Source: a plasmid
Strand: one strand, 5' to 3'
Sequence record: NZ_CP093377.1
Length of the DNA stretch: 64,000 bases
Positions 1 through 64,000 of the stretch are shown in pieces (the stretch's first letter is position 1; each line of letters begins with the position of its first letter). The position numbers were made by a program, and so were the translations under genes. The notes below the pieces were generated by a model. That model ran no database searches. It was not told the origin of the DNA and was given only the letters and a program-made list of their open reading frames with translations.

Positions 1-302
1 AGCCGTTTGACCGTAAACTCTCCCTGTACGCTGGCCACAACGATATCGCCGTGCCGGGGCTTCTCAGCACTGTCCACAACCAGTAAATCGCCATTGTAGA
101 GGCTTCCGTCGGTCATACTGTCGCCGCTGGCGCGAAGGTAGTAAGTCGCGCTCGGATGCCGTATGCAGTAATCATGGAGATCCAGATCGGATTCGACATA
201 GTCAGCTGCAGGGCTGGGAAAACCGCAGCTGGCAAGGTCTGCAAACAACGGATGGGCCTGTGGCGGGAGTTCTTTCCCGGTGCTGAAAAGCTGCAGTTTC
301 AT
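1..302 (-). CDS. umuD: UmuD/MucA-like SOS mutagenesis protein, N-terminal part (C-terminus lies beyond the window start)
   Basis: Reverse-strand ORF starting at the ATG complementary to 300-302 with a GGAGG ribosome-binding site. Translation [66 protein letters not shown]...[17 protein letters not shown] contains the LexA/UmuD-type Ala-Gly cleavage site and Ser-Lys peptidase motifs. Confidence 0.75.
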
Positions 303-324
303 CTTTCCTCCTGACGTCTAAATA

Positions 325-344
325 TACTGGTTATCTATACAGTA
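325..344. promoter_or_regulatory. LexA (SOS) operator TACTGgttatctataCAGTA upstream of the umuD-like gene
   Basis: CTG-N10-CAG palindrome matching the SOS-box consensus, placed about 20 bp upstream of the umuD-like start. Confidence 0.6.
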
Positions 345-530
345 TATTTAACAGCGTGAGGATAATCCAGATCGCCTGCGCCATGAACAGAGTGAGTAAC
401 CTAAGCTACTCAAAATATTCTTAAATATCATTTTGATTCTCTATAGTTACTCACAATGAGAAATAAGGCTTTTATTTTTCCATTTTGATCTTATAATATG
501 CATCAAATTGAGTTTAATTGACGGAGCATA

Positions 531-1505
531 ATGATGAATATTTACTGCGATGATGGTTCAACTAATGTTAAGCTGGCATGGTTTGAAGGAAACGAGCTGC
601 AGACCCGGGTTTCTGCTAACTCCTTCCGGCATGGCTGGAAAGTGGCGGAGTTCAGTGCTGCAACGTTCAACTATCAGGTGGGTACGCTGAAATACACCTG
701 GGACAGCGTCAGCCGGGATGCCATCCCGACAACAAACGTGGAATATCAGTACGGTGATCTCAACCTGCTGGCCGTGCATCATGCGCTGCTGAACAGCGGG
801 CTTGAGCCGCAGCCGGTGAGCCTGACCGTGACGCTGCCCCTGAGCGAGTATTATGACGGGGACTGCCAGCGGAACGAGGAGAACATCCGACGCAAACGGG
901 AAAACCTGATGCGTGAGCTGGTTCTGAATAAGGGCAGGGCATTTACCGTAACGGACGTGAAGGTGATGCCGGAATCACTGCCGGCGGCGTTCTCCCGTCT
1001 CGCGGAGCTGAAGCCCGGACCCGCTGAGACCACCCTGATTATCGATCTCGGCGGAACCACGCTCGATGCCGGCGTGATTGTCGGACAGTTTGACGATATC
1101 AGTGCGGTACACGGCAATCCGTCTGTCGGCGTGTCGCAGGTCACCCGCGCAGCTGCAGGCGCGCTGCGGGCTGCAGACAGCGAAACCAGCGCGCTTATTG
1201 CTGACACGGTCATCCGCAACCGCAATGATCGTCAGTATCTGCAGCGTGTGATCAACGATGCCGGGAAAATCGACGATGTTCTGAACAAAATTACAGAGGC
1301 AATCACTTCCCTGGGCGCGCGTGTCACCAGTGAGCTGACGGCCTTCAGGAACGTTAACCGGGTATTCCTGGTCGGGGGTGGGGCATCCCTCATTGAAGAG
1401 GCTATCCGTCAGGCCTGGCCTCTGGCTCCTGACCGTATCGAGGTTATAGGCGATCCGCAGCTGGCGCTGGCCAGAGAGATTGCCCTTTACAATAAAGAGG
1501 ACTAA
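531..1505 (+). CDS. stbA: StbA/ParM-family actin-like plasmid segregation ATPase
   Basis: 324-aa ORF with actin-fold motifs (DDGSTNVKLAW, IIDLGGTTLD, VFLVGGGA). Typical ParM/StbA length. Followed 3 bp later by a second gene. Confidence 0.85.
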   Translation: MMNIYCDDGSTNVKLAWFEGNELQTRVSANSFRHGWKVAEFSAATFNYQVGTLKYTWDSVSRDAIPTTNVEYQYGDLNLLAVHHALLNSGLEPQPVSLTVTLPLSEYYDGDCQRNEENIRRKRENLMRELVLNKGRAFTVTDVKVMPESLPAAFSRLAELKPGPAETTLIIDLGGTTLDAGVIVGQFDDISAVHGNPSVGVSQVTRAAAGALRAADSETSALIADTVIRNRNDRQYLQRVINDAGKIDDVLNKITEAITSLGARVTSELTAFRNVNRVFLVGGGASLIEEAIRQAWPLAPDRIEVIGDPQLALAREIALYNKED

Positions 1506-1507
1506 AC

Positions 1508-2170
1508 GTGCCGGACGGCCAGTATTCTTTCTATCTGCACAGCGACGATCGCACCGACATCGCGGCGATGGCGACCATCAGTACCATCTCACAGCCCCTG
1601 CGCGGTGACTTCATCCGGACCGCTGCCACCGCCGGGGCGGTGATGTACCAGACGGATGCCCGTTTACCGGCGCTGATCCCGGTGTTCTTTGACGGGCACC
1701 TGAGCGCCATCCGGCTTTGCGCCGTGATGGCTCTGGTATCCGGCACCTGGTCTTCACTCTCAGGACTTCCAGATGAGCCTGATGGTGGCGTGGCGGCTCT
1801 GGCCATGTCACCGGAGACGCAATACCAGCGCCGGCGTTACACCCTGACGCTTCAGGATGACCGGAGCAGTGAACGGGTTGAGCGTGTGCTGACGGGCGTG
1901 TCATCCCGCCTGCGTGGCGAGCTGCTGAGAAACCTGATTATCACCGGTCTGGCCCTGCATACGACCGCGCCGGAGCTGCCGCGTCTGCTGGCCAGCATGC
2001 CGGTACCGCCCGGCACGGTCAGCGAGCTGCAGGTTCTGGTTCAGCAGATGCCCGGTACGGCTGGCGTGAGTAAGGCTGCAGTACCGGAGAAACCAGCACA
2101 GCCTGCCGCACCGGTAACCGGTGACGCGACCAGGATAAAGAAAAATATGCAACGGGCATTCGGAGACTAG
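1508..2170 (+). CDS. stbB: StbB/ParR-like segregation adaptor protein
   Basis: 220-aa ORF immediately downstream of stbA in operon arrangement, as in R100/R1 stb/par loci. The C-terminus is Pro/Ala rich. Confidence 0.55.
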   Translation: MPDGQYSFYLHSDDRTDIAAMATISTISQPLRGDFIRTAATAGAVMYQTDARLPALIPVFFDGHLSAIRLCAVMALVSGTWSSLSGLPDEPDGGVAALAMSPETQYQRRRYTLTLQDDRSSERVERVLTGVSSRLRGELLRNLIITGLALHTTAPELPRLLASMPVPPGTVSELQVLVQQMPGTAGVSKAAVPEKPAQPAAPVTGDATRIKKNMQRAFGD

Positions 2171-2173
2171 AAC

Positions 2174-2437
2174 ATGTCAGTGATTAAACAGAAGGCAGAG
2201 CAGTGTATTCATACCTTTCTGCGCGCCCGGAACGTGCCCGAATCTCAGTGGCCGGAACGGGTCAAAAAGACCGGCAGGGGAATGATACTGGCAGGCGTGG
2301 CCGTCGTGGTTCCCGGCGTTCTGGTTGATAACATATCCCTGCCGGTGACAATCGCGATGCAGGTCTGCTATGCCTCGCTGATCGGCCTCGGGGTTCTCCT
2401 GGCTTTTGACGATAAAAAGCCGAAGAGCCGACCCTGA
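2174..2437 (+). CDS. small membrane protein (2 predicted transmembrane helices)
   Basis: 87-aa ORF starting 4 bp after the stbB stop, with hydrophobic stretches. Confidence 0.4.
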   Translation: MSVIKQKAEQCIHTFLRARNVPESQWPERVKKTGRGMILAGVAVVVPGVLVDNISLPVTIAMQVCYASLIGLGVLLAFDDKKPKSRP

Positions 2438-2580
2438 GCAAGAACATCATTCAGAATGGTAACCAGACAGCCAGGGAGGGACTGATGCAAAAGGTTAAGA
2501 GCGCAGGGCTGACGCTGGCGCGGCCAGCGAGCTGTTGAACTGTCAGGACATAAGGGAGATGAACACAATGAGGAAGACAA

Positions 2581-2847
2581 ATGAAGTGTAATACTGCAAT
2601 TTTGTTTGTGGCGCTCACACTGGCAATACCTGGTGCGGTGAATGCGGCAGCCACAGTGGCGGTTCTTGACCAGTTGGCCAAGCAAAAGCAAAAGGAACGT
2701 GAAGACCAGCTCGAAGCCGTGGAACGTGATGCTTTGGCACAGCCAGATGCATGGAAAGCGTATCTACAGGTGTCTGAGCAGTGCCTGCTGATGCTCCCAT
2801 CATGCTGCAAAACCGCTACCGCAGCCTCGCCATTTCACTGGCACTGA
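2581..2847 (+). CDS. small secreted protein with N-terminal signal peptide
   Basis: 88 aa. Signal peptide MKCNTAILFVALTLAIPGAVNA. AGGA ribosome-binding site upstream. Confidence 0.4.
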   Translation: MKCNTAILFVALTLAIPGAVNAAATVAVLDQLAKQKQKEREDQLEAVERDALAQPDAWKAYLQVSEQCLLMLPSCCKTATAASPFHWH

Positions 2848-2958
2848 AGGCTGCAATGGCCTGTTCCCCAGACGCCCTCAAGCTCCTCGGGCGTAACGAC
2901 GTGATAGAGTTTCGCGTACTCCGATCATCGTTAGTCTCAGCCTGCAGCACAGCTAAAT

Positions 2959-3103
2959 AAGAGAGCTGCTGAGAAACCTGATTATCACCGGTCTGGCCCT
3001 GCATACGACCGCGCCGGAGCTGCCGCGTCTGCTGGCCAGCATGCCGGTACCGCCCGGCACGGTCAGCGAGCTGCAGGTTCTGGTTCAGCAGATGGCCGGT
3101 ACG
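2959..3103. repeat. ~145-bp direct duplicate of the 3' end of stbB (copy of 1919..2063, one mismatch)
   Basis: Exact string match of gagctgctgagaaacctgattatcaccggtctggccctgcatacg...ctggttcagcagatg at both places. This explains the shared peptide in the reverse-strand ORFs 1901..2152 and 2816..3259. Confidence 0.9.
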
Positions 3104-3171
3104 GCTGGCGTTTAACGAGAAAAAACCAAAGGGGCGGGGATGAATATGAACATTAACCTGAAGGAAACAGT

Positions 3172-3375
3172 ATGAAGCTTGAAGAACTGTCAGGAGACGA
3201 ACGCACGCTGGTCGTTGTGGCACTGCAGGCGCTGCACCGTGAGAGACTGACCGCATCAAATGCCGTCTTTACGGTCTGTAGTCTGGCCGGAAAAAAGCAG
3301 CCGCCGGAAGATATTTTTGGGCTGCGTGAAGTTCAGGATGCGCTGAGACGTATCGGTGCTGCACCTGCGCGTTAA
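3172..3375 (+). CDS. hypothetical small protein
   Basis: 67-aa ORF with a GGAAAC-type ribosome-binding site region. Confidence 0.35.
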   Translation: MKLEELSGDERTLVVVALQALHRERLTASNAVFTVCSLAGKKQPPEDIFGLREVQDALRRIGAAPAR

Positions 3376-3534
3376 ATCCGGCCCCGTACACTTCAGAACT
3401 AAAAAACGGCAGGCTGATATCGTGTCCCTGCCGCCATACATTACCTCGTCCTTATCCTCTGCCTCCTCCTCCTGAATAAAAAGGAAGTCGTTTCTCTCCG
3501 CTTTATTGCCGCCAGCCGGCGGCGTGTTCAACGC

Positions 3535-3690
3535 CGTGCCTTCACGCTAACCCGGCCGCTGCGGTCGCAAGGGTTCACGTTGTCTCCGTCCTCACCCGTT
3601 CGCACCTTTCACGGTGCATTCAGCCCGTGAAAGGCTTGCGCTGCGGCTTGCGGCGTCGCCCCTGCGCCCTCCGCTCAGAGCCGGGTTTTT
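3535..3690. repeat. ~150-bp structured repeat, copy 1 (candidate single-strand promoter or ssi element) upstream of the methyltransferase gene
   Basis: Near-identical to 5270..5425. Contains a perfect 9-bp stem ctttcacgg / ccgtgaaag with an 11-nt loop and GC-rich flanks. Lies 50-60 bp upstream of an anti-restriction-type gene. Confidence 0.6.
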
Positions 3691-3739
3691 GTGGCGGCAC
3701 GGCGCAAGAGGGTGCCGCATATCAGAGAGGAGTGTGTCT

Positions 3740-4432
3740 ATGTCCCGTTTTATTCTGGGTGACTGCGTGCAGGTGATGTCCCGTTTTCCGGCGCGTGCCG
3801 TCGATTTTATTCTTACCGATCCGCCGTATCTGGTTGGCTATAAGGACCGTACCGGGCGCACCCTGGCCGGGGACAACTCTGCCGAATGGCTCCAGCCCGC
3901 CTGTCATGAAATGTACCGCGTGCTGAAAAATGACAGCCTCATGGTGAGTTTCTATGCCTGGAACCGCGCGGATCTGTTTCTGAATGCGTGGAAAACGGCC
4001 GGTTTCCGGGTGGTTGGCCATATCGTCTTTACCAAGAGCTACGCCTCAAAATCGACGTTCGTGGGTTACACGCACGAGAGCGCCTACCTGCTGGCTAAGG
4101 GGAGGCCGCAAACCCCGGACCGTCCCATCCCGGACGTGATCCCCTGGAAATACACGGGCAACCGACACCACCCGACGGAGAAGCCGGTGCAGAGCCTGCG
4201 ACCGCTGATTGAATCGCTCACGCGTCCCGGGGCCATTGTCCTTGACCCGTTCGCCGGCAGCGGCTCCACCTGCGTGGCCGCCGCCGAAGCCAGCCGCCGC
4301 TATATCGGGATCGAGATGCTTGAGGAGTACCACGCCGCCGGCGTCCGCCGTCTGGCACAGGTTGAACGGGCGAGAAGGATGCCGGCGGCCAATGACGGCG
4401 CGTTTTACCCTGACTGGCCGGAGGCAGCATGA
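3740..4432 (+). CDS. orphan N6-adenine/N4-cytosine DNA methyltransferase (beta-class; DPPY then FAGSGST)
   Basis: Motifs ILTDPPYLVG and LDPFAGSGSTCVAA. No adjacent restriction gene. Typical leading-region orphan methylase. Confidence 0.85.
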   Translation: MSRFILGDCVQVMSRFPARAVDFILTDPPYLVGYKDRTGRTLAGDNSAEWLQPACHEMYRVLKNDSLMVSFYAWNRADLFLNAWKTAGFRVVGHIVFTKSYASKSTFVGYTHESAYLLAKGRPQTPDRPIPDVIPWKYTGNRHHPTEKPVQSLRPLIESLTRPGAIVLDPFAGSGSTCVAAAEASRRYIGIEMLEEYHAAGVRRLAQVERARRMPAANDGAFYPDWPEAA

Positions 4433-4650
4433 ATTACCCGGGACTTGAACACCTGCGCGCGGACGTGGCCGCGCTCAGCAATGCCATGTGTGACGTGCGG
4501 ATGATGCTGAACCGCCTCGAATCACAGCACCGGCACGATGCGGCAACGCTTACCGAACGTATGGCTGCGCAGACTCTGCGCCGGATCAACACCCTGCTTC
4601 TGGAAGCCTACCGCGAAGCCCTGGTGCTGGACGAAACCTTTCAGGACTGA
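4429..4650 (+). CDS. hypothetical protein, translationally coupled to the methyltransferase (ATGA overlap)
   Basis: 73-aa ORF whose start overlaps the methyltransferase stop. Confidence 0.45.
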   Translation: MNYPGLEHLRADVAALSNAMCDVRMMLNRLESQHRHDAATLTERMAAQTLRRINTLLLEAYREALVLDETFQD

Positions 4651-4705
4651 CTGACCCTGCCGGGCTGATGCCCGGCCTGTAACCCCTTACAAGAGAGAAA
4701 AAACG

Positions 4706-5128
4706 ATGTACGGAACCCGCGAAGAACTTTGTGTACAGCTTGAAAACATGTTCACGTCTGACGAGCCCCTGGTCCTGCTGGTCTGGACGGAAGAGGGGAT
4801 AAGCGTGGCCTGCCGTGAAGCCCAGCCAGAACCGGACGGGGCTGAAATCCGGGAGGTGATGAAGGCGCTCGGCGAAATGAAAATGACGCAATACCGTCAG
4901 CAGGGGGTAAATAATCTGACCATTAGCGACCTTCTGACCCGTCAGCGCGAAGCGGCAAACCGTCAGGTGAGTGTTCCGGCGGTACTCCTGTCACGTGTCC
5001 TGCGTAACTATGAATGCGAGCTGGAAAACCGGATCGGTATGGCCTGGGAAGCCGGGCGGCAGGAGCCGGAATCCGTCAGGGATGAGCTGAATAACGTTCG
5101 CGCCCTACAGGAGACGCTGGCCGCCTGA
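4706..5128 (+). CDS. hypothetical leading-region protein
   Basis: 140-aa ORF with an AGAGAAAAAACG ribosome-binding site region. A terminator-like hairpin follows at 5131..5155. Confidence 0.5.
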   Translation: MYGTREELCVQLENMFTSDEPLVLLVWTEEGISVACREAQPEPDGAEIREVMKALGEMKMTQYRQQGVNNLTISDLLTRQREAANRQVSVPAVLLSRVLRNYECELENRIGMAWEAGRQEPESVRDELNNVRALQETLAA

Positions 5129-5269
5129 GAGAACGCCGGGGTAACGCCCCGGCAACCGGTGGCCATCCACTGCGAATAAGGATGTCAGTGCCTTCCGCTT
5201 TTATCCGCCGCCGCCCTCCGGGCTACGTCGGGACAATGAAACTCCCCTGAAGCTCCGTGCGGTGACGGC

Positions 5270-5425
5270 ATGCGCCGTGACTTCACTGTAGCCCGGCCGC
5301 ATCGGCCACAAGGGTTCGCTGACGCCTCCGTCCTCACCCGTTCGCACCCTTCACGGTGCATTCAGCCCGTGAAGGCTTTGCGCTGCGGCTTGCGGCGTCG
5401 CCCCTGTGTCCTCCGCTTTTCGCCG
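5270..5425. repeat. ~150-bp structured repeat, copy 2, upstream of klcA
   Basis: Same element as 3535..3690, with the same 9-bp stem hairpin. Confidence 0.6.
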
Positions 5426-5483
5426 GTCTGTCGTGTCGTCACGGCGATGCCGGAACCGAGAATATGTTAACCGTGGAGGATCT

Positions 5484-5912
5484 ATGAACCAGACCGTGAC
5501 CTGTGATGCTGTTCGTCTTGAGGGTGCGCAGCGCCTGACTTTCCTGCCTGATTTGTTTGGCGGCGATTTTATGACGTCCGAGGCATCCGTGTACGCCTAC
5601 GCCGGGCGTTACTGCCCTGAGTATCAGGGGGGATTCTGGCAGTTTTACCGGCTGCCGGAAGGCGGCGGATATATGGCACCTGACGTGGAGAGCCTGACCC
5701 TGTGCAATCGGGACAACTGGTTTGAGCAGACTGTCAGCGGGGAAGTGGCGGGGATCATCCTCACGGCACTGGTACTGAATCACCGGAGCTGGCACCACAG
5801 TAACCATGACCATGAGGAGCTGTGCCGCCACTTCTGCCGCCGTTATGAGCAGCTTATGGCATTTGCTGATACCCATCCGGAAAGCGCCACCATCTGGCGT
5901 GCCCTTGACTGA
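5484..5912 (+). CDS. klcA: KlcA/ArdB-family anti-restriction protein
   Basis: Strong similarity to RK2 KlcA and ArdB (LTFLPDLFGG, VYAYAGRYCPEYQGGFWQFYRLPEGGGYMAPD). The start is taken at MNQTVTCD. Confidence 0.8.
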   Translation: MNQTVTCDAVRLEGAQRLTFLPDLFGGDFMTSEASVYAYAGRYCPEYQGGFWQFYRLPEGGGYMAPDVESLTLCNRDNWFEQTVSGEVAGIILTALVLNHRSWHHSNHDHEELCRHFCRRYEQLMAFADTHPESATIWRALD

Positions 5913-5954
5913 CTGACCACGGGCGGCGATGCCGCCCGATTAAAGGATAAAAAC

Positions 5955-6152
5955 ATGCAACTGTCACCGGAAACCCGCAGCATCCTGCGCCAGTATAAAA
6001 CGCTCATCAACGAGCGACGTCGCGAATCAGGACTCAGCCCCGTAACAACAGCGAAAGTGCTGGATGAGATCTGCGAATCGGCTACCCGACAGTGTGCCGC
6101 CTATCTTTGCGGCCACTTCATTCTCCAGGGCGGCCAGGGGGATGGACAATAA
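5955..6152 (+). CDS. hypothetical small protein downstream of klcA
   Basis: 65-aa ORF. Confidence 0.4.
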   Translation: MQLSPETRSILRQYKTLINERRRESGLSPVTTAKVLDEICESATRQCAAYLCGHFILQGGQGDGQ

Positions 6153-6318
6153 ATAATCCGGGCGGGGCATAGGCGCCGCCTGTTCGCGCGCGAAAACCCT
6201 GTCATCCCTTCGGGCTGACGGGCGGCAAGGCCAGCGCCTGCGGCGCTGCCCCCTCCCGCCCTGATGTTAGCCCGGGGCAATGCAGATGAAAACCCTTGTG
6301 AGGGCAAATTGTCACGGA

Positions 6319-6369
6319 TACGGTCCTGCGTGGCGTGGCGTGGCGTGGCGTGGCGTGGCGTGGCGTGGC
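6319..6369. repeat. (GGCGT)n pentanucleotide tandem repeat, about 7-8 units
   Basis: tgcgtggcgtggcgtggcgtggcgtggcgtggcgtt read directly from the sequence. Confidence 0.9.
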
Positions 6370-6432
6370 GTTGTCGCCAGCTCTGAAACCCGATCAGCAA
6401 ATCCTCTGAAAACACCTGAATCCTTCTTCTGG

Positions 6433-6959
6433 CCCCCTTCGGCTCCCGGCCCGCGTGGCGGTCCGGTCGTCGAGCCCCACTCCGCCAGGTCGGCTGCTGA
6501 CGCACCCGCCGGGCTCCGCCGAACCCGCAGGCGGTTTCGGGCTGACGCTAGGGTCTGATGGCTGAGGTCAACCCCCTGGCTTGCACCGGCCGGAGGCCGG
6601 GCCGCCCTGACCGCGCCGGCGGAGCCGTCGCTTTAAGGCCGCCACGCCGTTCCGACGTGTCGGGTGCGTGCATCCTGTTCTCCCGGTGAGGCCATCCCCC
6701 GTGCGTCCTCACGCGGAGGGCTGCTTGTAGCACCGTCGTGTCGTCATCCGAAGGGTGAAATGCACGCCGCCAAAACTTTTTGCGTGCCGCAAAAACTTTT
6801 GTCTGCGCCCTTCTTCTGCCGCCCCGCCGTTGCTCCTTTTGCCCTTTGCCGCGAGAGAACTCACCAGGGAGATGGCCAACCATCACCACAGGAGAAAACC
6901 AGGATGCACACACAAAACGTCAACGTCAAAACCGCCGCTCAGGAATCTTCCAGGAAGAT
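6433..6959. repeat. leading-region long structured repeat, copy 1 (~530 bp; candidate Frpo/ssi-type single-strand promoter cassette supplying ribosome-binding site, ATG and first ~17 codons)
   Basis: >95% identical to 11690..12200 and 14911..15436. GC rich with many internal inverted repeats. Ends 55 nt into ORF 6904..7176. Confidence 0.8.
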
Positions 6960-7176
6960 GGGGGAAGAGCAAAACCCTGTTTCTGTCGCGCGTGAGTGGG
7001 TGGCTCAGGCCACTTCGCTGAAGGCGGGGGTCACCGTCACCCTGTCCGACGTTTCCCGATATGGCGACGTGCAGGTGGAGATCCGCACCAACGGAACGCT
7101 TAACTGGCGCGCCTGGTCGTTTGAACCGGATTTTCTTTTTGAACTGAAACGCAACCTGCAATACGTGCAGCTTTAA
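6904..7176 (+). CDS. hypothetical protein whose N-terminus (MHTQNVNVKTAAQES) is encoded by repeat copy 1
   Basis: AGGAGA ribosome-binding site 8 nt upstream of the ATG. 90 aa. Hairpin terminator-like structure at 7178..7200. Confidence 0.55.
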   Translation: MHTQNVNVKTAAQESSRKMGEEQNPVSVAREWVAQATSLKAGVTVTLSDVSRYGDVQVEIRTNGTLNWRAWSFEPDFLFELKRNLQYVQL

Positions 7177-7219
7177 CCGGAGGCCGGATGTCCGGCCTTA
7201 ACCCAGAGAAGGAGGAAAC

Positions 7220-7585
7220 ATGCAGAACCTTAACACCCGTCCGGCGACCCGTAAGGTCGGGCAGAGCACCGAAATCGTGAAGCTGCTGCGCATTCAGGCC
7301 AGCGACACCCACGTGGTCGAGTTTGACAACGTGGACACCCGTTTTAACGACTGCAACAACTGGCAGGTGATGGCAGGGGACAAACGTGTCCTGTTCAGCA
7401 ACCGCATGTATGAACGTTTTTCAGATGTGAAATCGGGGATTCTGGCAACGATCAACGTATGTGAAAACTGCGCCAGCGAAACGGATAAAGCGATGCTGGA
7501 AGGGGCAAAAGTCATGATGCAGGTACTCGACGGCTATCCGTCCTTTGCAGCACTGGCTGCACACCCGAAACGTATTACCGGTTAA
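7220..7585 (+). CDS. hypothetical leading-region protein
   Basis: 121-aa ORF with a GGAGGAAACATG ribosome-binding site. Confidence 0.55.
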   Translation: MQNLNTRPATRKVGQSTEIVKLLRIQASDTHVVEFDNVDTRFNDCNNWQVMAGDKRVLFSNRMYERFSDVKSGILATINVCENCASETDKAMLEGAKVMMQVLDGYPSFAALAAHPKRITG

Positions 7586-7652
7586 CCGGGTGCCGTGACC
7601 GGATCGCACTCCGGCCACGGCGGACCATCACTTAAACACAGGAGTAAAAATC

Positions 7653-9665
7653 ATGGCCACCACCAATACTACGGCAAAAAAACCTGCGAAATCCACCTCT
7701 GCGAAAAAGACAGCGGAGAAAATCGCGCAGACTACCGAGCAGAAGCTCGTTCAGCTGCTCGCTGATACGCCCGTGCAAATCTTCCCGTACTCCCGCCTGT
7801 CACGCACTGACTTAAACACGCGCATTATTCCGCATACCGATCAGGAAGTGGAAGAGATGGCAGACAGCATTCAGGCAATGGGCATCCTGCAAAACCTGAT
7901 CGGTGCAGAACTGCCGGACGGTACGATCGGCATTGTCGGCGGGGAAGGTCGCCGCAGGGGCACAGGCATTCTGGTGATGCGCGGTGTGCTCGATGCAGAC
8001 ACGCCGTTTGTTCCGGTGAAAGTCCTGCCCGTGGAGATGGCGGTGGCGGCCTCGATGATCGAGAACGGTCGACGTAAACACATGCATCCCGCCGAGCAGA
8101 TTATCGGTTTTCGTACCCTTCAGCAGGAAGGTAAAACGGCTTCTCAGATCGGCGCACTGATGGGCTATCACCCGCGCCACGTTCAGCGCTGCCTGAAACT
8201 GGCGAATCTTGCCCCCTCCCTGCTGGATGCGCTGGCGCGGGATGAAATCTCCCTTGAACAGTGTGAAGTCCTGACCCTTGCTGATACCCATGAGCGTCAG
8301 GAGCAGGTCTGGAAAGAGGCTGTTGTACAGTGGCGCGATCCTGCCGTACAGACCCTGCGCAAAATGGTGACCGACGACAAGATGGCCATCAGTCACCCGA
8401 TGTTTGAATTTGTGGGCGAGGAAGCCTATACCGCCGCTGGCGGTACGCTGACCGCCGACCTGTTCAGCGACAGGGACAGCACCTTTGCCGATGCGGCGCT
8501 GGTGAAATCCCTGCTGGCTGGCAAGCTCACCGTGCTTGCCGCCCGCCTTCAGCAGGAGCAGGGCTGGGGCTGGTCAGAATTCCGTATGACGGAACTCAGC
8601 CACAGCGGCGAGGACAGGGAACAGTACCGCTTTGCCATGCCGGAACCTGTTCTGACCGAAGATGAGCTGCAACGTATTAACGAGCTGGAAGATGCAATTG
8701 AAGGATGTATGGCGTATGACGACGAATACGAGCTTCAGCAGCAGATTGACGATATTCACTGCGAGGCGACTTATCGCGAAGCCACGCCGGAATTTCGCGC
8801 CGCGCACGGAATCTGGGTGTCATGGGATGGTGACAGTTTTCAGGTTCAGCCTGGTATCCGCAGGCTGACCGACGAAGACCGGGCAGCAGAAGAACAGGCG
8901 CGTCAGGAGCGTGAAAAGAACGTAATCAGACACACCACGCCTGACATTCCCGCTGACGCCTATCCGGCAACGCTGGTTAAGGCCATGTCTGCGGAGCGCA
9001 CTCTTGCCGTTCAGGCGGAACTGGCGGGTCGCCCCGATGTATCGGTGGCGCTCCTGACGTGGACGCTGTGTCTTGCGCTCTTTGATCGCACCTACGGTAA
9101 ACGCAGCGAACCGCTGAAAGCCTATGTGACCTCGAATCAGTATCACCTTGCATCACTGGCGCCTTCCGGTGAAACAGGGAAGGCGCTGACGGCGCTCAGG
9201 GCACAGAAAAAAGCGCTTCAGGCAACGCTGCCCGAAAACTGGCATCTCGATTTCACCTGGCTGCTGTCATGGTCAGCAGAGCAGGTGAACACCCTGCTGG
9301 GATTCTGTGCCGCGCACGGTATCAACGGTATTCAGGAACGTATGTATAACCATACGCAGAAAAGCGAACTGGACGGGCTGGAAGCGGCGCTGGACTTTGA
9401 CCTGCGCAAGTGGTGGCAACCGGGGGCTGAGAGCTACTTCGGCAAGCTCACGATTTCCCAGATTGGCAAAGCCTATGAAGAAGCCGGACTGAGTGCCCGT
9501 GCAGGTGAAGTTGTGAAGCTCAGGCGCCGCGATGCGGCAAAGGCCGCCGAACAGGATCTGAATGCTCAGGGCTGGCTGCCTGACTGGATGGTGCGCACAG
9601 CGCCAGCCGCTGAGGCTGAAGAAGCCACTGAATCCGACGCTGATATCACTGACCACGCTGCTTAA
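7653..9665 (+). CDS. ParB-nuclease-domain (ParB/Srx N-terminal) leading-region protein, 670 aa
   Basis: N-terminal ParB-like motifs (IPHTDQEVEEMADSIQAMGILQNLI, GGEGRRRG, helix-turn-helix region) and a long C-terminal extension. Conserved position upstream of psiB in F-like leading regions. Confidence 0.75.
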   Translation: MATTNTTAKKPAKSTSAKKTAEKIAQTTEQKLVQLLADTPVQIFPYSRLSRTDLNTRIIPHTDQEVEEMADSIQAMGILQNLIGAELPDGTIGIVGGEGRRRGTGILVMRGVLDADTPFVPVKVLPVEMAVAASMIENGRRKHMHPAEQIIGFRTLQQEGKTASQIGALMGYHPRHVQRCLKLANLAPSLLDALARDEISLEQCEVLTLADTHERQEQVWKEAVVQWRDPAVQTLRKMVTDDKMAISHPMFEFVGEEAYTAAGGTLTADLFSDRDSTFADAALVKSLLAGKLTVLAARLQQEQGWGWSEFRMTELSHSGEDREQYRFAMPEPVLTEDELQRINELEDAIEGCMAYDDEYELQQQIDDIHCEATYREATPEFRAAHGIWVSWDGDSFQVQPGIRRLTDEDRAAEEQARQEREKNVIRHTTPDIPADAYPATLVKAMSAERTLAVQAELAGRPDVSVALLTWTLCLALFDRTYGKRSEPLKAYVTSNQYHLASLAPSGETGKALTALRAQKKALQATLPENWHLDFTWLLSWSAEQVNTLLGFCAAHGINGIQERMYNHTQKSELDGLEAALDFDLRKWWQPGAESYFGKLTISQIGKAYEEAGLSARAGEVVKLRRRDAAKAAEQDLNAQGWLPDWMVRTAPAAEAEEATESDADITDHAA

Positions 9666-9702
9666 TACCAGAGGCCGCCGCCTTCGGGCGGCGGGAACAG
9701 AC

Positions 9703-10137
9703 ATGACCATGCAATATGACCTGAACCGAATCAACACCCTGACCGCCACAGACCTGGAGTTTATCCGTCAGCAGGGCGAGGACGCGCGCCGCGCCCTCAG
9801 CGATGCCGTGACCGGCCTCCTGTCGGCACCTGAAGGATGGCGCGTCTGCGCCGAGTTCCGCAGCGAGTTCGGCGATTTCTTCCCCGTCCAGTGCCGCTTC
9901 AGCGCGGACGGCAGTGATGACTGGCATCTGTGCGTGTGCAGCCCCGGCGAAGTCTCGCCTTACTGGCTTCTGGTGCTGCTCTCCTCCGGCGGTGAAGTGG
10001 TGCGTACCCTTTACCAGAGCGACACGCTACAGCCTGACCGGATAAACCAGCTGATCGCGCAGCTGGCAGGTATGCGCCGCTTTAACTGCACTGCCAGCAC
10101 CGTGGCGAACCTGATGAGCGGGGAGGTGACAGCATGA
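9703..10137 (+). CDS. psiB: PsiB, plasmid SOS inhibition protein B
   Basis: Alignable with F PsiB (EFGDFFPVQCRFS..HLCVCSPGEVS..WLLVLLSSGGE). Confidence 0.85.
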   Translation: MTMQYDLNRINTLTATDLEFIRQQGEDARRALSDAVTGLLSAPEGWRVCAEFRSEFGDFFPVQCRFSADGSDDWHLCVCSPGEVSPYWLLVLLSSGGEVVRTLYQSDTLQPDRINQLIAQLAGMRRFNCTASTVANLMSGEVTA

Positions 10138-10880
10138 TCCCGTCCTCACACGCGCTCGTTTCCCTGAAACCCGCCCGTCAGGCTGCAATACAGGCTATCA
10201 GCCATGTTGAGTCTGCCCGCGAACGCGGCGCACGACTGCCCGCCATGCCGTATGTGCGTACCTTTCTGCGCTTGCTCACGGGCAGCGGTCGCCTCAACGC
10301 CACGGTGGCCAGTAAAATACCTGGCCTGCACTGGGTGCCAGATAACCGTCATTCGAACCTGAAACAGGTCGAGGAGGCGCTTAACACGATGATCGCCACC
10401 AGTGGCGAAGCCTGCCCGCTGCCGCTCACGACTGACGTACAGGCCGAACTGTTCCCGGAAGTCATGCACACCCGCACGGGGCGACGGCTGCACAGATCCA
10501 GCATTAAGACCACGCGTCAGCTTCGCCGCCAGTCCCGTCAGTACGAACAGCGCTGGAAACTGCGCCAGAACCTGCTGGAGCAGGCGAAAATCGACCTGAA
10601 TTTTCAGTCACCGGAAACCGTCTGCACCTGGTACACCCGGTGGAGCGACGAGTTTGACGCGGCAGAGCTTGCCGGACCGTTCTGGCGCTGGCAGTCGCGG
10701 TTCGCGTCGCTGAAGGAACTTGACTGGCTTCGCATCAGCGGTGAGCCGCTGTATGCAGTGATGTACGAAATCCCGTTTATTGTCCGGGAAACACCTGAGC
10801 ATGTTCGTGTCGCTGAACGCTGGCAGGTGCCGAATAAGTTGCAAAATCAGCAGGGGGAAGGGGCGCATCAGAAGTCATGA
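10134..10880 (+). CDS. psiA: PsiA, plasmid SOS inhibition protein A
   Basis: 248-aa ORF coupled to psiB (ATGA overlap), with PsiA-like length and sequence. Confidence 0.75.
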   Translation: MIPSSHALVSLKPARQAAIQAISHVESARERGARLPAMPYVRTFLRLLTGSGRLNATVASKIPGLHWVPDNRHSNLKQVEEALNTMIATSGEACPLPLTTDVQAELFPEVMHTRTGRRLHRSSIKTTRQLRRQSRQYEQRWKLRQNLLEQAKIDLNFQSPETVCTWYTRWSDEFDAAELAGPFWRWQSRFASLKELDWLRISGEPLYAVMYEIPFIVRETPEHVRVAERWQVPNKLQNQQGEGAHQKS

Positions 10881-11029
10881 GGATATATACAGTTTTTGGA
10901 CTGTTATTCCTGGGCAGATGATCGACAACGGGATATAATGGCGATGGCGCTTGAGGCTTTTTGCCTCATGATGTGAAGGTGGTTTGTTGTCGTGTTGTGT
11001 GGCAGAAAGCAGAAAGCCCCGTAGTTAAT

Positions 11030-11100
11030 TTTCATTAACCCACGAGGCCCCCTGTATGTCTCAACAACAACAGTATGGCCTCTTACCGTGCTTAATGCAA
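11030..11100 (-). ncRNA. sok: Sok-like antisense RNA of the hok/mok locus (approximate)
   Basis: Position inferred from type-I toxin-antitoxin locus organisation, antisense to the mok start region. Not delimited from sequence alone. Confidence 0.35.
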
Positions 11101-11271
11101 GGAGGAGTAAACCATGAAACTGCCGCGAAGTACCGTTATCTGGTGCGTACTGATAGTGTGTCTCACACTGCTGATATTCACTTACCTGACGCGAAAATCG
11201 CTTTGCGAAATTCGCCTGAGGGACGGACAACGGGAGGTCGCTGCAATTCTGGCTTACGAATCCAACGGTAA
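11056..11271 (+). CDS. mok: Mok, modulator of killing (overlapping reading frame needed for hok translation)
   Basis: 71-aa ORF overlapping hok in the +1 frame and ending 4 nt before the hok stop. Confidence 0.6.
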
Positions 11272-11275
11272 GTAG
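11114..11275 (+). CDS. hok: Hok/FlmA-family type-I toxin
   Basis: [53 protein letters not shown] is near-identical to Hok/FlmA. Confidence 0.9.
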
Positions 11276-11285
11276 CAACCTGGAG

Positions 11286-11306
11286 GCGGGGGAAACCCCG
11301 CCTTTT
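11286..11306 (+). terminator. rho-independent terminator / hok mRNA 3' fold-back element
   Basis: ggcgggg-gaaa-ccccgcc followed by tttt. Confidence 0.6.
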
Positions 11307-11605
11307 CAGGGCTGAGTTGCTCTGACATACCTGAAGCGCCTTTATGAAGGGGTTGCCGGTTCGCCGTCAGCCCCTTTTTCCTTCCCGACGCGACCGCACG
11401 CCTGAACCTCCGGGAAGGGCTGTTCCCCTGCGGGGAACGGGGGAAGGGGGACGCGCCTCCGGCGCTGCCCCTCTGCTCCCTCTGCCTGAGCCTCCCTCCT
11501 GCCTGTCCTGCCTGATTTTGTTGAATTCGAAACTCCGTGAGCTACCTGCTCATACCTGGCTTCGGCCTGGTGTGCCCGATGTTCTTTAGCCTGTGCGTCA
11601 TATCC

Positions 11606-12200
11606 GGCGTCCTGCCGGTTAACTTTCGCATCTGCAGCTGTATGGCCATAACCCGAAAACAGGGCAGGGCGATGGCCCCCTTCGGCTCCCGGCCAGCGCT
11701 GCTGTCCGGTCGTCAAGCCCCACTCCGCCAGGGCGGCTGCTGCGCACCCGCCAGGCTCCGCCGAACCCCTCCGGGTTTCGGGCTGACGCTAGGGTCTGAT
11801 GGCTGAGGTCAACCCCCTGGCTTGCACCGGCCGGAGGCCGGGCCGCCCTGACCGCGCCGGCGGAGCCGTCGCTTTAAGGCCGCCACGCCGTTCCGACGTG
11901 TCGGGTGTGTGCATCCTGTTCTCCCGGTGAGGCCATCCCCCGTGCGTCCTCACGCGGAGGGCTGCTTGTAGCACCGTCGTGTCGTCATCCGAAGGGTGAA
12001 ATGCACTCCGCCAAAACTTTTTGCGTGCCGCAAAAACTTTTGTCTGCGCCCTTCTCCTGCCGCCCCGCCGTTGCTCCTTTTGCCCTTTGCCGCGAGAGAA
12101 CTCACCAGGGAGATGGACAACCATCACCACAGGAGAAAACCAGGATGCACACACAAAACGTCAACGTCAAAACCGCCGCTCCCGAATCTTCCAGGAAGAT
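11606..12200. repeat. leading-region long structured repeat, copy 2
   Basis: Homologous to copies 1 and 3. Weaker homology to the copy-3 upstream region extends back to about 11370. Confidence 0.8.
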
Positions 12201-12459
12201 AGAGGGAAAAACCGTGTCGTACACGATCCTCGTCGCTGAGCAGAAAAAAAACTCAGCGGAGGAACCTGATGTTCTGGAGTTCAGCAGCCTGGCTGAGCTG
12301 AAGAAACTGCGCAGACGCTGCCCCGAAACGATGCGCTGCACCTATTTCTACGCCCTCAGCAGCGGCGTCGATAAACAGTTCCGCCATATCCATGTGGCTG
12401 AAGCTGACCACTTCAAACAGTTTGTGCGCCTGATCGCGCGCGCAGGTATCGACATTTAA
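12145..12459 (+). CDS. hypothetical protein with repeat-encoded N-terminus (MHTQNVNVKTAAPES)
   Basis: 104-aa ORF with the same ribosome-binding site and ATG context as 6904 and 15382. Confidence 0.55.
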   Translation: MHTQNVNVKTAAPESSRKIEGKTVSYTILVAEQKKNSAEEPDVLEFSSLAELKKLRRRCPETMRCTYFYALSSGVDKQFRHIHVAEADHFKQFVRLIARAGIDI

Positions 12460-12520
12460 ATCCGGTTTCACCCCGTGCGGCAGCCGCCGCCCGGAACTTA
12501 ATCAGACAGGAGCCAGAAGC

Positions 12521-12727
12521 TTGAGCGTTAACACCCCGACCGCAAAGGCCCGTTACGAAAATGGGCATATGTCAGACCCTGAGCCTAAAACAGCCTCTCT
12601 CATTGCGATTTATGGCAATGAGGTGAGCTATGCATGGAACGTTCTGGAGGATTTGAAAGCTGCAGGTGCTTCTTATACCCGCAGAAACATTATCGCCGAT
12701 ATGTTCCGCCGTCTGGGTGTTCAGTAA
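12521..12727 (+). CDS. hypothetical small protein (TTG start, N-terminus MSVNTPTA)
   Basis: 68-aa ORF. Its 5' region including the ribosome-binding site is duplicated at 12770..12830. Confidence 0.4.
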   Translation: MSVNTPTAKARYENGHMSDPEPKTASLIAIYGNEVSYAWNVLEDLKAAGASYTRRNIIADMFRRLGVQ

Positions 12728-12804
12728 CCCGGACTTACCTCTGACCCGATGCGGTGCTGTATAGCAGGTACCGCTCGGAACTGAATCAAACAGGAGCCTG
12801 AAAG

Positions 12805-13266
12805 ATGAACGTTAACACCCCGACCGCTGCACCAATGGCCTTTTTCGTTCCGTCTCATAACGCCGTTTATGACCGCGCAACCCGGCTGGAAGGGCAGTGG
12901 GTGACTCAGCGTGAAGCGATAACGCTGGAAGCCCTGCGCCGTTTCTATCCGGATGCGGAGCTGATCCCCGCGACTCTGGTTCAGGAAAAGCAGAATGAAG
13001 GCTATCGCCGTCCCTGGGTGGAAATCACCGAGGCCCGGTACATCGACCAGCTGGAAACGCTGCCGCCAGTGGACTGGTGCAGAGGGTATGGCGGGGAGTC
13101 GTTCAAATCGATGGAGTTTACGGGCGGGGATGTGACCGCAATTTTCGTCCGGTACGGCGCGCGTTTCTTTGAGTGCCATGACCTGCACACCCGCCATCAC
13201 CGGGAGCTGATTGGCGACGTGATCACCCGTTTCTGTCTCGATGCGCCGCTGAATTCCGCGCATTAA
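12805..13266 (+). CDS. hypothetical leading-region protein (N-terminus MNVNTPTA, paralogous 5' end to the previous ORF)
   Basis: 153-aa ORF with ribosome-binding site. A bidirectional hairpin terminator follows at 13268..13292. Confidence 0.55.
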   Translation: MNVNTPTAAPMAFFVPSHNAVYDRATRLEGQWVTQREAITLEALRRFYPDAELIPATLVQEKQNEGYRRPWVEITEARYIDQLETLPPVDWCRGYGGESFKSMEFTGGDVTAIFVRYGARFFECHDLHTRHHRELIGDVITRFCLDAPLNSAH

Positions 13267-13353
13267 AAAAGCAGGGTTGCCCCTGCTTTCTCAACGCCGG
13301 GTAGCCGCTGTAACGGTGAACCGGCAATCACAACCAAAGTAAGGAGATTGATC

Positions 13354-13500
13354 GTGAAATTTGACCCGCAAACTGTAAAACAGGCTGAGGCATTTGTAAA
13401 TGCCCTCCGCGCCGGAAAACGTGCACACATGCCCGCGCTGCGTTTCGGCCAGTGGCAGCAATTTATGACCACCGTTTACGCTGGTCTGGGGCTGGCATAA
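13354..13500 (+). CDS. small hypothetical protein (GTG start, 48 aa)
   Basis: AAGGAG ribosome-binding site 9 nt upstream of the GTG. Below the 60-aa cutoff of the ORF track. Confidence 0.3.
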   Translation: MKFDPQTVKQAEAFVNALRAGKRAHMPALRFGQWQQFMTTVYAGLGLA

Positions 13501-13540
13501 CAGGAGGCGGCCGCCTGCGGGCGGCCGGTAAGGAGAAACC

Positions 13541-14318
13541 ATGTCACAACTGAGTTTTGAATCCCTGTTCCTGGCAGACCAGACCGAACCGCAGCCGCGG
13601 GTTTCCGCTCCTGTCCGGGTATTGTCGCCAGCTGAGGCGCGTAAGCAGTTCGCCAGTGTATTCCGCCAGACTGCGAGATATATGCACCGTTCCGAAGTGT
13701 TCCTTGCTGCCAGTGGGCTGGATATGGCGCGCATACACACGCCAGAAAACATCGAAAACAGCCGACGCATCTGCGAACGGTATCAGCCAGACGATTTAGA
13801 CGCCATGAGGCATCTGTTCTGCCTGTTGGTGGAGGGGCTGGCGGGTGAAATGCATGATTTCCTCGGCGCTCTGTATATGGAGCATGAGCTGGGCGCGGAC
13901 GAAATGGGGCAGTATTTCTCGCCGTCCTCCATCTCCCGCCTGCTGGCCGGGCTACTCATGCCCGGCGCTCAGGAGACGATAAAGCGTGAGGGGGGGGATG
14001 ACGCTCGATGAACCCGCCTGTGGCAGCGCCGGTATGGTCATTGCCTTTGCTTACTGGATGGCTGAAGCGGGACTGAATCCATCTGAACAGCTGTATGCGA
14101 CCTGCACTGATATCGATCCGATGGTGGCAGATATGGCCTTTATCCAGCTGTCACTGCTGGGTATCCCCGCGAAAGTCGTGACCGGTAATACGCTGACTCT
14201 GAAAGCAAATCGCGTGCGTTATACCCCCGTGTATTACTTCAATGACTGGCAGGGACGTCTGGAGTTCCGCAGCCGTTTCGAAGCGATGAAAAACTTTCTG
14301 GCCACCGTGGCCGCCTGA
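13541..14318 (+). pseudogene. HsdM/N6-methyltransferase-like gene interrupted by a +1 frameshift at a G8 tract (13990..13997). It lacks the catalytic NPPY/F motif even when the frame is restored.
   Basis: ORF 13541..14011 carries GQYFSPSSISRLLAGLL (motif-X-like). ORF 13986..14318 in the next frame carries LDEPACGSAGMVIAF (motif-I-like) and an HsdM-like downstream helix. Removing one G would fuse them into one ~260-aa protein. Confidence 0.5.
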
Positions 14319-14359
14319 CTGACAGAGCGGCAGGGCAGACCTGCCGCAGGGAGATAAAA

Positions 14360-14695
14360 ATGACAAGCAACACACTGAACGCTGTTCCGGCGACCGTGCT
14401 GGAGACCATGGCAGAACGCCTCAACGGCCAGCCTGAACCGCTAAAAATCCGCAACAACGACGATCACGCTGCACTGGCTGCAGATGTGCTCTGGCAGTTT
14501 GCCCGAAAAACCGGGCTGAACAGGGAAAGCGAGAGCGTGCAAACTGTCATCACTGATTTTCTGGCCAATCTTCTGCACCTGTGCGAACAGTGCGATCCTG
14601 ACGGGGCAGGTATCGACGGATTTAATGCCCTGCTGAATATGGCCATGATGCATTATGAGCAGGAAAACGGAGGCGACAGCGAAGAACCAGTTTGA
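14360..14695 (+). CDS. hypothetical leading-region protein
   Basis: 111-aa ORF with a GGGAGATAAAAATG ribosome-binding site. Confidence 0.5.
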   Translation: MTSNTLNAVPATVLETMAERLNGQPEPLKIRNNDDHAALAADVLWQFARKTGLNRESESVQTVITDFLANLLHLCEQCDPDGAGIDGFNALLNMAMMHYEQENGGDSEEPV

Positions 14696-14839
14696 TCGGG
14701 AGTCTGTGCCCTGGTGGATGCCATCAGGGCAACCGCAAAAAAACGCTTCCCCTTAGGGGAAACGGGGAGGGCGAAAGCGCCTCCGGCGCTCCTGCCATTC
14801 CCCGCTACCGTACTTCTCTCCTTACCTGCCTTCAGAACC

Positions 14840-15436
14840 GGCGTCCTGCTGGTTAACTTTCTCAGCTGCAGCTTTGTTATGGCCATAACCCGAAAGCAGG
14901 GCAGGGCGATGGCCCCCTTCGGCTCCCGGCCCGCGTGGCGGTCCGGTCGTCAAGCCCCACTCCGCCAGGGCGGTTGCTGACGCACCCGCCGGGCTCCGCC
15001 GAACCCCTTCGGGTTTCGGGCTGACGCTAGGGTCTGATGGCTGAGGTCAACCCCCGGGCTTGCACCGGCCGGAGGCCGGGCCGCCCTGACCGCGCCGGCG
15101 GAGCCGTCGCTTTAAGGCCGCCACGCCGTTCCGACGTGTCGGGTGCGTGCATCCTGTTCACCCGGTGAGGCCATCCCCCGTGCGTCCTCACGCGGAGGGC
15201 TGGTCGTAGCACCGTCGTGTCGTCATCCGAAGGGTGAAATGCACGCCGCCAAAACTTTTTGCGTGCCGCAAAAACTTTTGGCGGCGCCCTTCTCCTGCCG
15301 CCCCGCCGTCGCTCCTTTGCCCTTTGCCGCGAGAGAACTCACCAGGGAGATGGCCAACCATCACCACAGGAGAAAACCAGGATGCACACACGAAACGTCA
15401 ACGTCAAAACCGCCGCTCAAGAATCTACCGGAAGAT
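14840..15436. repeat. leading-region long structured repeat, copy 3
   Basis: Homologous to copies 1 and 2. Ends 55 nt into ORF 15382..15675. Confidence 0.8.
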
Positions 15437-15675
15437 GTGATTCAAACCTCACCACGTCCCAGTTCACGGATCTGTTTTGCTGGGTCCTGGCAGCATCGGA
15501 AGGGGAGCCACAACCGGCAATTTTTACGCCGCCAGAGAATGCCACTGAGCTGACGTTAATTAATGACGAATGCCCGGATTATATCTCTGTCTGGGTTGTG
15601 GATGGTCGCCCGGTGGCAGCTGCAATGCCGCTGGATAATTTTCACCGCGTTATTCCTTCATCATTTGCTAAATAA
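15382..15675 (+). CDS. hypothetical protein with repeat-encoded N-terminus (MHTRNVNVKTAAQES)
   Basis: 97-aa ORF. Its stop lies 16 bp before the DUF932 gene start. Confidence 0.55.
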   Translation: MHTRNVNVKTAAQESTGRCDSNLTTSQFTDLFCWVLAASEGEPQPAIFTPPENATELTLINDECPDYISVWVVDGRPVAAAMPLDNFHRVIPSSFAK

Positions 15676-15691
15676 TCAGGAGTAAATAAAA

Positions 15692-16513
15692 ATGGTCAGT
15701 TTCGCAAGCCGCTATCGTATGCCTTCCTCGATCCGTAAAGACCGTCCGCTGACGAATGAGGAATTACAGCTCATCGTTCCGAGCGCGTTCTCATCGGATA
15801 AACACGATTCACGCTCTGAACGTTATACATATATCCCGACCATAAACATTCTTGACCGTTTACGTGATGAAGGGTTTCAGCCGTATTATGCAACGCAGTC
15901 ACGCACACGTGACCAGGATAAACGCGAATTTACAAAACATATGCTTCGCCTGCGTCGTCATGACCAGATTAACGGGAAAGAAGTACCGGAAATTATTCTG
16001 CTGAATAGCCATGATGGTTCAAGCAGCTATAAAATGATCCCCGGTATGTTCCGTCAGGTTTGCAGTAATGGTCTGGTTGCATGGAAGGATTTTGGTGAAA
16101 TCCGCGTACCCCACAAAGGGGATATTGTCGGGCAGGTTATTGAAGGCGCTTACACGGTGCTGAAAACATTTGACGCGGTTGATGAAAATATTGACCTCAT
16201 GAAAAGCATTCAGCTCACTTTGCCTGAGCAGCGCCTTTTTGGTGCGACCGCACTGGAACTTAAGTACGATGGAAAACCAGCGCCGATTACGCCGGAGCAA
16301 ATTATTAACCCCCGCCGGGTACTCGACAGAGGCCAGGATTTATGGACCACGTTTAACGTGGTACAGGAAAATGTGATCCGTGGGGGGATTCGTGGCAGAA
16401 CGCAAAAAGGGAAGGTGACCAGAACGCGGGAAGTCACCGGAATTGATGGTGACATCAAATTAAATCAGGTGCTCTGGAAAATGGCGGAGGAGTTTGCAAA
16501 ACTTAAGGCCTGA
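15692..16513 (+). CDS. DUF932-family protein (conserved leading-region protein of conjugative elements)
   Basis: 273 aa. Family recognised from sequence memory (PTINILDRLRDEGF..., LLNSHDGSSSYK). Shares a bidirectional terminator at 16519..16543 with the convergent gene. Confidence 0.65.
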   Translation: MVSFASRYRMPSSIRKDRPLTNEELQLIVPSAFSSDKHDSRSERYTYIPTINILDRLRDEGFQPYYATQSRTRDQDKREFTKHMLRLRRHDQINGKEVPEIILLNSHDGSSSYKMIPGMFRQVCSNGLVAWKDFGEIRVPHKGDIVGQVIEGAYTVLKTFDAVDENIDLMKSIQLTLPEQRLFGATALELKYDGKPAPITPEQIINPRRVLDRGQDLWTTFNVVQENVIRGGIRGRTQKGKVTRTREVTGIDGDIKLNQVLWKMAEEFAKLKA

Positions 16514-16541
16514 AAATTAAGCCGCTCAACAGAGCGGCTTT

Positions 16542-17081
16542 TTACTGTCCGCTATGTAACGAGGCCGTTTCCGCAATTTGAATCGCCTTCTCCTTTCCCG
16601 CAGCTGGCGCCAGACGTTCAGAAAGCAACTTTTTTCTGGCGAGCAATACACGATATATATTTTTGATATCCTGAGCATACGCCTTGCGCTGCGCAATGAG
16701 CTTTTTGCTCGGCCCCGTATTATACATCCCTACGCTGTCCCAGTTTTTTCCGTATGACCTGAAGTTGTGCGCCAGTACCCATGCACCCGTATAAACGCAG
16801 ATGCATGGATCATTCAACAGGCGCTCTCGGGTAATATTGAAGTTTTTAAGTTTACCGTAATGAGAACTGTTCACCTGCATCCCGCAGACATCTTCTGTTC
16901 CATTTCTGTTAGATCCATTTATCGCACCCGGCTTAAGTCTGCTCTCTTTAATTGAAATTGACATAAGCAGCAGCGGATCAATTTGATAATCTTTCCCGGC
17001 CTGATCAAAGCACATCTGGGGAGCTGCGCCAGCAGACATGGATAGGGTCAGCAATGCCGCAGGGAGTATCGATATTTTCAT
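16542..17081 (-). CDS. lytic transglycosylase (F orf169/gene X family) with signal peptide
   Basis: 179 aa. SLT-domain motifs (LLLMSISIKESRL, GMQVN, AYNTGP-like). Confidence 0.75.
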   Translation of the reverse strand: MKISILPAALLTLSMSAGAAPQMCFDQAGKDYQIDPLLLMSISIKESRLKPGAINGSNRNGTEDVCGMQVNSSHYGKLKNFNITRERLLNDPCICVYTGAWVLAHNFRSYGKNWDSVGMYNTGPSKKLIAQRKAYAQDIKNIYRVLLARKKLLSERLAPAAGKEKAIQIAETASLHSGQ

Positions 17082-17099
17082 TGTTTGGCCTTTTAACGA

Positions 17100-17679
17100 A
17101 ATACACGGGCTCTGGAGAGTCGCCTTAAAAAATACCCCGGCGGATCGTCGTAATCAAGTTAATTCACTACAAACGCGCGTGAGCGCTCTCCTGAAGGGAT
17201 TTAACACCCGTCCGAAATAAACATGTCAGAGCAGTAGACGGTATTAACACGCCGCTCTTTACTAACCCTTTAAAACATCACACCCCACGCAAGACTTCGT
17301 CTTGCAGATTTTTTCTTTAAATTCAGTGGCATGATGTGTGTTTTATTTCGTAATTTTTGAGTATGCGCGCTTAAGGTGTGTGGATTGACACACATTGCAG
17401 TGCTTAATCAGGCACTGCAATGTGTGCTAATACAGCACTCTGAAGTGTGGGGATTGTGTGTATTCAATTAATAGAGTAACTTAAAAGTAGATGGTGCCTG
17501 AACCACACACATCATAGTGCCTAATGCACACACATCATAGTGCCTGATTAGCACACATCTTTAGGGATGGATTAGATATAAAATCAGTTGGTTACCATAA
17601 CACAGCACCACTGACAGTTGTTAAAGCTCGCCATTGCAGTGCCGCATCAGGCACTGCATTAGAATATCGAGAAATTATT
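17100..17679. other. oriT region. Contains inverted repeats at 17393..17425 and 17636..17668 (TraM-binding-site-like) and two tandem 22-bp direct repeats at 17503..17548.
   Basis: AT-rich intergenic region between the gene-X-like gene and traM. Palindromes cattgcagtgcttaatcaggcactgcaatg and attgcagtgccgcatcaggcactgcatt. Direct repeat cacacacatcatagtgcct[a/g]a. The nic site could not be pinned down from sequence. Confidence 0.55.
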
Positions 17680-18066
17680 ATGCCAAGAAAGAACATTTAC
17701 TTTAAAGACAAAATTGACCGCGAAATACATGATATTCTTGAAATAGAACTACAGAAAGGGGCCACCACCTCTGAGATGAACTACTCATCAATAGTCAACG
17801 AATTAGTACGCCTTGGGCTAATGGTTTACAAATCGAAAGAAGAAGGAAGCTCATTTGACCTGGATGGCTTCAGGCGCGACCTTATAAAGAAAGTCTCCGG
17901 GTCGCGAGAAGGTATTATGATTCTGACTGCCCTTGTTTCTGACATCTTCGTTACACTCAAAGGTCCCGACTCTGGCGTGAAACTGGAAGAGCTCATAAAC
18001 ACCAATATCAGTGCAATTAACGATGCGGAAGATAAAGCCGAAAAAGACCACTTCCTGGCAGGGTAA
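17680..18066 (+). CDS. traM: TraM, relaxosome accessory protein
   Basis: 128 aa, first gene after oriT. Length and charge pattern as F TraM. A bidirectional hairpin follows at 18078..18098. Confidence 0.8.
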   Translation: MPRKNIYFKDKIDREIHDILEIELQKGATTSEMNYSSIVNELVRLGLMVYKSKEEGSSFDLDGFRRDLIKKVSGSREGIMILTALVSDIFVTLKGPDSGVKLEELINTNISAINDAEDKAEKDHFLAG

Positions 18067-18104
18067 ACTAGCTTCTTTGGCCGGAACACTCCGGCCAGAA
18101 TCGA

Positions 18105-18791
18105 TCACTGGGACGGCTTTTCATCCCACGGAAGGTCACTTTTCTCCACCTCTCTTATTTTTTCCTTCAGAAACACCTCGAACTCCATACAAAGAACTTT
18201 AAGCGCCTGCGCATCCTCGTTCTGGTCAAGTAACCTTTCCGTAAAATAACCCAGCGTATTCATCAGACGGGTAAGCATTTCGTCATTAAGACTACGGTTA
18301 TGAACCTTCGCCATCGCCCTGATTTCATCCGCGAGATTCTCAGGAATACGCATGCTGTAGCCAGTTGTTTTCCCTGGAAGTAAAATTCTTTCACCCTCAC
18401 GCCACACCCACAACTGCTCCTGTTTGGGCGGGACTTTAACATCTTCCGCAACATCAACGGATTCACCATCAAGTAATTTCCCCAGCCACTCCTCAAATTT
18501 CACCGCCAGTGCAATGAGACGCTCACCCTCCGCAGTTTTAATGACAGGCCTGCCTGGCTGGTAATTCAGCGACAACAAAAGCCTGGCAATAATTTCCTCA
18601 TTCACGCTCCTGTTGCCAGCTCTGGCACATATTCTCAGCTCCATAAGCAGATTATCCGGAGCGCGCAATCGCCATTCCACAGCTTCACCCGGCTGGAACT
18701 TACGCGGACGGCCGCGACCATCCCACATTTTCTCTTTAACTTTCATAGCTATAGATCTCGGAGGCCATTTCCGTACTTTCTCGTCAACCAA
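18105..18791 (-). CDS. tandem Arc/MetJ-type ribbon-helix-helix DNA-binding protein (two repeats of a ~100-aa module), divergent from traA
   Basis: 228 aa. Two Arc-like motifs (ELRICARAGNRSVNEEIIARLLLSL and IRAMAKVHNRSLNDEMLTRLMNTL), each followed by a similar amphipathic helix. It occupies the traJ/traY slot on the opposite strand. Confidence 0.65.
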   Translation of the reverse strand: MVDEKVRKWPPRSIAMKVKEKMWDGRGRPRKFQPGEAVEWRLRAPDNLLMELRICARAGNRSVNEEIIARLLLSLNYQPGRPVIKTAEGERLIALAVKFEEWLGKLLDGESVDVAEDVKVPPKQEQLWVWREGERILLPGKTTGYSMRIPENLADEIRAMAKVHNRSLNDEMLTRLMNTLGYFTERLLDQNEDAQALKVLCMEFEVFLKEKIREVEKSDLPWDEKPSQ

Positions 18792-18942
18792 GCCTACTCA
18801 CTTACCCATTCAGATAAATCTGAATAATTCTAAAAAATGTGACATGGGTCACAGTTTTTTTTTTTTGAGGTTATGGGACAATTGCGCCCGCGTAAACAAG
18901 CACTTACGCGAATCACTTTTGTTTACCTCGGAGAAAACAAAC

Positions 18943-19296
18943 ATGTTAACCAAAGGCAGTGCCCTTAACGTCGGAAAGGGAGGGGCGGTAGCGTATTTAT
19001 TCCGTAAAGCACGCGAAAATCGCCAGACTAAATTTTACTTAAAGTCAGCAGGCGCTTTTTTAATTTCACTTATGGTCACTCACCCGGCATTCGCATCTGG
19101 TGCTGACCTTCTTTCCTCACAGAACACCACGGTTAATTCCACCTTCGGTTCCGGCTCTTCATTGATTAAATGGTTTTACATCGCCGAAATCATCATGGGC
19201 CTGTTTATTTACATCAAGGCCCGTTCACCGCTGGTATTCGTCGGTATCGTAATGGCAATCATCTTTACCCGTGTAGGCTTCGGCATAGCGAGTTAA
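18943..19296 (+). CDS. traA: TraA propilin
   Basis: 117 aa. Pilin-like sequence ...SQNTTVNSTFGSGSSLIKWFYIAEIIMGLFIYIKARSPLVFVGIVMAIIFTRVGFGIAS, alignable with the F TraA mature pilin. Confidence 0.85.
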   Translation: MLTKGSALNVGKGGAVAYLFRKARENRQTKFYLKSAGAFLISLMVTHPAFASGADLLSSQNTTVNSTFGSGSSLIKWFYIAEIIMGLFIYIKARSPLVFVGIVMAIIFTRVGFGIAS

Positions 19297-19299
19297 ACG

Positions 19300-19602
19300 A
19301 TGAGCGGGGATGAGGATAAATATAACTTCCCGGAAACAATGAACCAGCAGGACCGCTATTTAGGCTTGCCAATTGATGAATTAATTGTTACCGCACCCCT
19401 TTTAGTTTTGGGGGTGCTTAACAATCTGTCACTCGAACTGGGTGTAATCGCGGGAATCCTCTGGTTTATCGTCAGATATCTGAAAAAAGGGCAGGGATCA
19501 TACTGGTTACTTAATTTCTGTTACTGGCACCTGCCATCACTTTTGTTCAAAGTAACCTTTCGCCAGATACCTGATTCAAGTTTCCGGCACTGGAGGGCAT
19601 AG
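19300..19602 (+). CDS. traL: TraL pilus assembly protein
   Basis: MSGDEDKYNFPETMNQQDRYLGLPIDE... matches the F TraL N-terminus. Confidence 0.85.
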   Translation: MSGDEDKYNFPETMNQQDRYLGLPIDELIVTAPLLVLGVLNNLSLELGVIAGILWFIVRYLKKGQGSYWLLNFCYWHLPSLLFKVTFRQIPDSSFRHWRA

Positions 19603-19608
19603 TTTTTC

Positions 19609-20190
19609 ATGAAACTGAATATTAAGGGAGAGCGCGATAAACAACTACGCTATGCGTTTATTGGTCTTTCAGCTTTAACTTTACTCATGGGCGCAGGGAA
19701 TGTACTGACAGGGTCACTGGCATGGTATTTCGCCACTACCCAGAAAACCATCACCACGCCATTAACGTTTAACCGCCCATTTGCATCAGATTCTAAAAGT
19801 GTCGATGCCACCGGTCTGACACAGTTCGCCGCTTCCTTTATTTACTGGCGACTCAACGTTACTCCTGAAAACATCGAACATAACCAGAAAATGATTCTTG
19901 GATTTGTCCCTTCCGCCGAACGGGACGAACTCAGGAAAGCTCTGGATATTGAAGCTGAACGCATCAGGAAAGCGGGCATTTCCACCCAGTTCGACACGAA
20001 AGAAATTCGAGTCATGGATGATGGCTCCGTGCAGTACAGCGGGGTTCTGAAGTCCTCCACCACTAACGGCGTAATCATCACGCCGATGAAAGACCAGGAA
20101 AAAACCTACCGCCTGAAACTGAGTTATGAGAACGGTGTGATTAACCTCCACAGCTTCGAAGAACTCCAGCCGGTATCCACCACCAACTGA
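19609..20190 (+). CDS. traE: TraE pilus assembly protein
   Basis: 193 aa with an N-terminal transmembrane helix. Position and length as F TraE. Confidence 0.85.
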   Translation: MKLNIKGERDKQLRYAFIGLSALTLLMGAGNVLTGSLAWYFATTQKTITTPLTFNRPFASDSKSVDATGLTQFAASFIYWRLNVTPENIEHNQKMILGFVPSAERDELRKALDIEAERIRKAGISTQFDTKEIRVMDDGSVQYSGVLKSSTTNGVIITPMKDQEKTYRLKLSYENGVINLHSFEELQPVSTTN

Positions 20191-20201
20191 CAGGACTGCC
20201 C

Positions 20202-20942
20202 ATGAAATTTCGTATTTCACCGGCAGCTGCTGCTGTGTTTCTGGCAGCGGGATTATTTAACAGCGGCCTCCGGGCCGCTTCCGCACCCGCAGCCATTCCG
20301 TTTGAGAACGACGCCGCCTTTAACGTCACTCTCAGCAACACTAACCCGAGCAAGGTTGTTGTCGACGGAGAACTCATTACCAGCATCAGCGGACCCACCG
20401 GTGCCTATGACCAGAGCCAGACTGACGACGGAGCACTCATTCTGTCTCCACTTGTCAGTCAGAACTTTACGCTGTTTATCCAGACAGACCGCGGCTCATC
20501 CCTGAGTCTTAACATCAGGCCGCAGCCGGGTAACGGCAAAACACTGCGCTTCACCCCGATGTCACCACCACTTCGCAGAAACGACGATGCGAAGGCATGG
20601 GAAGAAGGGCAGACCTACGAAAAAACACTGGTCGCACTGTCCCGCGCCGTCGTCAACGGTCAGGTGCCGGACGACTACCAGGAGTATCCGGTCAGCCGCA
20701 TGCCGGCGTACACACCCGCCAGTGATGTACGCCTGACACCGGAACGCCAGTTTGTTGGCAATAACCTGCGCGTTGTGCGCTTCCGGATGAGCAACCCGGG
20801 CAGCATCACCCGCAGCCTGCGCGAGCGCGATTTCTGGCGCAAGGGCGTCCGGGCCGTAATGCTGTCGCAGAACCAGCTTTATGCCGGTGGCGAAGGCTAC
20901 GCCTGGATTGTGTTTTCAGGTGACGGAGACACCCGCCCATGA
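20202..20942 (+). CDS. traK: TraK (secretin-like outer-membrane ring protein)
   Basis: 246 aa with signal peptide. Order and length as F. Confidence 0.85.
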   Translation: MKFRISPAAAAVFLAAGLFNSGLRAASAPAAIPFENDAAFNVTLSNTNPSKVVVDGELITSISGPTGAYDQSQTDDGALILSPLVSQNFTLFIQTDRGSSLSLNIRPQPGNGKTLRFTPMSPPLRRNDDAKAWEEGQTYEKTLVALSRAVVNGQVPDDYQEYPVSRMPAYTPASDVRLTPERQFVGNNLRVVRFRMSNPGSITRSLRERDFWRKGVRAVMLSQNQLYAGGEGYAWIVFSGDGDTRP

Positions 20943-22342
20943 GCCTGAATAAAAACCTGAAAACCCGGCGCAAGCAGCTGGCCATTCTTGCCGCCGTTAT
21001 CGTGGGAGGTGCCGCCGCCACGAGCGGCGTTATCTGGTACGGGCAACATCAACAGGAACAGAAACAGCCCGCGCCGGTTGCCACCCCAAACATGACCGGT
21101 GTGGTCACGGCAGCGTTTAACCAGCAGGTTAATGATGCCGCACTGGCACAGCAGCAGGCCAAGACCTCCGCACTTGAGGACAAGCTCACCACGCTCACCC
21201 AGCAGTTTGTACAGAACAAGCTCACTACCGAGCAACAGCTGGCTAAAAAGGATGAAGAGATTCAGCGCCTGAATGACCAGCTTACGAAAGCCCCCGGCAG
21301 CAACGTGACCACTGGCCAGCAGACACCACCTGGCGGTCAGAACGGAACACCACTCCCCGGTCCCGTTGCTGCCGGTCAGGCCCGGCCACCCGAATACACC
21401 GTGACCCCCGCAGGCACACCGGCCGCCACTGGTGTGAATATGGGGCAAGGCGCAGCGTTCTACCCGGGCGGCTCTGGCCAGAGAGTGACAGGTGGGCTGA
21501 GCACCACAAAGTTCAGCTATGAAAGCCTGAAGAAAAAGCCAACGAAACTGCCCTGGATTCCGTCAGGCTCCTTCTCAGACGCCATCATGATTGAAGGGGC
21601 CGACGCCAACGCCAGTGTTACCGGCCAGCAGAACACCCAGCCCGTCACCATCCGCCTGCTGGGCAATATCCAGATGCCAAACAACAAAGAATACAGCGCT
21701 GACGGCTGCTTTGTGGTGGGGGAAATCTGGGGCGACATCTCCAGCGAGCGCGGGATTGTCCGGACGAAATCAATCAGCTGCGTACTGAAAAACGGCAAGC
21801 ACGTCGATATGGAATTCGATGGCCACGTCAGCTACCAGGGTAAAGGCGGTGTTCGCGGCAAGCCTGTTATGCGAAACGGCATGATTGTCGGCTACGCGGG
21901 GGCTGCAGGCCTCCTGTCAGGTTTTGGTGAAGGTATCAAATCTGCGGCAACACCATCCGTCGGCCTCGGTGCCACAGCGGATGTCGGTGCCGGCGACGTG
22001 TTTAAGCAGGGTATAGGCGGCGGAGCCAGTAAGGCGGCCGACACGCTGAGCCAGTACTGGATTAAGCGCGCCGAACAGTATCACCCGGTCATTGATATCG
22101 GCGCTGGCAACCTGGTAACTGTGGTCTTCCAGAAGGGCTTCCGCCTTGAAACCATCGAGGATGCCGATGACGCGAAAGCGAAAGAGGAACTGCAGAAAGC
22201 CGACAACGCCGCGCAGAGCTCCGTCACTCCGCAGCCTGCGAGCCAGACCACTGCATCCAGTACCACCTCAGCCGGCAACATCAACCCTGATGACGTTCTC
22301 CGCCAGGCCAGTCAGCTGCGCCTCGGTGACACAATCAACTGA
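20939..22342 (+). CDS. traB: TraB (VirB10-like)
   Basis: 467 aa with an N-terminal transmembrane helix, coiled coil and Pro-rich linker. Coupled to traK. Confidence 0.85.
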   Translation: MSLNKNLKTRRKQLAILAAVIVGGAAATSGVIWYGQHQQEQKQPAPVATPNMTGVVTAAFNQQVNDAALAQQQAKTSALEDKLTTLTQQFVQNKLTTEQQLAKKDEEIQRLNDQLTKAPGSNVTTGQQTPPGGQNGTPLPGPVAAGQARPPEYTVTPAGTPAATGVNMGQGAAFYPGGSGQRVTGGLSTTKFSYESLKKKPTKLPWIPSGSFSDAIMIEGADANASVTGQQNTQPVTIRLLGNIQMPNNKEYSADGCFVVGEIWGDISSERGIVRTKSISCVLKNGKHVDMEFDGHVSYQGKGGVRGKPVMRNGMIVGYAGAAGLLSGFGEGIKSAATPSVGLGATADVGAGDVFKQGIGGGASKAADTLSQYWIKRAEQYHPVIDIGAGNLVTVVFQKGFRLETIEDADDAKAKEELQKADNAAQSSVTPQPASQTTASSTTSAGNINPDDVLRQASQLRLGDTIN

Positions 22343-22348
22343 GGACTT

Positions 22349-22501
22349 ATGAAAAATAAAGAGGAACAAAACCAAAAAAGAGTACCTGTCAGCTCTCCTT
22401 TTCGTGAGTTCATTGCCGTAGCCCTGTTCCTTGTCGCAATTGCAGGTGTCTTTTTAATGGCCAAATGCATGGTTTTCGGAATTAGTTTATCAATGAAATA
22501 A
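22349..22501 (+). CDS. small membrane protein (50 aa) in the traP/trbD position
   Basis: ATG 6 bp after the traB stop. One transmembrane helix. Below the ORF-track cutoff. Confidence 0.4.
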   Translation: MKNKEEQNQKRVPVSSPFREFIAVALFLVAIAGVFLMAKCMVFGISLSMK

Positions 22502-22552
22502 CCCCTCTGTTTGAGGCCATATATCCCCTTCCGAATTCACCCGGAGATACCC

Positions 22553-23092
22553 ATGAATAAAAGCATTATCGGCATGCTGCTGTGCAGCGCACTGACCGGC
22601 TGCGCCGGTCTCAATTCTGATTTCGACTGTAACAAGACCGCGACCGACCAGTGCCTGACCACCGGTGAGGCCAACAAGCTGGCCGCTCAGGGTAAAAGTC
22701 TGGATGACCTGACGGCCGAAAAAAACGCAAAAAAGCCTGCGGGTGAAACCCTGCCGGCACTGCGCAATTCGGCACCGGTCGTGAATCCGTTCCGTCCTGT
22801 CTCCGTCGTAGCAACCGGAACCACCGCCGCCAGGCCTCTGACCACTGCGCCGGCGAAAACATCCGGCACACTGGTCACGCCGCTGGCCACGACGAGTCAT
22901 GCGACCCCCGTGCCGGTTAACACGGCAGGCCGTGTTCCGGTTCAGCGTATTCCTGACGCCACGCAGCGCCTGTGGATTGCCCCCTGGGTGGACACGGACG
23001 ACAACTTCCATCAACCGGCAGTGGTCGAGTTCGTGAAGAACAAATCTCACTGGGATGAGAGCTACCGCGTTATCGGGGAGGGTGGGGAATGA
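22553..23092 (+). CDS. traV: TraV lipoprotein
   Basis: Lipobox LTGCAG. Alignable with F TraV (CNKTATDQCLTTGEANKLA..., LWIAPWVDTDDNFHQP). Confidence 0.85.
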   Translation: MNKSIIGMLLCSALTGCAGLNSDFDCNKTATDQCLTTGEANKLAAQGKSLDDLTAEKNAKKPAGETLPALRNSAPVVNPFRPVSVVATGTTAARPLTTAPAKTSGTLVTPLATTSHATPVPVNTAGRVPVQRIPDATQRLWIAPWVDTDDNFHQPAVVEFVKNKSHWDESYRVIGEGGE

Positions 23093-23343
23093 GCAGCCAC
23101 TACGTTTCCGCCAGGAACGGCGTCGATCATCTGGTGAAATCATTCCCCCATACACGGAAAGGAACGGCGCAAATCACTGCCGCACAGTCAGTCGATACCG
23201 ACGATGAAACGCTGGCTGTTCTGAGCGTGAGCTGTGGCTGGCAGATTAAAACTGCCGGTGATGCACCGCACACCGGTCAGATGAACGAAGAGAAACTACG
23301 TCGCCTTGAGTTAATCCGGGCCGCTGCGGAGGGTCGAAAATGA
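23089..23343 (+). CDS. hypothetical protein in the traR position (no Cys4 zinc finger)
   Basis: 84 aa, coupled between traV and traC. Confidence 0.5.
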   Translation: MSSHYVSARNGVDHLVKSFPHTRKGTAQITAAQSVDTDDETLAVLSVSCGWQIKTAGDAPHTGQMNEEKLRRLELIRAAAEGRK

Positions 23344-25949
23344 GTTTTGTCGACAACCTGTTGGATATGCTGAAAAACGGGAAAGAGGAAGACGGTGCCG
23401 CCACGGCCCGCGAGAATCTTTCCCAGACATGGGGCTACCCGTCCCTGGTTGCGGCGCTGCCTTACCGGTATTACGACGACACCAATGAGATTTTCGTCAA
23501 CGCCGGCTCTGCAGGCTTCATCATGGAAGCCGCCCCGCTGCCCGGCGCGAACGAACAGGTGATGGCCGCGCTCGATGACATGCTGCGCAAAAAACTGCCC
23601 CGCCAGACTCCCGTCACCGTCATCATGCTTGCCAGCAAGTGTGTCGGGGAACGTATCGATCGCGGTGTGAGTAACGACATGTGGAAAGGAGGGATGGCCG
23701 ATCACCTCAATAAAATCACCCGCGCGTTCTGGCAGCGCTCTGCGCTGCACGGTCTGGCCAACGAACGCGAATACCCGCTTTACCTGCGTAACTACCGCAT
23801 CTTTCTTGTCTATGGTCAGCCGCTGAAGCGCGCCTCCCAGACACAACGGGTGATTGATGACCTGGTTCAGATCCGCAACACCATCCGCGTCTCCCTGGGC
23901 GCTGCGCGCATCGACAGCGTGAACGTTGATGTGTACGGTTTCCTGTCTGCGGTACGCGAGCAGATGAACTACCGCCAGGAACAGGTACTGACGTCCTCCG
24001 GGGACTACAACGAGGATGAAAAGCTGAACCGCCAGGTGGTTGATCAGGGGATAGGGCTTGATGTCTATCCGTCGCATCTCCGGATGACGTTACCCGAAAC
24101 CATCGACGCGCGCGGGACACGGTTGCCGGCATCGGCATGTCGCATCATTAACATGCAGCTTGCCAAAACGCCTAAACGCTTCGCCCTGTGGCAGGGGGCG
24201 GACAACCTGCAGAACATTCGCTTTCCTGACCTCGGAATACCCTGTCCCTTTATGCTGACCTGGACAACGGAGCTGGAAGAGCAGACCAAAAGCCAGAGTG
24301 AGGCATTTCGCAAAGATACCGATTTGTCAAAAAAGGCCAGCTCAGCCTACGCCGCACTTTTCCCCGGTACCAAAAGGGCCGCAGAGGAATGGCGACGTAC
24401 CCGTGAGCAACTGAACAATAACGAAATTGCACTCTGCAACACGTACTTTAACCTGACCCTGTTCGCGCCGGACAACAATACTGACGCACAGGCCTGTGAG
24501 CTGGCCGCCGTGAACGTGTTCCGTAAGAACGAGCTGGAGATGGTAACGATACAGTACCAGCAGATGCGTAACTGGCTGGCCGGCTTCCCGTTCGTCATGC
24601 AGGAAGGGATGTGGGAAGACCTGAAAACAACAGGCGCAACGCTGCGCGCCAAGTCATGGAACGCGGTGAGTCTGATGCCGATCGTGGCAGAACGCCAGCT
24701 GTCGAATGTAGGTATGCCGCTGCCCACCTACCGCAACCAGGTTGCATTCTACGACATGTTTGGTGAGGAGAACGGCAGCACCAACTTTAACATCGCTGTG
24801 ACCGGCACGTCTGGCGCGGGTAAATCCTTCCTGACACAGGGTATCCTGCGCGACGTGCTGAATGCCGGGGGATACGCCTGGGTTATCGACATGGGTGACA
24901 GTTATAAAAACTACTGTCATCAGGCCGGCGGGGTTTATCTCGATGGCGCTAAACTGCGCTTTAACCCGTTCGCCAACGTCAAAGATATCAAGCACTCTGC
25001 TGAAGGGATTGTGCGTCTGCTGACGGTACTCGCCAGCCCGACGCAGCCGCTTGATGGTGTCTGCGAGGCGATCCTGCAGAAAGCGGTAATGGATGCGTGG
25101 GAGAAGAGGGCAAATAAAGCCCGTATCGACGACGTTCATAATTACCTGACCAGTGAGGATGTGAATCAGGCGTTTGCAGACAAGCCAACCATCATCGCGC
25201 GTCTCGCTGAGCTGGCCATGCTGCTCGATACCTACTGCACCTGGGGACCTGACGGTGAATACTTTAACGCCGACACCCCGACGCTCGATGGTGAAACCCG
25301 CTTCGCGGTGCTGGAGCTGCTGAGCCTGGAAGACAAGCCGAAGCTGCTCTCGTCCATCCTGTTCTCGCTCATTCTGGCGATACAGGAAAAGATGTACCAC
25401 AGCCCGCGCGACCTCAAAAAAGTCTGCATCATCGACGAGGCCTGGCGTCTGCTGGGTGGCTCTAACCCACACGCGGCAAGGTTTATCGAAACCGGCTACC
25501 GCACCGTGCGTCGTCACCGTGGGGCGTTTATTACCATCACCCAGGGCATCAAGGACTTCAGCGCCAGTAAGGAAGCAGAAGCCGCCTGGAACAACAGCTC
25601 CACCAAAATCACCCTGCTGCAGGATGCTAAGGCGTTTAAACAGTACCTTGCCGATAACCCGGATCAGTTCTCGGACATGGAAAAAGAAGTTATCCGTGGC
25701 TTCCAGCCAGCCCTGCAGACCGGCTACAGCTCCCTGCTGATAAACGCCGGTGAATACAGCTCCTTCCACCGTCTGTTCGTCGACCCCGTCACCCGCGCCA
25801 TGTTCAGCTCGCGTGGTGAGGACTTTGCCTTCATGCAGAAATTGCAGAAAGAAGCCGGGGCCACTGCGGAAGAAGCGGCATATCTGCTGGCGGAGAAGAA
25901 ATTCGGCAATGAACTTCGTGAACTTGAAGAATGGGTGAAAGCAGCATGA
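23340..25949 (+). CDS. traC: TraC (VirB4-family ATPase)
   Basis: 869 aa. Walker A GTSGAGKS. Extensive identity with F TraC. Confidence 0.95.
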   Translation: MSFVDNLLDMLKNGKEEDGAATARENLSQTWGYPSLVAALPYRYYDDTNEIFVNAGSAGFIMEAAPLPGANEQVMAALDDMLRKKLPRQTPVTVIMLASKCVGERIDRGVSNDMWKGGMADHLNKITRAFWQRSALHGLANEREYPLYLRNYRIFLVYGQPLKRASQTQRVIDDLVQIRNTIRVSLGAARIDSVNVDVYGFLSAVREQMNYRQEQVLTSSGDYNEDEKLNRQVVDQGIGLDVYPSHLRMTLPETIDARGTRLPASACRIINMQLAKTPKRFALWQGADNLQNIRFPDLGIPCPFMLTWTTELEEQTKSQSEAFRKDTDLSKKASSAYAALFPGTKRAAEEWRRTREQLNNNEIALCNTYFNLTLFAPDNNTDAQACELAAVNVFRKNELEMVTIQYQQMRNWLAGFPFVMQEGMWEDLKTTGATLRAKSWNAVSLMPIVAERQLSNVGMPLPTYRNQVAFYDMFGEENGSTNFNIAVTGTSGAGKSFLTQGILRDVLNAGGYAWVIDMGDSYKNYCHQAGGVYLDGAKLRFNPFANVKDIKHSAEGIVRLLTVLASPTQPLDGVCEAILQKAVMDAWEKRANKARIDDVHNYLTSEDVNQAFADKPTIIARLAELAMLLDTYCTWGPDGEYFNADTPTLDGETRFAVLELLSLEDKPKLLSSILFSLILAIQEKMYHSPRDLKKVCIIDEAWRLLGGSNPHAARFIETGYRTVRRHRGAFITITQGIKDFSASKEAEAAWNNSSTKITLLQDAKAFKQYLADNPDQFSDMEKEVIRGFQPALQTGYSSLLINAGEYSSFHRLFVDPVTRAMFSSRGEDFAFMQKLQKEAGATAEEAAYLLAEKKFGNELRELEEWVKAA

Positions 25950-26359
25950 GTGAACAACAGGACAAGCCGTATGAAGGCGATACCGTCAACGATGGTGCAA
26001 CGATCGCCGGCAAAACATCCCGCTGGGTTAAGGCCTGCATGCTGGGGCTGGCAGGATTGCCGGGCATGACAGGTGTGGCATATGTTACGGCAAAAGCCGT
26101 CACACCGGAGGTGGTGGTCTTCGATATGAAGGGAACCGTTGACCTGTTTATGCAGCAGTCCGCGCAGCTGCAGCTCGATGAGGACAAAGCCCGGGTGCTG
26201 ACAACGCGTTTCAATAGCGCGCTGTCAGACAGTCTCGGTGAATGGCAGGCCTCACATAACGCCATCATTCTGGTTAAACCGGCGGTGATGAGTCCGCAGC
26301 GGGATATCACGAATGAGATCCGTGCCGACATTGCGCGCCGCACTCAGGGGGGGCAGTGA
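25946..26359 (+). CDS. trbI: TrbI
   Basis: 137 aa, coupled to traC (ATGA). Membrane-anchored. Confidence 0.75.
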   Translation: MSEQQDKPYEGDTVNDGATIAGKTSRWVKACMLGLAGLPGMTGVAYVTAKAVTPEVVVFDMKGTVDLFMQQSAQLQLDEDKARVLTTRFNSALSDSLGEWQASHNAIILVKPAVMSPQRDITNEIRADIARRTQGGQ

Positions 26360-26991
26360 AAAGACCACTGAAGCTGATGGGTATGATGCTGCTGATGCTC
26401 TCCGCCGGCAGCGGGGCGAAAGATCTCGGAACCTGGGGCAACGTCTTCGAGCCTGCAGAGCAGGACATGCTGGCGTTTATCCAGAATCGCCTGAAGGGAA
26501 TGGAGCAGACGGGTGAACTTGACCGCCTGCGCAAAGAAGCAACGGAAAGAGTGAAGGAGCATGCGGTACGCCCGACGCCGGTGGAAGGGCTCACAAAAGC
26601 GAAGGAATACCGAAGCTTTGCCTGGGACCCGACATTTACCGTGAAGGAAACGATCACTGACATGCAGGGCAATGTGATCGCCCGGAAGGGTGATACGGTC
26701 AATCCTCTGGATAAGGTGCCCTTCAGCCAGGTGCTCTTTTTTATCGACGGCGATGATAAGGAGCAGGTGAGCTGGGCACGACAACAGCTCGCCGGTCAGA
26801 TCAGCGTGAAGGTCATCCTGGTAAACGGCAACATCAAAGAAACCAGTGATGCACTGAATGAACGTATCTACTTCGACCAGTCTGGCGTACTGACCCGTAA
26901 ATTCGGTTTTGAACACATCCCCGCGCGGATATCGCGCGACGGCCGCGTGATGAAGGTGGAAGAAATACCTGTTAAGGGAGACGGTAAATGA
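26356..26991 (+). CDS. traW: TraW
   Basis: 211 aa with signal peptide. Alignable with F TraW. Confidence 0.85.
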   Translation: MKRPLKLMGMMLLMLSAGSGAKDLGTWGNVFEPAEQDMLAFIQNRLKGMEQTGELDRLRKEATERVKEHAVRPTPVEGLTKAKEYRSFAWDPTFTVKETITDMQGNVIARKGDTVNPLDKVPFSQVLFFIDGDDKEQVSWARQQLAGQISVKVILVNGNIKETSDALNERIYFDQSGVLTRKFGFEHIPARISRDGRVMKVEEIPVKGDGK

Positions 26992-27338
26992 TCTTTCTGC
27001 TTGTACTGTCCGGTATAACAGGGATCGCAGGTTGTGCGATTACAACAGCATGGTTACCGGTGAATCTGCGCTGGCAGGGAGTCCAGTGCGCGGTATTTAC
27101 CCTGATTATTCAGGGATGCATTCTTAAGGTCATACCACTCGACACGGACGGTAGCGGACTTTTGATTGCTGCCGGACTGATGCTTTCCCAGTGGTTCGCC
27201 CCCCTTATCGCCAGAGAGACAAGGAAATTGAGCGTGCATTTCAGGATACCTTCAGTGCCCGGTTATCTGCTGATGTACATCCTGTGCCTGGTGCTGATCG
27301 GTGCCAGCTGGTTTCCCATCTGGATGGTTTTGAGATGA
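26988..27338 (+). CDS. polytopic small membrane protein (first gene of the traW-traU insertion)
   Basis: 116 aa, 3-4 predicted transmembrane helices. ATGA overlap with the traW stop. Confidence 0.5.
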   Translation: MIFLLVLSGITGIAGCAITTAWLPVNLRWQGVQCAVFTLIIQGCILKVIPLDTDGSGLLIAAGLMLSQWFAPLIARETRKLSVHFRIPSVPGYLLMYILCLVLIGASWFPIWMVLR

Positions 27339-27353
27339 GATAATACCGGTTGC

Positions 27354-27707
27354 TTACCAGAAGCTTTTGAGAAGCAAAATAGTCAGCCCAAAAAATACAA
27401 CGGTGAAACAGATAGCAAGAATGAAATACGGAAAGCTGTGATGTGTGGAATCACTACCTGCTATCTGCCGCAGGTTTAAATCAGTAATTAAAGATGCCCA
27501 TGCGAGCACAAATCCGAAGCAAATAATCAACAATGCCAGGAAAACAAAACCAGCGACAGACGTCACCGGAATGCATGTTCTCGCGCCCGTGCTGAGAAGT
27601 GCAAACAAGGAGCTGGAGGCAATTAAATCCCTCACCAGATTTCGGGTTGCTTCAAGTTGATTATCAGTTGGCTGTATACGCCTGAGCCTGTCCATCATTT
27701 TCCCCAT
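27354..27707 (-). CDS. polytopic small membrane protein encoded antisense to the tra operon
   Basis: 117 aa, 3 predicted transmembrane helices. Convergent with the preceding ORF. Confidence 0.45.
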   Translation of the reverse strand: MGKMMDRLRRIQPTDNQLEATRNLVRDLIASSSLFALLSTGARTCIPVTSVAGFVFLALLIICFGFVLAWASLITDLNLRQIAGSDSTHHSFPYFILAICFTVVFFGLTILLLKSFW

Positions 27708-27783
27708 TCTTTCCGTTCCCGTGTTTTAGCCAGTCCGCAAGAATTCTGATGATGCACGGTAAAATACATTAAAGGTACTCAAA

Positions 27784-28176
27784 ATGACTGCAACAACGTT
27801 AGGTGACCTGTTTCCTGAAATGCGCCAGGCGGTCACTTCTCATCGCCGCTACGCCAGAAGACCTTGTAAACCAGCTGAAATATCTCCGCGTATGGGGACA
27901 GCAGAACGCCTGAAGACACTGTATCCGGAATTTGACTCCTGGCATCCGGTCCTTGTGACCAAAGCCTGGCTCCACTGGTGTGAGCAGAACCAGCAGGACA
28001 GCCGGGAGCCGTCGAAACGAGATGAACGTTTCCCGGACTACATCATTCACCTCTTACTGGAGAACATGCGGGCCGAGGACAGCGCGAAACGTAAAAAGGG
28101 CCCGACGCTGTCACTTTCCGGGCGTCTCGACAGGCTGTTTGCAGGCGAAGGGCAGGAGAACGCCGAATGTCACTGA
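27784..28176 (+). CDS. hypothetical protein, paralog A (YPEFDSWHP...AWLHWCEQN motif)
   Basis: 130 aa. Shares a ~55-aa domain with the next ORF. Confidence 0.5.
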   Translation: MTATTLGDLFPEMRQAVTSHRRYARRPCKPAEISPRMGTAERLKTLYPEFDSWHPVLVTKAWLHWCEQNQQDSREPSKRDERFPDYIIHLLLENMRAEDSAKRKKGPTLSLSGRLDRLFAGEGQENAECH

Positions 28177-28403
28177 GACACAATACTGGAACCAAAGGCA
28201 GTGAAGAGGAAGTGAATCGCCTCTGTCAGCTGTACCCTGAAATTGCATCATGGCAACCGGCACTGATCGCCGGTGCCTGGCATCAGTGGTGCGCTGAGAA
28301 CCCGCATCTGCCGGCGATGCCGGAAGTACGTGACGAGGCGTTTCCCCTGTACCTCGTCAGGCTTATCCGCAACAGAATGGAGGAGATGAACGCATGGCGT
28401 TAA
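28167..28403 (+). CDS. hypothetical protein, paralog B (YPEIASWQP...AWHQWCAEN motif)
   Basis: 78 aa. Start overlaps the stop of paralog A. Confidence 0.5.
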   Translation: MSLRHNTGTKGSEEEVNRLCQLYPEIASWQPALIAGAWHQWCAENPHLPAMPEVRDEAFPLYLVRLIRNRMEEMNAWR

Positions 28404-29425
28404 TCAGCTGTTTCACCGGCCCTCAGGGGCTGCAGGGTGTGCTCGCCTGTTTGCGCGATACTGAGGGCATGACCGGTATTCTGGTCGTGGTTGCGCTACT
28501 CGCTGGCTGGATTGTTGTTCAGTACGTGGCATGTGCACGGCGTGAACGTCTGGCGCGGGAGAGCAGACCGGGAATACCCGTCCCTCTGGCGCAATTTGGT
28601 AATGCCCGTCATGCAACTGCTGTGCATGACTTTGCTAACCGGAATTATTACCAGGTGATGCTGGCCGAGATGGAAAAAGCGCTGTTTTCGGCAGGCTATG
28701 AATTGACGCGGGATGCATCTCGCTGCACACGGCTGGCAAATACAGACAGTCGTGACATCAGCCGGAAAGTGACCCGAGTGCGCCACCGCTATATGACCCC
28801 GCTCATTTCAGAACAGATGCTGAATGACAGCATTGATGATGCCATGAAAAATGGTTCCGCAGCTGAATGGCTGAACCTGCTTATCCAGGGCAGTGAGCGG
28901 GAAGGGTGGTATATCACCCGGACCGCAGGGGCGGCAGGAGCTGTTCTGAGCGACAGGCAAAAATGTCGCTGGCCGCTCAGGCAGGTGATGATCACCCTGA
29001 AGTCAGACAGCCTCGTCATTACCCGTGATTTCGTTCAGGGGCTGAACGCAGCGGCCGACGCTGTAAGCAACATGGCGTTCCCCGACATGGCTGATGAACC
29101 CGACCTCAGCGCTGTGCCTGTGAACATCTGTGGACTTCAGGTGACACTGATGCGCCAGCTCTGCAGCACCCCGCCGGGATTTTTCCCGGATGAAAGCGGC
29201 AGCAGTGTACCGGACGAATTGTTCAGTCAGATGCCTGAGCTGAAGTATGGTGAGAAGCGTATTGTCGTCTTTGCGCAGATAACGTCAGCACCTGCGACAG
29301 ACGTTCTGGCCCGATTCATCATAACCGTCGGTGACCGTATTGCGGCAGGAGAGGAATATGCGGCTGATTACGATGATGACAACGGTTATGCCTTTATCTT
29401 CCAGCGGACCAGCAGACCCCGCTGA
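28394..29425 (+). CDS. hypothetical 343-aa protein with an N-terminal transmembrane anchor
   Basis: Start overlaps the previous stop. Transmembrane segment GILVVVALLAGWIVVQYV. No recognisable motif. Confidence 0.5.
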   Translation: MALISCFTGPQGLQGVLACLRDTEGMTGILVVVALLAGWIVVQYVACARRERLARESRPGIPVPLAQFGNARHATAVHDFANRNYYQVMLAEMEKALFSAGYELTRDASRCTRLANTDSRDISRKVTRVRHRYMTPLISEQMLNDSIDDAMKNGSAAEWLNLLIQGSEREGWYITRTAGAAGAVLSDRQKCRWPLRQVMITLKSDSLVITRDFVQGLNAAADAVSNMAFPDMADEPDLSAVPVNICGLQVTLMRQLCSTPPGFFPDESGSSVPDELFSQMPELKYGEKRIVVFAQITSAPATDVLARFIITVGDRIAAGEEYAADYDDDNGYAFIFQRTSRPR

Positions 29426-29529
29426 TTCAACCGCGCTGCCCTTCAGGATGTTCGGTGCTCACTGCGTTGCGCTCCGCCTCAGCCTGAATGTCATCCCGGT
29501 TTCCGATTAACCCCCGACCAGGTAACGCC

Positions 29530-29745
29530 ATGAAAAAAGACCCTGATACTGAAAAGGGCCGGCATGTTACAGCCGTTCGTCATGATGAAAAATCGGCATT
29601 ACGGCTCAATGCCATTCTTGCAGAGAATCCCCTTTATTATCCCTCGCTCGTCTTACGGGCTGGCCTGCTGGCCCTTGAGAACATGAGCAAAGAACAACGG
29701 CTGACGATCGTCATGAAAGCCGCGACTAAGCCCGAAACACACTGA
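29530..29745 (+). CDS. small ribbon-helix-helix-like protein
   Basis: 71 aa from MKKDPDT. Beta strand plus two helices pattern (HVTAVRHDEKSALRLNAILAEN...SLVLRAGLLALE). Confidence 0.4.
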   Translation: MKKDPDTEKGRHVTAVRHDEKSALRLNAILAENPLYYPSLVLRAGLLALENMSKEQRLTIVMKAATKPETH

Positions 29746-29806
29746 CCTTTCTGTTTTAACTGGCCCTCCCGCCGTCCGGTGGCTGCGGCACACCCGGAGA
29801 TACCCC

Positions 29807-30130
29807 ATGACACACCCTGAATATATCGGGCCGGTGACGGTTACCCGTGACCGCAACGGTTTCTGGACGCACCCACGCTATTTTACCCCCGCCAGTGATG
29901 AGGCCGGGCAGTCAGAATTCGGCGACTGGATGCGACTGCACAACCTGACCTGCGCCATCCGCTGGATGGAAAATGATGCGCCTCCGCAGGTGATCGCCGC
30001 CTGGGAAAATGGCGTAGCCGACATCAACGACTGGCAGCCCTCGGCGCCTGCGGGTGATGGCTGGTTCATTGGCTCCATTCATGACACTGAGGACGGCCCG
30101 GTCTGTGTGTGGCTCCGGGAGGTGAAATGA
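29807..30130 (+). CDS. hypothetical protein translationally coupled to traU
   Basis: 107 aa. Its stop overlaps the traU ATG (ATGA). Confidence 0.5.
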   Translation: MTHPEYIGPVTVTRDRNGFWTHPRYFTPASDEAGQSEFGDWMRLHNLTCAIRWMENDAPPQVIAAWENGVADINDWQPSAPAGDGWFIGSIHDTEDGPVCVWLREVK

Positions 30131-31125
30131 AGCGCTATTCATGGCTGGCCGGTGTGTTGCTGGTTATGTTGTCCTGGATGCCCGCGCAGGAAACGGCAGC
30201 AGCCAGTAACGCCGGTGACGGACGCTGGGTGAATCCCATCACTGACGTCTGCTGGAAATGCCTGTTTCCGATGACGCTCGGTAATATCCAGCTGGCTTCC
30301 GGGCCTCAGAAAGACACAACCAACCCGTCTTCACCCATCCAGATTTGCCCGGTGGGGATTCTGTACCGCATCGGTCTGGCCATCGGATTCTGGGAGCCGA
30401 TGGCGATGGTGGACGTGACCCGTGAGCCGGGCGTCATGGTTAACATGGGCGGCTTTAAAATCGATCTCGGACGAACGGGAACGGGAACCGCAGGGCAGAG
30501 TGACCGGCCCGCTGCCGGCGCGTTCTACCACGTCCACTGGTATAAGTACCCTCTCATTTTCTGGCTGAACATCATCACCAGTCTGGGCTGTCTGCAGACC
30601 GGCGACATGGATATCGCCTATCTTTCCGAAGTCGATCCTCTCTGGAATGACAGCACGCTCTCAATGCTGATTAACCCCGAGGCAGCACTGTTCGGCAACC
30701 TGATAGCTCAGGGCGCGTGCGCAGCTGATGCCGCCGCCGCGTCAGCGGGCCTGCCGCTCTCGCCGTTGTTCTGGTGTGCAGGGAGTCAGGGGGCGATGTA
30801 CCCGCTGACGGGCTATACCAGTGGTGAGTTTTCTCCGCTGGAGGCCTCATTGCTCGTCGGCGAGCGAATGGCGTTCAAGATGCACCGGGAAGGACTGGTC
30901 TGGAATTCTATTGGTGCAGATAACGCCGTCTGCAACCAGTATCCTTCACCCATCCTTCCCAAGGAACGATGGCGATATCAGATGGTGAACATGTATCCCG
31001 AGACGAACAACTGTCATCCCTTCGGGGCCAGTACGCAGCTGTGGGGTACAAAGCACAATTCCCCGTCCTCCAAAAAGAACTTCGGCTATCTCTTCTGGCG
31101 CAAACGTAACTGCGTCTTCCTCTAA
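30127..31125 (+). CDS. traU: TraU
   Basis: Signal peptide. Motifs WVNPITDVCWKCLFPMTLG and conserved Cys pattern as F TraU. Confidence 0.9.
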   Translation: MKRYSWLAGVLLVMLSWMPAQETAAASNAGDGRWVNPITDVCWKCLFPMTLGNIQLASGPQKDTTNPSSPIQICPVGILYRIGLAIGFWEPMAMVDVTREPGVMVNMGGFKIDLGRTGTGTAGQSDRPAAGAFYHVHWYKYPLIFWLNIITSLGCLQTGDMDIAYLSEVDPLWNDSTLSMLINPEAALFGNLIAQGACAADAAAASAGLPLSPLFWCAGSQGAMYPLTGYTSGEFSPLEASLLVGERMAFKMHREGLVWNSIGADNAVCNQYPSPILPKERWRYQMVNMYPETNNCHPFGASTQLWGTKHNSPSSKKNFGYLFWRKRNCVFL

Positions 31126-31135
31126 GGACATGACA

Positions 31136-31759
31136 ATGAAAAACGCTTATCTCCGGGCGCTGACGATCGGCGTCCTGATTGCTTTCGCACCAATGGTCGT
31201 GGCGAGCGCCCAGACTGATATTTCCGTCACTGACCACAGCTGGATCAAAGGTCAGCAGGACGCACTGGCGGCTATGAAGGACGATCTGCAAAGCCAGTCT
31301 GCCGGTTCATACGTGATACCGCAGGCGCAGCAGGATCTTATTACCCGACTACAGGGAAATATAGCGGCTCAGACCACCACGATGGGGGAAAAAGACACCT
31401 TCCCGGCGATTTACTTTGTAAGCCTCGGCATACCTCGCGAAGGCCTGCTGCCGATGCTGAAGGACGCCCGCCGTTACAACATACCGCCAACGCTGCGTGG
31501 CCTCGTCAATAACGACATGCGCCAGACTGCGGCAGCTATGTTTGAGCTGAGTAAGGAGGACAGGGACGCCGGCGTGCAAATCGATCCGACGCTGTTCACT
31601 CAGTACAACATCACCACGGTACCTGCCCTGGTGGTGACCTGTCCTGGCCACCATGACGTTATCCGGGGAAGCCTGCCCCTGAAACAGGCCCTTGAGAAAG
31701 TGGCTGAAAGCGGCGAGTGCGCGGCAACGGCACGCCATCTCCTGGAGGCCGCCCAATGA
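31136..31759 (+). CDS. trbC: TrbC
   Basis: About 207 aa with signal peptide. Position as F trbC. Confidence 0.8.
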   Translation: MKNAYLRALTIGVLIAFAPMVVASAQTDISVTDHSWIKGQQDALAAMKDDLQSQSAGSYVIPQAQQDLITRLQGNIAAQTTTMGEKDTFPAIYFVSLGIPREGLLPMLKDARRYNIPPTLRGLVNNDMRQTAAAMFELSKEDRDAGVQIDPTLFTQYNITTVPALVVTCPGHHDVIRGSLPLKQALEKVAESGECAATARHLLEAAQ

Positions 31760-33561
31760 TAAAAATGCTTTCAACTGCGCTGTTGCTGTTCCCGCTTTTC
31801 GCTGTCGCCGCTGATCCTGCCTTTGAGGCGGGTGCGAGTTTTGGTAAGGGTAACGCTGCCGCAGGAACCGGTGCTCTGAAAAATCCCGGCGCGGTCACCG
31901 GAGCGATACCGGGCTATACCGCGAACCCACCGGAAAAGGGGTATTACGGTGGTGTAAACGGGGGCGATGGCGGTCTGGCGGGAAAAGGACAGGCTGCCCT
32001 GCAGGGCAATGACGCGGCACAGTCGGTGATCAGTTCCGGCACCAAAAACCCGACCCCAGCGATTGATCCGAATGCGCCCTTTATCACTATTGGTAAAAAT
32101 GCGGAGGGTACGGCAGACGGGATCATGGATGGCAGCAGCCAGCAGTGTAAGGAAACGACTGTATCCAAATCCACCTTTGAGAAGTTCACCTGTGAGCGTG
32201 ATGCCTGGATTGAACAGAGCTGTACGCGTAGCGGCGTTCCTGGCGGTGCCATGAGTAAGCCTGTCGTAACAAGCGAAGAGGTCAGAATAAAAGTGCAGAC
32301 CGGTGGCCGAAAGTTAACGGTCACTATTCCTGAAACTATGGAAATAAACAAAGCCACGCTGTATTTCGGTAGCAATGAAAAAGGCGTTGATCAGTGGGGG
32401 ATGGAAGGTACTTTCATCAATACGAGACTCAAAATACAGAGGAACGTAAATATGCCTCTGAATTTGACCGGAGCAGTTGAGGCAGGGCAGGTCTTTACAT
32501 CCACAACTTTCTGTCCGGACATCTGTACTGGTTATACAAAGGATGCGACAGCAGATCTGATGAATGAAGCTGACGTCGTACTCATCCTTAACGTGACGAC
32601 CACCAAAATGGATTTTGAACCCTCTGTTGGCTGGTCCGAAGCATGCTCTGTCAATAAAGACAAAGCAGTGAAAACCGGCTCCGTCTGCACTTCGCCCGGA
32701 GGTAGCCGACCAGTCACGGTCGATGGCAACATCTACCAGGTAACCAGTGACTGCTGGCAATACACCGATCAGTATCTGGTCCCGTCAGGCTCAAACGGGA
32801 CGTGCGGCAGTTTGATGCAAAACCCCGCCTGTACCGTGAACGGTACAGCCTGTCAGAAAAAAAATGGTAGCTACTGCGAGCATGAGACTGTCAGCTATGA
32901 GTGCCAGAAAGTGTGGTCTTCATCGGGGCTTGTCTGTGGGGGCACCTATTTCTGCAAATCAGGTGACTGTACTGAAACCGACGGCGCGGGGGATAACGGT
33001 TTCGATACTGCCGTTGCAAAACTGGCAGGTCTTGCCTCTGCCGCAGAAGATGTGAAGGAAGATCAGATTAACGTACGTGCCTTTACCGGCGAAGTGATGA
33101 GCTGCCGAAAAGCTGTAGCTGGCTTTTCTAACTGCTGTAAAGACAGCGGCTGGGGTGCAGATGCGGGGCTTCAGCAGTGTAACAGCAAAGAAATGGCGCT
33201 GGGCAAAGCGAAAGCCAAAAAAGTGACGGTTAGCATTGGCGAAAAATGTGACCACAAAGCGCTTGGCGTTTGCATTCAGAAAAGTCAGGTTTACTGCGTT
33301 TTCCAGGGCAAGCTGGCGCGCATTATTCAGGAGCAGGGGCGGCGCGATCAGCTTCATGTGGGCTTTGGCAGCGGTGACAACCCGGACTGCAGGGGGATAA
33401 CGGTTCCGGAGTTACAGAGTATCGACTTCGACAAAATCAACTTCTCTGACTTCTACGAGGATTTGATGAAGAACCAGAAAATCCCCGATACCAGCGCGCA
33501 GGTCAGGCAGATTAAGGATCGCATCGCCGCGCAGGTGAACCAGCAGGGAGGCGGCAAATGA
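31756..33561 (+). CDS. traN: TraN (Cys-rich outer-membrane mating-pair stabilisation protein)
   Basis: 601 aa with signal peptide and many conserved Cys in the C-terminal half. Confidence 0.9.
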   Translation: MIKMLSTALLLFPLFAVAADPAFEAGASFGKGNAAAGTGALKNPGAVTGAIPGYTANPPEKGYYGGVNGGDGGLAGKGQAALQGNDAAQSVISSGTKNPTPAIDPNAPFITIGKNAEGTADGIMDGSSQQCKETTVSKSTFEKFTCERDAWIEQSCTRSGVPGGAMSKPVVTSEEVRIKVQTGGRKLTVTIPETMEINKATLYFGSNEKGVDQWGMEGTFINTRLKIQRNVNMPLNLTGAVEAGQVFTSTTFCPDICTGYTKDATADLMNEADVVLILNVTTTKMDFEPSVGWSEACSVNKDKAVKTGSVCTSPGGSRPVTVDGNIYQVTSDCWQYTDQYLVPSGSNGTCGSLMQNPACTVNGTACQKKNGSYCEHETVSYECQKVWSSSGLVCGGTYFCKSGDCTETDGAGDNGFDTAVAKLAGLASAAEDVKEDQINVRAFTGEVMSCRKAVAGFSNCCKDSGWGADAGLQQCNSKEMALGKAKAKKVTVSIGEKCDHKALGVCIQKSQVYCVFQGKLARIIQEQGRRDQLHVGFGSGDNPDCRGITVPELQSIDFDKINFSDFYEDLMKNQKIPDTSAQVRQIKDRIAAQVNQQGGGK

Positions 33562-34340
33562 AGCGCGTCCTCTGTGGCCTGCTTATGGCGCTGGCGAGCC
33601 ATACGGCACTGGCCGAGGAGATTGTGACGCCGGCTGAGCCGTTCACCGGCTGGTCCTGGTACAACGAACCGAAGAAGCCCCCTGAGCAGCCCCGAAAACC
33701 GCAGCAGCCTGCACCACAGGCCATCCCGGATCTCAGCAAAATGTCCCCGATGGAGCAGGCCAGAGTACTGAAAGGGTATACACAGGAGGCGCTTAACCGC
33801 GCCATTCTGTACCCTTCGCGGGAAAATACGGCGACGTTCCTGCGCTGGCAGAAGTTCTGGACGGACCGGGCATCGATGTTCAGCCAGTCCTTTGCGGCGG
33901 CGCAACTGAGCCATCCTGATCTCGATTACAACCTGGAGTATCCGCACTACAACAGCATGGCGCCGTTTATGCAGACCCGCGACCAGCAGACGCGGCAGAG
34001 CGCCGTGGAGCAGCTGGCGCAGCAGTATGGCCTGTTCTACTTCTACCGGGGCAGTGACCCGATTGATGTGCAGATGGCGGGCGTGGTGGCTGACTTTGCG
34101 AAAACCAACGGGATTTCACTCATTCCGGTCTCGGTTGACGGACAGGTGGCGGCCACCCTGCCACAAAGTCGTCCGGACACCGGACAGTCCCGGTCGATGA
34201 ATATCACGCACTTTCCGGCGCTCTTCCTGGTTGACCCGCGCAACCAGAACTACCGTGCCCTGTCCTATGGCTTCATGACCCTGGATGACCTGTCGAAGCG
34301 ATTCCTGAATGTGGCCACTGGCTTTAAACCCAATTCCTGA
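33558..34340 (+). CDS. traF: TraF (thioredoxin-fold pilus assembly protein)
   Basis: Alignable with F TraF (WSWYNEP, ILYP, LDYNLEYPHYN, FYFYRGSDPID, SLIPVSVDG, HFPALFLVDP). Confidence 0.9.
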   Translation: MKRVLCGLLMALASHTALAEEIVTPAEPFTGWSWYNEPKKPPEQPRKPQQPAPQAIPDLSKMSPMEQARVLKGYTQEALNRAILYPSRENTATFLRWQKFWTDRASMFSQSFAAAQLSHPDLDYNLEYPHYNSMAPFMQTRDQQTRQSAVEQLAQQYGLFYFYRGSDPIDVQMAGVVADFAKTNGISLIPVSVDGQVAATLPQSRPDTGQSRSMNITHFPALFLVDPRNQNYRALSYGFMTLDDLSKRFLNVATGFKPNS

Positions 34341-34349
34341 GAGTCTCTT

Positions 34350-34817
34350 ATGACAAAGATGCTTTTACCCCTCATCCGTGATGCAGGGCGTTTCGCCCTG
34401 TACACACTTGTCTTCGGCCCGGCGCTGTTGCTGTACGGTATTGTGATAGCCATTTCGCTTGAAGGCTCGCTGGCGGGGCAGTTTGTGAAAGAGGCGCAGA
34501 CGCTAACCGAAGGCGCGCCCGCCGGTAAGGTAATGCAGTGCATTACGCATTATGAACCGGCACCACAATCCCGGCTACCTGAGCCCGGCGAGGACGCAAG
34601 CCCCCCTCCTTATGAGTTCCCGCCGGTACAGTTTTGCCATCGTGAACCGGTTGACAGCGATCTCTGGATAAAGCCGATGAATGCAACGCTGCTCAACCTC
34701 TGGCTGACGGGCGCGCTGTTCGGCGCGGCTGTGGCTTTTCTGGCTCATCTTTATATTCATCGTTCAGCCACCTCACGGCAGATGTCGGGGGGATGGCAAA
34801 AGGAGAAACACGAATGA
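34350..34817 (+). CDS. membrane protein in the trbA position
   Basis: 155 aa with 3 transmembrane segments. Confidence 0.5.
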   Translation: MTKMLLPLIRDAGRFALYTLVFGPALLLYGIVIAISLEGSLAGQFVKEAQTLTEGAPAGKVMQCITHYEPAPQSRLPEPGEDASPPPYEFPPVQFCHREPVDSDLWIKPMNATLLNLWLTGALFGAAVAFLAHLYIHRSATSRQMSGGWQKEKHE

Positions 34818-35032
34818 AACCCACTATTCTCGCAGGACTGATTTTCTGGGGCACGATGGCGCGCGTACTGAGCGAGCTGATGACCTGGTCGGTTGAGCAT
34901 ACGCAGCAGGGGCTCTTATGGCTGTGCAATGGGATGTGGGCCGGTGCGGCTGGCATGGTGGTGTATGCCGTGTATCGCTGGTTCCGTGACGAAAGAGGGC
35001 AAACGCATAAGGAAGGCGACCATGAACATTAA
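34814..35032 (+). CDS. traQ: TraQ (pilin chaperone)
   Basis: 72-aa membrane protein. C-terminal ...EGDHEH resembles F TraQ ...EGGHVSH. Confidence 0.6.
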   Translation: MKPTILAGLIFWGTMARVLSELMTWSVEHTQQGLLWLCNGMWAGAAGMVVYAVYRWFRDERGQTHKEGDHEH

Positions 35033-35630
35033 AACCGGACTCACGGCTCTGCTGATGTGCCTGCCCCTGCTGGCGAACGCCGGCGCGCGCGAGGAGTTAA
35101 TGGCGCTTGAAGCGACAAAAATGGCCTCTGCTGACGCTGCAGCCGTCGCCGCCTCCACCATTCCGGTACCTGCGCCAGCCAGCCTGATGGCGCTGCCGGA
35201 CGGACGTCGGGCTAACATGAAAGATTATGCCGTGGTGCTCTTTATGCAGGCACACTGTCAGTACAGCGCGAAGTTTGACCCGCTGCTGAAGGGCTGGGCT
35301 GATGAGCATGCTGTCAGGGTTTACCCGTACACCCTGGACGGCGGCGGTGATGTGTCTTATCCGACGCCGATGATCCCGCGCAGGACCGATCCGAATTCTC
35401 CCATTGCAGACGAGATTGTGACCTTCTTCGGAAACGGGCTGCCGATTGCGACACCGACGGCCTTTATGGTCAACGTCAACACCCTGAAAGCCTACCCGCT
35501 GACTCAGGGTGTGATGGACATCCCTGCACTTGAGAGCCGGATGGCCAGCCTGATTCAGGCTGACATGGACAACGTCGATCCGAAAACGCTGCCGCCCATG
35601 CCGGCAAGCGCGCAGGTCACCCCTCAGTAA
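35022..35630 (+). CDS. trbB: TrbB-like periplasmic thioredoxin-fold protein with a CQYS (CxxS) site
   Basis: Signal peptide. Only one Cys outside the signal peptide (MQAHCQYS). Confidence 0.65.
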   Translation: MNIKTGLTALLMCLPLLANAGAREELMALEATKMASADAAAVAASTIPVPAPASLMALPDGRRANMKDYAVVLFMQAHCQYSAKFDPLLKGWADEHAVRVYPYTLDGGGDVSYPTPMIPRRTDPNSPIADEIVTFFGNGLPIATPTAFMVNVNTLKAYPLTQGVMDIPALESRMASLIQADMDNVDPKTLPPMPASAQVTPQ

Positions 35631-35647
35631 TACAAACGGACTACAAA

Positions 35648-35911
35648 ATGACGACAAATACGTATGCGTTATCGCGTACCGAGCGCGTGTGGCTGTTATT
35701 CAGCGTGACGCTGCTTGTGTCCGCAGCGTTCTATGGGGTGCTGGCCCACCGGGTGGTCAGCGTCATGGATCGCCCTGAACTGACAACCTGTCTGCAGGAC
35801 TTTCCGGTGCTCCTGCTGATATCACTGAGCATCGGCTTCTTTTTCACCGTCACCGGGCTGTACGTCTGTCGTCAGACCCTGGCCAGGAAACCCCGGGAGG
35901 AGATTGCATGA
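35648..35911 (+). CDS. trbJ: TrbJ
   Basis: 87-aa membrane protein in the conserved position. Confidence 0.6.
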   Translation: MTTNTYALSRTERVWLLFSVTLLVSAAFYGVLAHRVVSVMDRPELTTCLQDFPVLLLISLSIGFFFTVTGLYVCRQTLARKPREEIA

Positions 35912-36312
35912 GGTACATCAGACTGAAGACGTTTATCCGAAACCAGGCTATCGGGATACTGAAAGACAGTAGTGAGGTTACGGAAACCCAAAAATGGACT
36001 GACCTGTTAACGCTGAAACTGTTTTATGCCTTCATTTTTACCGCCGTAGTCGAAAGGGTATACGTGACGTGCGCCATCACAACGCTCAGTGCGATGTCCG
36101 TTGACCGCGCCGAACAGTTCACGCTCTCGCTTCTCATCCACTATCCGCAGTACCTGTTGTGGGGCGTTATGGCCGCGATTATCGCGCTCATTGCGGTGAA
36201 TTTACTCGTCTGCAGCTGGCTCTGTCTGGCCAGATATCTTTGCCGCAAAATTAACCGCGCTGACAGCCCGGCAGGCAAGAATACGCAAGCTGTGGAGGTG
36301 CCTAATGATTAA
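35908..36312 (+). CDS. trbF: TrbF
   Basis: 134-aa membrane protein in the conserved position. Confidence 0.6.
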   Translation: MRYIRLKTFIRNQAIGILKDSSEVTETQKWTDLLTLKLFYAFIFTAVVERVYVTCAITTLSAMSVDRAEQFTLSLLIHYPQYLLWGVMAAIIALIAVNLLVCSWLCLARYLCRKINRADSPAGKNTQAVEVPND

Positions 36313-37669
36313 GGCGCTTATTACGGCAGGGATTGTGTTCTTCTCAGGCCTGGCTGCTCTGCCTGCTCAGGCGGACGTCAATGGTGACCTCAACGGCTTC
36401 TTTGGCAAGCTGGGCTACAGCGGCAACGTCTCTCAGGCGCAGGCATGGCAGGGGCAGGCGGCCGGGTACTTCTCGGGCGGCTCTGTCTACCTCCGGAATC
36501 CCGTCAAAAGCGTCCAGCTGATCTCGATGCAGCTGCCTTCCCTGAATGCCGGCTGCGGCGGCATCGACGCCTATCTCGGGTCGTTCAGTATGATCAGCGG
36601 TGAGGAAATTCAGCGATTCGTTAAGCAAATCATGAGCAATGCCGCCGGCTATGCATTCGACCTGGCTCTGCAAACAATGGTGCCGGAGCTGAAGCAGGCG
36701 AAAGACTTCCTGCAGAAGCTGGCGAACGACGTGAACTCAATGAACATGAGTTCGTGCCAGGCCGCGCAGGGCATCATCGGCGGGTTGTGGCCCGTAACGC
36801 AGGTTTCCCAGCAGAAAATCTGCCAGGACATTGCCGGCGAAACCAACATGTTTGCTGACTGGGCGGCCTCCCGCCAGGGCTGCACCGTCGGAGGACAGGG
36901 CGACAAAGTCACGGCCAAAGCCGGCGATGCAGAAAAAGACCAGGTACTGAAAAACAAAAACCTTATCTGGGACACGCTCAGTAAGAACGGGCTGCTTGGT
37001 AACGACCGCGCCCTGAAGGAGCTGGTCATGAGTACCGTCGGCTCCATCATTTTCAACAAGAACGGCGATGTGACAATCCTGACGCCGCTGGTCGATAACC
37101 GCGACCTGATTAAAGTTCTGATGCGCGGGGGAACAGCGAAGGTCTACGGGTGCGATGAAGCAACACTCTGTCTGGGGCCTGTCGTCACTAACCTGACGAT
37201 TACTGAGTCCAGCGCTCTGGTCACACTGGTCAAAAACCTGATGCTCTCGATGCAGAACAAACTTGTCGATGACAAACCGCTGACCGATCAGGAAAAAGGC
37301 TTCGTGAACACCACCTCTGTGCCGGTACTGAAATACCTGACCAATGCCCAGAGTATGGGGATGAGCGCCACGTACCTCCTGCAGGTTTCCGACTTCATTG
37401 CCCAGGACCTGATGATTCAGTACCTCCAGGAACTGGTGAAACAGGCAAGCCTGTCTCTGGCTGGTAAGAACTTCCCTGAAGAAGCTGCCGCAAAACTACG
37501 CGACAACATCATTCATGCGCAGGGACTGCTGGCCGACATGAAGCTGCAGTCTGCAGCCGATCAGAACGCGCTGGACGGTATCGACCGCAACATGCAGTAC
37601 CTGCAGCAGCAGGTGTCCACCATTGTTTCAGGCTCCTATCAAAGCAACTATCACTGGGGTGATCGCTGA
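36305..37669 (+). CDS. traH: TraH
   Basis: 454 aa with signal peptide. Alignable with F TraH. Confidence 0.9.
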   Translation: MIKALITAGIVFFSGLAALPAQADVNGDLNGFFGKLGYSGNVSQAQAWQGQAAGYFSGGSVYLRNPVKSVQLISMQLPSLNAGCGGIDAYLGSFSMISGEEIQRFVKQIMSNAAGYAFDLALQTMVPELKQAKDFLQKLANDVNSMNMSSCQAAQGIIGGLWPVTQVSQQKICQDIAGETNMFADWAASRQGCTVGGQGDKVTAKAGDAEKDQVLKNKNLIWDTLSKNGLLGNDRALKELVMSTVGSIIFNKNGDVTILTPLVDNRDLIKVLMRGGTAKVYGCDEATLCLGPVVTNLTITESSALVTLVKNLMLSMQNKLVDDKPLTDQEKGFVNTTSVPVLKYLTNAQSMGMSATYLLQVSDFIAQDLMIQYLQELVKQASLSLAGKNFPEEAAAKLRDNIIHAQGLLADMKLQSAADQNALDGIDRNMQYLQQQVSTIVSGSYQSNYHWGDR

Positions 37670-40600
37670 TGCTTGAGATATACACCATTTATGGCGGAGG
37701 AATGTGGAAAACGGCGCTGGACGCCGTTGTCACCCTTGTCGGTCAGAATACCTTCCACACCTTAATGCGTATTGCCGGCACCTTCGGGGTGCTGGCAGTA
37801 TTGCTCACTTTCATCAAACAACGTAACCCGATGGTCTTCGTCCAGTGGCTGGCGATCTTCATGATCCTGACGTCCATCCTGCTGGTACCGAAACGTTCAG
37901 TACAGATAATTGACCTCTCAGACCCGGCTGCGGTGTGGAAAACCGATAATGTACCGGTCGGTCTGGCGGCCATCGCGTCACTGACGACCAGCATCGGTTA
38001 CAAAATGGCATCGGTGTACGACATGCTGATGGCCAGACCTGACTCGGTAACCTACAGCAAGACCGGTATGCTGTTTGGCTCGCAGATTGTGGCGGAAACC
38101 AGCGACTTCACCACGCAAAACCCGGAGCTGGCTCAGATGCTGCCGGACTACGTGGAAAACTGTGTTATCGGCGATATTCTGCTGAACGGTAAATACACCA
38201 TCAATCAGCTGCTCAATTCCACTGACCCGCTGACGCTGATAACCAGTAACCCCAGCCCGCTGCGGGGCATCTTTAAGATGACCTCCACCTCGCGTCAGTT
38301 CCTGACCTGTCAGCAGGCGGCAACGGAGATACAGAAGCTGGCGAATACCGACGTCAATCCGGGCAGTGCGACATTCACCTGGCTGACGCGGAAGGTCTTC
38401 GGCAACAAGCTGAATGGCGCGACGCTTCTGGCCAACGCTATGGGGGAAAGCTACGGATTCTTCTATTCCGGGGGAATGACGGCTGCGCAGATCATGAAGA
38501 ACAACATCACGAACAGTGCAGTTCGGCAGGGAATTAAGGGTTTTGCCGCTCGCTCATCCGATACGGCTAACCTGCTTAATCTGGCCACCGAGAACGCTGC
38601 CACGAAACAGCGTCTCAGCTGGGCGGCGGGTAATGAGCTTGCCACCCGCACTCTGCCGTTTGCACAGTCCCTGCTGATGCTTATCCTGGTGTGCCTGTTC
38701 CCGCTGATGATTGCGCTGGCCGCGTCAAACCACACGCTTTTTGGCCTGAACACCCTGAAAATATACGTTTCCGGGTTTATCTATTTCCAGATGTGGCCGG
38801 TGATGTTCGCCATTCTTAACTATGCCGCCAACTACTGGCTGCAGAGTCAGTCCGGGGGTACGCCCCTGGTGCTGGCCAACAAGGATGTGGTGGCACTGCA
38901 GCATTCGGACGTGGCGAATCTGGCAGGCTACCTGGCACTGTCCATTCCGGTGCTCTCGTTCTATCTGACCAGAGGGGCGGCGGCAATTGGCTCTCAGGTT
39001 ACCGGCAGCATACTCAGTTCAGGGGCATTCACCTCTGCCGGTGTGGCAGCGACCACTGCGGACGGAAACTGGTCGTTTAACAACATGTCGATGGACAATG
39101 TCAGCCAGAACAAGATGGACACGAACCTGGTGCAGCGCCAGGGGCAGCAGACGTGGCAGGCGGATAACGGCTCCACGCAGACGCAGACGGCCGGTGGCCA
39201 CACGGTTATCGACGGCTCAGGCGCAATGTCGAATCTGCCGGTGAACATGAAGCTCAGCCAGCTGGCAAGCAGTGGTTTCCAGGAGTCAGCCCGTCAGTCG
39301 CAGGTTCAGGCGCAGACGGCGCTCGATGGCTACAACCATAGCGTCACCAGTGGCTGGTCGCAGCTCTCACAGCTTTCTAATCAGACAGGTACCAGCGACA
39401 GCCTGACCCGCGGCAGTGAAAACAGCCAGGTCACTAACGCAACGCGCGGCGCCAGCATGATGATGTCGGCCGCTGAAAGCTATGCGAAAGCGAACAACAT
39501 CTCGACGCAGGAAGCCTATAACCAACTGATGTCAAAATCACAGGAAGGCAGTTTCAATGCTGGCGGCAAAATTTATGCCAAAGCTGATTCAGGCGATTCA
39601 GCAATAGGGAAAATTGGCAAATGGACTGTGGGTGCTAGCGGTGGGATTGAGGGGCACATGGGAGTTGAATATAAAGGCTCCGATGGCAGCTCTCATGGAA
39701 CACAAGACACAAACTCTCTTGCTCAAGATATGCGACACGACAAAAACAGTCAGGCAGTTAATGACTTCCGCCAGGGTATGGATATGGTTAAAAGTAGCCG
39801 TATCACCGATGGCGCGAATCATTCCGAGAATGCTGCAAGCAGCAATGTTCAGCAGCTGGCCGCAACGCTTAATGATGCTGAGAGCCAGTATCATCAGTAC
39901 ACCACCAGTTCGACGCAGAGTAGCGAGTTCAGCAGGATGGCCACCATTGCGCAGAACCAGAGCGCGAGCCTCGATACGAACTATACGCAGGAGTTTGTGG
40001 ACTGGGCGGCCAATAAATACGGCGATAAGGCACAGTCCATGCTGACAAGTGCGCCGTCGGCGCGTGAAGCGGCGATGGAGTTCGTAAATGAACGGCTCAA
40101 ACCAGAAATCATGGGGGATTATCAGCAGGGGCGTTCAGATCTTACCAGCGGTCAGGAGCATGCAGCATTCAGTGGGGAGCATATCGTTCAGCCAGCACGT
40201 GGCAGTCAACAGGTATCAGGTTCATCTGGTCATGATGCTGGAGTCAGCTACAGCTCTCAGGATGGTGGTGCTCACAGATCGGGAGGTGTTGGCAGCGCCC
40301 AGACTTACGGAACGACTCAGGGCGCTGAATATGTAGGCCAGCAGGGTGGGAATTATTCTGCCAGAACAGACGATTCTGTTTCGCCGGGTATGGAGCAGTC
40401 AACTATTCATCAAGGACAAGCAGCCGGACAGAGAAGCAGCTCGGGTAATATCACCTCGTCGGCAGGCATGGTTGTTGCCGGTGGACGCACCACGGCAGAT
40501 GAAAGAACCGGCCATATTGCAGAATCGCACTCGGAGTTCCATCATTCAGGAGCCGTCAGGGAGCAAGGAAGCATGCATGGCCAGGAGAGTGAAGTTACTC

Positions 40601-40977
40601 ATAGCCGTTCAGGCATTAATGTTGGCGGTGAAAAAGTACGTGGCGATGCTATGCAGGAGTCATATAGAGAAAATCAGGCTAAGCTGCAGGAACATTCCTC
40701 ACAGGGTTTTGGGCCCCAGAATGAGCTACAGCGCAGAGTGGCGGAACAAAGATCTGAAAATGAGCATAAAATCAACGAATCTGCTGAGGGAATTGGCAAA
40801 AAACAATCCACTGTTCAGGTATCCAGTGATATATTAAGCGGAGAACATGCGAATGCTCAGTCAAAATTCGCAAAAGGATATGAAAGTGAAAAAGGACGTC
40901 AAAATTTCATTCCTGAGGAGGCCAGCGATGCTGATGTTAAAGCTAGGCTTGCCGAAATACGCAGGAAAGCAGGCTAA
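37669..40977 (+). CDS. traG: TraG (VirB6-like N-domain plus mating-pair stabilisation and entry-exclusion C-domain) with an extended low-complexity C-terminus
   Basis: 1102 aa (F TraG is 938 aa). N-terminal polytopic membrane domain conserved. C-terminal ~250 aa rich in Q/S/G/H/E. Confidence 0.9.
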   Translation: MLEIYTIYGGGMWKTALDAVVTLVGQNTFHTLMRIAGTFGVLAVLLTFIKQRNPMVFVQWLAIFMILTSILLVPKRSVQIIDLSDPAAVWKTDNVPVGLAAIASLTTSIGYKMASVYDMLMARPDSVTYSKTGMLFGSQIVAETSDFTTQNPELAQMLPDYVENCVIGDILLNGKYTINQLLNSTDPLTLITSNPSPLRGIFKMTSTSRQFLTCQQAATEIQKLANTDVNPGSATFTWLTRKVFGNKLNGATLLANAMGESYGFFYSGGMTAAQIMKNNITNSAVRQGIKGFAARSSDTANLLNLATENAATKQRLSWAAGNELATRTLPFAQSLLMLILVCLFPLMIALAASNHTLFGLNTLKIYVSGFIYFQMWPVMFAILNYAANYWLQSQSGGTPLVLANKDVVALQHSDVANLAGYLALSIPVLSFYLTRGAAAIGSQVTGSILSSGAFTSAGVAATTADGNWSFNNMSMDNVSQNKMDTNLVQRQGQQTWQADNGSTQTQTAGGHTVIDGSGAMSNLPVNMKLSQLASSGFQESARQSQVQAQTALDGYNHSVTSGWSQLSQLSNQTGTSDSLTRGSENSQVTNATRGASMMMSAAESYAKANNISTQEAYNQLMSKSQEGSFNAGGKIYAKADSGDSAIGKIGKWTVGASGGIEGHMGVEYKGSDGSSHGTQDTNSLAQDMRHDKNSQAVNDFRQGMDMVKSSRITDGANHSENAASSNVQQLAATLNDAESQYHQYTTSSTQSSEFSRMATIAQNQSASLDTNYTQEFVDWAANKYGDKAQSMLTSAPSAREAAMEFVNERLKPEIMGDYQQGRSDLTSGQEHAAFSGEHIVQPARGSQQVSGSSGHDAGVSYSSQDGGAHRSGGVGSAQTYGTTQGAEYVGQQGGNYSARTDDSVSPGMEQSTIHQGQAAGQRSSSGNITSSAGMVVAGGRTTADERTGHIAESHSEFHHSGAVREQGSMHGQESEVTHSRSGINVGGEKVRGDAMQESYRENQAKLQEHSSQGFGPQNELQRRVAEQRSENEHKINESAEGIGKKQSTVQVSSDILSGEHANAQSKFAKGYESEKGRQNFIPEEASDADVKARLAEIRRKAG

Positions 40978-40982
40978 TAGGA

Positions 40983-41561
40983 GTGTATATGGCAATTACA
41001 CAGGCAGATGTTAATAAAGATATTCGTATGTTGGCAGATAGCATAGAAGATGAAAATCGGCCATTGGTTAATCCTGTACAAGCTTTGAAGATAAGTATGC
41101 TGTGGCCATTGAGTTGCGCTGCTGTTTATGCAATTGCTGTCTCCTGGGCTATATATAACTTTACGCCACATATTGATCATTTCGATAATATGACAACCCT
41201 AACAGGCGAGTATGGGTTTGTACTTGCAGCCTGTTCCTTAGCTATTGTATTTTGTCTATTCATAGGTGCGTCACTATATGGTCCTGCGCTTGCATACCTA
41301 TCGCTAAGCGAAGAAGCTAGAGATAAATCTCTAATCATAAGGCGATTAAAAAAAGTTACGTTGAAGGTAGGGGGATTCTTCCTCCTCTGTAACTTAGGGA
41401 TAGCGGTTCTTTCAATTAAATTCCCTTCCGTTTTAGTTATCTCACCATTCTCAATCATTGTATCATTTTTGATCACGCAAGGTGTTGTAGGTGCCGAGGC
41501 TGCTAGATATGGAATTAGTTCAATTTTTGGCAAAGTGAATAAATTAGCTAATAAAATCTAG
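40983..41561 (+). CDS. traS: TraS entry-exclusion inner-membrane protein
   Basis: AT-rich, 4 transmembrane segments, immediately after traG. Confidence 0.7.
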   Translation: MYMAITQADVNKDIRMLADSIEDENRPLVNPVQALKISMLWPLSCAAVYAIAVSWAIYNFTPHIDHFDNMTTLTGEYGFVLAACSLAIVFCLFIGASLYGPALAYLSLSEEARDKSLIIRRLKKVTLKVGGFFLLCNLGIAVLSIKFPSVLVISPFSIIVSFLITQGVVGAEAARYGISSIFGKVNKLANKI

Positions 41562-41846
41562 GCATATAGATAGCAGTGCGGGTTCTATCTTTATTGATAT
41601 TGCTCGCACTTTTTATAACCATTTTAAAATTTAATAGTCATTCTTAAGAGAAAACCTATCGGAAATGATCTCATTTCCTACTACTACCATTGCTCGAAGA
41701 TATAATGGACATGACTCCCCTAAATTTTAGTAGTAATTGACGACAAACAAACTTTTTAACCTAAATTCCCTTTCAAATCTGCCGATAACATCTCTGTTAG
41801 CTCTGTCTCGCTAACGGGGATGTTTTACTATGCACAGGACGAATAC

Positions 41847-42578
41847 ATGAAATTAAAACAATTAGCCGTTGTTGGTCTGGTCGCTTCTGCTCTGGCGCTT
41901 TCAGGATGTGGTGCCATGTCCACAGCGGTGAAGAAACGTAATCTCGATGTCAAAACCCAGATGAGTGAAACTATCTGGCTGGAGCCATCATCAGAGAAGA
42001 CTGTCTATCTGCAGATCCGCAATACTTCCGACAAGGATATGTCTGGCCTGCAGGCACAAATTACAAATGAACTGGCCGCCAAAGGCTACCGCGTCACCAG
42101 TTCTCCGGACACCGCCTACTACTGGATTCAGGCAAACGTACTGAAAGCCGAAAAAATGGATCTGCGTGATGCTCAGGGCTTCCTCAAGACCGGGTACGAA
42201 GGTGCGGCAATGGGAGCGGCACTGGGCGCGGGTATTACGGCGTATAACTCGTCTTCAGCTGGCGCAACGCTGGGTGTAGGGCTTGCCAGTGGCCTGATTG
42301 GTATGGCTGCTGATGCAATGGTTGAAGACGTGAACTACACGATGGTGACCGATCTGCAAATTTCCGAGCGCAGCAAGGCTACCGTTACCACTGATAACAT
42401 TGCAGCTCTGAAGCAGGGAACATCAGGCGTGAAAGTGCAGACCAGCACCGAGCAGGGCAACCGCGCCAAATACCAGACCCGCGTGGTATCCAGCGCCAAC
42501 AAGGTGAACCTCAAGTTTGAAGAGGCGAAACCTGTTCTCGAAGCGCAGCTGGCCAAGTCCATCGCCGGCATCATGTAA
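41847..42578 (+). CDS. traT: TraT surface-exclusion lipoprotein
   Basis: Near-identical to F TraT ([30 protein letters not shown]...). Terminator hairpin at 42583..42607. Confidence 0.95.
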
Positions 42579-42626
42579 CTGCATAGGCGGTCAAAGACCG
42601 CCCGTTTACCAAAATAAGGAATCAGC

Positions 42627-42959
42627 ATGAAAAAAGCAGGAATTGTGTGTTTATCACTGGTCGTGGCTGTACTCACAGGATGTTCCTCCCCAAAATCTAC
42701 CCCGGAAGAACCAGAAATGACAGCTGCACGCCAGTGCTCTGATCAGGTGCTCACCGCTTCAAAAAATAAAGCGGGTACAACGAAGTTAACGTCAATCATG
42801 AAAGATGAAGCCACCATTGTTCGGGTTGGTGATTCTTCTCAGGAAACCCATCTCATCAAGGGATTCCCTTACGTTGAGTCCACGTCTGTTGATAACGGTA
42901 AGCCGGGTTCAACATGGCGCAACTGCATGCAGGCGAAAGGGTTTACTGTTGGTGGTTAA
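42627..42959 (+). CDS. small lipoprotein
   Basis: 110 aa, lipobox LTGCSS. Confidence 0.5.
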   Translation: MKKAGIVCLSLVVAVLTGCSSPKSTPEEPEMTAARQCSDQVLTASKNKAGTTKLTSIMKDEATIVRVGDSSQETHLIKGFPYVESTSVDNGKPGSTWRNCMQAKGFTVGG

Positions 42960-42980
42960 CCAGCTTGGGACAATCGTGAG

Positions 42981-43292
42981 TTAACTGCCCGTCACAAGAA
43001 AATCTACCGCACTGACGATGATATCCCTCATCTCAGGGCAGTAAATGTGAAAATCGTTTTCATCCAGTTCATGCAGATATACGGTCTGGATAAGTTGAGT
43101 CATCAGAATATACCGTTCACCGTCGATCACGATACTGGGGTTGATTTTGCTCATACCTGGCAGAGAAGGTCGCCAGCGAACAAACGGGATAATCACCCGC
43201 GTATTGAGATCTTCAAGCTGACCAGATTGTGCAATGACAAAGTACGGATATTCTTCGTTATCTGGCCGCCGGAATATTGAGCCCTGCTTCAT
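42981..43292 (-). CDS. ccdB: CcdB-family gyrase-poisoning toxin
   Basis: 103 aa, alignable with F CcdB (RVIIPF...; IVIDGERYILMTQLIQTV). Confidence 0.7.
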   Translation of the reverse strand: MKQGSIFRRPDNEEYPYFVIAQSGQLEDLNTRVIIPFVRWRPSLPGMSKINPSIVIDGERYILMTQLIQTVYLHELDENDFHIYCPEMRDIIVSAVDFLVTGS

Positions 43293-43537
43293 TTAAACAC
43301 TCGCAAACCCGCACTACTGACAGGGATCGCATGTTCTTCAGTGAACCGGTTAGTGGCGGCTATAGCCTCTCTGTTTTCTTCCTTCCATCTTATCTGTCGC
43401 TTTTTGCGAACAACATCCTCCAGGGCTGTGTTCAGCGTGGCTGACAGGTTGATGTTTAACATTTTCGCTTCTTCAACCAGAGCGGCATCAAGCGAAATGT
43501 TCGTGTTTTTCTTTCTGGCTCGCATAGCAGTATTCAT
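43289..43537 (-). CDS. ccdA: CcdA-family antitoxin
   Basis: RHH N-terminus, alignable with F CcdA (ARRLRAERWKAENQEGM versus KKRQIRWKEENREAI). Start taken at MNTAM; the upstream in-frame Mets at 43543 and 43570 are also possible. Confidence 0.7.
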   Translation of the reverse strand: MNTAMRARKKNTNISLDAALVEEAKMLNINLSATLNTALEDVVRKKRQIRWKEENREAIAATNRFTEEHAIPVSSAGLRVFK

Positions 43538-43762
43538 GCGCATCACCTCATGTACGTCCAATATGCGCATTACTATAGCGCAGGATTAGCAAATGCCCAA
43601 CTGATGGGCAGCTGTAGCAGAGCGCTTCTGTAGACGATACACAGGCACCGGTGCGTAATTGCCTGATGCCTCTCCACAAACGTTTCGCTTCCTCGCAGGA
43701 CTGCGCCAGGCGCAGCCCTGCCTGCGGCGAGCGTTGCATACACAAACGTAAAGGCATTCACC

Positions 43763-44062
43763 ATGAATACAACATTCCTCTCCCGCACCGTAAACGTGCT
43801 TTTCTTTTCCTTTCTGACTCTGGTCAGCACCATTTATCTGCTGGAAAGATTCGGCGTTGATCTTTTGAAATGGCGGGCCGGGAGTTCATTACTCCTGACC
43901 TATACCTCTGCGCTGTCCGGTGCGGGTTTTGAGTGGGCCAGTGAGCTGAACACCATTGTTATTCTTCTTATTTTCCTGTGCGGCGGCGTGCTGGTTTCCC
44001 TGCTCACGGCTTATCTGTTTCGTGTTATTGGGCTGTTATCGAATCAACTTAAACGTTCGTGA
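43763..44062 (+). CDS. small membrane protein
   Basis: 99 aa, 3 transmembrane segments. Confidence 0.45.
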   Translation: MNTTFLSRTVNVLFFSFLTLVSTIYLLERFGVDLLKWRAGSSLLLTYTSALSGAGFEWASELNTIVILLIFLCGGVLVSLLTAYLFRVIGLLSNQLKRS

Positions 44063-44123
44063 TTCAAAGAAATAGTGAACTGAAGCATGCCCTGTTGCCG
44101 GGGCATTTTCACGGGAGGACATC

Positions 44124-44432
44124 ATGCGTTTTGATAGAACAGAAGGCGATCTTGCCGGTTTATTGCACCTTATCCATCTGGAAAGCGAGCTGATGGCAGC
44201 AAGGGCCTGGATGAATGTATTTGGTTCACTTCCTGAGGGGCAAGGTATGACCATTGTTGCTTTCTGGGCTGGCTATGAATTTACCCTTTATGATCTGGAG
44301 CCCCGGGAGTGGCATTCACCGGTTTATAAGGATGTGGCTTGGTCAGTCCGTTCTGTGGCTGCATACATTAATAAACAGGACTGGGAGGACGGATGTCAGC
44401 AGGCCAGGTATGAACTGAGTCAGATGAAATAA
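44124..44432 (+). CDS. hypothetical protein
   Basis: 102-aa ORF. Confidence 0.45.
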   Translation: MRFDRTEGDLAGLLHLIHLESELMAARAWMNVFGSLPEGQGMTIVAFWAGYEFTLYDLEPREWHSPVYKDVAWSVRSVAAYINKQDWEDGCQQARYELSQMK

Positions 44433-44546
44433 CCAGACGATTGCCCCCCACGCGGTACCACTTTTTTTCATCACCCTTTTCAACGTTTCTTTTCTGATAA
44501 CACACATCACCGCGCAGGTGATGCGATAACTGCCGGACAACACTCT

Positions 44547-47138
44547 ATGAGCTTCGCAGGAAAAAACCTTACCCAGGGCGGGCAGATGACCGCCTACCGC
44601 TGGCGCATGTTCATTCAGGTGAACAACTGGATAGGATTCTGGATCTTCATCCTGTTCGCCGTACTGACTACCGCCATCTTTCTCTGGCGAATCCCTCAGG
44701 AAGCCCTGGATAACGGTTCCCTGTGGTGGTTCGCCAGTATCAACAGCAGCTTTATTGACCTTATGCCGGCATCGGGAACGCCAAAAATCTACGACGTTCA
44801 CTACTGGTATGCGCCGACCGCGACGGCAATGGTGCTGAAAATGACTTTGCCACAGATTTATACCGACCCGTACATGCAGGCGATGGGCGACCAGTGTCTG
44901 CGCGAGCTGCAATGGGCGGCCGGCGCCAGCGGGCTGTTCAGTATGGTGGTGTTTATCGCCGTGACCTGGTTTATCGCGAATATCGGCCGAAAGGAGAGCG
45001 AGGACGAATATCTCTCCGGCATGCAGCTGACCGACAAGCCAGCGGAAGTGAATAAATTACTGCGCAAAAACGGTGAGATCTCTGATCTGCGCGTAGGCGA
45101 CCTGCATATGGTCAGGATGGCGGAGGTACTCAATTTCCTGATGCATGGCACTATCGGGGTGGGGAAGTCGACGCTGATACGCTGGTTACTCGACTACATC
45201 CGCAGGCGTGGTGACCGGGCCATCATCTACGACTCAGGCTGTACCTTTACCGAAACCCATTATAACCCCTCCACCGATATCATCCTTAACGCCCACGATG
45301 AGCGATGTGCCAACTGGCAGATGTGGGGTGAGTGCGTTGACGCGGTCGATTACGACAACCTGGCCGCCAGCCTCATTCCGGTAGAAGGGGAATCCGATCC
45401 GTTCTGGGTATCCAGCTCGCGAACCATTTATGCCGATCTTGCAATTCGTATGTCAACGGACCCGGAACGGAGCATTGAGAAGTTCCTCAAAACCCTTCTG
45501 TCCCTCAGCATGAAAAATCTGCGTGACTATCTGGCCAACACGCCCTCAGCCAACCTGGTTGAGGAGAAGATCGAGAAAACGGCCATTTCCATTCGCTCGG
45601 TGGTAACCAACTACGCCAAAGCCCTTCGCTATCTGCAGGGGCTGGATGACGGAACGAAGCCGCCGTTCACCATCCGCGAGTGGATGACGCAGGAGCGCTA
45701 TGACAGCAGCTGGCTGTTTATTTCAACCCAGGCACGTCACCGCAAGAGTGTACGCCCGCTTATCTCGCTGTGGGTGTCGCTGGCCACACTGATGCTGCAG
45801 AGCATGGGGGAGAACAGCGACCGCCGCGTATGGTTCATTATCGATGAAGCACCCAGCCTGCAGCGCATACCCGAGCTGGCCGAGACGCTTGCCGAGGCGC
45901 GTAAATTTGGCGGCTGTTTCGTGCTGGGCATGCAGAACATGGCGCAGCTGGTTCACGTCTACGGCCGCGAGCTGGCCAAAAGCATCTTTGACCTGATGAA
46001 CACCCGTATGTACGGACGTTCGCCGAGCGCCGAGATGGCCAAAGTGGTGGAAGAGGAACTGGGCAACCAGCGTAAGCGCAAAATCCGTGAGCAGAACAGC
46101 TACGGTCTGGACCAGGTGCGTGACGGTGTGTCCCTCGGTAAGGACGAGGTGAATAACCCGATTGTCGACTACGAGCAGATCATGCGTCTGCCAAACCTCA
46201 ACTTTTATGTTCGCCTCCCGGGTGAGTATCCGGTCGTCCGTCTGAAGCTGAAATACCGCGCGCTGAAGAAACGGCAGGCAGGCCTCATTGAGCGCAATAT
46301 CCGCGATGCGCTCAGTCCGGAGCTTGAGAGGGTTATTCAGGAGAACGAGCGCGCAGCGGCTGCTGCAGGTCTGACGTTCCCGACCGGTGAAGAAGTGCTG
46401 GAGAAGGGAAGCGAAATGTCAGCCGCAGCTGACGGTACGGCTCATGTTGCTTCTGCAGGTACGCCGGCATCATCGCCCGTCGAAAAAAAGACAGCAACAC
46501 CAGAGACAGCGCCGAAGCCTCCTCAGGGCACAGTGCCTGAACGGAAACAGGTTGCTGTCATGGAGCCTGTTATCTCCGGTTCTGCGACAGTCGTACCGGA
46601 AGAGGGGGGCGGAAAACACAACATGGTGACACCTCCTGTCACTGCAGAGAAAAAAGATAACGTTGTTTCTCTCCGTTCTGTTGGCGCAATGAAAAAACCG
46701 ACTGAAGTACCGGGCAAATTACCGGTCTCCCCCGGAGTGACCGGTCACCCGGGTACCGCTGACTCTGTACAAACAATGCCCGATGCCCTCAAGGCCCTGC
46801 GAAACCGACATCATGTACCGGAACCACCTGTCGCCTCACCTCTGAGCATGCTGCACAGGGCACGCCAGCGGCCGGCCTCTTCGGAAAGCGATCCGCAGAC
46901 AGAGGAAAACGGCGGTGAGTCCATGAACCTCGACATGAAAGTGACGGCACTGCCTGACGGCGGCCTGAGTCTGACGACGGCAGGGAAGTCAGTGACACCG
47001 AAAACCCCGGATGAAGCCCACGGTACTCACCGGCAGCTGGCGCAGGAAGAAGAGAACATTTTACTTCACCGTCACGCGGACGACCCGGGTTACGACGAAA
47101 ACGACCATTACTATTACGACAGAGAGCCTGAATTATGA
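44547..47138 (+). CDS. traD: TraD type-IV coupling protein
   Basis: 863 aa. N-terminus MSFAGKNLTQGGQ as F TraD. Walker A GTIGVGKST. Long divergent C-terminal tail. Confidence 0.95.
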   Translation: MSFAGKNLTQGGQMTAYRWRMFIQVNNWIGFWIFILFAVLTTAIFLWRIPQEALDNGSLWWFASINSSFIDLMPASGTPKIYDVHYWYAPTATAMVLKMTLPQIYTDPYMQAMGDQCLRELQWAAGASGLFSMVVFIAVTWFIANIGRKESEDEYLSGMQLTDKPAEVNKLLRKNGEISDLRVGDLHMVRMAEVLNFLMHGTIGVGKSTLIRWLLDYIRRRGDRAIIYDSGCTFTETHYNPSTDIILNAHDERCANWQMWGECVDAVDYDNLAASLIPVEGESDPFWVSSSRTIYADLAIRMSTDPERSIEKFLKTLLSLSMKNLRDYLANTPSANLVEEKIEKTAISIRSVVTNYAKALRYLQGLDDGTKPPFTIREWMTQERYDSSWLFISTQARHRKSVRPLISLWVSLATLMLQSMGENSDRRVWFIIDEAPSLQRIPELAETLAEARKFGGCFVLGMQNMAQLVHVYGRELAKSIFDLMNTRMYGRSPSAEMAKVVEEELGNQRKRKIREQNSYGLDQVRDGVSLGKDEVNNPIVDYEQIMRLPNLNFYVRLPGEYPVVRLKLKYRALKKRQAGLIERNIRDALSPELERVIQENERAAAAAGLTFPTGEEVLEKGSEMSAAADGTAHVASAGTPASSPVEKKTATPETAPKPPQGTVPERKQVAVMEPVISGSATVVPEEGGGKHNMVTPPVTAEKKDNVVSLRSVGAMKKPTEVPGKLPVSPGVTGHPGTADSVQTMPDALKALRNRHHVPEPPVASPLSMLHRARQRPASSESDPQTEENGGESMNLDMKVTALPDGGLSLTTAGKSVTPKTPDEAHGTHRQLAQEEENILLHRHADDPGYDENDHYYYDREPEL

Positions 47139-50100
47139 TGTCAGTCGCCCCAGTAGCGTCAGCCGGCGAGGCTGCAGGCTACTACAGCAATTCCGATAAC
47201 TACTATTTTTTGGGCAGCCTGCAGAGCCTATGGATGGGAGAGGGTGCAAAAGCGCTGGGTCTGGAGGGCAACGTCCGTGGCGATGATCTGACGGCCGTGC
47301 TCGAGGGACGTCTGCCGGACGGTTCACGGCTGGGTAAAGAGGTTAACGGACAGCATGTCCACCGCCCGGGTCATGACCTGACCTTTTCCGCTCCCAAGAG
47401 CGTGTCCATTCTGGCACTCATTGGCAACGATAAAGAAATGGTGGAGGCACATAACCACGCGGTCCGCGTGGCGGCCGGCTATGTGGAGAAGCTTATCTCG
47501 GCCCGCGACACGAAAGACGGCGTCACGTCCATCGTACATACCGGCAAGATGGTGGCAGCTGCTTACACGCATGACACTTCACGTAACCTCGATCCGCAGC
47601 TGCACACCCACCTCCTGATTGCCAACATGACGGAGTATGCGGGCAAATGGAAAGCCCTGGCCACGGACTATATCCATAACGCCGGCTTTATCGAAACCGT
47701 CATGAAGCATCAGGTCACGCTCGGGAAAATTTATCGCAGCGCGCTGCGTGAACGGGTTGAAGCGCTCGGCCATGAAGTGGAAGAAGTAGGCAAGCATGGC
47801 ATGTGGGAGATCAAGGGTGTTCCGGAAGACGTCAGGGACGAATATTCCTCACGGGGCAGGGAAATACAGGGGGCCGTGGGGGCTGAAGCCACGCTGCGCA
47901 GCCGGGATGTGGCCGCCAAAGACACCCGCAGGGCGAAAGTTGACCCTTCGCGTATGCGCCTGATGGAGCGCTGGCTGGGCCAGATGAAGGAGAAGGGATT
48001 TGACCTGAAGGCGTATCAGGAGAGCGTGGTGCCGCGTGATGCAGGTCTTCGCGAGGCACCACCTCTGCCGGCGCGAGAGCATCAGCCGACCCCGGTTCCT
48101 GCCGGGCCTGAGCAGGCATCTCCGCAGACCTCCTCCAGGGCAGAGAAGAGTCCCGACACCCCTGCTCAGTCAGCAGAACGGGAGAGCCTGTCCCGTCAGC
48201 CTGTACCACAGCAGACTGACACGATGAGTCAGCCGGCACTGACCGGTCCCGAAAAGACGCCGACGGCCAGGAGTTTTCCTGCAGCGCAGCGGGACACTGA
48301 AATACCCCGCCCGGAACTGACTGAGGCTGTCCGGCTGGCCATCTCGCAGCTCAGTGACAGTAAAACACGTTTCACTTTTGGTGAACTTATGCTGACCACG
48401 GCGGAGCTGAGCGAACAGCTGCCGGAAATTCAGGATATTCGTGTGGCCATCGATGCGGCGCTGAAGGACGGCATGATTGTGCCGCTGGACAGTGAGAAAG
48501 GGGTCTTCACCTCCCGTATTCACCTGCTGGATGAACTCTCGATCCAGGCGCTGAGTCAGGAACATCTCAAATCCACAAAAGTCGTCAGTTTCACCCGTCC
48601 GGCGCAGTACGCGCCGGCGGCGCTGGAAGTGGTGGAGAAAGACGCCCTGGTTCTGATGAATGCCCCGTCAGGCGTGGCGGGTATCCGTGACCTGACCGCG
48701 CAGCTGGCCGGTATTGCCGGCGCGAACGGTCGTGACGTGCAGGTGCTGGCCAGCTCTGCCGAGCGCGCCATTTCGCTGGCGAAATCCGACGATTTACGGG
48801 AACGGATCATCAGCCGTCAGCATGTTCTGAGCGGTGATTTCCACCTGAAACCCCAGAGCACGCTGATTATCGAAGGGGCAGAGCGTCTGGGATTAAAGGA
48901 GACGCTGGTACTGCTGGGCGAAGCGCGTGCGCAGGACGCACAGCTGGTCTTTCTCGACAGTGCCGGGCGTCAGGCGAACGGTAATGCCATGTCCGTGCTG
49001 GAGTCCGCGGGGGTTGCCCGCTCCCGCCGCACTGAGCCGGCGCCCGGGCTGGAGGCCGAAGTGGTCAGTATTCCGAACAAACGCGACCGTTACGAGGCGC
49101 TGGCCAACCGGTTTGCAGAGCTGAGCGGAGGCAGTGAAAACGTCACCGCCGTTGTGGTCGGCAGGCGTGAACAGGCACAGCTGACGGGCCTGGTACGTGA
49201 GGCGCTGCAGAACGCAGGACAGCTGGGGCGTGACGGCGTGGAGATAGAGGCCCGGCAGCCGGTCTGGCTCGACAGCAAAACGCGCCGCATGCCCGGTTCA
49301 TACCGTCCCGGCATGGTACTTGAAGATCGCACGGACGCAAAAGCGCGTAAGTCGTATGTGATTGACCGGGTGCATGAGGACACGCGAGTCCTCTCGCTCA
49401 TCGACGGGGACGGCGTGCTGACCCGGATGAAAATCGGGGATATCAGCGCTGACTGGCGTCTCTTCAGCCGCGAAACCCTCAGCGTGGCCACCGGCGAAAA
49501 ACTGCTGGCCGTGGCGGGGGATCGTGAGCACAGCCTGAAGGCAAAAGACCGTCTTGAGGTGACCGGGATAAGTGAAAAGGGGATTGAGGTGAAACGGGGG
49601 GAAGAGACCCTGACGCTGCCAAAAGACCAGCCGCTCTACCTGTCACATGCCTACGTGACCGCGCCGGGCGGCCGGGATAACGACACCGGCGTGGTGCTGG
49701 CCGCGCTGAACAGTCGCGACATCTCATCCCAGACCATGAACTCGCTGGCACAGAGTGGTCACCGGGCGGAAGTGTTCACCGCCGAAGTGCAGGATCGGGC
49801 GGAAGCCCGGCTGCAGCGCATGAAGACCAGTGCCTCTCCCGTGCAGCTGGTCAGAAGTCTGAGTGGCCACGATGACGTCAGCCAGGCGGTTGACTCGCTG
49901 CATGACAGCGTCCGGACGGACGCCGGGCTGGCCGTCTGGCGTGCCATCAATGACCAGCGCACTGTGGTGTTCAGCGAACTTAAGCTTGCGACGGAGGCGC
50001 ATAAATATCATCCCGACCTTGAAGCCATCGGGAATGAAATCGGGGCGATGGTCAAAAACGGCGAGTTACTCTCCGTGTCAGCAGGCGGAGAGCCGGTGCT

Positions 50101-52549
50101 GGTTTCCCGGTCCACATGGGAGATGGAGAAAGCCATTCTGCGTGTGGTGGAGGAAGGGAAAGGTACGCAGCAGCCGTTGCTGGAACAGGTACCGGAGGCC
50201 GTGCTGAACGGACTCACCGATGGCCAGAAAAAGGCGACCACCCTGGTGCTGGGCACCACGGATCAGTTTATCGGGATTCAGGGCTATGCCGGCGTGGGGA
50301 AAACCACTCAGCTGAAGGCGGTGATATCTGCACTGGAGACCATACCGGCGGACGTTCGTCCGGTGATGACGGGTCTTGCCCCGACGCACCAGGCGGTGAA
50401 AGAAATGAGCGACGTCGGTGTCCGGGCGCAGACCATCAAATCCTTTATCGTTGAACATGACCAGGCGACGGCCGCAGGCGGTAAGCCCGACTATAAAGGA
50501 CAGGTGTTTCTTATCGATGAGTCCTCAATGGCAGGCAACCAGGATACGGCGGCCCTGTTCCAGGCCATTGCCAGCGGCGGCGGTCGCGCGGTCTCGATGG
50601 GGGATATCGACCAGTTTGAATCGGTCGACGTGGGCGCGCCGTTTAAGCTGATGCAGGAGCGCAGTCCGATGGATGTGGCCATCATGAAGCAAATCGTCCG
50701 CCAGAAAGACCTGCAGCTGCGCGGTGCCGTTCACGACATCATTGATAACCGGATCGATGCGGCCCTGCAGCGCATTGAAACCCAGCCGGCTGACCGTGTG
50801 GCGCGTAGCGCTTCAGCCGCGCTCCCTGAGAGTGCCATTCAGGAAACGGAGACGCCCGTTAACGACATCGTGGCTGACTGGACGGACCGGACGCCGGAGG
50901 CGCGGTCCCGTACCCTCATTATCACCCAGCTGAACGCTGACCGTCGTGCGGTAAATGCCGGCATTCATGCTGTGCTGGCTGCCCGGGGAGAGCTGGGGGA
51001 GAAGGCCATAACGGTGCCGGTGCTCGATAAAATCACCCACACCCGTCATGAGTTTAACAAAACCGATGCCTGGGAAGCCGGGATGGTGGTTAAACGCGGC
51101 GATCGCTACCAGGACGTGCTGGCCGTTGACCGCAACGGCAGTACGGTCACGGTACGCGATGAGGAGGGGAAGATTGGACTGTATTCCCCGAAGCAACTCA
51201 TCACCGGCGACGTGCAGCTGTTTCGCCGCAGCGAGAGGGAAGTCCGCGCCGGCGATCTGCTGAAGTTCACGGCGACAGACAAGGAGCAGGGACAGATGGC
51301 CAGCCAGCGCTATACGGTCGAGTCGGTCAGCGAAACGGGCAATATTCGTCTGAAGGGGGAAAACGGCCGCATCACCATCAATCCTCAGGCGGTCAGGGCG
51401 CAGCAGCATATTGACTACGGCTGGGCCGTCACCGGGTACGGTGCTCAGGGAGCCAGCAGCGATTATGTCATTGCGCTTGAGGGCACGGAAGGCGGGCGTA
51501 AGGCACTTGCCTCCCGTCGCGCCTTCTACATCTCGGCCTCGCGCGTGAAAGAGCACGTCCAGATTTATACCGACGGGAAGGCGGACTGGGTTAAGGCGGT
51601 AAAAACGCCGGAGCGGGATATCAAAACGGCGCACGATGCGCTGGCGCCAGAAACGCAGCGTAAACAGGCGAAAGCCATCTGGGCAATGGGACAGCCGGTG
51701 AATAAAACGGCCATTGGCCGCGCCTGGGTGCGCCATCAGGGTATGCAGAACGCGTCACTGACGGCAAAAATCATCCCGGCCACCCGGCGCTTTCCCGAAC
51801 CGGCGCTGGCGCTGCCGGTGTATGACAACAACGGCCGGAGTGCGGGCCTGGCCCTGGTTTCCCTGGTTGCCAGCCCGGAAGGGCGGATGACGCAGGGGGA
51901 GACCCGGATGGTCATGACAGATCGTGCCCGTGGTGCAGTACTGCAGCGGAGTCAGTCCGGAAACACGATTGTGGTCAGTGACCTGGCGGCCGCGCTCGAT
52001 GCCGTACGACATCACCCGAAGGACGGCGTGGTCTGGCAGACCGGCGATGAGCCACCATCAGCACATCTGCTGAAAGTCAGCGGAGGTATCGTTACGGAGG
52101 CCGCATCAGAACACAAACTGATCCGTGACCAGGAGGAAACCACACGACAGACGGAAAAAGACATGCTTAACAAAGCCGCTAAAGCGGAAAAAGAAAAGAG
52201 TGAGACTCAGGAGCGTATTGTTGTGCCGGTGGAGGACGCGGTGCGTATTACGCCCGGGATGCTCGAGGTTGACGACCGAAATGAGCCAACGATTCCTGAC
52301 GGAAAAGTGCTCATTCAGGTTGCCAGCTCGGACAGCGTTAGCCACGATGAGATTGGCCGTCATATCAGGGCAGAAAAGGAACCATTGGCCAGCAAAGTCG
52401 CTTCGGAACGTGCGGGAGTCAGCCGCATTGTGAATGAGCTGGCCAATACCGAGCGGGATATTATCCGGCAACCCGAAAATAGCGAGCGCGGCCGCATGCC
52501 GGAGCGTGAAGAACAGACCCTCACCCGAACCATTCAGAAAGAACGTTAA
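47135..52549 (+). CDS. traI: TraI relaxase-helicase
   Basis: 1804 aa. N-terminal relaxase (MMSVAPVASAGEAAGYYS...), helicase motifs GYAGVGKT. Confidence 0.95.
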   Translation: MMSVAPVASAGEAAGYYSNSDNYYFLGSLQSLWMGEGAKALGLEGNVRGDDLTAVLEGRLPDGSRLGKEVNGQHVHRPGHDLTFSAPKSVSILALIGNDKEMVEAHNHAVRVAAGYVEKLISARDTKDGVTSIVHTGKMVAAAYTHDTSRNLDPQLHTHLLIANMTEYAGKWKALATDYIHNAGFIETVMKHQVTLGKIYRSALRERVEALGHEVEEVGKHGMWEIKGVPEDVRDEYSSRGREIQGAVGAEATLRSRDVAAKDTRRAKVDPSRMRLMERWLGQMKEKGFDLKAYQESVVPRDAGLREAPPLPAREHQPTPVPAGPEQASPQTSSRAEKSPDTPAQSAERESLSRQPVPQQTDTMSQPALTGPEKTPTARSFPAAQRDTEIPRPELTEAVRLAISQLSDSKTRFTFGELMLTTAELSEQLPEIQDIRVAIDAALKDGMIVPLDSEKGVFTSRIHLLDELSIQALSQEHLKSTKVVSFTRPAQYAPAALEVVEKDALVLMNAPSGVAGIRDLTAQLAGIAGANGRDVQVLASSAERAISLAKSDDLRERIISRQHVLSGDFHLKPQSTLIIEGAERLGLKETLVLLGEARAQDAQLVFLDSAGRQANGNAMSVLESAGVARSRRTEPAPGLEAEVVSIPNKRDRYEALANRFAELSGGSENVTAVVVGRREQAQLTGLVREALQNAGQLGRDGVEIEARQPVWLDSKTRRMPGSYRPGMVLEDRTDAKARKSYVIDRVHEDTRVLSLIDGDGVLTRMKIGDISADWRLFSRETLSVATGEKLLAVAGDREHSLKAKDRLEVTGISEKGIEVKRGEETLTLPKDQPLYLSHAYVTAPGGRDNDTGVVLAALNSRDISSQTMNSLAQSGHRAEVFTAEVQDRAEARLQRMKTSASPVQLVRSLSGHDDVSQAVDSLHDSVRTDAGLAVWRAINDQRTVVFSELKLATEAHKYHPDLEAIGNEIGAMVKNGELLSVSAGGEPVLVSRSTWEMEKAILRVVEEGKGTQQPLLEQVPEAVLNGLTDGQKKATTLVLGTTDQFIGIQGYAGVGKTTQLKAVISALETIPADVRPVMTGLAPTHQAVKEMSDVGVRAQTIKSFIVEHDQATAAGGKPDYKGQVFLIDESSMAGNQDTAALFQAIASGGGRAVSMGDIDQFESVDVGAPFKLMQERSPMDVAIMKQIVRQKDLQLRGAVHDIIDNRIDAALQRIETQPADRVARSASAALPESAIQETETPVNDIVADWTDRTPEARSRTLIITQLNADRRAVNAGIHAVLAARGELGEKAITVPVLDKITHTRHEFNKTDAWEAGMVVKRGDRYQDVLAVDRNGSTVTVRDEEGKIGLYSPKQLITGDVQLFRRSEREVRAGDLLKFTATDKEQGQMASQRYTVESVSETGNIRLKGENGRITINPQAVRAQQHIDYGWAVTGYGAQGASSDYVIALEGTEGGRKALASRRAFYISASRVKEHVQIYTDGKADWVKAVKTPERDIKTAHDALAPETQRKQAKAIWAMGQPVNKTAIGRAWVRHQGMQNASLTAKIIPATRRFPEPALALPVYDNNGRSAGLALVSLVASPEGRMTQGETRMVMTDRARGAVLQRSQSGNTIVVSDLAAALDAVRHHPKDGVVWQTGDEPPSAHLLKVSGGIVTEAASEHKLIRDQEETTRQTEKDMLNKAAKAEKEKSETQERIVVPVEDAVRITPGMLEVDDRNEPTIPDGKVLIQVASSDSVSHDEIGRHIRAEKEPLASKVASERAGVSRIVNELANTERDIIRQPENSERGRMPEREEQTLTRTIQKER

Positions 52550-52577
52550 TCTCCCTTTTAACCATGAGACTCAGACG

Positions 52578-53366
52578 ATGAAAGTACACAAATTAGCGGC
52601 ATTAATAGTTACAACATACGTTAACTTTATTTCAACAGCACACGCTTCGACCACACAACCGCTGTTCAGCCACGAGCAGGAGGCGCGTATAGGCAAAATT
52701 GCGGCCGATTATCTGGTATCTCACCCGGAGATTCTGGTGATCGTCAGTCATAAGCTGCAGGAACAGCAGGAGGCACGTAAGCAGAAGATGTTTGCACTCA
52801 GCGTGATGGAGAATCAGGCGAACCTTCTGCATGACCCGGACACCCCGGCTTACGGGCCTGATAATGCAAAGGTCGCGGTGATTGAATTCTTTGATTACCA
52901 GTGCGTGTTCTGCAGCCGCTTCGCGCCGGAGCTGGAGAAGGTCATGAAAGCGCAGCCGGACGTCCGCTACCTCTTTAAGGAGTGGCCAATATTTGGTGGT
53001 CGCTGGGAAGCCTCACTTCAGGCTGCGCAGCAGGGGCTGACGGTCTGGCAAAAGAAAGGGCCGCAGGCCTATGTCGCCTATCACAATGCCATCTACGCGA
53101 CCGGCCATAATGAAGGCAAACTGACGGCAGATGATATTCACGGGGCTGCGTTAAAAGCAGGACTGGCAACGCCGGCTCCGGGCGAGCATACCGCGTCCCT
53201 GGAGAAAAACAGCAATCTGGCGGAGGTGCTGGGGCTCACCGGAACGCCGGGAATCATCGTGATGCCCGTCACCGGCGCCACACCGGAAACCATCACGGTT
53301 TTCCCGGAAGCCGTTACCGCTGACAGACTGCAGGCCGCTATAAGGAAGGCCTCGCGGGGACAATAG
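52578..53366 (+). CDS. DsbA-family thiol:disulfide oxidoreductase (CVFC active site) with signal peptide
   Basis: EFFDYQCVFCSRF motif. Occupies the traX/finO position. Confidence 0.75.
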   Translation: MKVHKLAALIVTTYVNFISTAHASTTQPLFSHEQEARIGKIAADYLVSHPEILVIVSHKLQEQQEARKQKMFALSVMENQANLLHDPDTPAYGPDNAKVAVIEFFDYQCVFCSRFAPELEKVMKAQPDVRYLFKEWPIFGGRWEASLQAAQQGLTVWQKKGPQAYVAYHNAIYATGHNEGKLTADDIHGAALKAGLATPAPGEHTASLEKNSNLAEVLGLTGTPGIIVMPVTGATPETITVFPEAVTADRLQAAIRKASRGQ

Positions 53367-53789
53367 TCCTCCGTCCGGCGAACGTCTCCCGCCAGAGACT
53401 GTTCTTCATGTTCCGCGCGTAAATGCCATTTTCCCTTTTCGTTCCCCTGCGCTTCCTCGATCAGGCCTTCCGGCCTGATGCTGCGGCGAGCGCTGCCGGT
53501 TAAAAGTCCCTTCAGGACAATTAGAACGCAAACAATGAACGCTAATCTGGCCTGACATCTGGAAATATTGCCAGCGAGAAGGTAGTATTCGGATCGTCTG
53601 CGATCGTCTTGTGGTGGGACAGATTGTTGATTCAGATTACTTTTGTGACCTGGCTCAAACTGACGGTTTGACTGCTTTGTGGTGAGGCGGGCGGGTGGCA
53701 GAAGATGGTTTTACGGAAGAAATGCGGACTTCCGGAAACAGACAGGGCAGGACGTGTCCGGTAATAACGTTCAGGAGCAGGTGACGGGA

Positions 53790-53880
53790 TTTCCCGGAGC
53801 CTGAATGCACAAACCCCCTGAAATCTGTATCCACTTTGGCGGGCGGTTCAGATTCAGGGGGTCCAAAAGCAGGCGCGTTG
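53790..53880 (-). ncRNA. copA: CopA/Inc-like antisense RNA region of an IncFII-type replicon (stem-loop 53813..53862)
   Basis: Imperfect 14-bp inverted repeat ccccctgaaatctg ... cagattcagggggt just upstream of the tap leader peptide and repA. Orientation and extent inferred. Confidence 0.45.
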
Positions 53881-53900
53881 CCTGTGAAGGATTATAACGC

Positions 53901-53954
53901 ATGCACCATAGAAAACAACACCCGGCCGCCATAAGAACAGGCCGCCGTGAATGA
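53901..53954 (+). CDS. tap: tap-like leader peptide (17 aa) translationally coupled to repA
   Basis: MHHRKQHPAAIRTGRRE. Its TGA stop overlaps the repA GTG start. Confidence 0.55.
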   Translation: MHHRKQHPAAIRTGRRE

Positions 53955-54960
53955 CAATCAGATTTCTGTTCACTGGTCTGAGCTTCCGGCCGAAGAGTTA
54001 ATCCGTTTCTGGCAGGACGTCGATGCCGGCACACAGGATAATTTTCTTACTGAGCCGGTCAAAAAGCGGACCCGCCGTAAGCGCGGTGAACACTCCACAA
54101 AAGCCAAATGTGAAAACCCGTCCTGGTTCCGTCCTGAGCATTATAAAAAGCTCTCCGGGGAACTGGGGCATGCCTACAACCGTCTCGTGATGTTCGACAA
54201 GCGGACCGGCCGCCCCAGACTGCGTGTTCACGTTTCCCGTCATCCCCTTTTTGTCACGGGTCGCCGTAAGGCAGGACGCAAATATGGTTTCCGGCCGGAA
54301 CGTCAGCGCCTGAACGACGCCCTCTGGCCGCTCCTCGTGAGTTTCTGCGACGGGGGTAAGCACACCGTGGGTATGTGTATCTCTCGCCTGGCGAAGGAGC
54401 TGAGTCCGAAAGATGAAAACGGGAATGTCATTCCGGAAACGGAGGTGACAGTGTCACGTCTTTCTCGGCTTATTGATGAACTGGTACGCTTTGGTGTGCT
54501 TGGGCTGGCGGAAGAGCGCACCTGGGATCGGGGATCCCGCTCCTGGCTGCCGACTTATGTTTATATCACCCCTGTGGGATTCCAGATGCTGGGCGTCAAT
54601 ATGGACAAGCTGTTTAAGGAGCAGGATAAGAAGCTCCGTCAGAGCGCCGAGCGCGAGCAGCTGATCCGGGACGGGGTGATTAACGAACATGATGATGTTC
54701 AGCCCCACTCTGCGCGTAAATGCTGGTCTGCCCGTAAGCGCCGTGAAGCACTGATTTACCGTCGTAAAAAAGGCGCTGAGCGTAAACGAGCCAATAACCT
54801 GATAAAGCTGCCGGTGGACGAACGTCTTCATGCCATGGAAAAATGGGTTTTCAAAACCCTTCCTCATGATGAGGCGTACTGGTGTACGCCGGAACGACTG
54901 ACACAGCTGGCGATTCAGCATCTTTACCAGCTGGACCTGGCGCTGTCACCGCCGGACTAG
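53947..54960 (+). CDS. repA: RepA, IncFII (RepFIIA/FIC)-family replication initiator
   Basis: 337 aa with GTG start. Alignable with R100 RepA1 core (LAKELSPKDENG...SRLSRLIDELVRFGVLGL...YVYITPVGFQMLGVNMDKL...). Confidence 0.8.
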   Translation: MNDNQISVHWSELPAEELIRFWQDVDAGTQDNFLTEPVKKRTRRKRGEHSTKAKCENPSWFRPEHYKKLSGELGHAYNRLVMFDKRTGRPRLRVHVSRHPLFVTGRRKAGRKYGFRPERQRLNDALWPLLVSFCDGGKHTVGMCISRLAKELSPKDENGNVIPETEVTVSRLSRLIDELVRFGVLGLAEERTWDRGSRSWLPTYVYITPVGFQMLGVNMDKLFKEQDKKLRQSAEREQLIRDGVINEHDDVQPHSARKCWSARKRREALIYRRKKGAERKRANNLIKLPVDERLHAMEKWVFKTLPHDEAYWCTPERLTQLAIQHLYQLDLALSPPD

Positions 54961-54999
54961 CCGCGACATACGGCACATCATCTCCCTCTGTTCACATGC

Positions 55000-55320
55000 C
55001 CCTCGCCGGGGCTTCTTGTGCTGGTTTTTCCCGGAAAAATTGAGCATTTTTTGTTCCCGCCATCCGGTCGGGCGGCATTTTCTGCCGCAAACGCATTACC
55101 CTGATGGCCTGGAATACCGATGAATTCTTTTTTCCACAGAAATCCGCAAACGAATAATCACCTTTTCCGGAAATGAAAAAAACAGAACCCGCAATTTAAT
55201 CTAACCCCCTCTTTTTTATCGCTCTGTTCATTTCATTCCAGAGTGGATCTTTGTCTTCCGCCACTCTGTGGATAATTAAAAAGGCCTTCGCATGCAGCGG
55301 CCTCACGGCCGCGCGCTCAG
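55000..55320. other. putative oriR region with DnaA box TTATCCACA (complement at 55268..55276)
   Basis: AT-rich region downstream of repA containing tgtggataa. Confidence 0.5.
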
Positions 55321-55808
55321 ATGAAAATCAAAAGTACCTCCCGTCGCAGGCGACGGGCCCCGTTCTGGCCAGAACCTGACACCGTCTCCTGGCCTGCCCC
55401 CTGTTAAACCGACGCCGCCCCGGCCCGAAGGGCCGGAACACCCTCGCTTTAAGAGGGATGTTGTAACTAGTCAACGTAATAGCTGCAGGTTGAGTCGCGG
55501 TAAGTTCGCTGTACACGCTCGTAAGCGCCTCACGGCGCTAACGCGGAGATACAGCCCATCAGCGGCCTCTGGCCTCGACGGGCTCACTCCGACCGCGCAC
55601 GTCACCATCAGGCGTGGCGGTTACCGGATATGGCTTTGCAGGGTAAGGGATGGGACAGGCAGAACCTTTCAAACCGCAGCGGCTTACGCCGGTCACGACG
55701 CCCCTCACCAGAATCACCCGGTTCAGCTCCGGCTGGCGTCTCCATGCCGCTTCGCGGCATCATGACCATGAGCCTTTATGTTGAATATCACTCTGCGGGG
55801 GTGACCGG

Positions 55809-56039
55809 ATGGACTATTCAGATACCTTCATGCGACAGCATGATGAAATGTGCCAGGTGGTGGGCAGTATTGTGTTTTCACTTATCGAAGCCGGGCATGA
55901 CTCAACAAGCGAAAACATCGTGCTCGTGCTGCGCAACGGGCTTGCCGAAACCGGGAGATGGGAACCGGACCAGCTTCTGTACCTCCAGCTGGCCATTGAT
56001 TTACTGCAGCGTGGCCGCAACATACCCGGACCGGGCTGA
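55809..56039 (+). CDS. hypothetical small protein
   Basis: 76-aa ORF. Function unknown. Confidence 0.3.
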   Translation: MDYSDTFMRQHDEMCQVVGSIVFSLIEAGHDSTSENIVLVLRNGLAETGRWEPDQLLYLQLAIDLLQRGRNIPGPG

Positions 56040-56059
56040 CTCCGGAAACGGTGTCAGGT

Positions 56060-56827
56060 TTACCAGAGCTTTTCCAGTATGAGCAGGACCAGCAGATGAC
56101 CGGTATAGGCCATATAAAAGAAATGACGCGGCATAAAACGCTGACGGCCTGCCGGGCAGAGGTCCGTGCACAGGGACATTGCTATCAGGGGGAATACCAG
56201 TGTTGGCAGTGTGGCCAGTAATAATGTCTCTGCAGGCATGCTGAGCAGATGCGTGATACCGTTTAAGCAGAGCAGTGACAGCACGGCAACAAAGGCGGCC
56301 CTGCGCTTCATTTCGGGGGCAGAGCTTCCCGTAACGGTTGCCAGGCTGACGGCCAGTATGACGCCCGACAGGCCATAACTTGCGGGCTGAAGCGGAAATA
56401 TCATGAGCGCCAGAAGCAGCCCACCGACAAGGTTTCCCTTCTGGCCATACCGGTACCGCAGGGCAAGCAGCTGCGTGACGCCGGCGAACACGAACAGGAT
56501 GTTCATCGCCCACCACGGCTGGTGATCCAGGAAGGCCAGGCTGAATACCGGCTGCGTGATGACTGCCCAGATCCACAGCCGGTTTGCCCTTACCTGCAGA
56601 CGTTCTGGCGAACGCTGCACGTTCATCGCCCATATAAGCGTGAACAGGGGGAAGGCCATCCGGCCAAGCGCATACATCACCGGCCAGGCTGGCGTCAGAA
56701 ACAGCGTATTGATGTGATCGATGAACATGGCCAGAAGCGCCACGAGCTTGATCATATCCAGTGCTGCCGGGCTGGGTTGGCCGGTTTTCTGCAGGTTGTG
56801 AAATGCATCGGGTACGAACAGATTCAT
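56060..56827 (-). CDS. traX: TraX-family membrane protein (F-pilin acetylase family), relocated outside the tra operon
   Basis: 255 aa, polytopic. LKLIALIAMAVDH-like motif (IKLVALLAMFIDHI). Confidence 0.65.
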   Translation of the reverse strand: MNLFVPDAFHNLQKTGQPSPAALDMIKLVALLAMFIDHINTLFLTPAWPVMYALGRMAFPLFTLIWAMNVQRSPERLQVRANRLWIWAVITQPVFSLAFLDHQPWWAMNILFVFAGVTQLLALRYRYGQKGNLVGGLLLALMIFPLQPASYGLSGVILAVSLATVTGSSAPEMKRRAAFVAVLSLLCLNGITHLLSMPAETLLLATLPTLVFPLIAMSLCTDLCPAGRQRFMPRHFFYMAYTGHLLVLLILEKLW

Positions 56828-57276
56828 GCTGAATACTCCCCAGACGACATGCGGTCAGCAGCCAGCCCTGAACAGAATGCCAGAATACTCTGCCGGTTTG
56901 CGATGTCACCCTGACTTTTAATTTTTCCAGAATTTTGCGCACCGCAAATTCTGATTTATCCCGCAGCACACGCATGGCGCCGGCCACATCTTTATTCTGA
57001 ATACAAATAGTTAAAATATGAAAGTCGTTCATGTATCACCCCGTCCGTACTATATTGTTATCGGCAACAACCACAACATATTTAGATTAGGGGACGCACT
57101 GACCTGTAAATAATTATTTCAGTTTCGAGGGCCCATTCTTTATTTACGAAATAACCGGCCATTAAATGACAGCAGCCAGAATTAACTTACACCAGTATAA
57201 TACACTTCCTTTTTATAATTTTCAGCGAATATCTCTTTGCCGGACATTCATCCTGACATGTTCTTTCTGTAAAGTT

Positions 57277-57663
57277 TCAACTGAATACAGACCAGGAATC
57301 AGCTTTATCCAGCTGATTCCTTATGAGAAACGCATCAACTTCTCCTCTCATTGCCGGTAACAGTTCCAGCGTATCAAGCTGCCCGGCAGGATCGTATTTT
57401 TCTGGTTCGTCATTTAACTCACAGCCTGCCCGGTGCATAACAATGACACTGATAGTCATTATATAGGGCTGCTCATCGTAGTGGTAGCCGGGTGAGTCAG
57501 GGTACTGTTCTTCGAACAGTTCGATCAACCGGAGAGTTTCCGCTTTTATTTCCTTTTCCCTGGAGATAATCAGAGCCATTCGCCGTGCTTCTTCTGATTT
57601 AATGGCCTGTTCTGCATCTTTGAGAGCCTGTCGTTTACGGGGGTCTCCCGATCTCTTTTTCAT
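57277..57663 (-). CDS. hypothetical protein
   Basis: 128-aa ORF with a charged N-terminus. Confidence 0.4.
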   Translation of the reverse strand: MKKRSGDPRKRQALKDAEQAIKSEEARRMALIISREKEIKAETLRLIELFEEQYPDSPGYHYDEQPYIMTISVIVMHRAGCELNDEPEKYDPAGQLDTLELLPAMRGEVDAFLIRNQLDKADSWSVFS

Positions 57664-58006
57664 AATTATTGAATCTCAATATATTGAATGTACTAATTAT
57701 CAGTATTTATAACATTAGCCGTTTTATAAGACCATTATCAACCCCTGCGGTGCAGCATTCAGTGAAAATTACCCGGCCTGCAATTTCTTTGCGTCTGGCA
57801 GCCGTACATCATGTTGAACAGATACAGTGAGATTACAGTCTGATAAAAGTCTGTCCCTGAATATGGTACAGGATGTACTTCTCGCATGACTTTTCTGCGT
57901 CAGAATCAGTCAATTCCCCTCCTTTAGAGGGAGATCGTATGCTAAAGTTTGTCAGCTTAACAGGGGGTAGTCTGGTGACAGGAAATTAAAAAAGGACAAA
58001 TACTCA

Positions 58007-58534
58007 ATGGCTTTACAAGGAAAATTTGTTGTTAATGACGCTACCTTTAGCCCTTTGACGTTCTATGGCATAGGCACATTTCTGGCTTATTCCGGTAATG
58101 ACTAATACCGGAATCGTGCGGGGTGTATTGGTGTCCATGATAATGGTCCAATTCCTGACGGCCGTTATCACATAGTCAATCGCCCTTCCGGAGGATGGAA
58201 AGGGGTTATTCGTACTGATCTCCATGATTTTTATTCATGGCCGACTTCAAGGCCGGTGATCAAGTATGAGTGGTTTGCCCTGTATCGCGATGACGGGAAA
58301 ATTGACGATCACACATGGGTTAATGGTGTTGAACGGGGGAATTTCCGTTTGCATCCCCCAGGTCCTCTTGGGATAGCCCTAGGATGCATTACGTTGCAAC
58401 ATCGCACTGACTTCATTGCGATTCGACAGGCGTTAATGTCAACGCCGCAGATCAGGCTCCCTAATGGTCTGATGTCTTATGGAACGATTGAGGTGATCTT
58501 GAATGGCCGCGAGACGTGTCCCGACGGGATTTAG
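58007..58534 (+). pseudogene. DUF2778/Tlde1-like L,D-transpeptidase-fold toxin gene interrupted by an in-frame TAA at 58103..58105
   Basis: The same reading frame gives MALQGKFVVNDATFSPLTFYGIGTFLAYSGND*YRNRAGCIGVHDNGPIPDGRYHIV...FRLHPPGPLGIALGCITLQH. This carries the conserved GPIP.G.Y and RLHP...GC(I)TL catalytic His/Cys signature. Confidence 0.55.
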
Positions 58535-58833
58535 AGTTTGCATGTATCATCCTTTGTGCATTTGCCACGATGGGAAGTAGTTGCTTACAGCGCAGCCTTG
58601 AGGATACAAGATTAAGACAGTTGCTTATAGCTGCGCTGGACAGAATTCCTGAACAACGGACTAAGCACTTGGTTTTTGTTCACCTGCTAACTTTCCATAT
58701 ATCACAAGCCATTCAAGCCGCTTTTCCAGCCAGGCGAATCACCAGCAACACATTACTATCAGCTGCTGATGGAAACCATCCGCTGGACGCTGCTTCCGCC
58801 GGCAGAGTGAAGTCCGCTGACAATTCTCACTGA
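58516..58833 (+). CDS. hypothetical protein immediately downstream of the DUF2778 gene (possible cognate immunity protein)
   Basis: 105-aa ORF with a hydrophobic N-terminus, overlapping the toxin-like gene by 19 bp. Confidence 0.35.
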   Translation: MSRRDLEFACIILCAFATMGSSCLQRSLEDTRLRQLLIAALDRIPEQRTKHLVFVHLLTFHISQAIQAAFPARRITSNTLLSAADGNHPLDAASAGRVKSADNSH

Positions 58834-58853
58834 TATCACTATCGGGTCAGCTG

Positions 58854-59171
58854 TCAGGCATGGCCCGGTTTAAAAAGATAAGCTGACAGTTCTGCTGCGG
58901 TGATATCAAACTCGAGTTGCTGTATGACTTCTGCCAGTTTTTTCGCTGCCGTATCGCGGTCAATCTGATTCAGTAAAATCTGGAGAGCGGCCTGTTTAAG
59001 CTCCGGAGGCAGATGTTCCAGATCAATAATAATATCGCCGTCAGTTTCTTCAGCCGGTTCCCTGAAAAGCCAGCCGTAGTCCGTGTGTTCAGCATGCATG
59101 TCAGTAGTCTCCGTTATCATCCTGCTCCAAAACTCAATAACCCGGAAGGTATTCGGGTCAAAAAGGGCCAA
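58854..59171 (-). CDS. small acidic protein co-operonic with the Abi_2 gene
   Basis: 105 aa. Its start lies 16 bp after the upstream gene's stop. Confidence 0.45.
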   Translation of the reverse strand: MALFDPNTFRVIEFWSRMITETTDMHAEHTDYGWLFREPAEETDGDIIIDLEHLPPELKQAALQILLNQIDRDTAAKKLAEVIQQLEFDITAAELSAYLFKPGHA

Positions 59172-59186
59172 TAAAGATATGGGAAC

Positions 59187-60236
59187 CTAGAGAATGGCGA
59201 TGGAATTATCAGCACCGATTGTGAGGACTGTCTGACCCTCCTTTACAATCCGGATAAACTCGTTCTTCTCAAGAACCCGGATTAATCTGCTGATTCCTTT
59301 ACCACCACGTGACACTTTTATCTGTGCTTTAATCTTTTCGGGGGCTATATAGCTGTTCAGCCCGTCCACCGAGCACAGAGCATAGAATCTCAGGTTTGCC
59401 GAGTGGCTCAGGAAATTCACTTTCCGGTCAGGATTCATCCATCCGATCATATCCAGAATATCGTCATAATGTTTCCTCAGTAGGCTACAGCTGGCCTGGG
59501 CTCCGTATACCGGATTTCCGTAATCCGGTTTACCGGTCTTCGGATCGTCATGGTGGAACTTCCAGATGGCCTCGTGGTGGGACAATCTGTTACGCAGTTC
59601 CTTGATGCGATAAAACTGATCGCATATTTCCTTTCGTTCATAATGGGCCGGAGCATTTGGAAACACTGTACGCGTCAGATGAGGCCAGAGCAGGGTTTTA
59701 TGTGCCCCCTGAGGGTTCTCGTAATATCGGGTTAGTAACATTGTCCAGAAGCCAAAGGACAAACCGGAAATCACACGGTTCGGAGTAATTAACTTGCTGG
59801 TCTTGGCAATTTCATCGATTGCCATTTTTACCTGATTTTCAACCGGTATTGTTTTCTTCAATACACGATTACCGTATTGATCCAGCAAAAAACCCTGAGC
59901 ATCCCTTGGCTGGGTTGTTTTTTTCGGATCCGGGCGTTTGTACCTGTCATTATTTTTGGGATACGCTTTGTCCCCCATATAACGGGGAAGATCAAATATC
60001 CAGTTGTGATCTGTCTTCCACAAAGAGGAGGCTACTGCGGCCGGAGGCGGGTTCGTCCGTATAGCATGATCAAGCGCATTGCGCAGTGTGACTTCCAGAC
60101 ACTGCAGGGCTGGCAGCATGGCGCCGCAAAGCGCCTTGTTCCAGTGATATGCTGACATTACCTGTGCTGGCGTTATTTTAAGATGTTGAACATAGATATC
60201 GAGGCGTTCTTTGTTAATGAACAGATCAAGGCTCAT
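59187..60236 (-). CDS. Abi_2-family (AbiD/AbiF-like) abortive-infection protein
   Basis: 349 aa. LRNRLSHHEAIW motif characteristic of Abi_2 (LRN..AHH.R.WN). Confidence 0.55.
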   Translation of the reverse strand: MSLDLFINKERLDIYVQHLKITPAQVMSAYHWNKALCGAMLPALQCLEVTLRNALDHAIRTNPPPAAVASSLWKTDHNWIFDLPRYMGDKAYPKNNDRYKRPDPKKTTQPRDAQGFLLDQYGNRVLKKTIPVENQVKMAIDEIAKTSKLITPNRVISGLSFGFWTMLLTRYYENPQGAHKTLLWPHLTRTVFPNAPAHYERKEICDQFYRIKELRNRLSHHEAIWKFHHDDPKTGKPDYGNPVYGAQASCSLLRKHYDDILDMIGWMNPDRKVNFLSHSANLRFYALCSVDGLNSYIAPEKIKAQIKVSRGGKGISRLIRVLEKNEFIRIVKEGQTVLTIGADNSIAIL

Positions 60237-60336
60237 ACGGCATCCCGGGAAAAATGTTTGACATACGTGGCGTGTGTCTGCTTTAATTCACACATCAAAG
60301 CGGTGTGCCGTAGTACAGGCCTCACGCGACAATAGT

Positions 60337-60372
60337 TGTTCGGAAAAGCCATCCTTCGGGGTGGCTTTTCTC
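60337..60372 (-). terminator. rho-independent terminator of the upstream reverse-strand gene
   Basis: aaaagccatcc-ttcg-gggtggctttt hairpin with a T-run on the reverse strand. Confidence 0.6.
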
Positions 60373-60375
60373 GTT

Positions 60376-60975
60376 TCAGAGCCCGTCCACGGGTTCTAGT
60401 TTCTTCTCCGCACGAATAGTATTGATGTCTGCGTAAAACTTCTCAGCTCCGACCGGATAAAAAACCTCATGAAATACCCGGTCGATCAACTTCGCATCAC
60501 GGCCGGCAATTTCATTAAACAGCGAAAACGTCAGGGACAGGCCACGGGGGATATAGGCAAACTGGCTGTGCAGAACCTGGCTGGCCCGCAGATGAAGATA
60601 AGGCATATTCCTCATCATGAGCTGCTGTAAATCGTCATGGGTGGTCAGTTTCAGCAGCGCCTTATACTTAAGGTTATTACCGGTAATCATATCGTTTTCA
60701 AACCAGTGTTCGGCGACCTTTATGCCGAACTGCTTACCGAGTTCTTCATCCATCAGGCTGACAAGCGGGCTTGTCCGGCTGAAGTTCTTTATCAAATCCT
60801 GAAATTCCTGAGTCAGGAGTTCTTTCAGAAAATCGCTTTTGGACTTACCAGCTATGCTGGCCTGCACCGTAATCATCGCATCAACATCAAGCGGGATATT
60901 TCGCACCGTAAGGGTTGCTGTTTTGTTTACGTCTGGTTCCTGTTCCTGAAATGTCATAATGATCCCCATTAACAC
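60376..60975 (-). CDS. protein with N-terminal ribbon-helix-helix-like domain and unknown C-terminal domain
   Basis: 199-aa ORF in a low-GC region (start possibly MTFQEQEP). N-terminus TLTVRNIPLDVDAMITVQASIAGKSKSDFLKELL is RHH-like. Confidence 0.45.
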   Translation of the reverse strand: MLMGIIMTFQEQEPDVNKTATLTVRNIPLDVDAMITVQASIAGKSKSDFLKELLTQEFQDLIKNFSRTSPLVSLMDEELGKQFGIKVAEHWFENDMITGNNLKYKALLKLTTHDDLQQLMMRNMPYLHLRASQVLHSQFAYIPRGLSLTFSLFNEIAGRDAKLIDRVFHEVFYPVGAEKFYADINTIRAEKKLEPVDGL

Positions 60976-61519
60976 TGAAGCAATAACATTGCTCTACTCA
61001 TGTTGCACATAGTCACACATGATTCATTTCATGTCAAATGCATCAAATTATGTCTTATGCATCAATCCGAGTGTTAAGACTTATAGTGACAACCTGGTAT
61101 TATTGCGCAGATCCGAAAAAAGCTAGTCCCGGATCTTATGGAACCGCACCGGCGCGCAGCACCCCTCGCAGGCCACATCTTGTGGTCAATGTCGCTTTCT
61201 CCTCGATGTTATATCCCATATATTGTGTTACGTCCTCTTACGGAAACCCGGTCGCTGCACACCGGTAAACGCCGCTTTGCTTATTCCGCATGCGTGGTAC
61301 ACTTCCGGAAAGTTATGATATGCCAGAAAGTCGGATCCTGCCGGAACGGCCATCCGGTAATTTATTGGAGTGGTTATATGACTGCTTATTATAAACCTGT
61401 AAATGATGACGGAAGGGGAAAATCATCCGGGTGACAGACACAGGTTTGTGCGCAGGAGGTTGTGCTGCGAATCATAATTACTCTGAGTGACTATTTTTAC
61501 GGGAATGATTTGGGAGGGG

Positions 61520-61834
61520 ATGATGTCTATTACGCTGCAGAAAATATGTGAGAGTCTGAGAGTCGAGTACGGTCATCACGAATTATGGCTGGACTGGCGG
61601 GAGTGGCCTTTCCGGCAGCATAATCCGGCGCTGGAGCGTCAGCCGGTGGTCATATCATGTTCCGGTCGCCAGCTTGCAGCCTGGGACGGCGCCGGTGACA
61701 GCTGGTCTTTTGTTCAGGGACGGGAGCAACTTAGCTTTGATGACCAGTCGGATTACTTCAATCCTGGAAGAAATAAGGACAACTTTCTCGACGCCAGACG
61801 TATTGCCGAGTTAAAGGAAAAATACCGATTCTGA
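61520..61834 (+). CDS. hypothetical protein
   Basis: GGGAGGGG ribosome-binding site then ATG. About 105 aa. Confidence 0.4.
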   Translation: MMSITLQKICESLRVEYGHHELWLDWREWPFRQHNPALERQPVVISCSGRQLAAWDGAGDSWSFVQGREQLSFDDQSDYFNPGRNKDNFLDARRIAELKEKYRF

Positions 61835-61900
61835 TGCTCTCTCCGGGTCGAAATGCGCAGAGCCGGGATTTCTCAACAGATCATCTGGACAGAAAAAGCC

Positions 61901-62116
61901 ATGAAAAAGAAAAAAACGTCAGAGCCGGGGTTACTGAGGCGTATAGTCGCTGACCCTGAGCGACCGGATAACACGCTGAAAGCCGGAATTTACTATACCT
62001 GGCCCTATGGCTGGGAGCCTGCGGATTTCACGCCAATGATGCGCCGAATTCTTGGCGGAAAACGTACACGCCATGTGATGATGTTCGATGAATTCCATCA
62101 GGTGTTCAGAAAATGA
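61901..62116 (+). CDS. hypothetical small protein coupled to the recombinase gene
   Basis: About 72 aa. Its stop overlaps the recombinase start. Confidence 0.35.
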   Translation: MKKKKTSEPGLLRRIVADPERPDNTLKAGIYYTWPYGWEPADFTPMMRRILGGKRTRHVMMFDEFHQVFRK

Positions 62117-62892
62117 TGATGCCTGCCCTTCCCGGCCAGGGGATTGCCCTGCCTGCCGCATCGCTGCCGGTGGCCATCGACTACCCGGCCGCCCTCGCCT
62201 TACGCCAGATGGCGCTGGTTCAGGACGAACTGCCGAAATATCTGCTGGCGCCGGAAGTGAGTGCCCTGCTCCACTATGTACCCGATCTCCACCGCAAGAT
62301 GTTGCTGACCACCCTCTGGAACACCGGCGCGCGCATTAACGAAGCGCTGGCGCTGACCCGGAGTGATTTTTCTCTGGCGCCGCCCTACCCGTTCGTGCAG
62401 CTGGCCACACTCAAGCAGCGGGCGGAGAAAGCGGCCCGAACGGCCGGCCGCTCGCCTGCCGGCAGTCAGGCGCATCGCCTGGTTCCGCTTTCCGATGCGA
62501 ACTATGTCGGTCAGCTGGAGATGATGGTGGCCACGCTGAAAATACCTCTTGAACGACGCAACAAGCGAAGCGGCAGAACCGAGAAGGCGCGTATCTGGGA
62601 GGTTACCGATCGGACGGTCCGCACCTGGCTCAGCGAAGCGGTTGAAGCGGCAGCGGCTGACGGGGTGACATTCTCCGTGCCGGTGACCCCGCACACGTTC
62701 CGTCATTCCTACGCCATGCACATGCTTTATGCCGGTATACCACTGAAGGTGCTGCAGAGTTTAATGGGACACAAGAGCATCAGCTCGACGGAGGTGTACA
62801 CGAAGGTGTTTGCGCTCGATGTGGCGGCACGGCACAGGGTACAGTTCCAGATGCCTGGCGATGAGGCGGTGGCGCTGATAAAAAAAATCTAA
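62113..62892 (+). CDS. tyrosine site-specific recombinase (phage-integrase/XerD-like; probable multimer resolution, ResD-like)
   Basis: C-terminal catalytic motifs HTFRHSYAMHML...LMGHKSISSTEVYTKV (His-x-x-Arg, His, Tyr). Confidence 0.75.
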   Translation: MMMPALPGQGIALPAASLPVAIDYPAALALRQMALVQDELPKYLLAPEVSALLHYVPDLHRKMLLTTLWNTGARINEALALTRSDFSLAPPYPFVQLATLKQRAEKAARTAGRSPAGSQAHRLVPLSDANYVGQLEMMVATLKIPLERRNKRSGRTEKARIWEVTDRTVRTWLSEAVEAAAADGVTFSVPVTPHTFRHSYAMHMLYAGIPLKVLQSLMGHKSISSTEVYTKVFALDVAARHRVQFQMPGDEAVALIKKI

Positions 62893-62920
62893 AAAAGTTG
62901 AAAGTATTTAACATCTCAAT

Positions 62921-62952
62921 TTGATGTTGTTTTAATATTAAAACAACATCAA
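62921..62952. repeat. perfect AT-rich palindrome ttgatgttgttttaatattaaaacaacatcaa flanked by ttgat direct repeats (candidate recombination site, centromere or bidirectional terminator)
   Basis: Read directly from sequence. Lies between the convergent recombinase and parG-like genes. Confidence 0.6.
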
Positions 62953-62985
62953 ACGGAGATTGCTTTGATTGTTTTTTGATATTAT

Positions 62986-63270
62986 CTACTCGCTTATTTT
63001 CTTCTTGCCCGCAATTTGCAAACCATAGTCCAGTATGTTGATGCAAGACATATTTATGAATGCAGCTCGCGATTGCCCGTTCTCTGCAGCAGCTTCGTCA
63101 ATACGCTGAATCAGTTCAGGGTCCATTGTGATTGTGATCTGCTGTTTTTTTCCTTTTACCACTCCCTTCGAAGCGGGAACTTTTGCATCAGGGGCTGAGT
63201 TTATAAAGTTCTCTACTGCATCATTCTTTGAAACGGGTGGTTGGGTTTTGGGTTTTTTTTGGATTGGCAT
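62986..63270 (-). CDS. ParG-like RHH centromere-binding protein (type-Ib partition)
   Basis: 94 aa, lysine-rich flexible N-terminus plus RHH C-terminus (ITITMDPELIQRIDEAAAENGQSRAAFI). Downstream of the ParA gene in an operon. Confidence 0.6.
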   Translation of the reverse strand: MPIQKKPKTQPPVSKNDAVENFINSAPDAKVPASKGVVKGKKQQITITMDPELIQRIDEAAAENGQSRAAFINMSCINILDYGLQIAGKKKISE

Positions 63271-63317
63271 TTCATATCACCTAAACATTATTTTGATATT
63301 ATTTTGATTGCATTTGA

Positions 63318-63977
63318 CTATTTAAATAGTATTGATATGAGAGCATCTAACTCTTGCACTGCAATCTTTTCATGCGAACGTAATTTCAGCTCACTTACGG
63401 TTCTCCCGCTGCCTGCAGCATTGGCGTAAACTTTTCTTTGATAGATGATTTTGTCTAGGATTGGGATGTCCTCTTTGTACTCTTCCATCATTTCCAGCAT
63501 ATCTTTGTTGTCAGAGGATCTGGCTTGAGTATCTGCTTTGTTCAAAAGCGAATAACAGACCAATCCATCTCTGATACTTCGCGCTTCTTTGATTAGATCG
63601 GCGTTGGCATCCATGGCCCAGGCTTCGAAACTTCCAGGTGCTGAAGGAACTAAAAGGACGTCTGTGATTGTCAGAGCAGCCCTCATGGCTGTGGAATCAC
63701 GGCCTCCACATTCGATGATGATATCGTCAAAGTTATCTTTCTGTTGGAGAACCTGGCTCCTTAACACCGGGCCTTCTGGGTAATGCGAGCAAGCAATACC
63801 TGGTTCAACCCCGTCTTCTGAACGAACCAGGATAGCTGTTTGAGAAGACCCTTGTTTATCACCATCAACTAACCATACTTTTCTGCCTTGCCGAGCTCTT
63901 GCCACTGCGATGTTAACCGCGAGAGTAGATTTACCTACTCCTCCTTTCGTATTAGCAATCGTTAGTATCATTTTCAT
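63318..63977 (-). CDS. parA: ParA/ParF-family small Walker-type partition ATPase
   Basis: Deviant Walker A KGGVGKST. 219 aa. Confidence 0.85.
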   Translation of the reverse strand: MKMILTIANTKGGVGKSTLAVNIAVARARQGRKVWLVDGDKQGSSQTAILVRSEDGVEPGIACSHYPEGPVLRSQVLQQKDNFDDIIIECGGRDSTAMRAALTITDVLLVPSAPGSFEAWAMDANADLIKEARSIRDGLVCYSLLNKADTQARSSDNKDMLEMMEEYKEDIPILDKIIYQRKVYANAAGSGRTVSELKLRSHEKIAVQELDALISILFK

Positions 63978-64000
63978 CTCTTTTTAATATTAAAAAACCA

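Follow-up and report, generated by a model that had tools for sequence, protein, structure and literature searches.

The DNA analysed here (the window, 64,000 nucleotides of the plasmid record NZ_CP093377.1) contains an F-type tra operon in which seven open reading frames, referred to as O1 to O7, separate traW from traU:

traW, 26356..26991, plus strand: upstream boundary gene, with a weak match to Pfam TraW_N and 94-96% identity to annotated TraW of pECL_A-type plasmids.
O1, 26988-27338, plus strand: polytopic membrane protein of 116 aa.
O2, 27354-27707, minus strand: antisense, predicted membrane protein of 117 aa, homologue of F-plasmid ArtA.
O3, 27784-28176, plus strand: soluble protein of 130 aa, first copy of a tandem duplicate.
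O4, 28167-28403, plus strand: protein of 78 aa, second copy of the tandem duplicate.
O5, 28394-29425, plus strand: hypervariable protein of 343 aa, predicted to be anchored in the inner membrane.
O6, 29488/29530-29745, plus strand: small protein of 85 or 71 aa.
O7, 29807-30130, plus strand: protein of 107 aa from the phage/plasmid family phrog_1372, coupled to traU.
traU, 30127..31125, plus strand: downstream boundary gene (Pfam TraU, E 2e-107), whose start codon (ATG, 30127) overlaps the stop of O7.
O1+O2 cassette, 26992..27787, 796 bp: absent from pECL_A.

The block is tied to the operon at both ends: the stop of traW and the start of O1 have an ATGA in common (26988-26991), and so have the stop of O7 and the start of traU (30127-30130). 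Further inside, the starts of O4 and O5 overlap the stops of O3 and O4, respectively, by 10 nt each, and both are preceded by good Shine-Dalgarno sequences (GGAGAA for O4). No sense ORF upstream of O3 is coupled to it here, because the antisense O2 intervenes. The predicted ORF starts, either overlapping or preceded by a Shine-Dalgarno sequence, are placed so that the ORFs can be translated together with the pilus-assembly genes from the tra mRNA. All seven ORFs are conserved in related plasmids with dN/dS ratios below 1 (0.07-0.5 overall; O1, 0.16-0.18; O2, 0.20-0.50; O3, 0.07-0.18; O6, 0.14-0.21), the sole exception being one near-identical O4 pair, for which the ratio derives from very few substitutions; the reference values are 0.06-0.19 for traW and 0.04-0.11 for traU. 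The seven ORFs are real genes under purifying selection. A prior sequence-only reading of this DNA was correct about their presence, about the coupling of the end genes to traW and traU and of the ORFs at 27784, 28167 and 28394 to each other, and about the absence of the block from F, where traW (10749-11381 of L007) directly overlaps traU (11378-12370). Its membrane assignments also hold, with approximately four hydrophobic segments in O1, two in O2 and one N-terminal helix in O5. It had found no assignable motif in any of the ORFs; relatives were found for O2 (ArtA) and O7 (phrog_1372). Its own doubt, that all of the ORFs might be known trb-type genes, applies to O2 alone of the seven.

By its gene order, which is that of both pECL_A and pENTAS01, the window represents a MOBF12 group D F-like plasmid; plasmids of the pECL_A/pENTAS01 type constitute group D of Fernandez-Lopez et al. 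2016 (PMC5102898). Hallmarks of this group are an F-type tra operon without TraJ, FinO and TraY, a gene for the double ribbon-helix-helix (RHH) protein EntFR at the position of traJ, and Enterobacter or Pantoea hosts (PMC5102898). The window agrees with these hallmarks; its homologue of EntFR (Arc family) is located at 18108-18746 on the minus strand and is 98% identical to pECL_A EntFR. ORFs of the kind described here were drawn as 'without detectable homology' in the group D prototype (Fernandez-Lopez et al. 2016, PMC5102898).

In the comparison of F-like plasmids that the sequence-only reading had proposed, the traW/traU junction is filled in 20 of 20 sampled group D loci (those with TraW at least 57% identical) by 385-3446 bp, lengths that are approximate with boundaries taken from tblastn, whereas 18 of 20 F/Klebsiella-type loci have the two genes abutting, with at most 71 bp between them. 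The minimal slots (385-451 bp) hold O6 alone; the order is O6-O5-O7 in Pantoea, with one to three copies of O5, and O3/4-O5-O6-O7 in Enterobacter. The content varies widely among apparently conjugative plasmids, from zero to three copies of O5, with O7 missing at several loci and O3/4 confined to one branch. The F-like systems of Arsenophonus and of some Erwinia/Pantoea carry a gene for a periplasmic CxxC thioredoxin-fold (DsbA-like) protein at this place. Because other lineages hold such DsbA-like genes there, the junction is, as far as these comparisons go, a recurrent site for accessory genes. The block had been described as a single 3.1-kb insertion, which fits O1 and O2, a recent addition of 796 bp, but not the remainder: since the filled junction spans group D, from Enterobacter to Pantoea, Erwinia and Rahnella, it appears to be ancestral to the group. 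Profile comparisons revealed no relation of the O3/4, O5, O6 and O7 families to TrbD, TrbG, TrbE, TrbJ, TrbF, TraP or TraR of F, and no resemblance of any slot family to F Tra/Trb proteins except that of O2 to ArtA. In searches of phage and plasmid records, O3-O6 were confined to this plasmid lineage and not seen in phages.

The O1+O2 cassette is, judging by its borders, composition and distribution, a recent insertion exactly at the traW stop. An AAATGA direct repeat flanks it (26986-26991 and 27782-27787), its GC content is 46-50% versus ~56% in the flanks, and of the 72,556 plasmids in PLSDB 17 carry O1 and 16 carry O2, all of them from Enterobacter; a search for IS-like inverted repeats at the cassette yielded none. 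Several alignments identify O2 as a homologue of F ArtA: BLASTP gives E 9e-6, the Smith-Waterman score is 76 compared with 29±5 for shuffled sequences (0 of 3000 as high), hhalign assigns a probability of 82% (E 1e-5, 56 columns), and the match is reciprocal and specific among 156 small membrane ORFs. O2 also shares the traits of ArtA, namely an orientation antisense to the tra operon, a length of ~100-120 aa and, after a soluble N-terminal part, two hydrophobic segments (42-79 and 90-117 in O2, 42-77 and 77-100 in ArtA). It is situated between traW and traU, not at the traF/trbA-traQ position of ArtA, and neither trbA nor artA follows traF in group D. O1 is close to F TrbA in length (116 versus 115 aa), and comparison of the two by BLASTP (E 7), a shuffle test (p 0.13) and hhalign (no match) gave no significant similarity; by its size, its multiple hydrophobic segments and its place upstream of an ArtA-like gene, O1 is a TrbA-like positional analogue.

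O3 and O4 were rightly recognized as paralogues by the earlier reading (BLASTP E 7e-15, 43% over 56 aa). The putative ancestral form, a single copy of 97-106 aa, is present in pENTE01, Citrobacter, Leclercia and Atlantibacter; O3/O4 appears to be a later addition that subsequently underwent tandem duplication. The most widely conserved slot family is that of O6, found in 24 of 34 occupied slots. The sequence pattern of O6 is compatible with RHH. The protein encoded in the window matches an Erwinia slot protein (E 2e-5), and its start is most likely ATG 29530 (71 aa), as its relatives are annotated. O6 is possibly a DNA-binding protein of the RHH type. One of 17 family members matches Pfam RHH_1 weakly (E 0.022), and the best hhalign alignments, also weak (E 0.04-0.12), fall on strand-helix regions of TraY, EntFR and RelB; PDB profiles gave no match.

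In O5, an N-terminal anchor and helical domain (~1-185), including a single predicted transmembrane helix (~residues 23-49), is followed by an optional alpha/beta C-terminal domain (~190-343). The body of the protein is probably cytoplasmic, an orientation called solely by the positive-inside rule. Between plasmids with 95-97% identity in the flanking genes and 92-99% in the core Tra proteins, O5 is only ~47% identical, and its alignment shows mosaic blocks; similar drops in identity are seen at TraN, TraG, a TraS-like gene and a TraM-like gene.

O7 is a member of phrog_1372 (PHROGs E 2.4e-37, residues 5-106), a family that forms ~1100 clusters at 50% identity in a library of 1.84 billion proteins and is represented in 82 phage and 2045 plasmid records, including pKpQIL, mostly outside transfer operons. 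The AF2 model of O7 has a pLDDT of 90, and the predicted fold had no match in the PDB; invariant Trp, His, Asp and Cys residues of the family might serve to bind a ligand or partner. The phage homologues are located in early/accessory regions, some alongside Lar-like genes: the PY54 homologue is encoded four annotated genes downstream of a Lar-like gene, the mEp213 homologue within the pL operon. In other proteins, the O7 domain is fused to Lar (in three cluster representatives, each scoring above the Pfam cutoff), to a Tad2-like domain (one), to a 3'-5' exoribonuclease (two) and to DHH/DHHA1 (one), some of which may be gene-calling artefacts. O7 itself has no Pfam match, and the Lar and Tad2-like domains occur only as fusion partners in other proteins. 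Tentatively, and with a low probability, O7 may represent a large family of small proteins that counter defence systems or modulate the host; the recurrent fusions to Lar, Tad2-like and nuclease or phosphoesterase domains would then mean that they act on restriction or nucleotide-signalling immunity. If this were the case, such a function would be wired into the group D transfer operon and its product made whenever the cell mates. The family occurs in ~2000 sequenced plasmids, including those of the pKpQIL type in Klebsiella, as well as in many temperate phages.

On balance, the block is probably a slot for accessory genes that is specific to the F-type transfer operons of the MOBF12 group D lineage and was built in layers. 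The ancestral layer, common to Pantoea, Erwinia, Rahnella and Enterobacter, would comprise the O6 family, the O5 family and O7, which is a small soluble protein. In the branch of Enterobacter, Citrobacter, Leclercia and Atlantibacter, the O3/O4 family would have been added directly after traW, and its tandem duplication would have followed in the sub-lineage of this plasmid. The lower-GC 796-bp cassette of O1 and antisense O2, which is counted as the latest layer because it is absent from pECL_A and rare, would then have recreated the ATGA coupling. The slot genes are best read as accessories for conjugation or for modulating the host, expressed together with the pilus genes; their products may be accessory to the secretion machine, not structural. 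O5 could provide a fast-evolving surface for interaction or specificity on the cytoplasmic side of the membrane, O6 could act as a small adaptor or regulator, and O7 could modulate the host or its defences as early phage proteins do, while O1 and O2 may be counterparts of the dispensable trbA/artA pair of F.

In a different reading, the slot genes, or O6 and O5 at the least, would be indispensable to the group D secretion system, as components or assembly factors peculiar to this lineage. The consistent filling of the group D slots, with O6 retained even in those of 385-451 bp, the tight translational coupling to traW and traU and the presence of DsbA-like maturation factors at the same junction in other lineages are in its favour, and O6 could indeed be an essential lineage-specific transfer protein instead of an accessory one. 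As several small F genes are missing from group D, the slot genes might functionally replace TraY, TraP, TrbD, TrbG, TraQ, TrbE and TraR, although this, too, appears unlikely. The variable content of the slot, including the optional C-domain of O5, the occurrence of O7 mainly outside transfer operons and, apart from O2 and ArtA, the missing profile likeness to F Tra/Trb proteins make an essential role of the slot unlikely overall. It is improbable, moreover, that the block constitutes counter-defence or establishment cargo, the products of which neutralise restriction or immune systems or are translocated into the recipient. The early/accessory-region relatives of O7 in PY54 and mEp213 and the Lar and Tad2-like fusion partners of its domain point in this direction, and the hypervariability of O5 is compatible with an arms race; however, PADLOC has no model that matches the block, and O3-O6 are lineage-restricted and not seen in phages. 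The anti-defence genes known from plasmids are clustered in the leading region, the first part to enter, and the slot is located in the trailing, last-transferred tra operon, a poor place to protect incoming DNA. Of the seven genes, only O7 gives indirect support to the anti-defence or establishment role suggested by the sequence-only reading.

The two further alternatives concern individual genes. O5 might be a specificity determinant of plasmid-plasmid interactions (entry exclusion or mating-pair specificity, comparable to TraS/TraG and TraN), being among the few loci that diverge so strongly beside a conserved Tra core and having a mosaic alignment. This role is very doubtful: a TraS-like polytopic gene is already present after traG, short forms of O5 lack the variable C-domain entirely, and its type does not follow that of TraN, TraG or TraS (in pECL_A and pRHBSTW-00542_2, TraN is 94%, TraG 98% and the TraS-like protein 96% identical, but O5 45%). 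With its one transmembrane helix, probably cytoplasmic body and different locus, O5 also does not resemble the entry-exclusion protein TraS, to which hhalign found no match. For O1 and O2, the convergent genes and small hydrophobic products had suggested a toxin-antitoxin-like or holin-like membrane pair, a proposal that is barely tenable given the homology of O2 to ArtA and the trbA-artA layout of the pair. Insertion mutants of trbA and artA reportedly had no transfer phenotype (Kathir & Ippen-Ihler 1991), pENTE01 carries O1 without O2, so that their co-occurrence is not obligate, and neither gene matched a toxin-antitoxin or holin family in Pfam, NCBIfam, PHROGs or PADLOC.

An accessory-gene slot has counterparts in known systems. 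Like the tra/trb accessory genes of MOBF12 groups A-E (PMC5102898), the slot genes are small ORFs of low conservation that are limited to particular lineages and lie scattered among conserved genes for pilus assembly, with which they are co-translated; F itself has no traW/traU slot. DsbA/TrbB-type thiol-disulfide genes resemble the slot genes as occupants of this junction and as accessories of F-type secretion systems, but O1-O7 have no thioredoxin motif or signal peptide of that kind. In its distribution, O7 is comparable to TraR of F and Orf73 of lambda, that is, a small tra-operon protein with early-gene relatives in lambdoid phages; TraR acts on the host, not on the pilus (Gopalkrishnan et al. 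2022, PMC9239242). O7 differs from it in having no similarity to TraR or DksA and a predicted fold unlike any solved. To the counter-defence proteins Lar/RalR and Tad2, O7 is linked by fusions and by phage accessory regions shared with Lar-like genes, an association only, as it contains neither domain. The closest parallel is the trbA-artA pair of F. The F pair is found at traF/traQ and the group D pair at traW/traU, the latter as a rare recent insertion in a group that otherwise has neither gene; in both, a polytopic membrane protein of ~115 aa is encoded on the sense strand of the tra operon and, only a few bases further on, a membrane protein of ~105-117 aa by a convergent antisense gene.

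The seven ORFs (O1-O7) between traW and traU are best explained as an accessory slot in the transfer operon of MOBF12 group D F-like plasmids, built up layer by layer and translated together with the pilus genes. The F-type transfer operon of the window includes traC, trbI, traW, traU, trbC and traN. All seven ORFs are present where a sequence-only reading had placed them, and its description of the block is accurate.

Genes at the traW/traU junction, with pairwise Nei-Gojobori dN/dS among related plasmids
23340-25949: traC
25931-26359: trbI
26356-26991: traW (comparison gene), dN/dS 0.06-0.19
26988-27338, plus strand: O1, dN/dS 0.16-0.18
27354-27707, minus strand: O2, dN/dS 0.20-0.50
27784-28176, plus strand: O3, dN/dS 0.07-0.18
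28167-28403, plus strand: O4, dN/dS 0.24-0.30; one near-identical pair 1.11, with very few substitutions
28394-29425, plus strand: O5, dN/dS 0.29-0.40
29530-29745, plus strand: O6, dN/dS 0.14-0.21
29807-30130, plus strand: O7, dN/dS 0.13-0.34
30127-31125: traU (comparison gene), dN/dS 0.04-0.11

In the F plasmid, traW overlaps traU directly and nothing lies between them. In the window, one ATGA (26988-26991) is common to the traW stop and the O1 start, and another (30127-30130) to the O7 stop and the traU start. The O4 ATG (28167), preceded by a GGAGAA Shine-Dalgarno sequence, lies upstream of the O3 stop (28174-28176); the O5 ATG (28394), preceded by GGAGGAG, lies upstream of the O4 stop (28401-28403), and GGAG stands ahead of the O7 start (29807). 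For O6, the most plausible start is ATG 29530 (71 aa), the one chosen in RefSeq annotations of relatives, rather than the ATG further upstream at 29488. Related plasmids conserve all seven ORFs, with dN/dS well below 1, and all of them, the antisense O2 included, are genes. Promoter and terminator scans within the slot performed no better than on shuffled sequences, with no convincing promoter for O2, and Rfam had no match inside the slot; elsewhere in the window it detected the antisense RNA sok of a hok/sok system, encoded upstream of both oriT and the tra operon (10945-11116), and, shortly downstream of the tra genes (53812-53933), a regulatory pseudoknot of the repBA type. None of the seven ORFs had a significant match in Pfam, NCBIfam or PADLOC, O7 was the sole match in a PHROGs search, PDB sequence and profile searches with O5, O7, O6 and O3/O4 found no match, and profile comparison of each family with 25 F Tra/Trb proteins returned only O2 and ArtA.

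The region is matched (megablast) by 138 plasmid records, 111 of them from Enterobacter; 15 records hold the complete seven-ORF block at ~91% identity, and most of the remaining ones, including pECL_A of E. cloacae ATCC 13047, a shorter five-gene version. The window plasmid and its relatives are group D plasmids as defined in PMC5102898, a group that is hosted by Enterobacter, Pantoea, Erwinia, Rahnella and Kluyvera, is without TraJ, FinO and TraY, and carries the double ribbon-helix-helix regulator EntFR (Fernandez-Lopez et al. 2016, PMC5102898), encoded in the window at 18108-18746 on the minus strand. The slot ORFs had already been seen in that work and were never examined. For comparison, 55 loci, one per species, were fetched from a genome collection by TraW alignment, and the TraW, TraU and O1-O7 homologues were then located. 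The 20 loci with a TraW at least 57% identical to that of the window all have an occupied junction (385-3446 bp); these group D loci come from Enterobacter, Leclercia, Atlantibacter, Citrobacter, Siccibacter, Rahnella, Ewingella, Pantoea and Acerihabitans. The traW/traU gap is at most 71 bp in 18 of 20 F/Klebsiella-type loci, and one or two genes for DsbA/DsbG-like CxxC thioredoxins of 213-284 aa occupy the junction in seven loci of more distant F-like systems (Arsenophonus, some Erwinia and Pantoea). Since it is filled in group D and by DsbA-like genes in other lineages, the junction is a recurrent accessory-gene site; since all 20 sampled group D junctions are filled, occupation is ancestral in this group. 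Five other loci, with an enterobacterial-type F-like TraW (in some 96-100% identical to F TraW), lie on contigs binned as Dysgonomonas, Lachnospiraceae, Geobacteraceae, Oxalobacter and Collinsella MAGs, and are probably mis-binned plasmid contigs.

The order of accretion can be read from the occupants. Minimal slots (Rahnella sp. AA, Acerihabitans) hold only an O6-family gene, which overlaps the traW stop; in Pantoea, Erwinia and Ewingella the order is traW, O6-like, O5-like (1-3 copies), O7-like, traU; Enterobacter, Citrobacter, Leclercia and Atlantibacter have traW, O3/4 (single copy, 97-106 aa), O5, O6, O7, traU; tandem O3 and O4 are limited to the pECL_A sub-lineage. The window O6 matches an Erwinia slot protein (E 2e-5), and the window O7 is 49% identical to its Erwinia counterpart. 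The sequence-only reading had taken the block for a single 3.1-kb insertion of accessory genes expressed with conjugation; the second part stands, while the first does not, as the occupied junction is ancestral in group D and layers were added to it.

The slot genes are presumably accessory rather than structural; the main rival explanation takes O6, and perhaps also O5, for lineage-specific proteins without which transfer fails. With a member in 24 of 34 occupied slots, the O6 family is the commonest occupant. Its core, xTxVRxDExxxxxLRxxxxExPLYxESxVLRAALQxL, has a ribbon-helix-helix-like pattern; Pfam RHH_1 matches one of 17 family members (E 0.022), a PDB profile search with O6 found no match, and the best hhalign alignments, which are non-significant, fall on strand-helix regions of TraY repeat 2, EntFR and RelB. 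O6 might be a small DNA-binding regulator or adaptor.

Homologues of O5 form only 39 clusters in a collection of 5.8 billion proteins, the named ones all from Enterobacter and with identities down to 36%; tblastn widens the family to 172 plasmids, including those of Pantoea, Erwinia and Pectobacterium, at 25-30% identity. The AF2 model (pLDDT 77) predicts one N-terminal transmembrane helix, a helical domain (~70-170) and an alpha/beta C-terminal domain (~195-337). The latter is optional, since many conjugative plasmids encode an O5 of 181-187 aa. Between the window and pECL_A, O5 is 47% identical, as compared with 95% for TraW, 90% for O3, 96% for O4, 86% for O6, 80% for O7 and 97% for TraU; judged by these identities, O5 is hypervariable. 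The only other diverged loci in this comparison are the TraM-like gene (17680-18057, 47%), traN (31756-33561, 62%), traG (37669-40977, 79%), a TraS-like gene (no match) and a 155-aa gene after traF (34350-34817, 48%), and the O5 type is independent of the TraN, TraG and TraS types. Coevolution of O5 with the 155-aa gene was hinted at by 3-4 plasmids and is ruled out by CP123379.1 (O5 50%, 155-aa gene 93%). A polymorphic toxin-immunity pair formed by the O5 C-terminal domain and O6 was likewise rejected: their identities to the window do not co-vary (32% and 86% in pECL_A, 93% and 82% in pRHBSTW), and the domain is missing from many plasmids. Several Pantoea plasmids (five loci) carry the O5-family gene in two or three tandem, diverged copies; the family therefore duplicates repeatedly.

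Other parts of the plasmid vary as well. The polytopic gene after traG (40983-41561) has no detectable similarity to its 229-aa counterpart in pECL_A, and the window plasmid probably belongs, to go by these divergent sequences, to a different mating-pair/exclusion specificity group. The 155-aa gene, which has two hydrophobic segments and occupies the trbA position of F, is as hypervariable as O5, and its alleles assort independently of those of O5. Between traB and traV, the window has a gap of only ~200 bp (22342-22553), and pECL_A (9522-11030 of the compared locus) has four accessory ORFs, including an MgtC/SapB-family gene; homologues of at least two of them are found in pRHBSTW-00542_2 (h95 74%, MgtC 86%). 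As these ORFs are missing from the window, this is a second variable slot of the operon, empty here.

In the window, a segment of 796 bp (26992-27787) that pECL_A lacks separates the traW stop from the O3 start; it contains O1 and O2, is flanked on both sides by an AAATGA direct repeat (6 bp) and has a GC content of 46-50% versus ~56% in the flanks. O1 is found in 17 and O2 in 16 of 72,556 plasmids, in Enterobacter only. A transposon-type insertion was considered and rejected, as neither inverted repeats nor IS features accompany the 6-bp repeat. In F, the convergent gene artA (104 aa, membrane), on the antisense strand, comes one base after the sense gene trbA (115 aa, membrane). By sequence comparison, O2 is a homologue of ArtA: BLASTP gives E 9e-6, the Smith-Waterman score of 76 is reached by 0 of 3000 shuffles (29+-5), hhalign assigns a probability of 82%, the hydrophobic segments align, and an ArtA search of 156 small membrane ORFs from 59 loci matched another ArtA and O2s only. 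O1 resembles F TrbA in size, multi-pass character and position, with no detectable sequence similarity. The pair was suspected to be toxin-antitoxin- or holin-like; nothing speaks for this, given the O2-ArtA homology, the trbA-artA layout and the presence of O1 without O2 in pENTE01. It is best called trbA/artA-like. The F pair has no assigned function and reportedly no transfer phenotype.

O3 and O4 are paralogues (E 7e-15) of a family that is confined to enterobacterial group D plasmids and has no match in Pfam, NCBIfam, PHROGs or PDB profiles. The family alignment has a conserved N-terminal MTATTLGDLFP motif and a Trp-rich core, LYPEIxSWxPVLVTxAWLxWC...EPExRDERFPxYLV, with a C-terminal EMxxWR in the single-copy form. 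O3 consists of the family N-terminus and a new tail, O4 of a new head and the family C-terminus. In one 102-aa protein (P0158), an O3-type N-terminus is joined to an O4-type C-terminus; this protein represents either the single-copy ancestral state or a recombinant of the two tandem copies.

O7 is, by its profile match (E 2.4e-37), a member of phrog_1372, a family without known function that occurs in 82 phage and 2045 plasmid records. In mEp213, the homologue lies in the pL operon directly downstream of N, in PY54 four annotated genes downstream of a Lar-like gene; others are found in Rac-type prophages, P1-like D6 and Klebsiella, Erwinia and Burkholderia phages, always amid small accessory genes. 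Some 170 plasmid homologues are at least 60% identical, and those inspected lie directly upstream of traU, like O7 itself. Klebsiella plasmids account for about 1500 of the plasmid records with a homologue; in the sole one inspected, pKpQIL-6e6 (2160-2468 of the compared locus), the gene overlaps the stop of a DUF2726 gene and precedes a phospholipase-D-family nuclease gene, just upstream of the IncFII replicon, near repA. The DUF2726 neighbour recurs in most Klebsiella matches among the matches listed. Approximately 40% of the best 150 family representatives are at least 200 aa long, and Pfam scans of 60 long proteins revealed fusions to a Lar restriction-alleviation domain (three proteins, both orders, all above gathering score), a Tad2-like domain (one, E 1.5e-22), an Rv2179c-like 3'-5' exoribonuclease (two), DHH/DHHA1 (one) and KTSC (one). 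A literature search by identifiers of O7 homologues found no match. By association, the phage distribution and domain fusions make it reasonable to regard O7 as a candidate modulator of the host or its defences; of the anti-defence cargo proposed from the sequence, a hint thus survives for this one gene.

IncFII(pECLA)-type Enterobacter F-like plasmids are frequent vehicles of resistance genes, including those for carbapenemases, and one third of their transfer-operon ORFs are unnamed. What looked like an odd insertion is now defined as an accessory slot of the whole lineage, whose history can be reconstructed, and two of its genes have names, the ArtA homologue O2 and the phrog_1372 member O7. 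Two candidates stand out: O5 as a hypervariable, membrane-anchored protein whose behaviour resembles that of known specificity genes, and O7 by its presence on pKpQIL-type plasmids and in many phages and by relatives fused to counter-defence domains. If O5 or O7 modulates transfer or host immunity, this would be relevant to the spread of these plasmids; if neither does, the slot would be a further case of dispensable tra-operon passengers like trbA/artA. TraR of F and lambda Orf73 (PMC9239242) are a precedent for tra-operon genes that have relatives among the early genes of phages, and the block as a whole belongs to an already known class, the variable small genes inside F-like tra operons.
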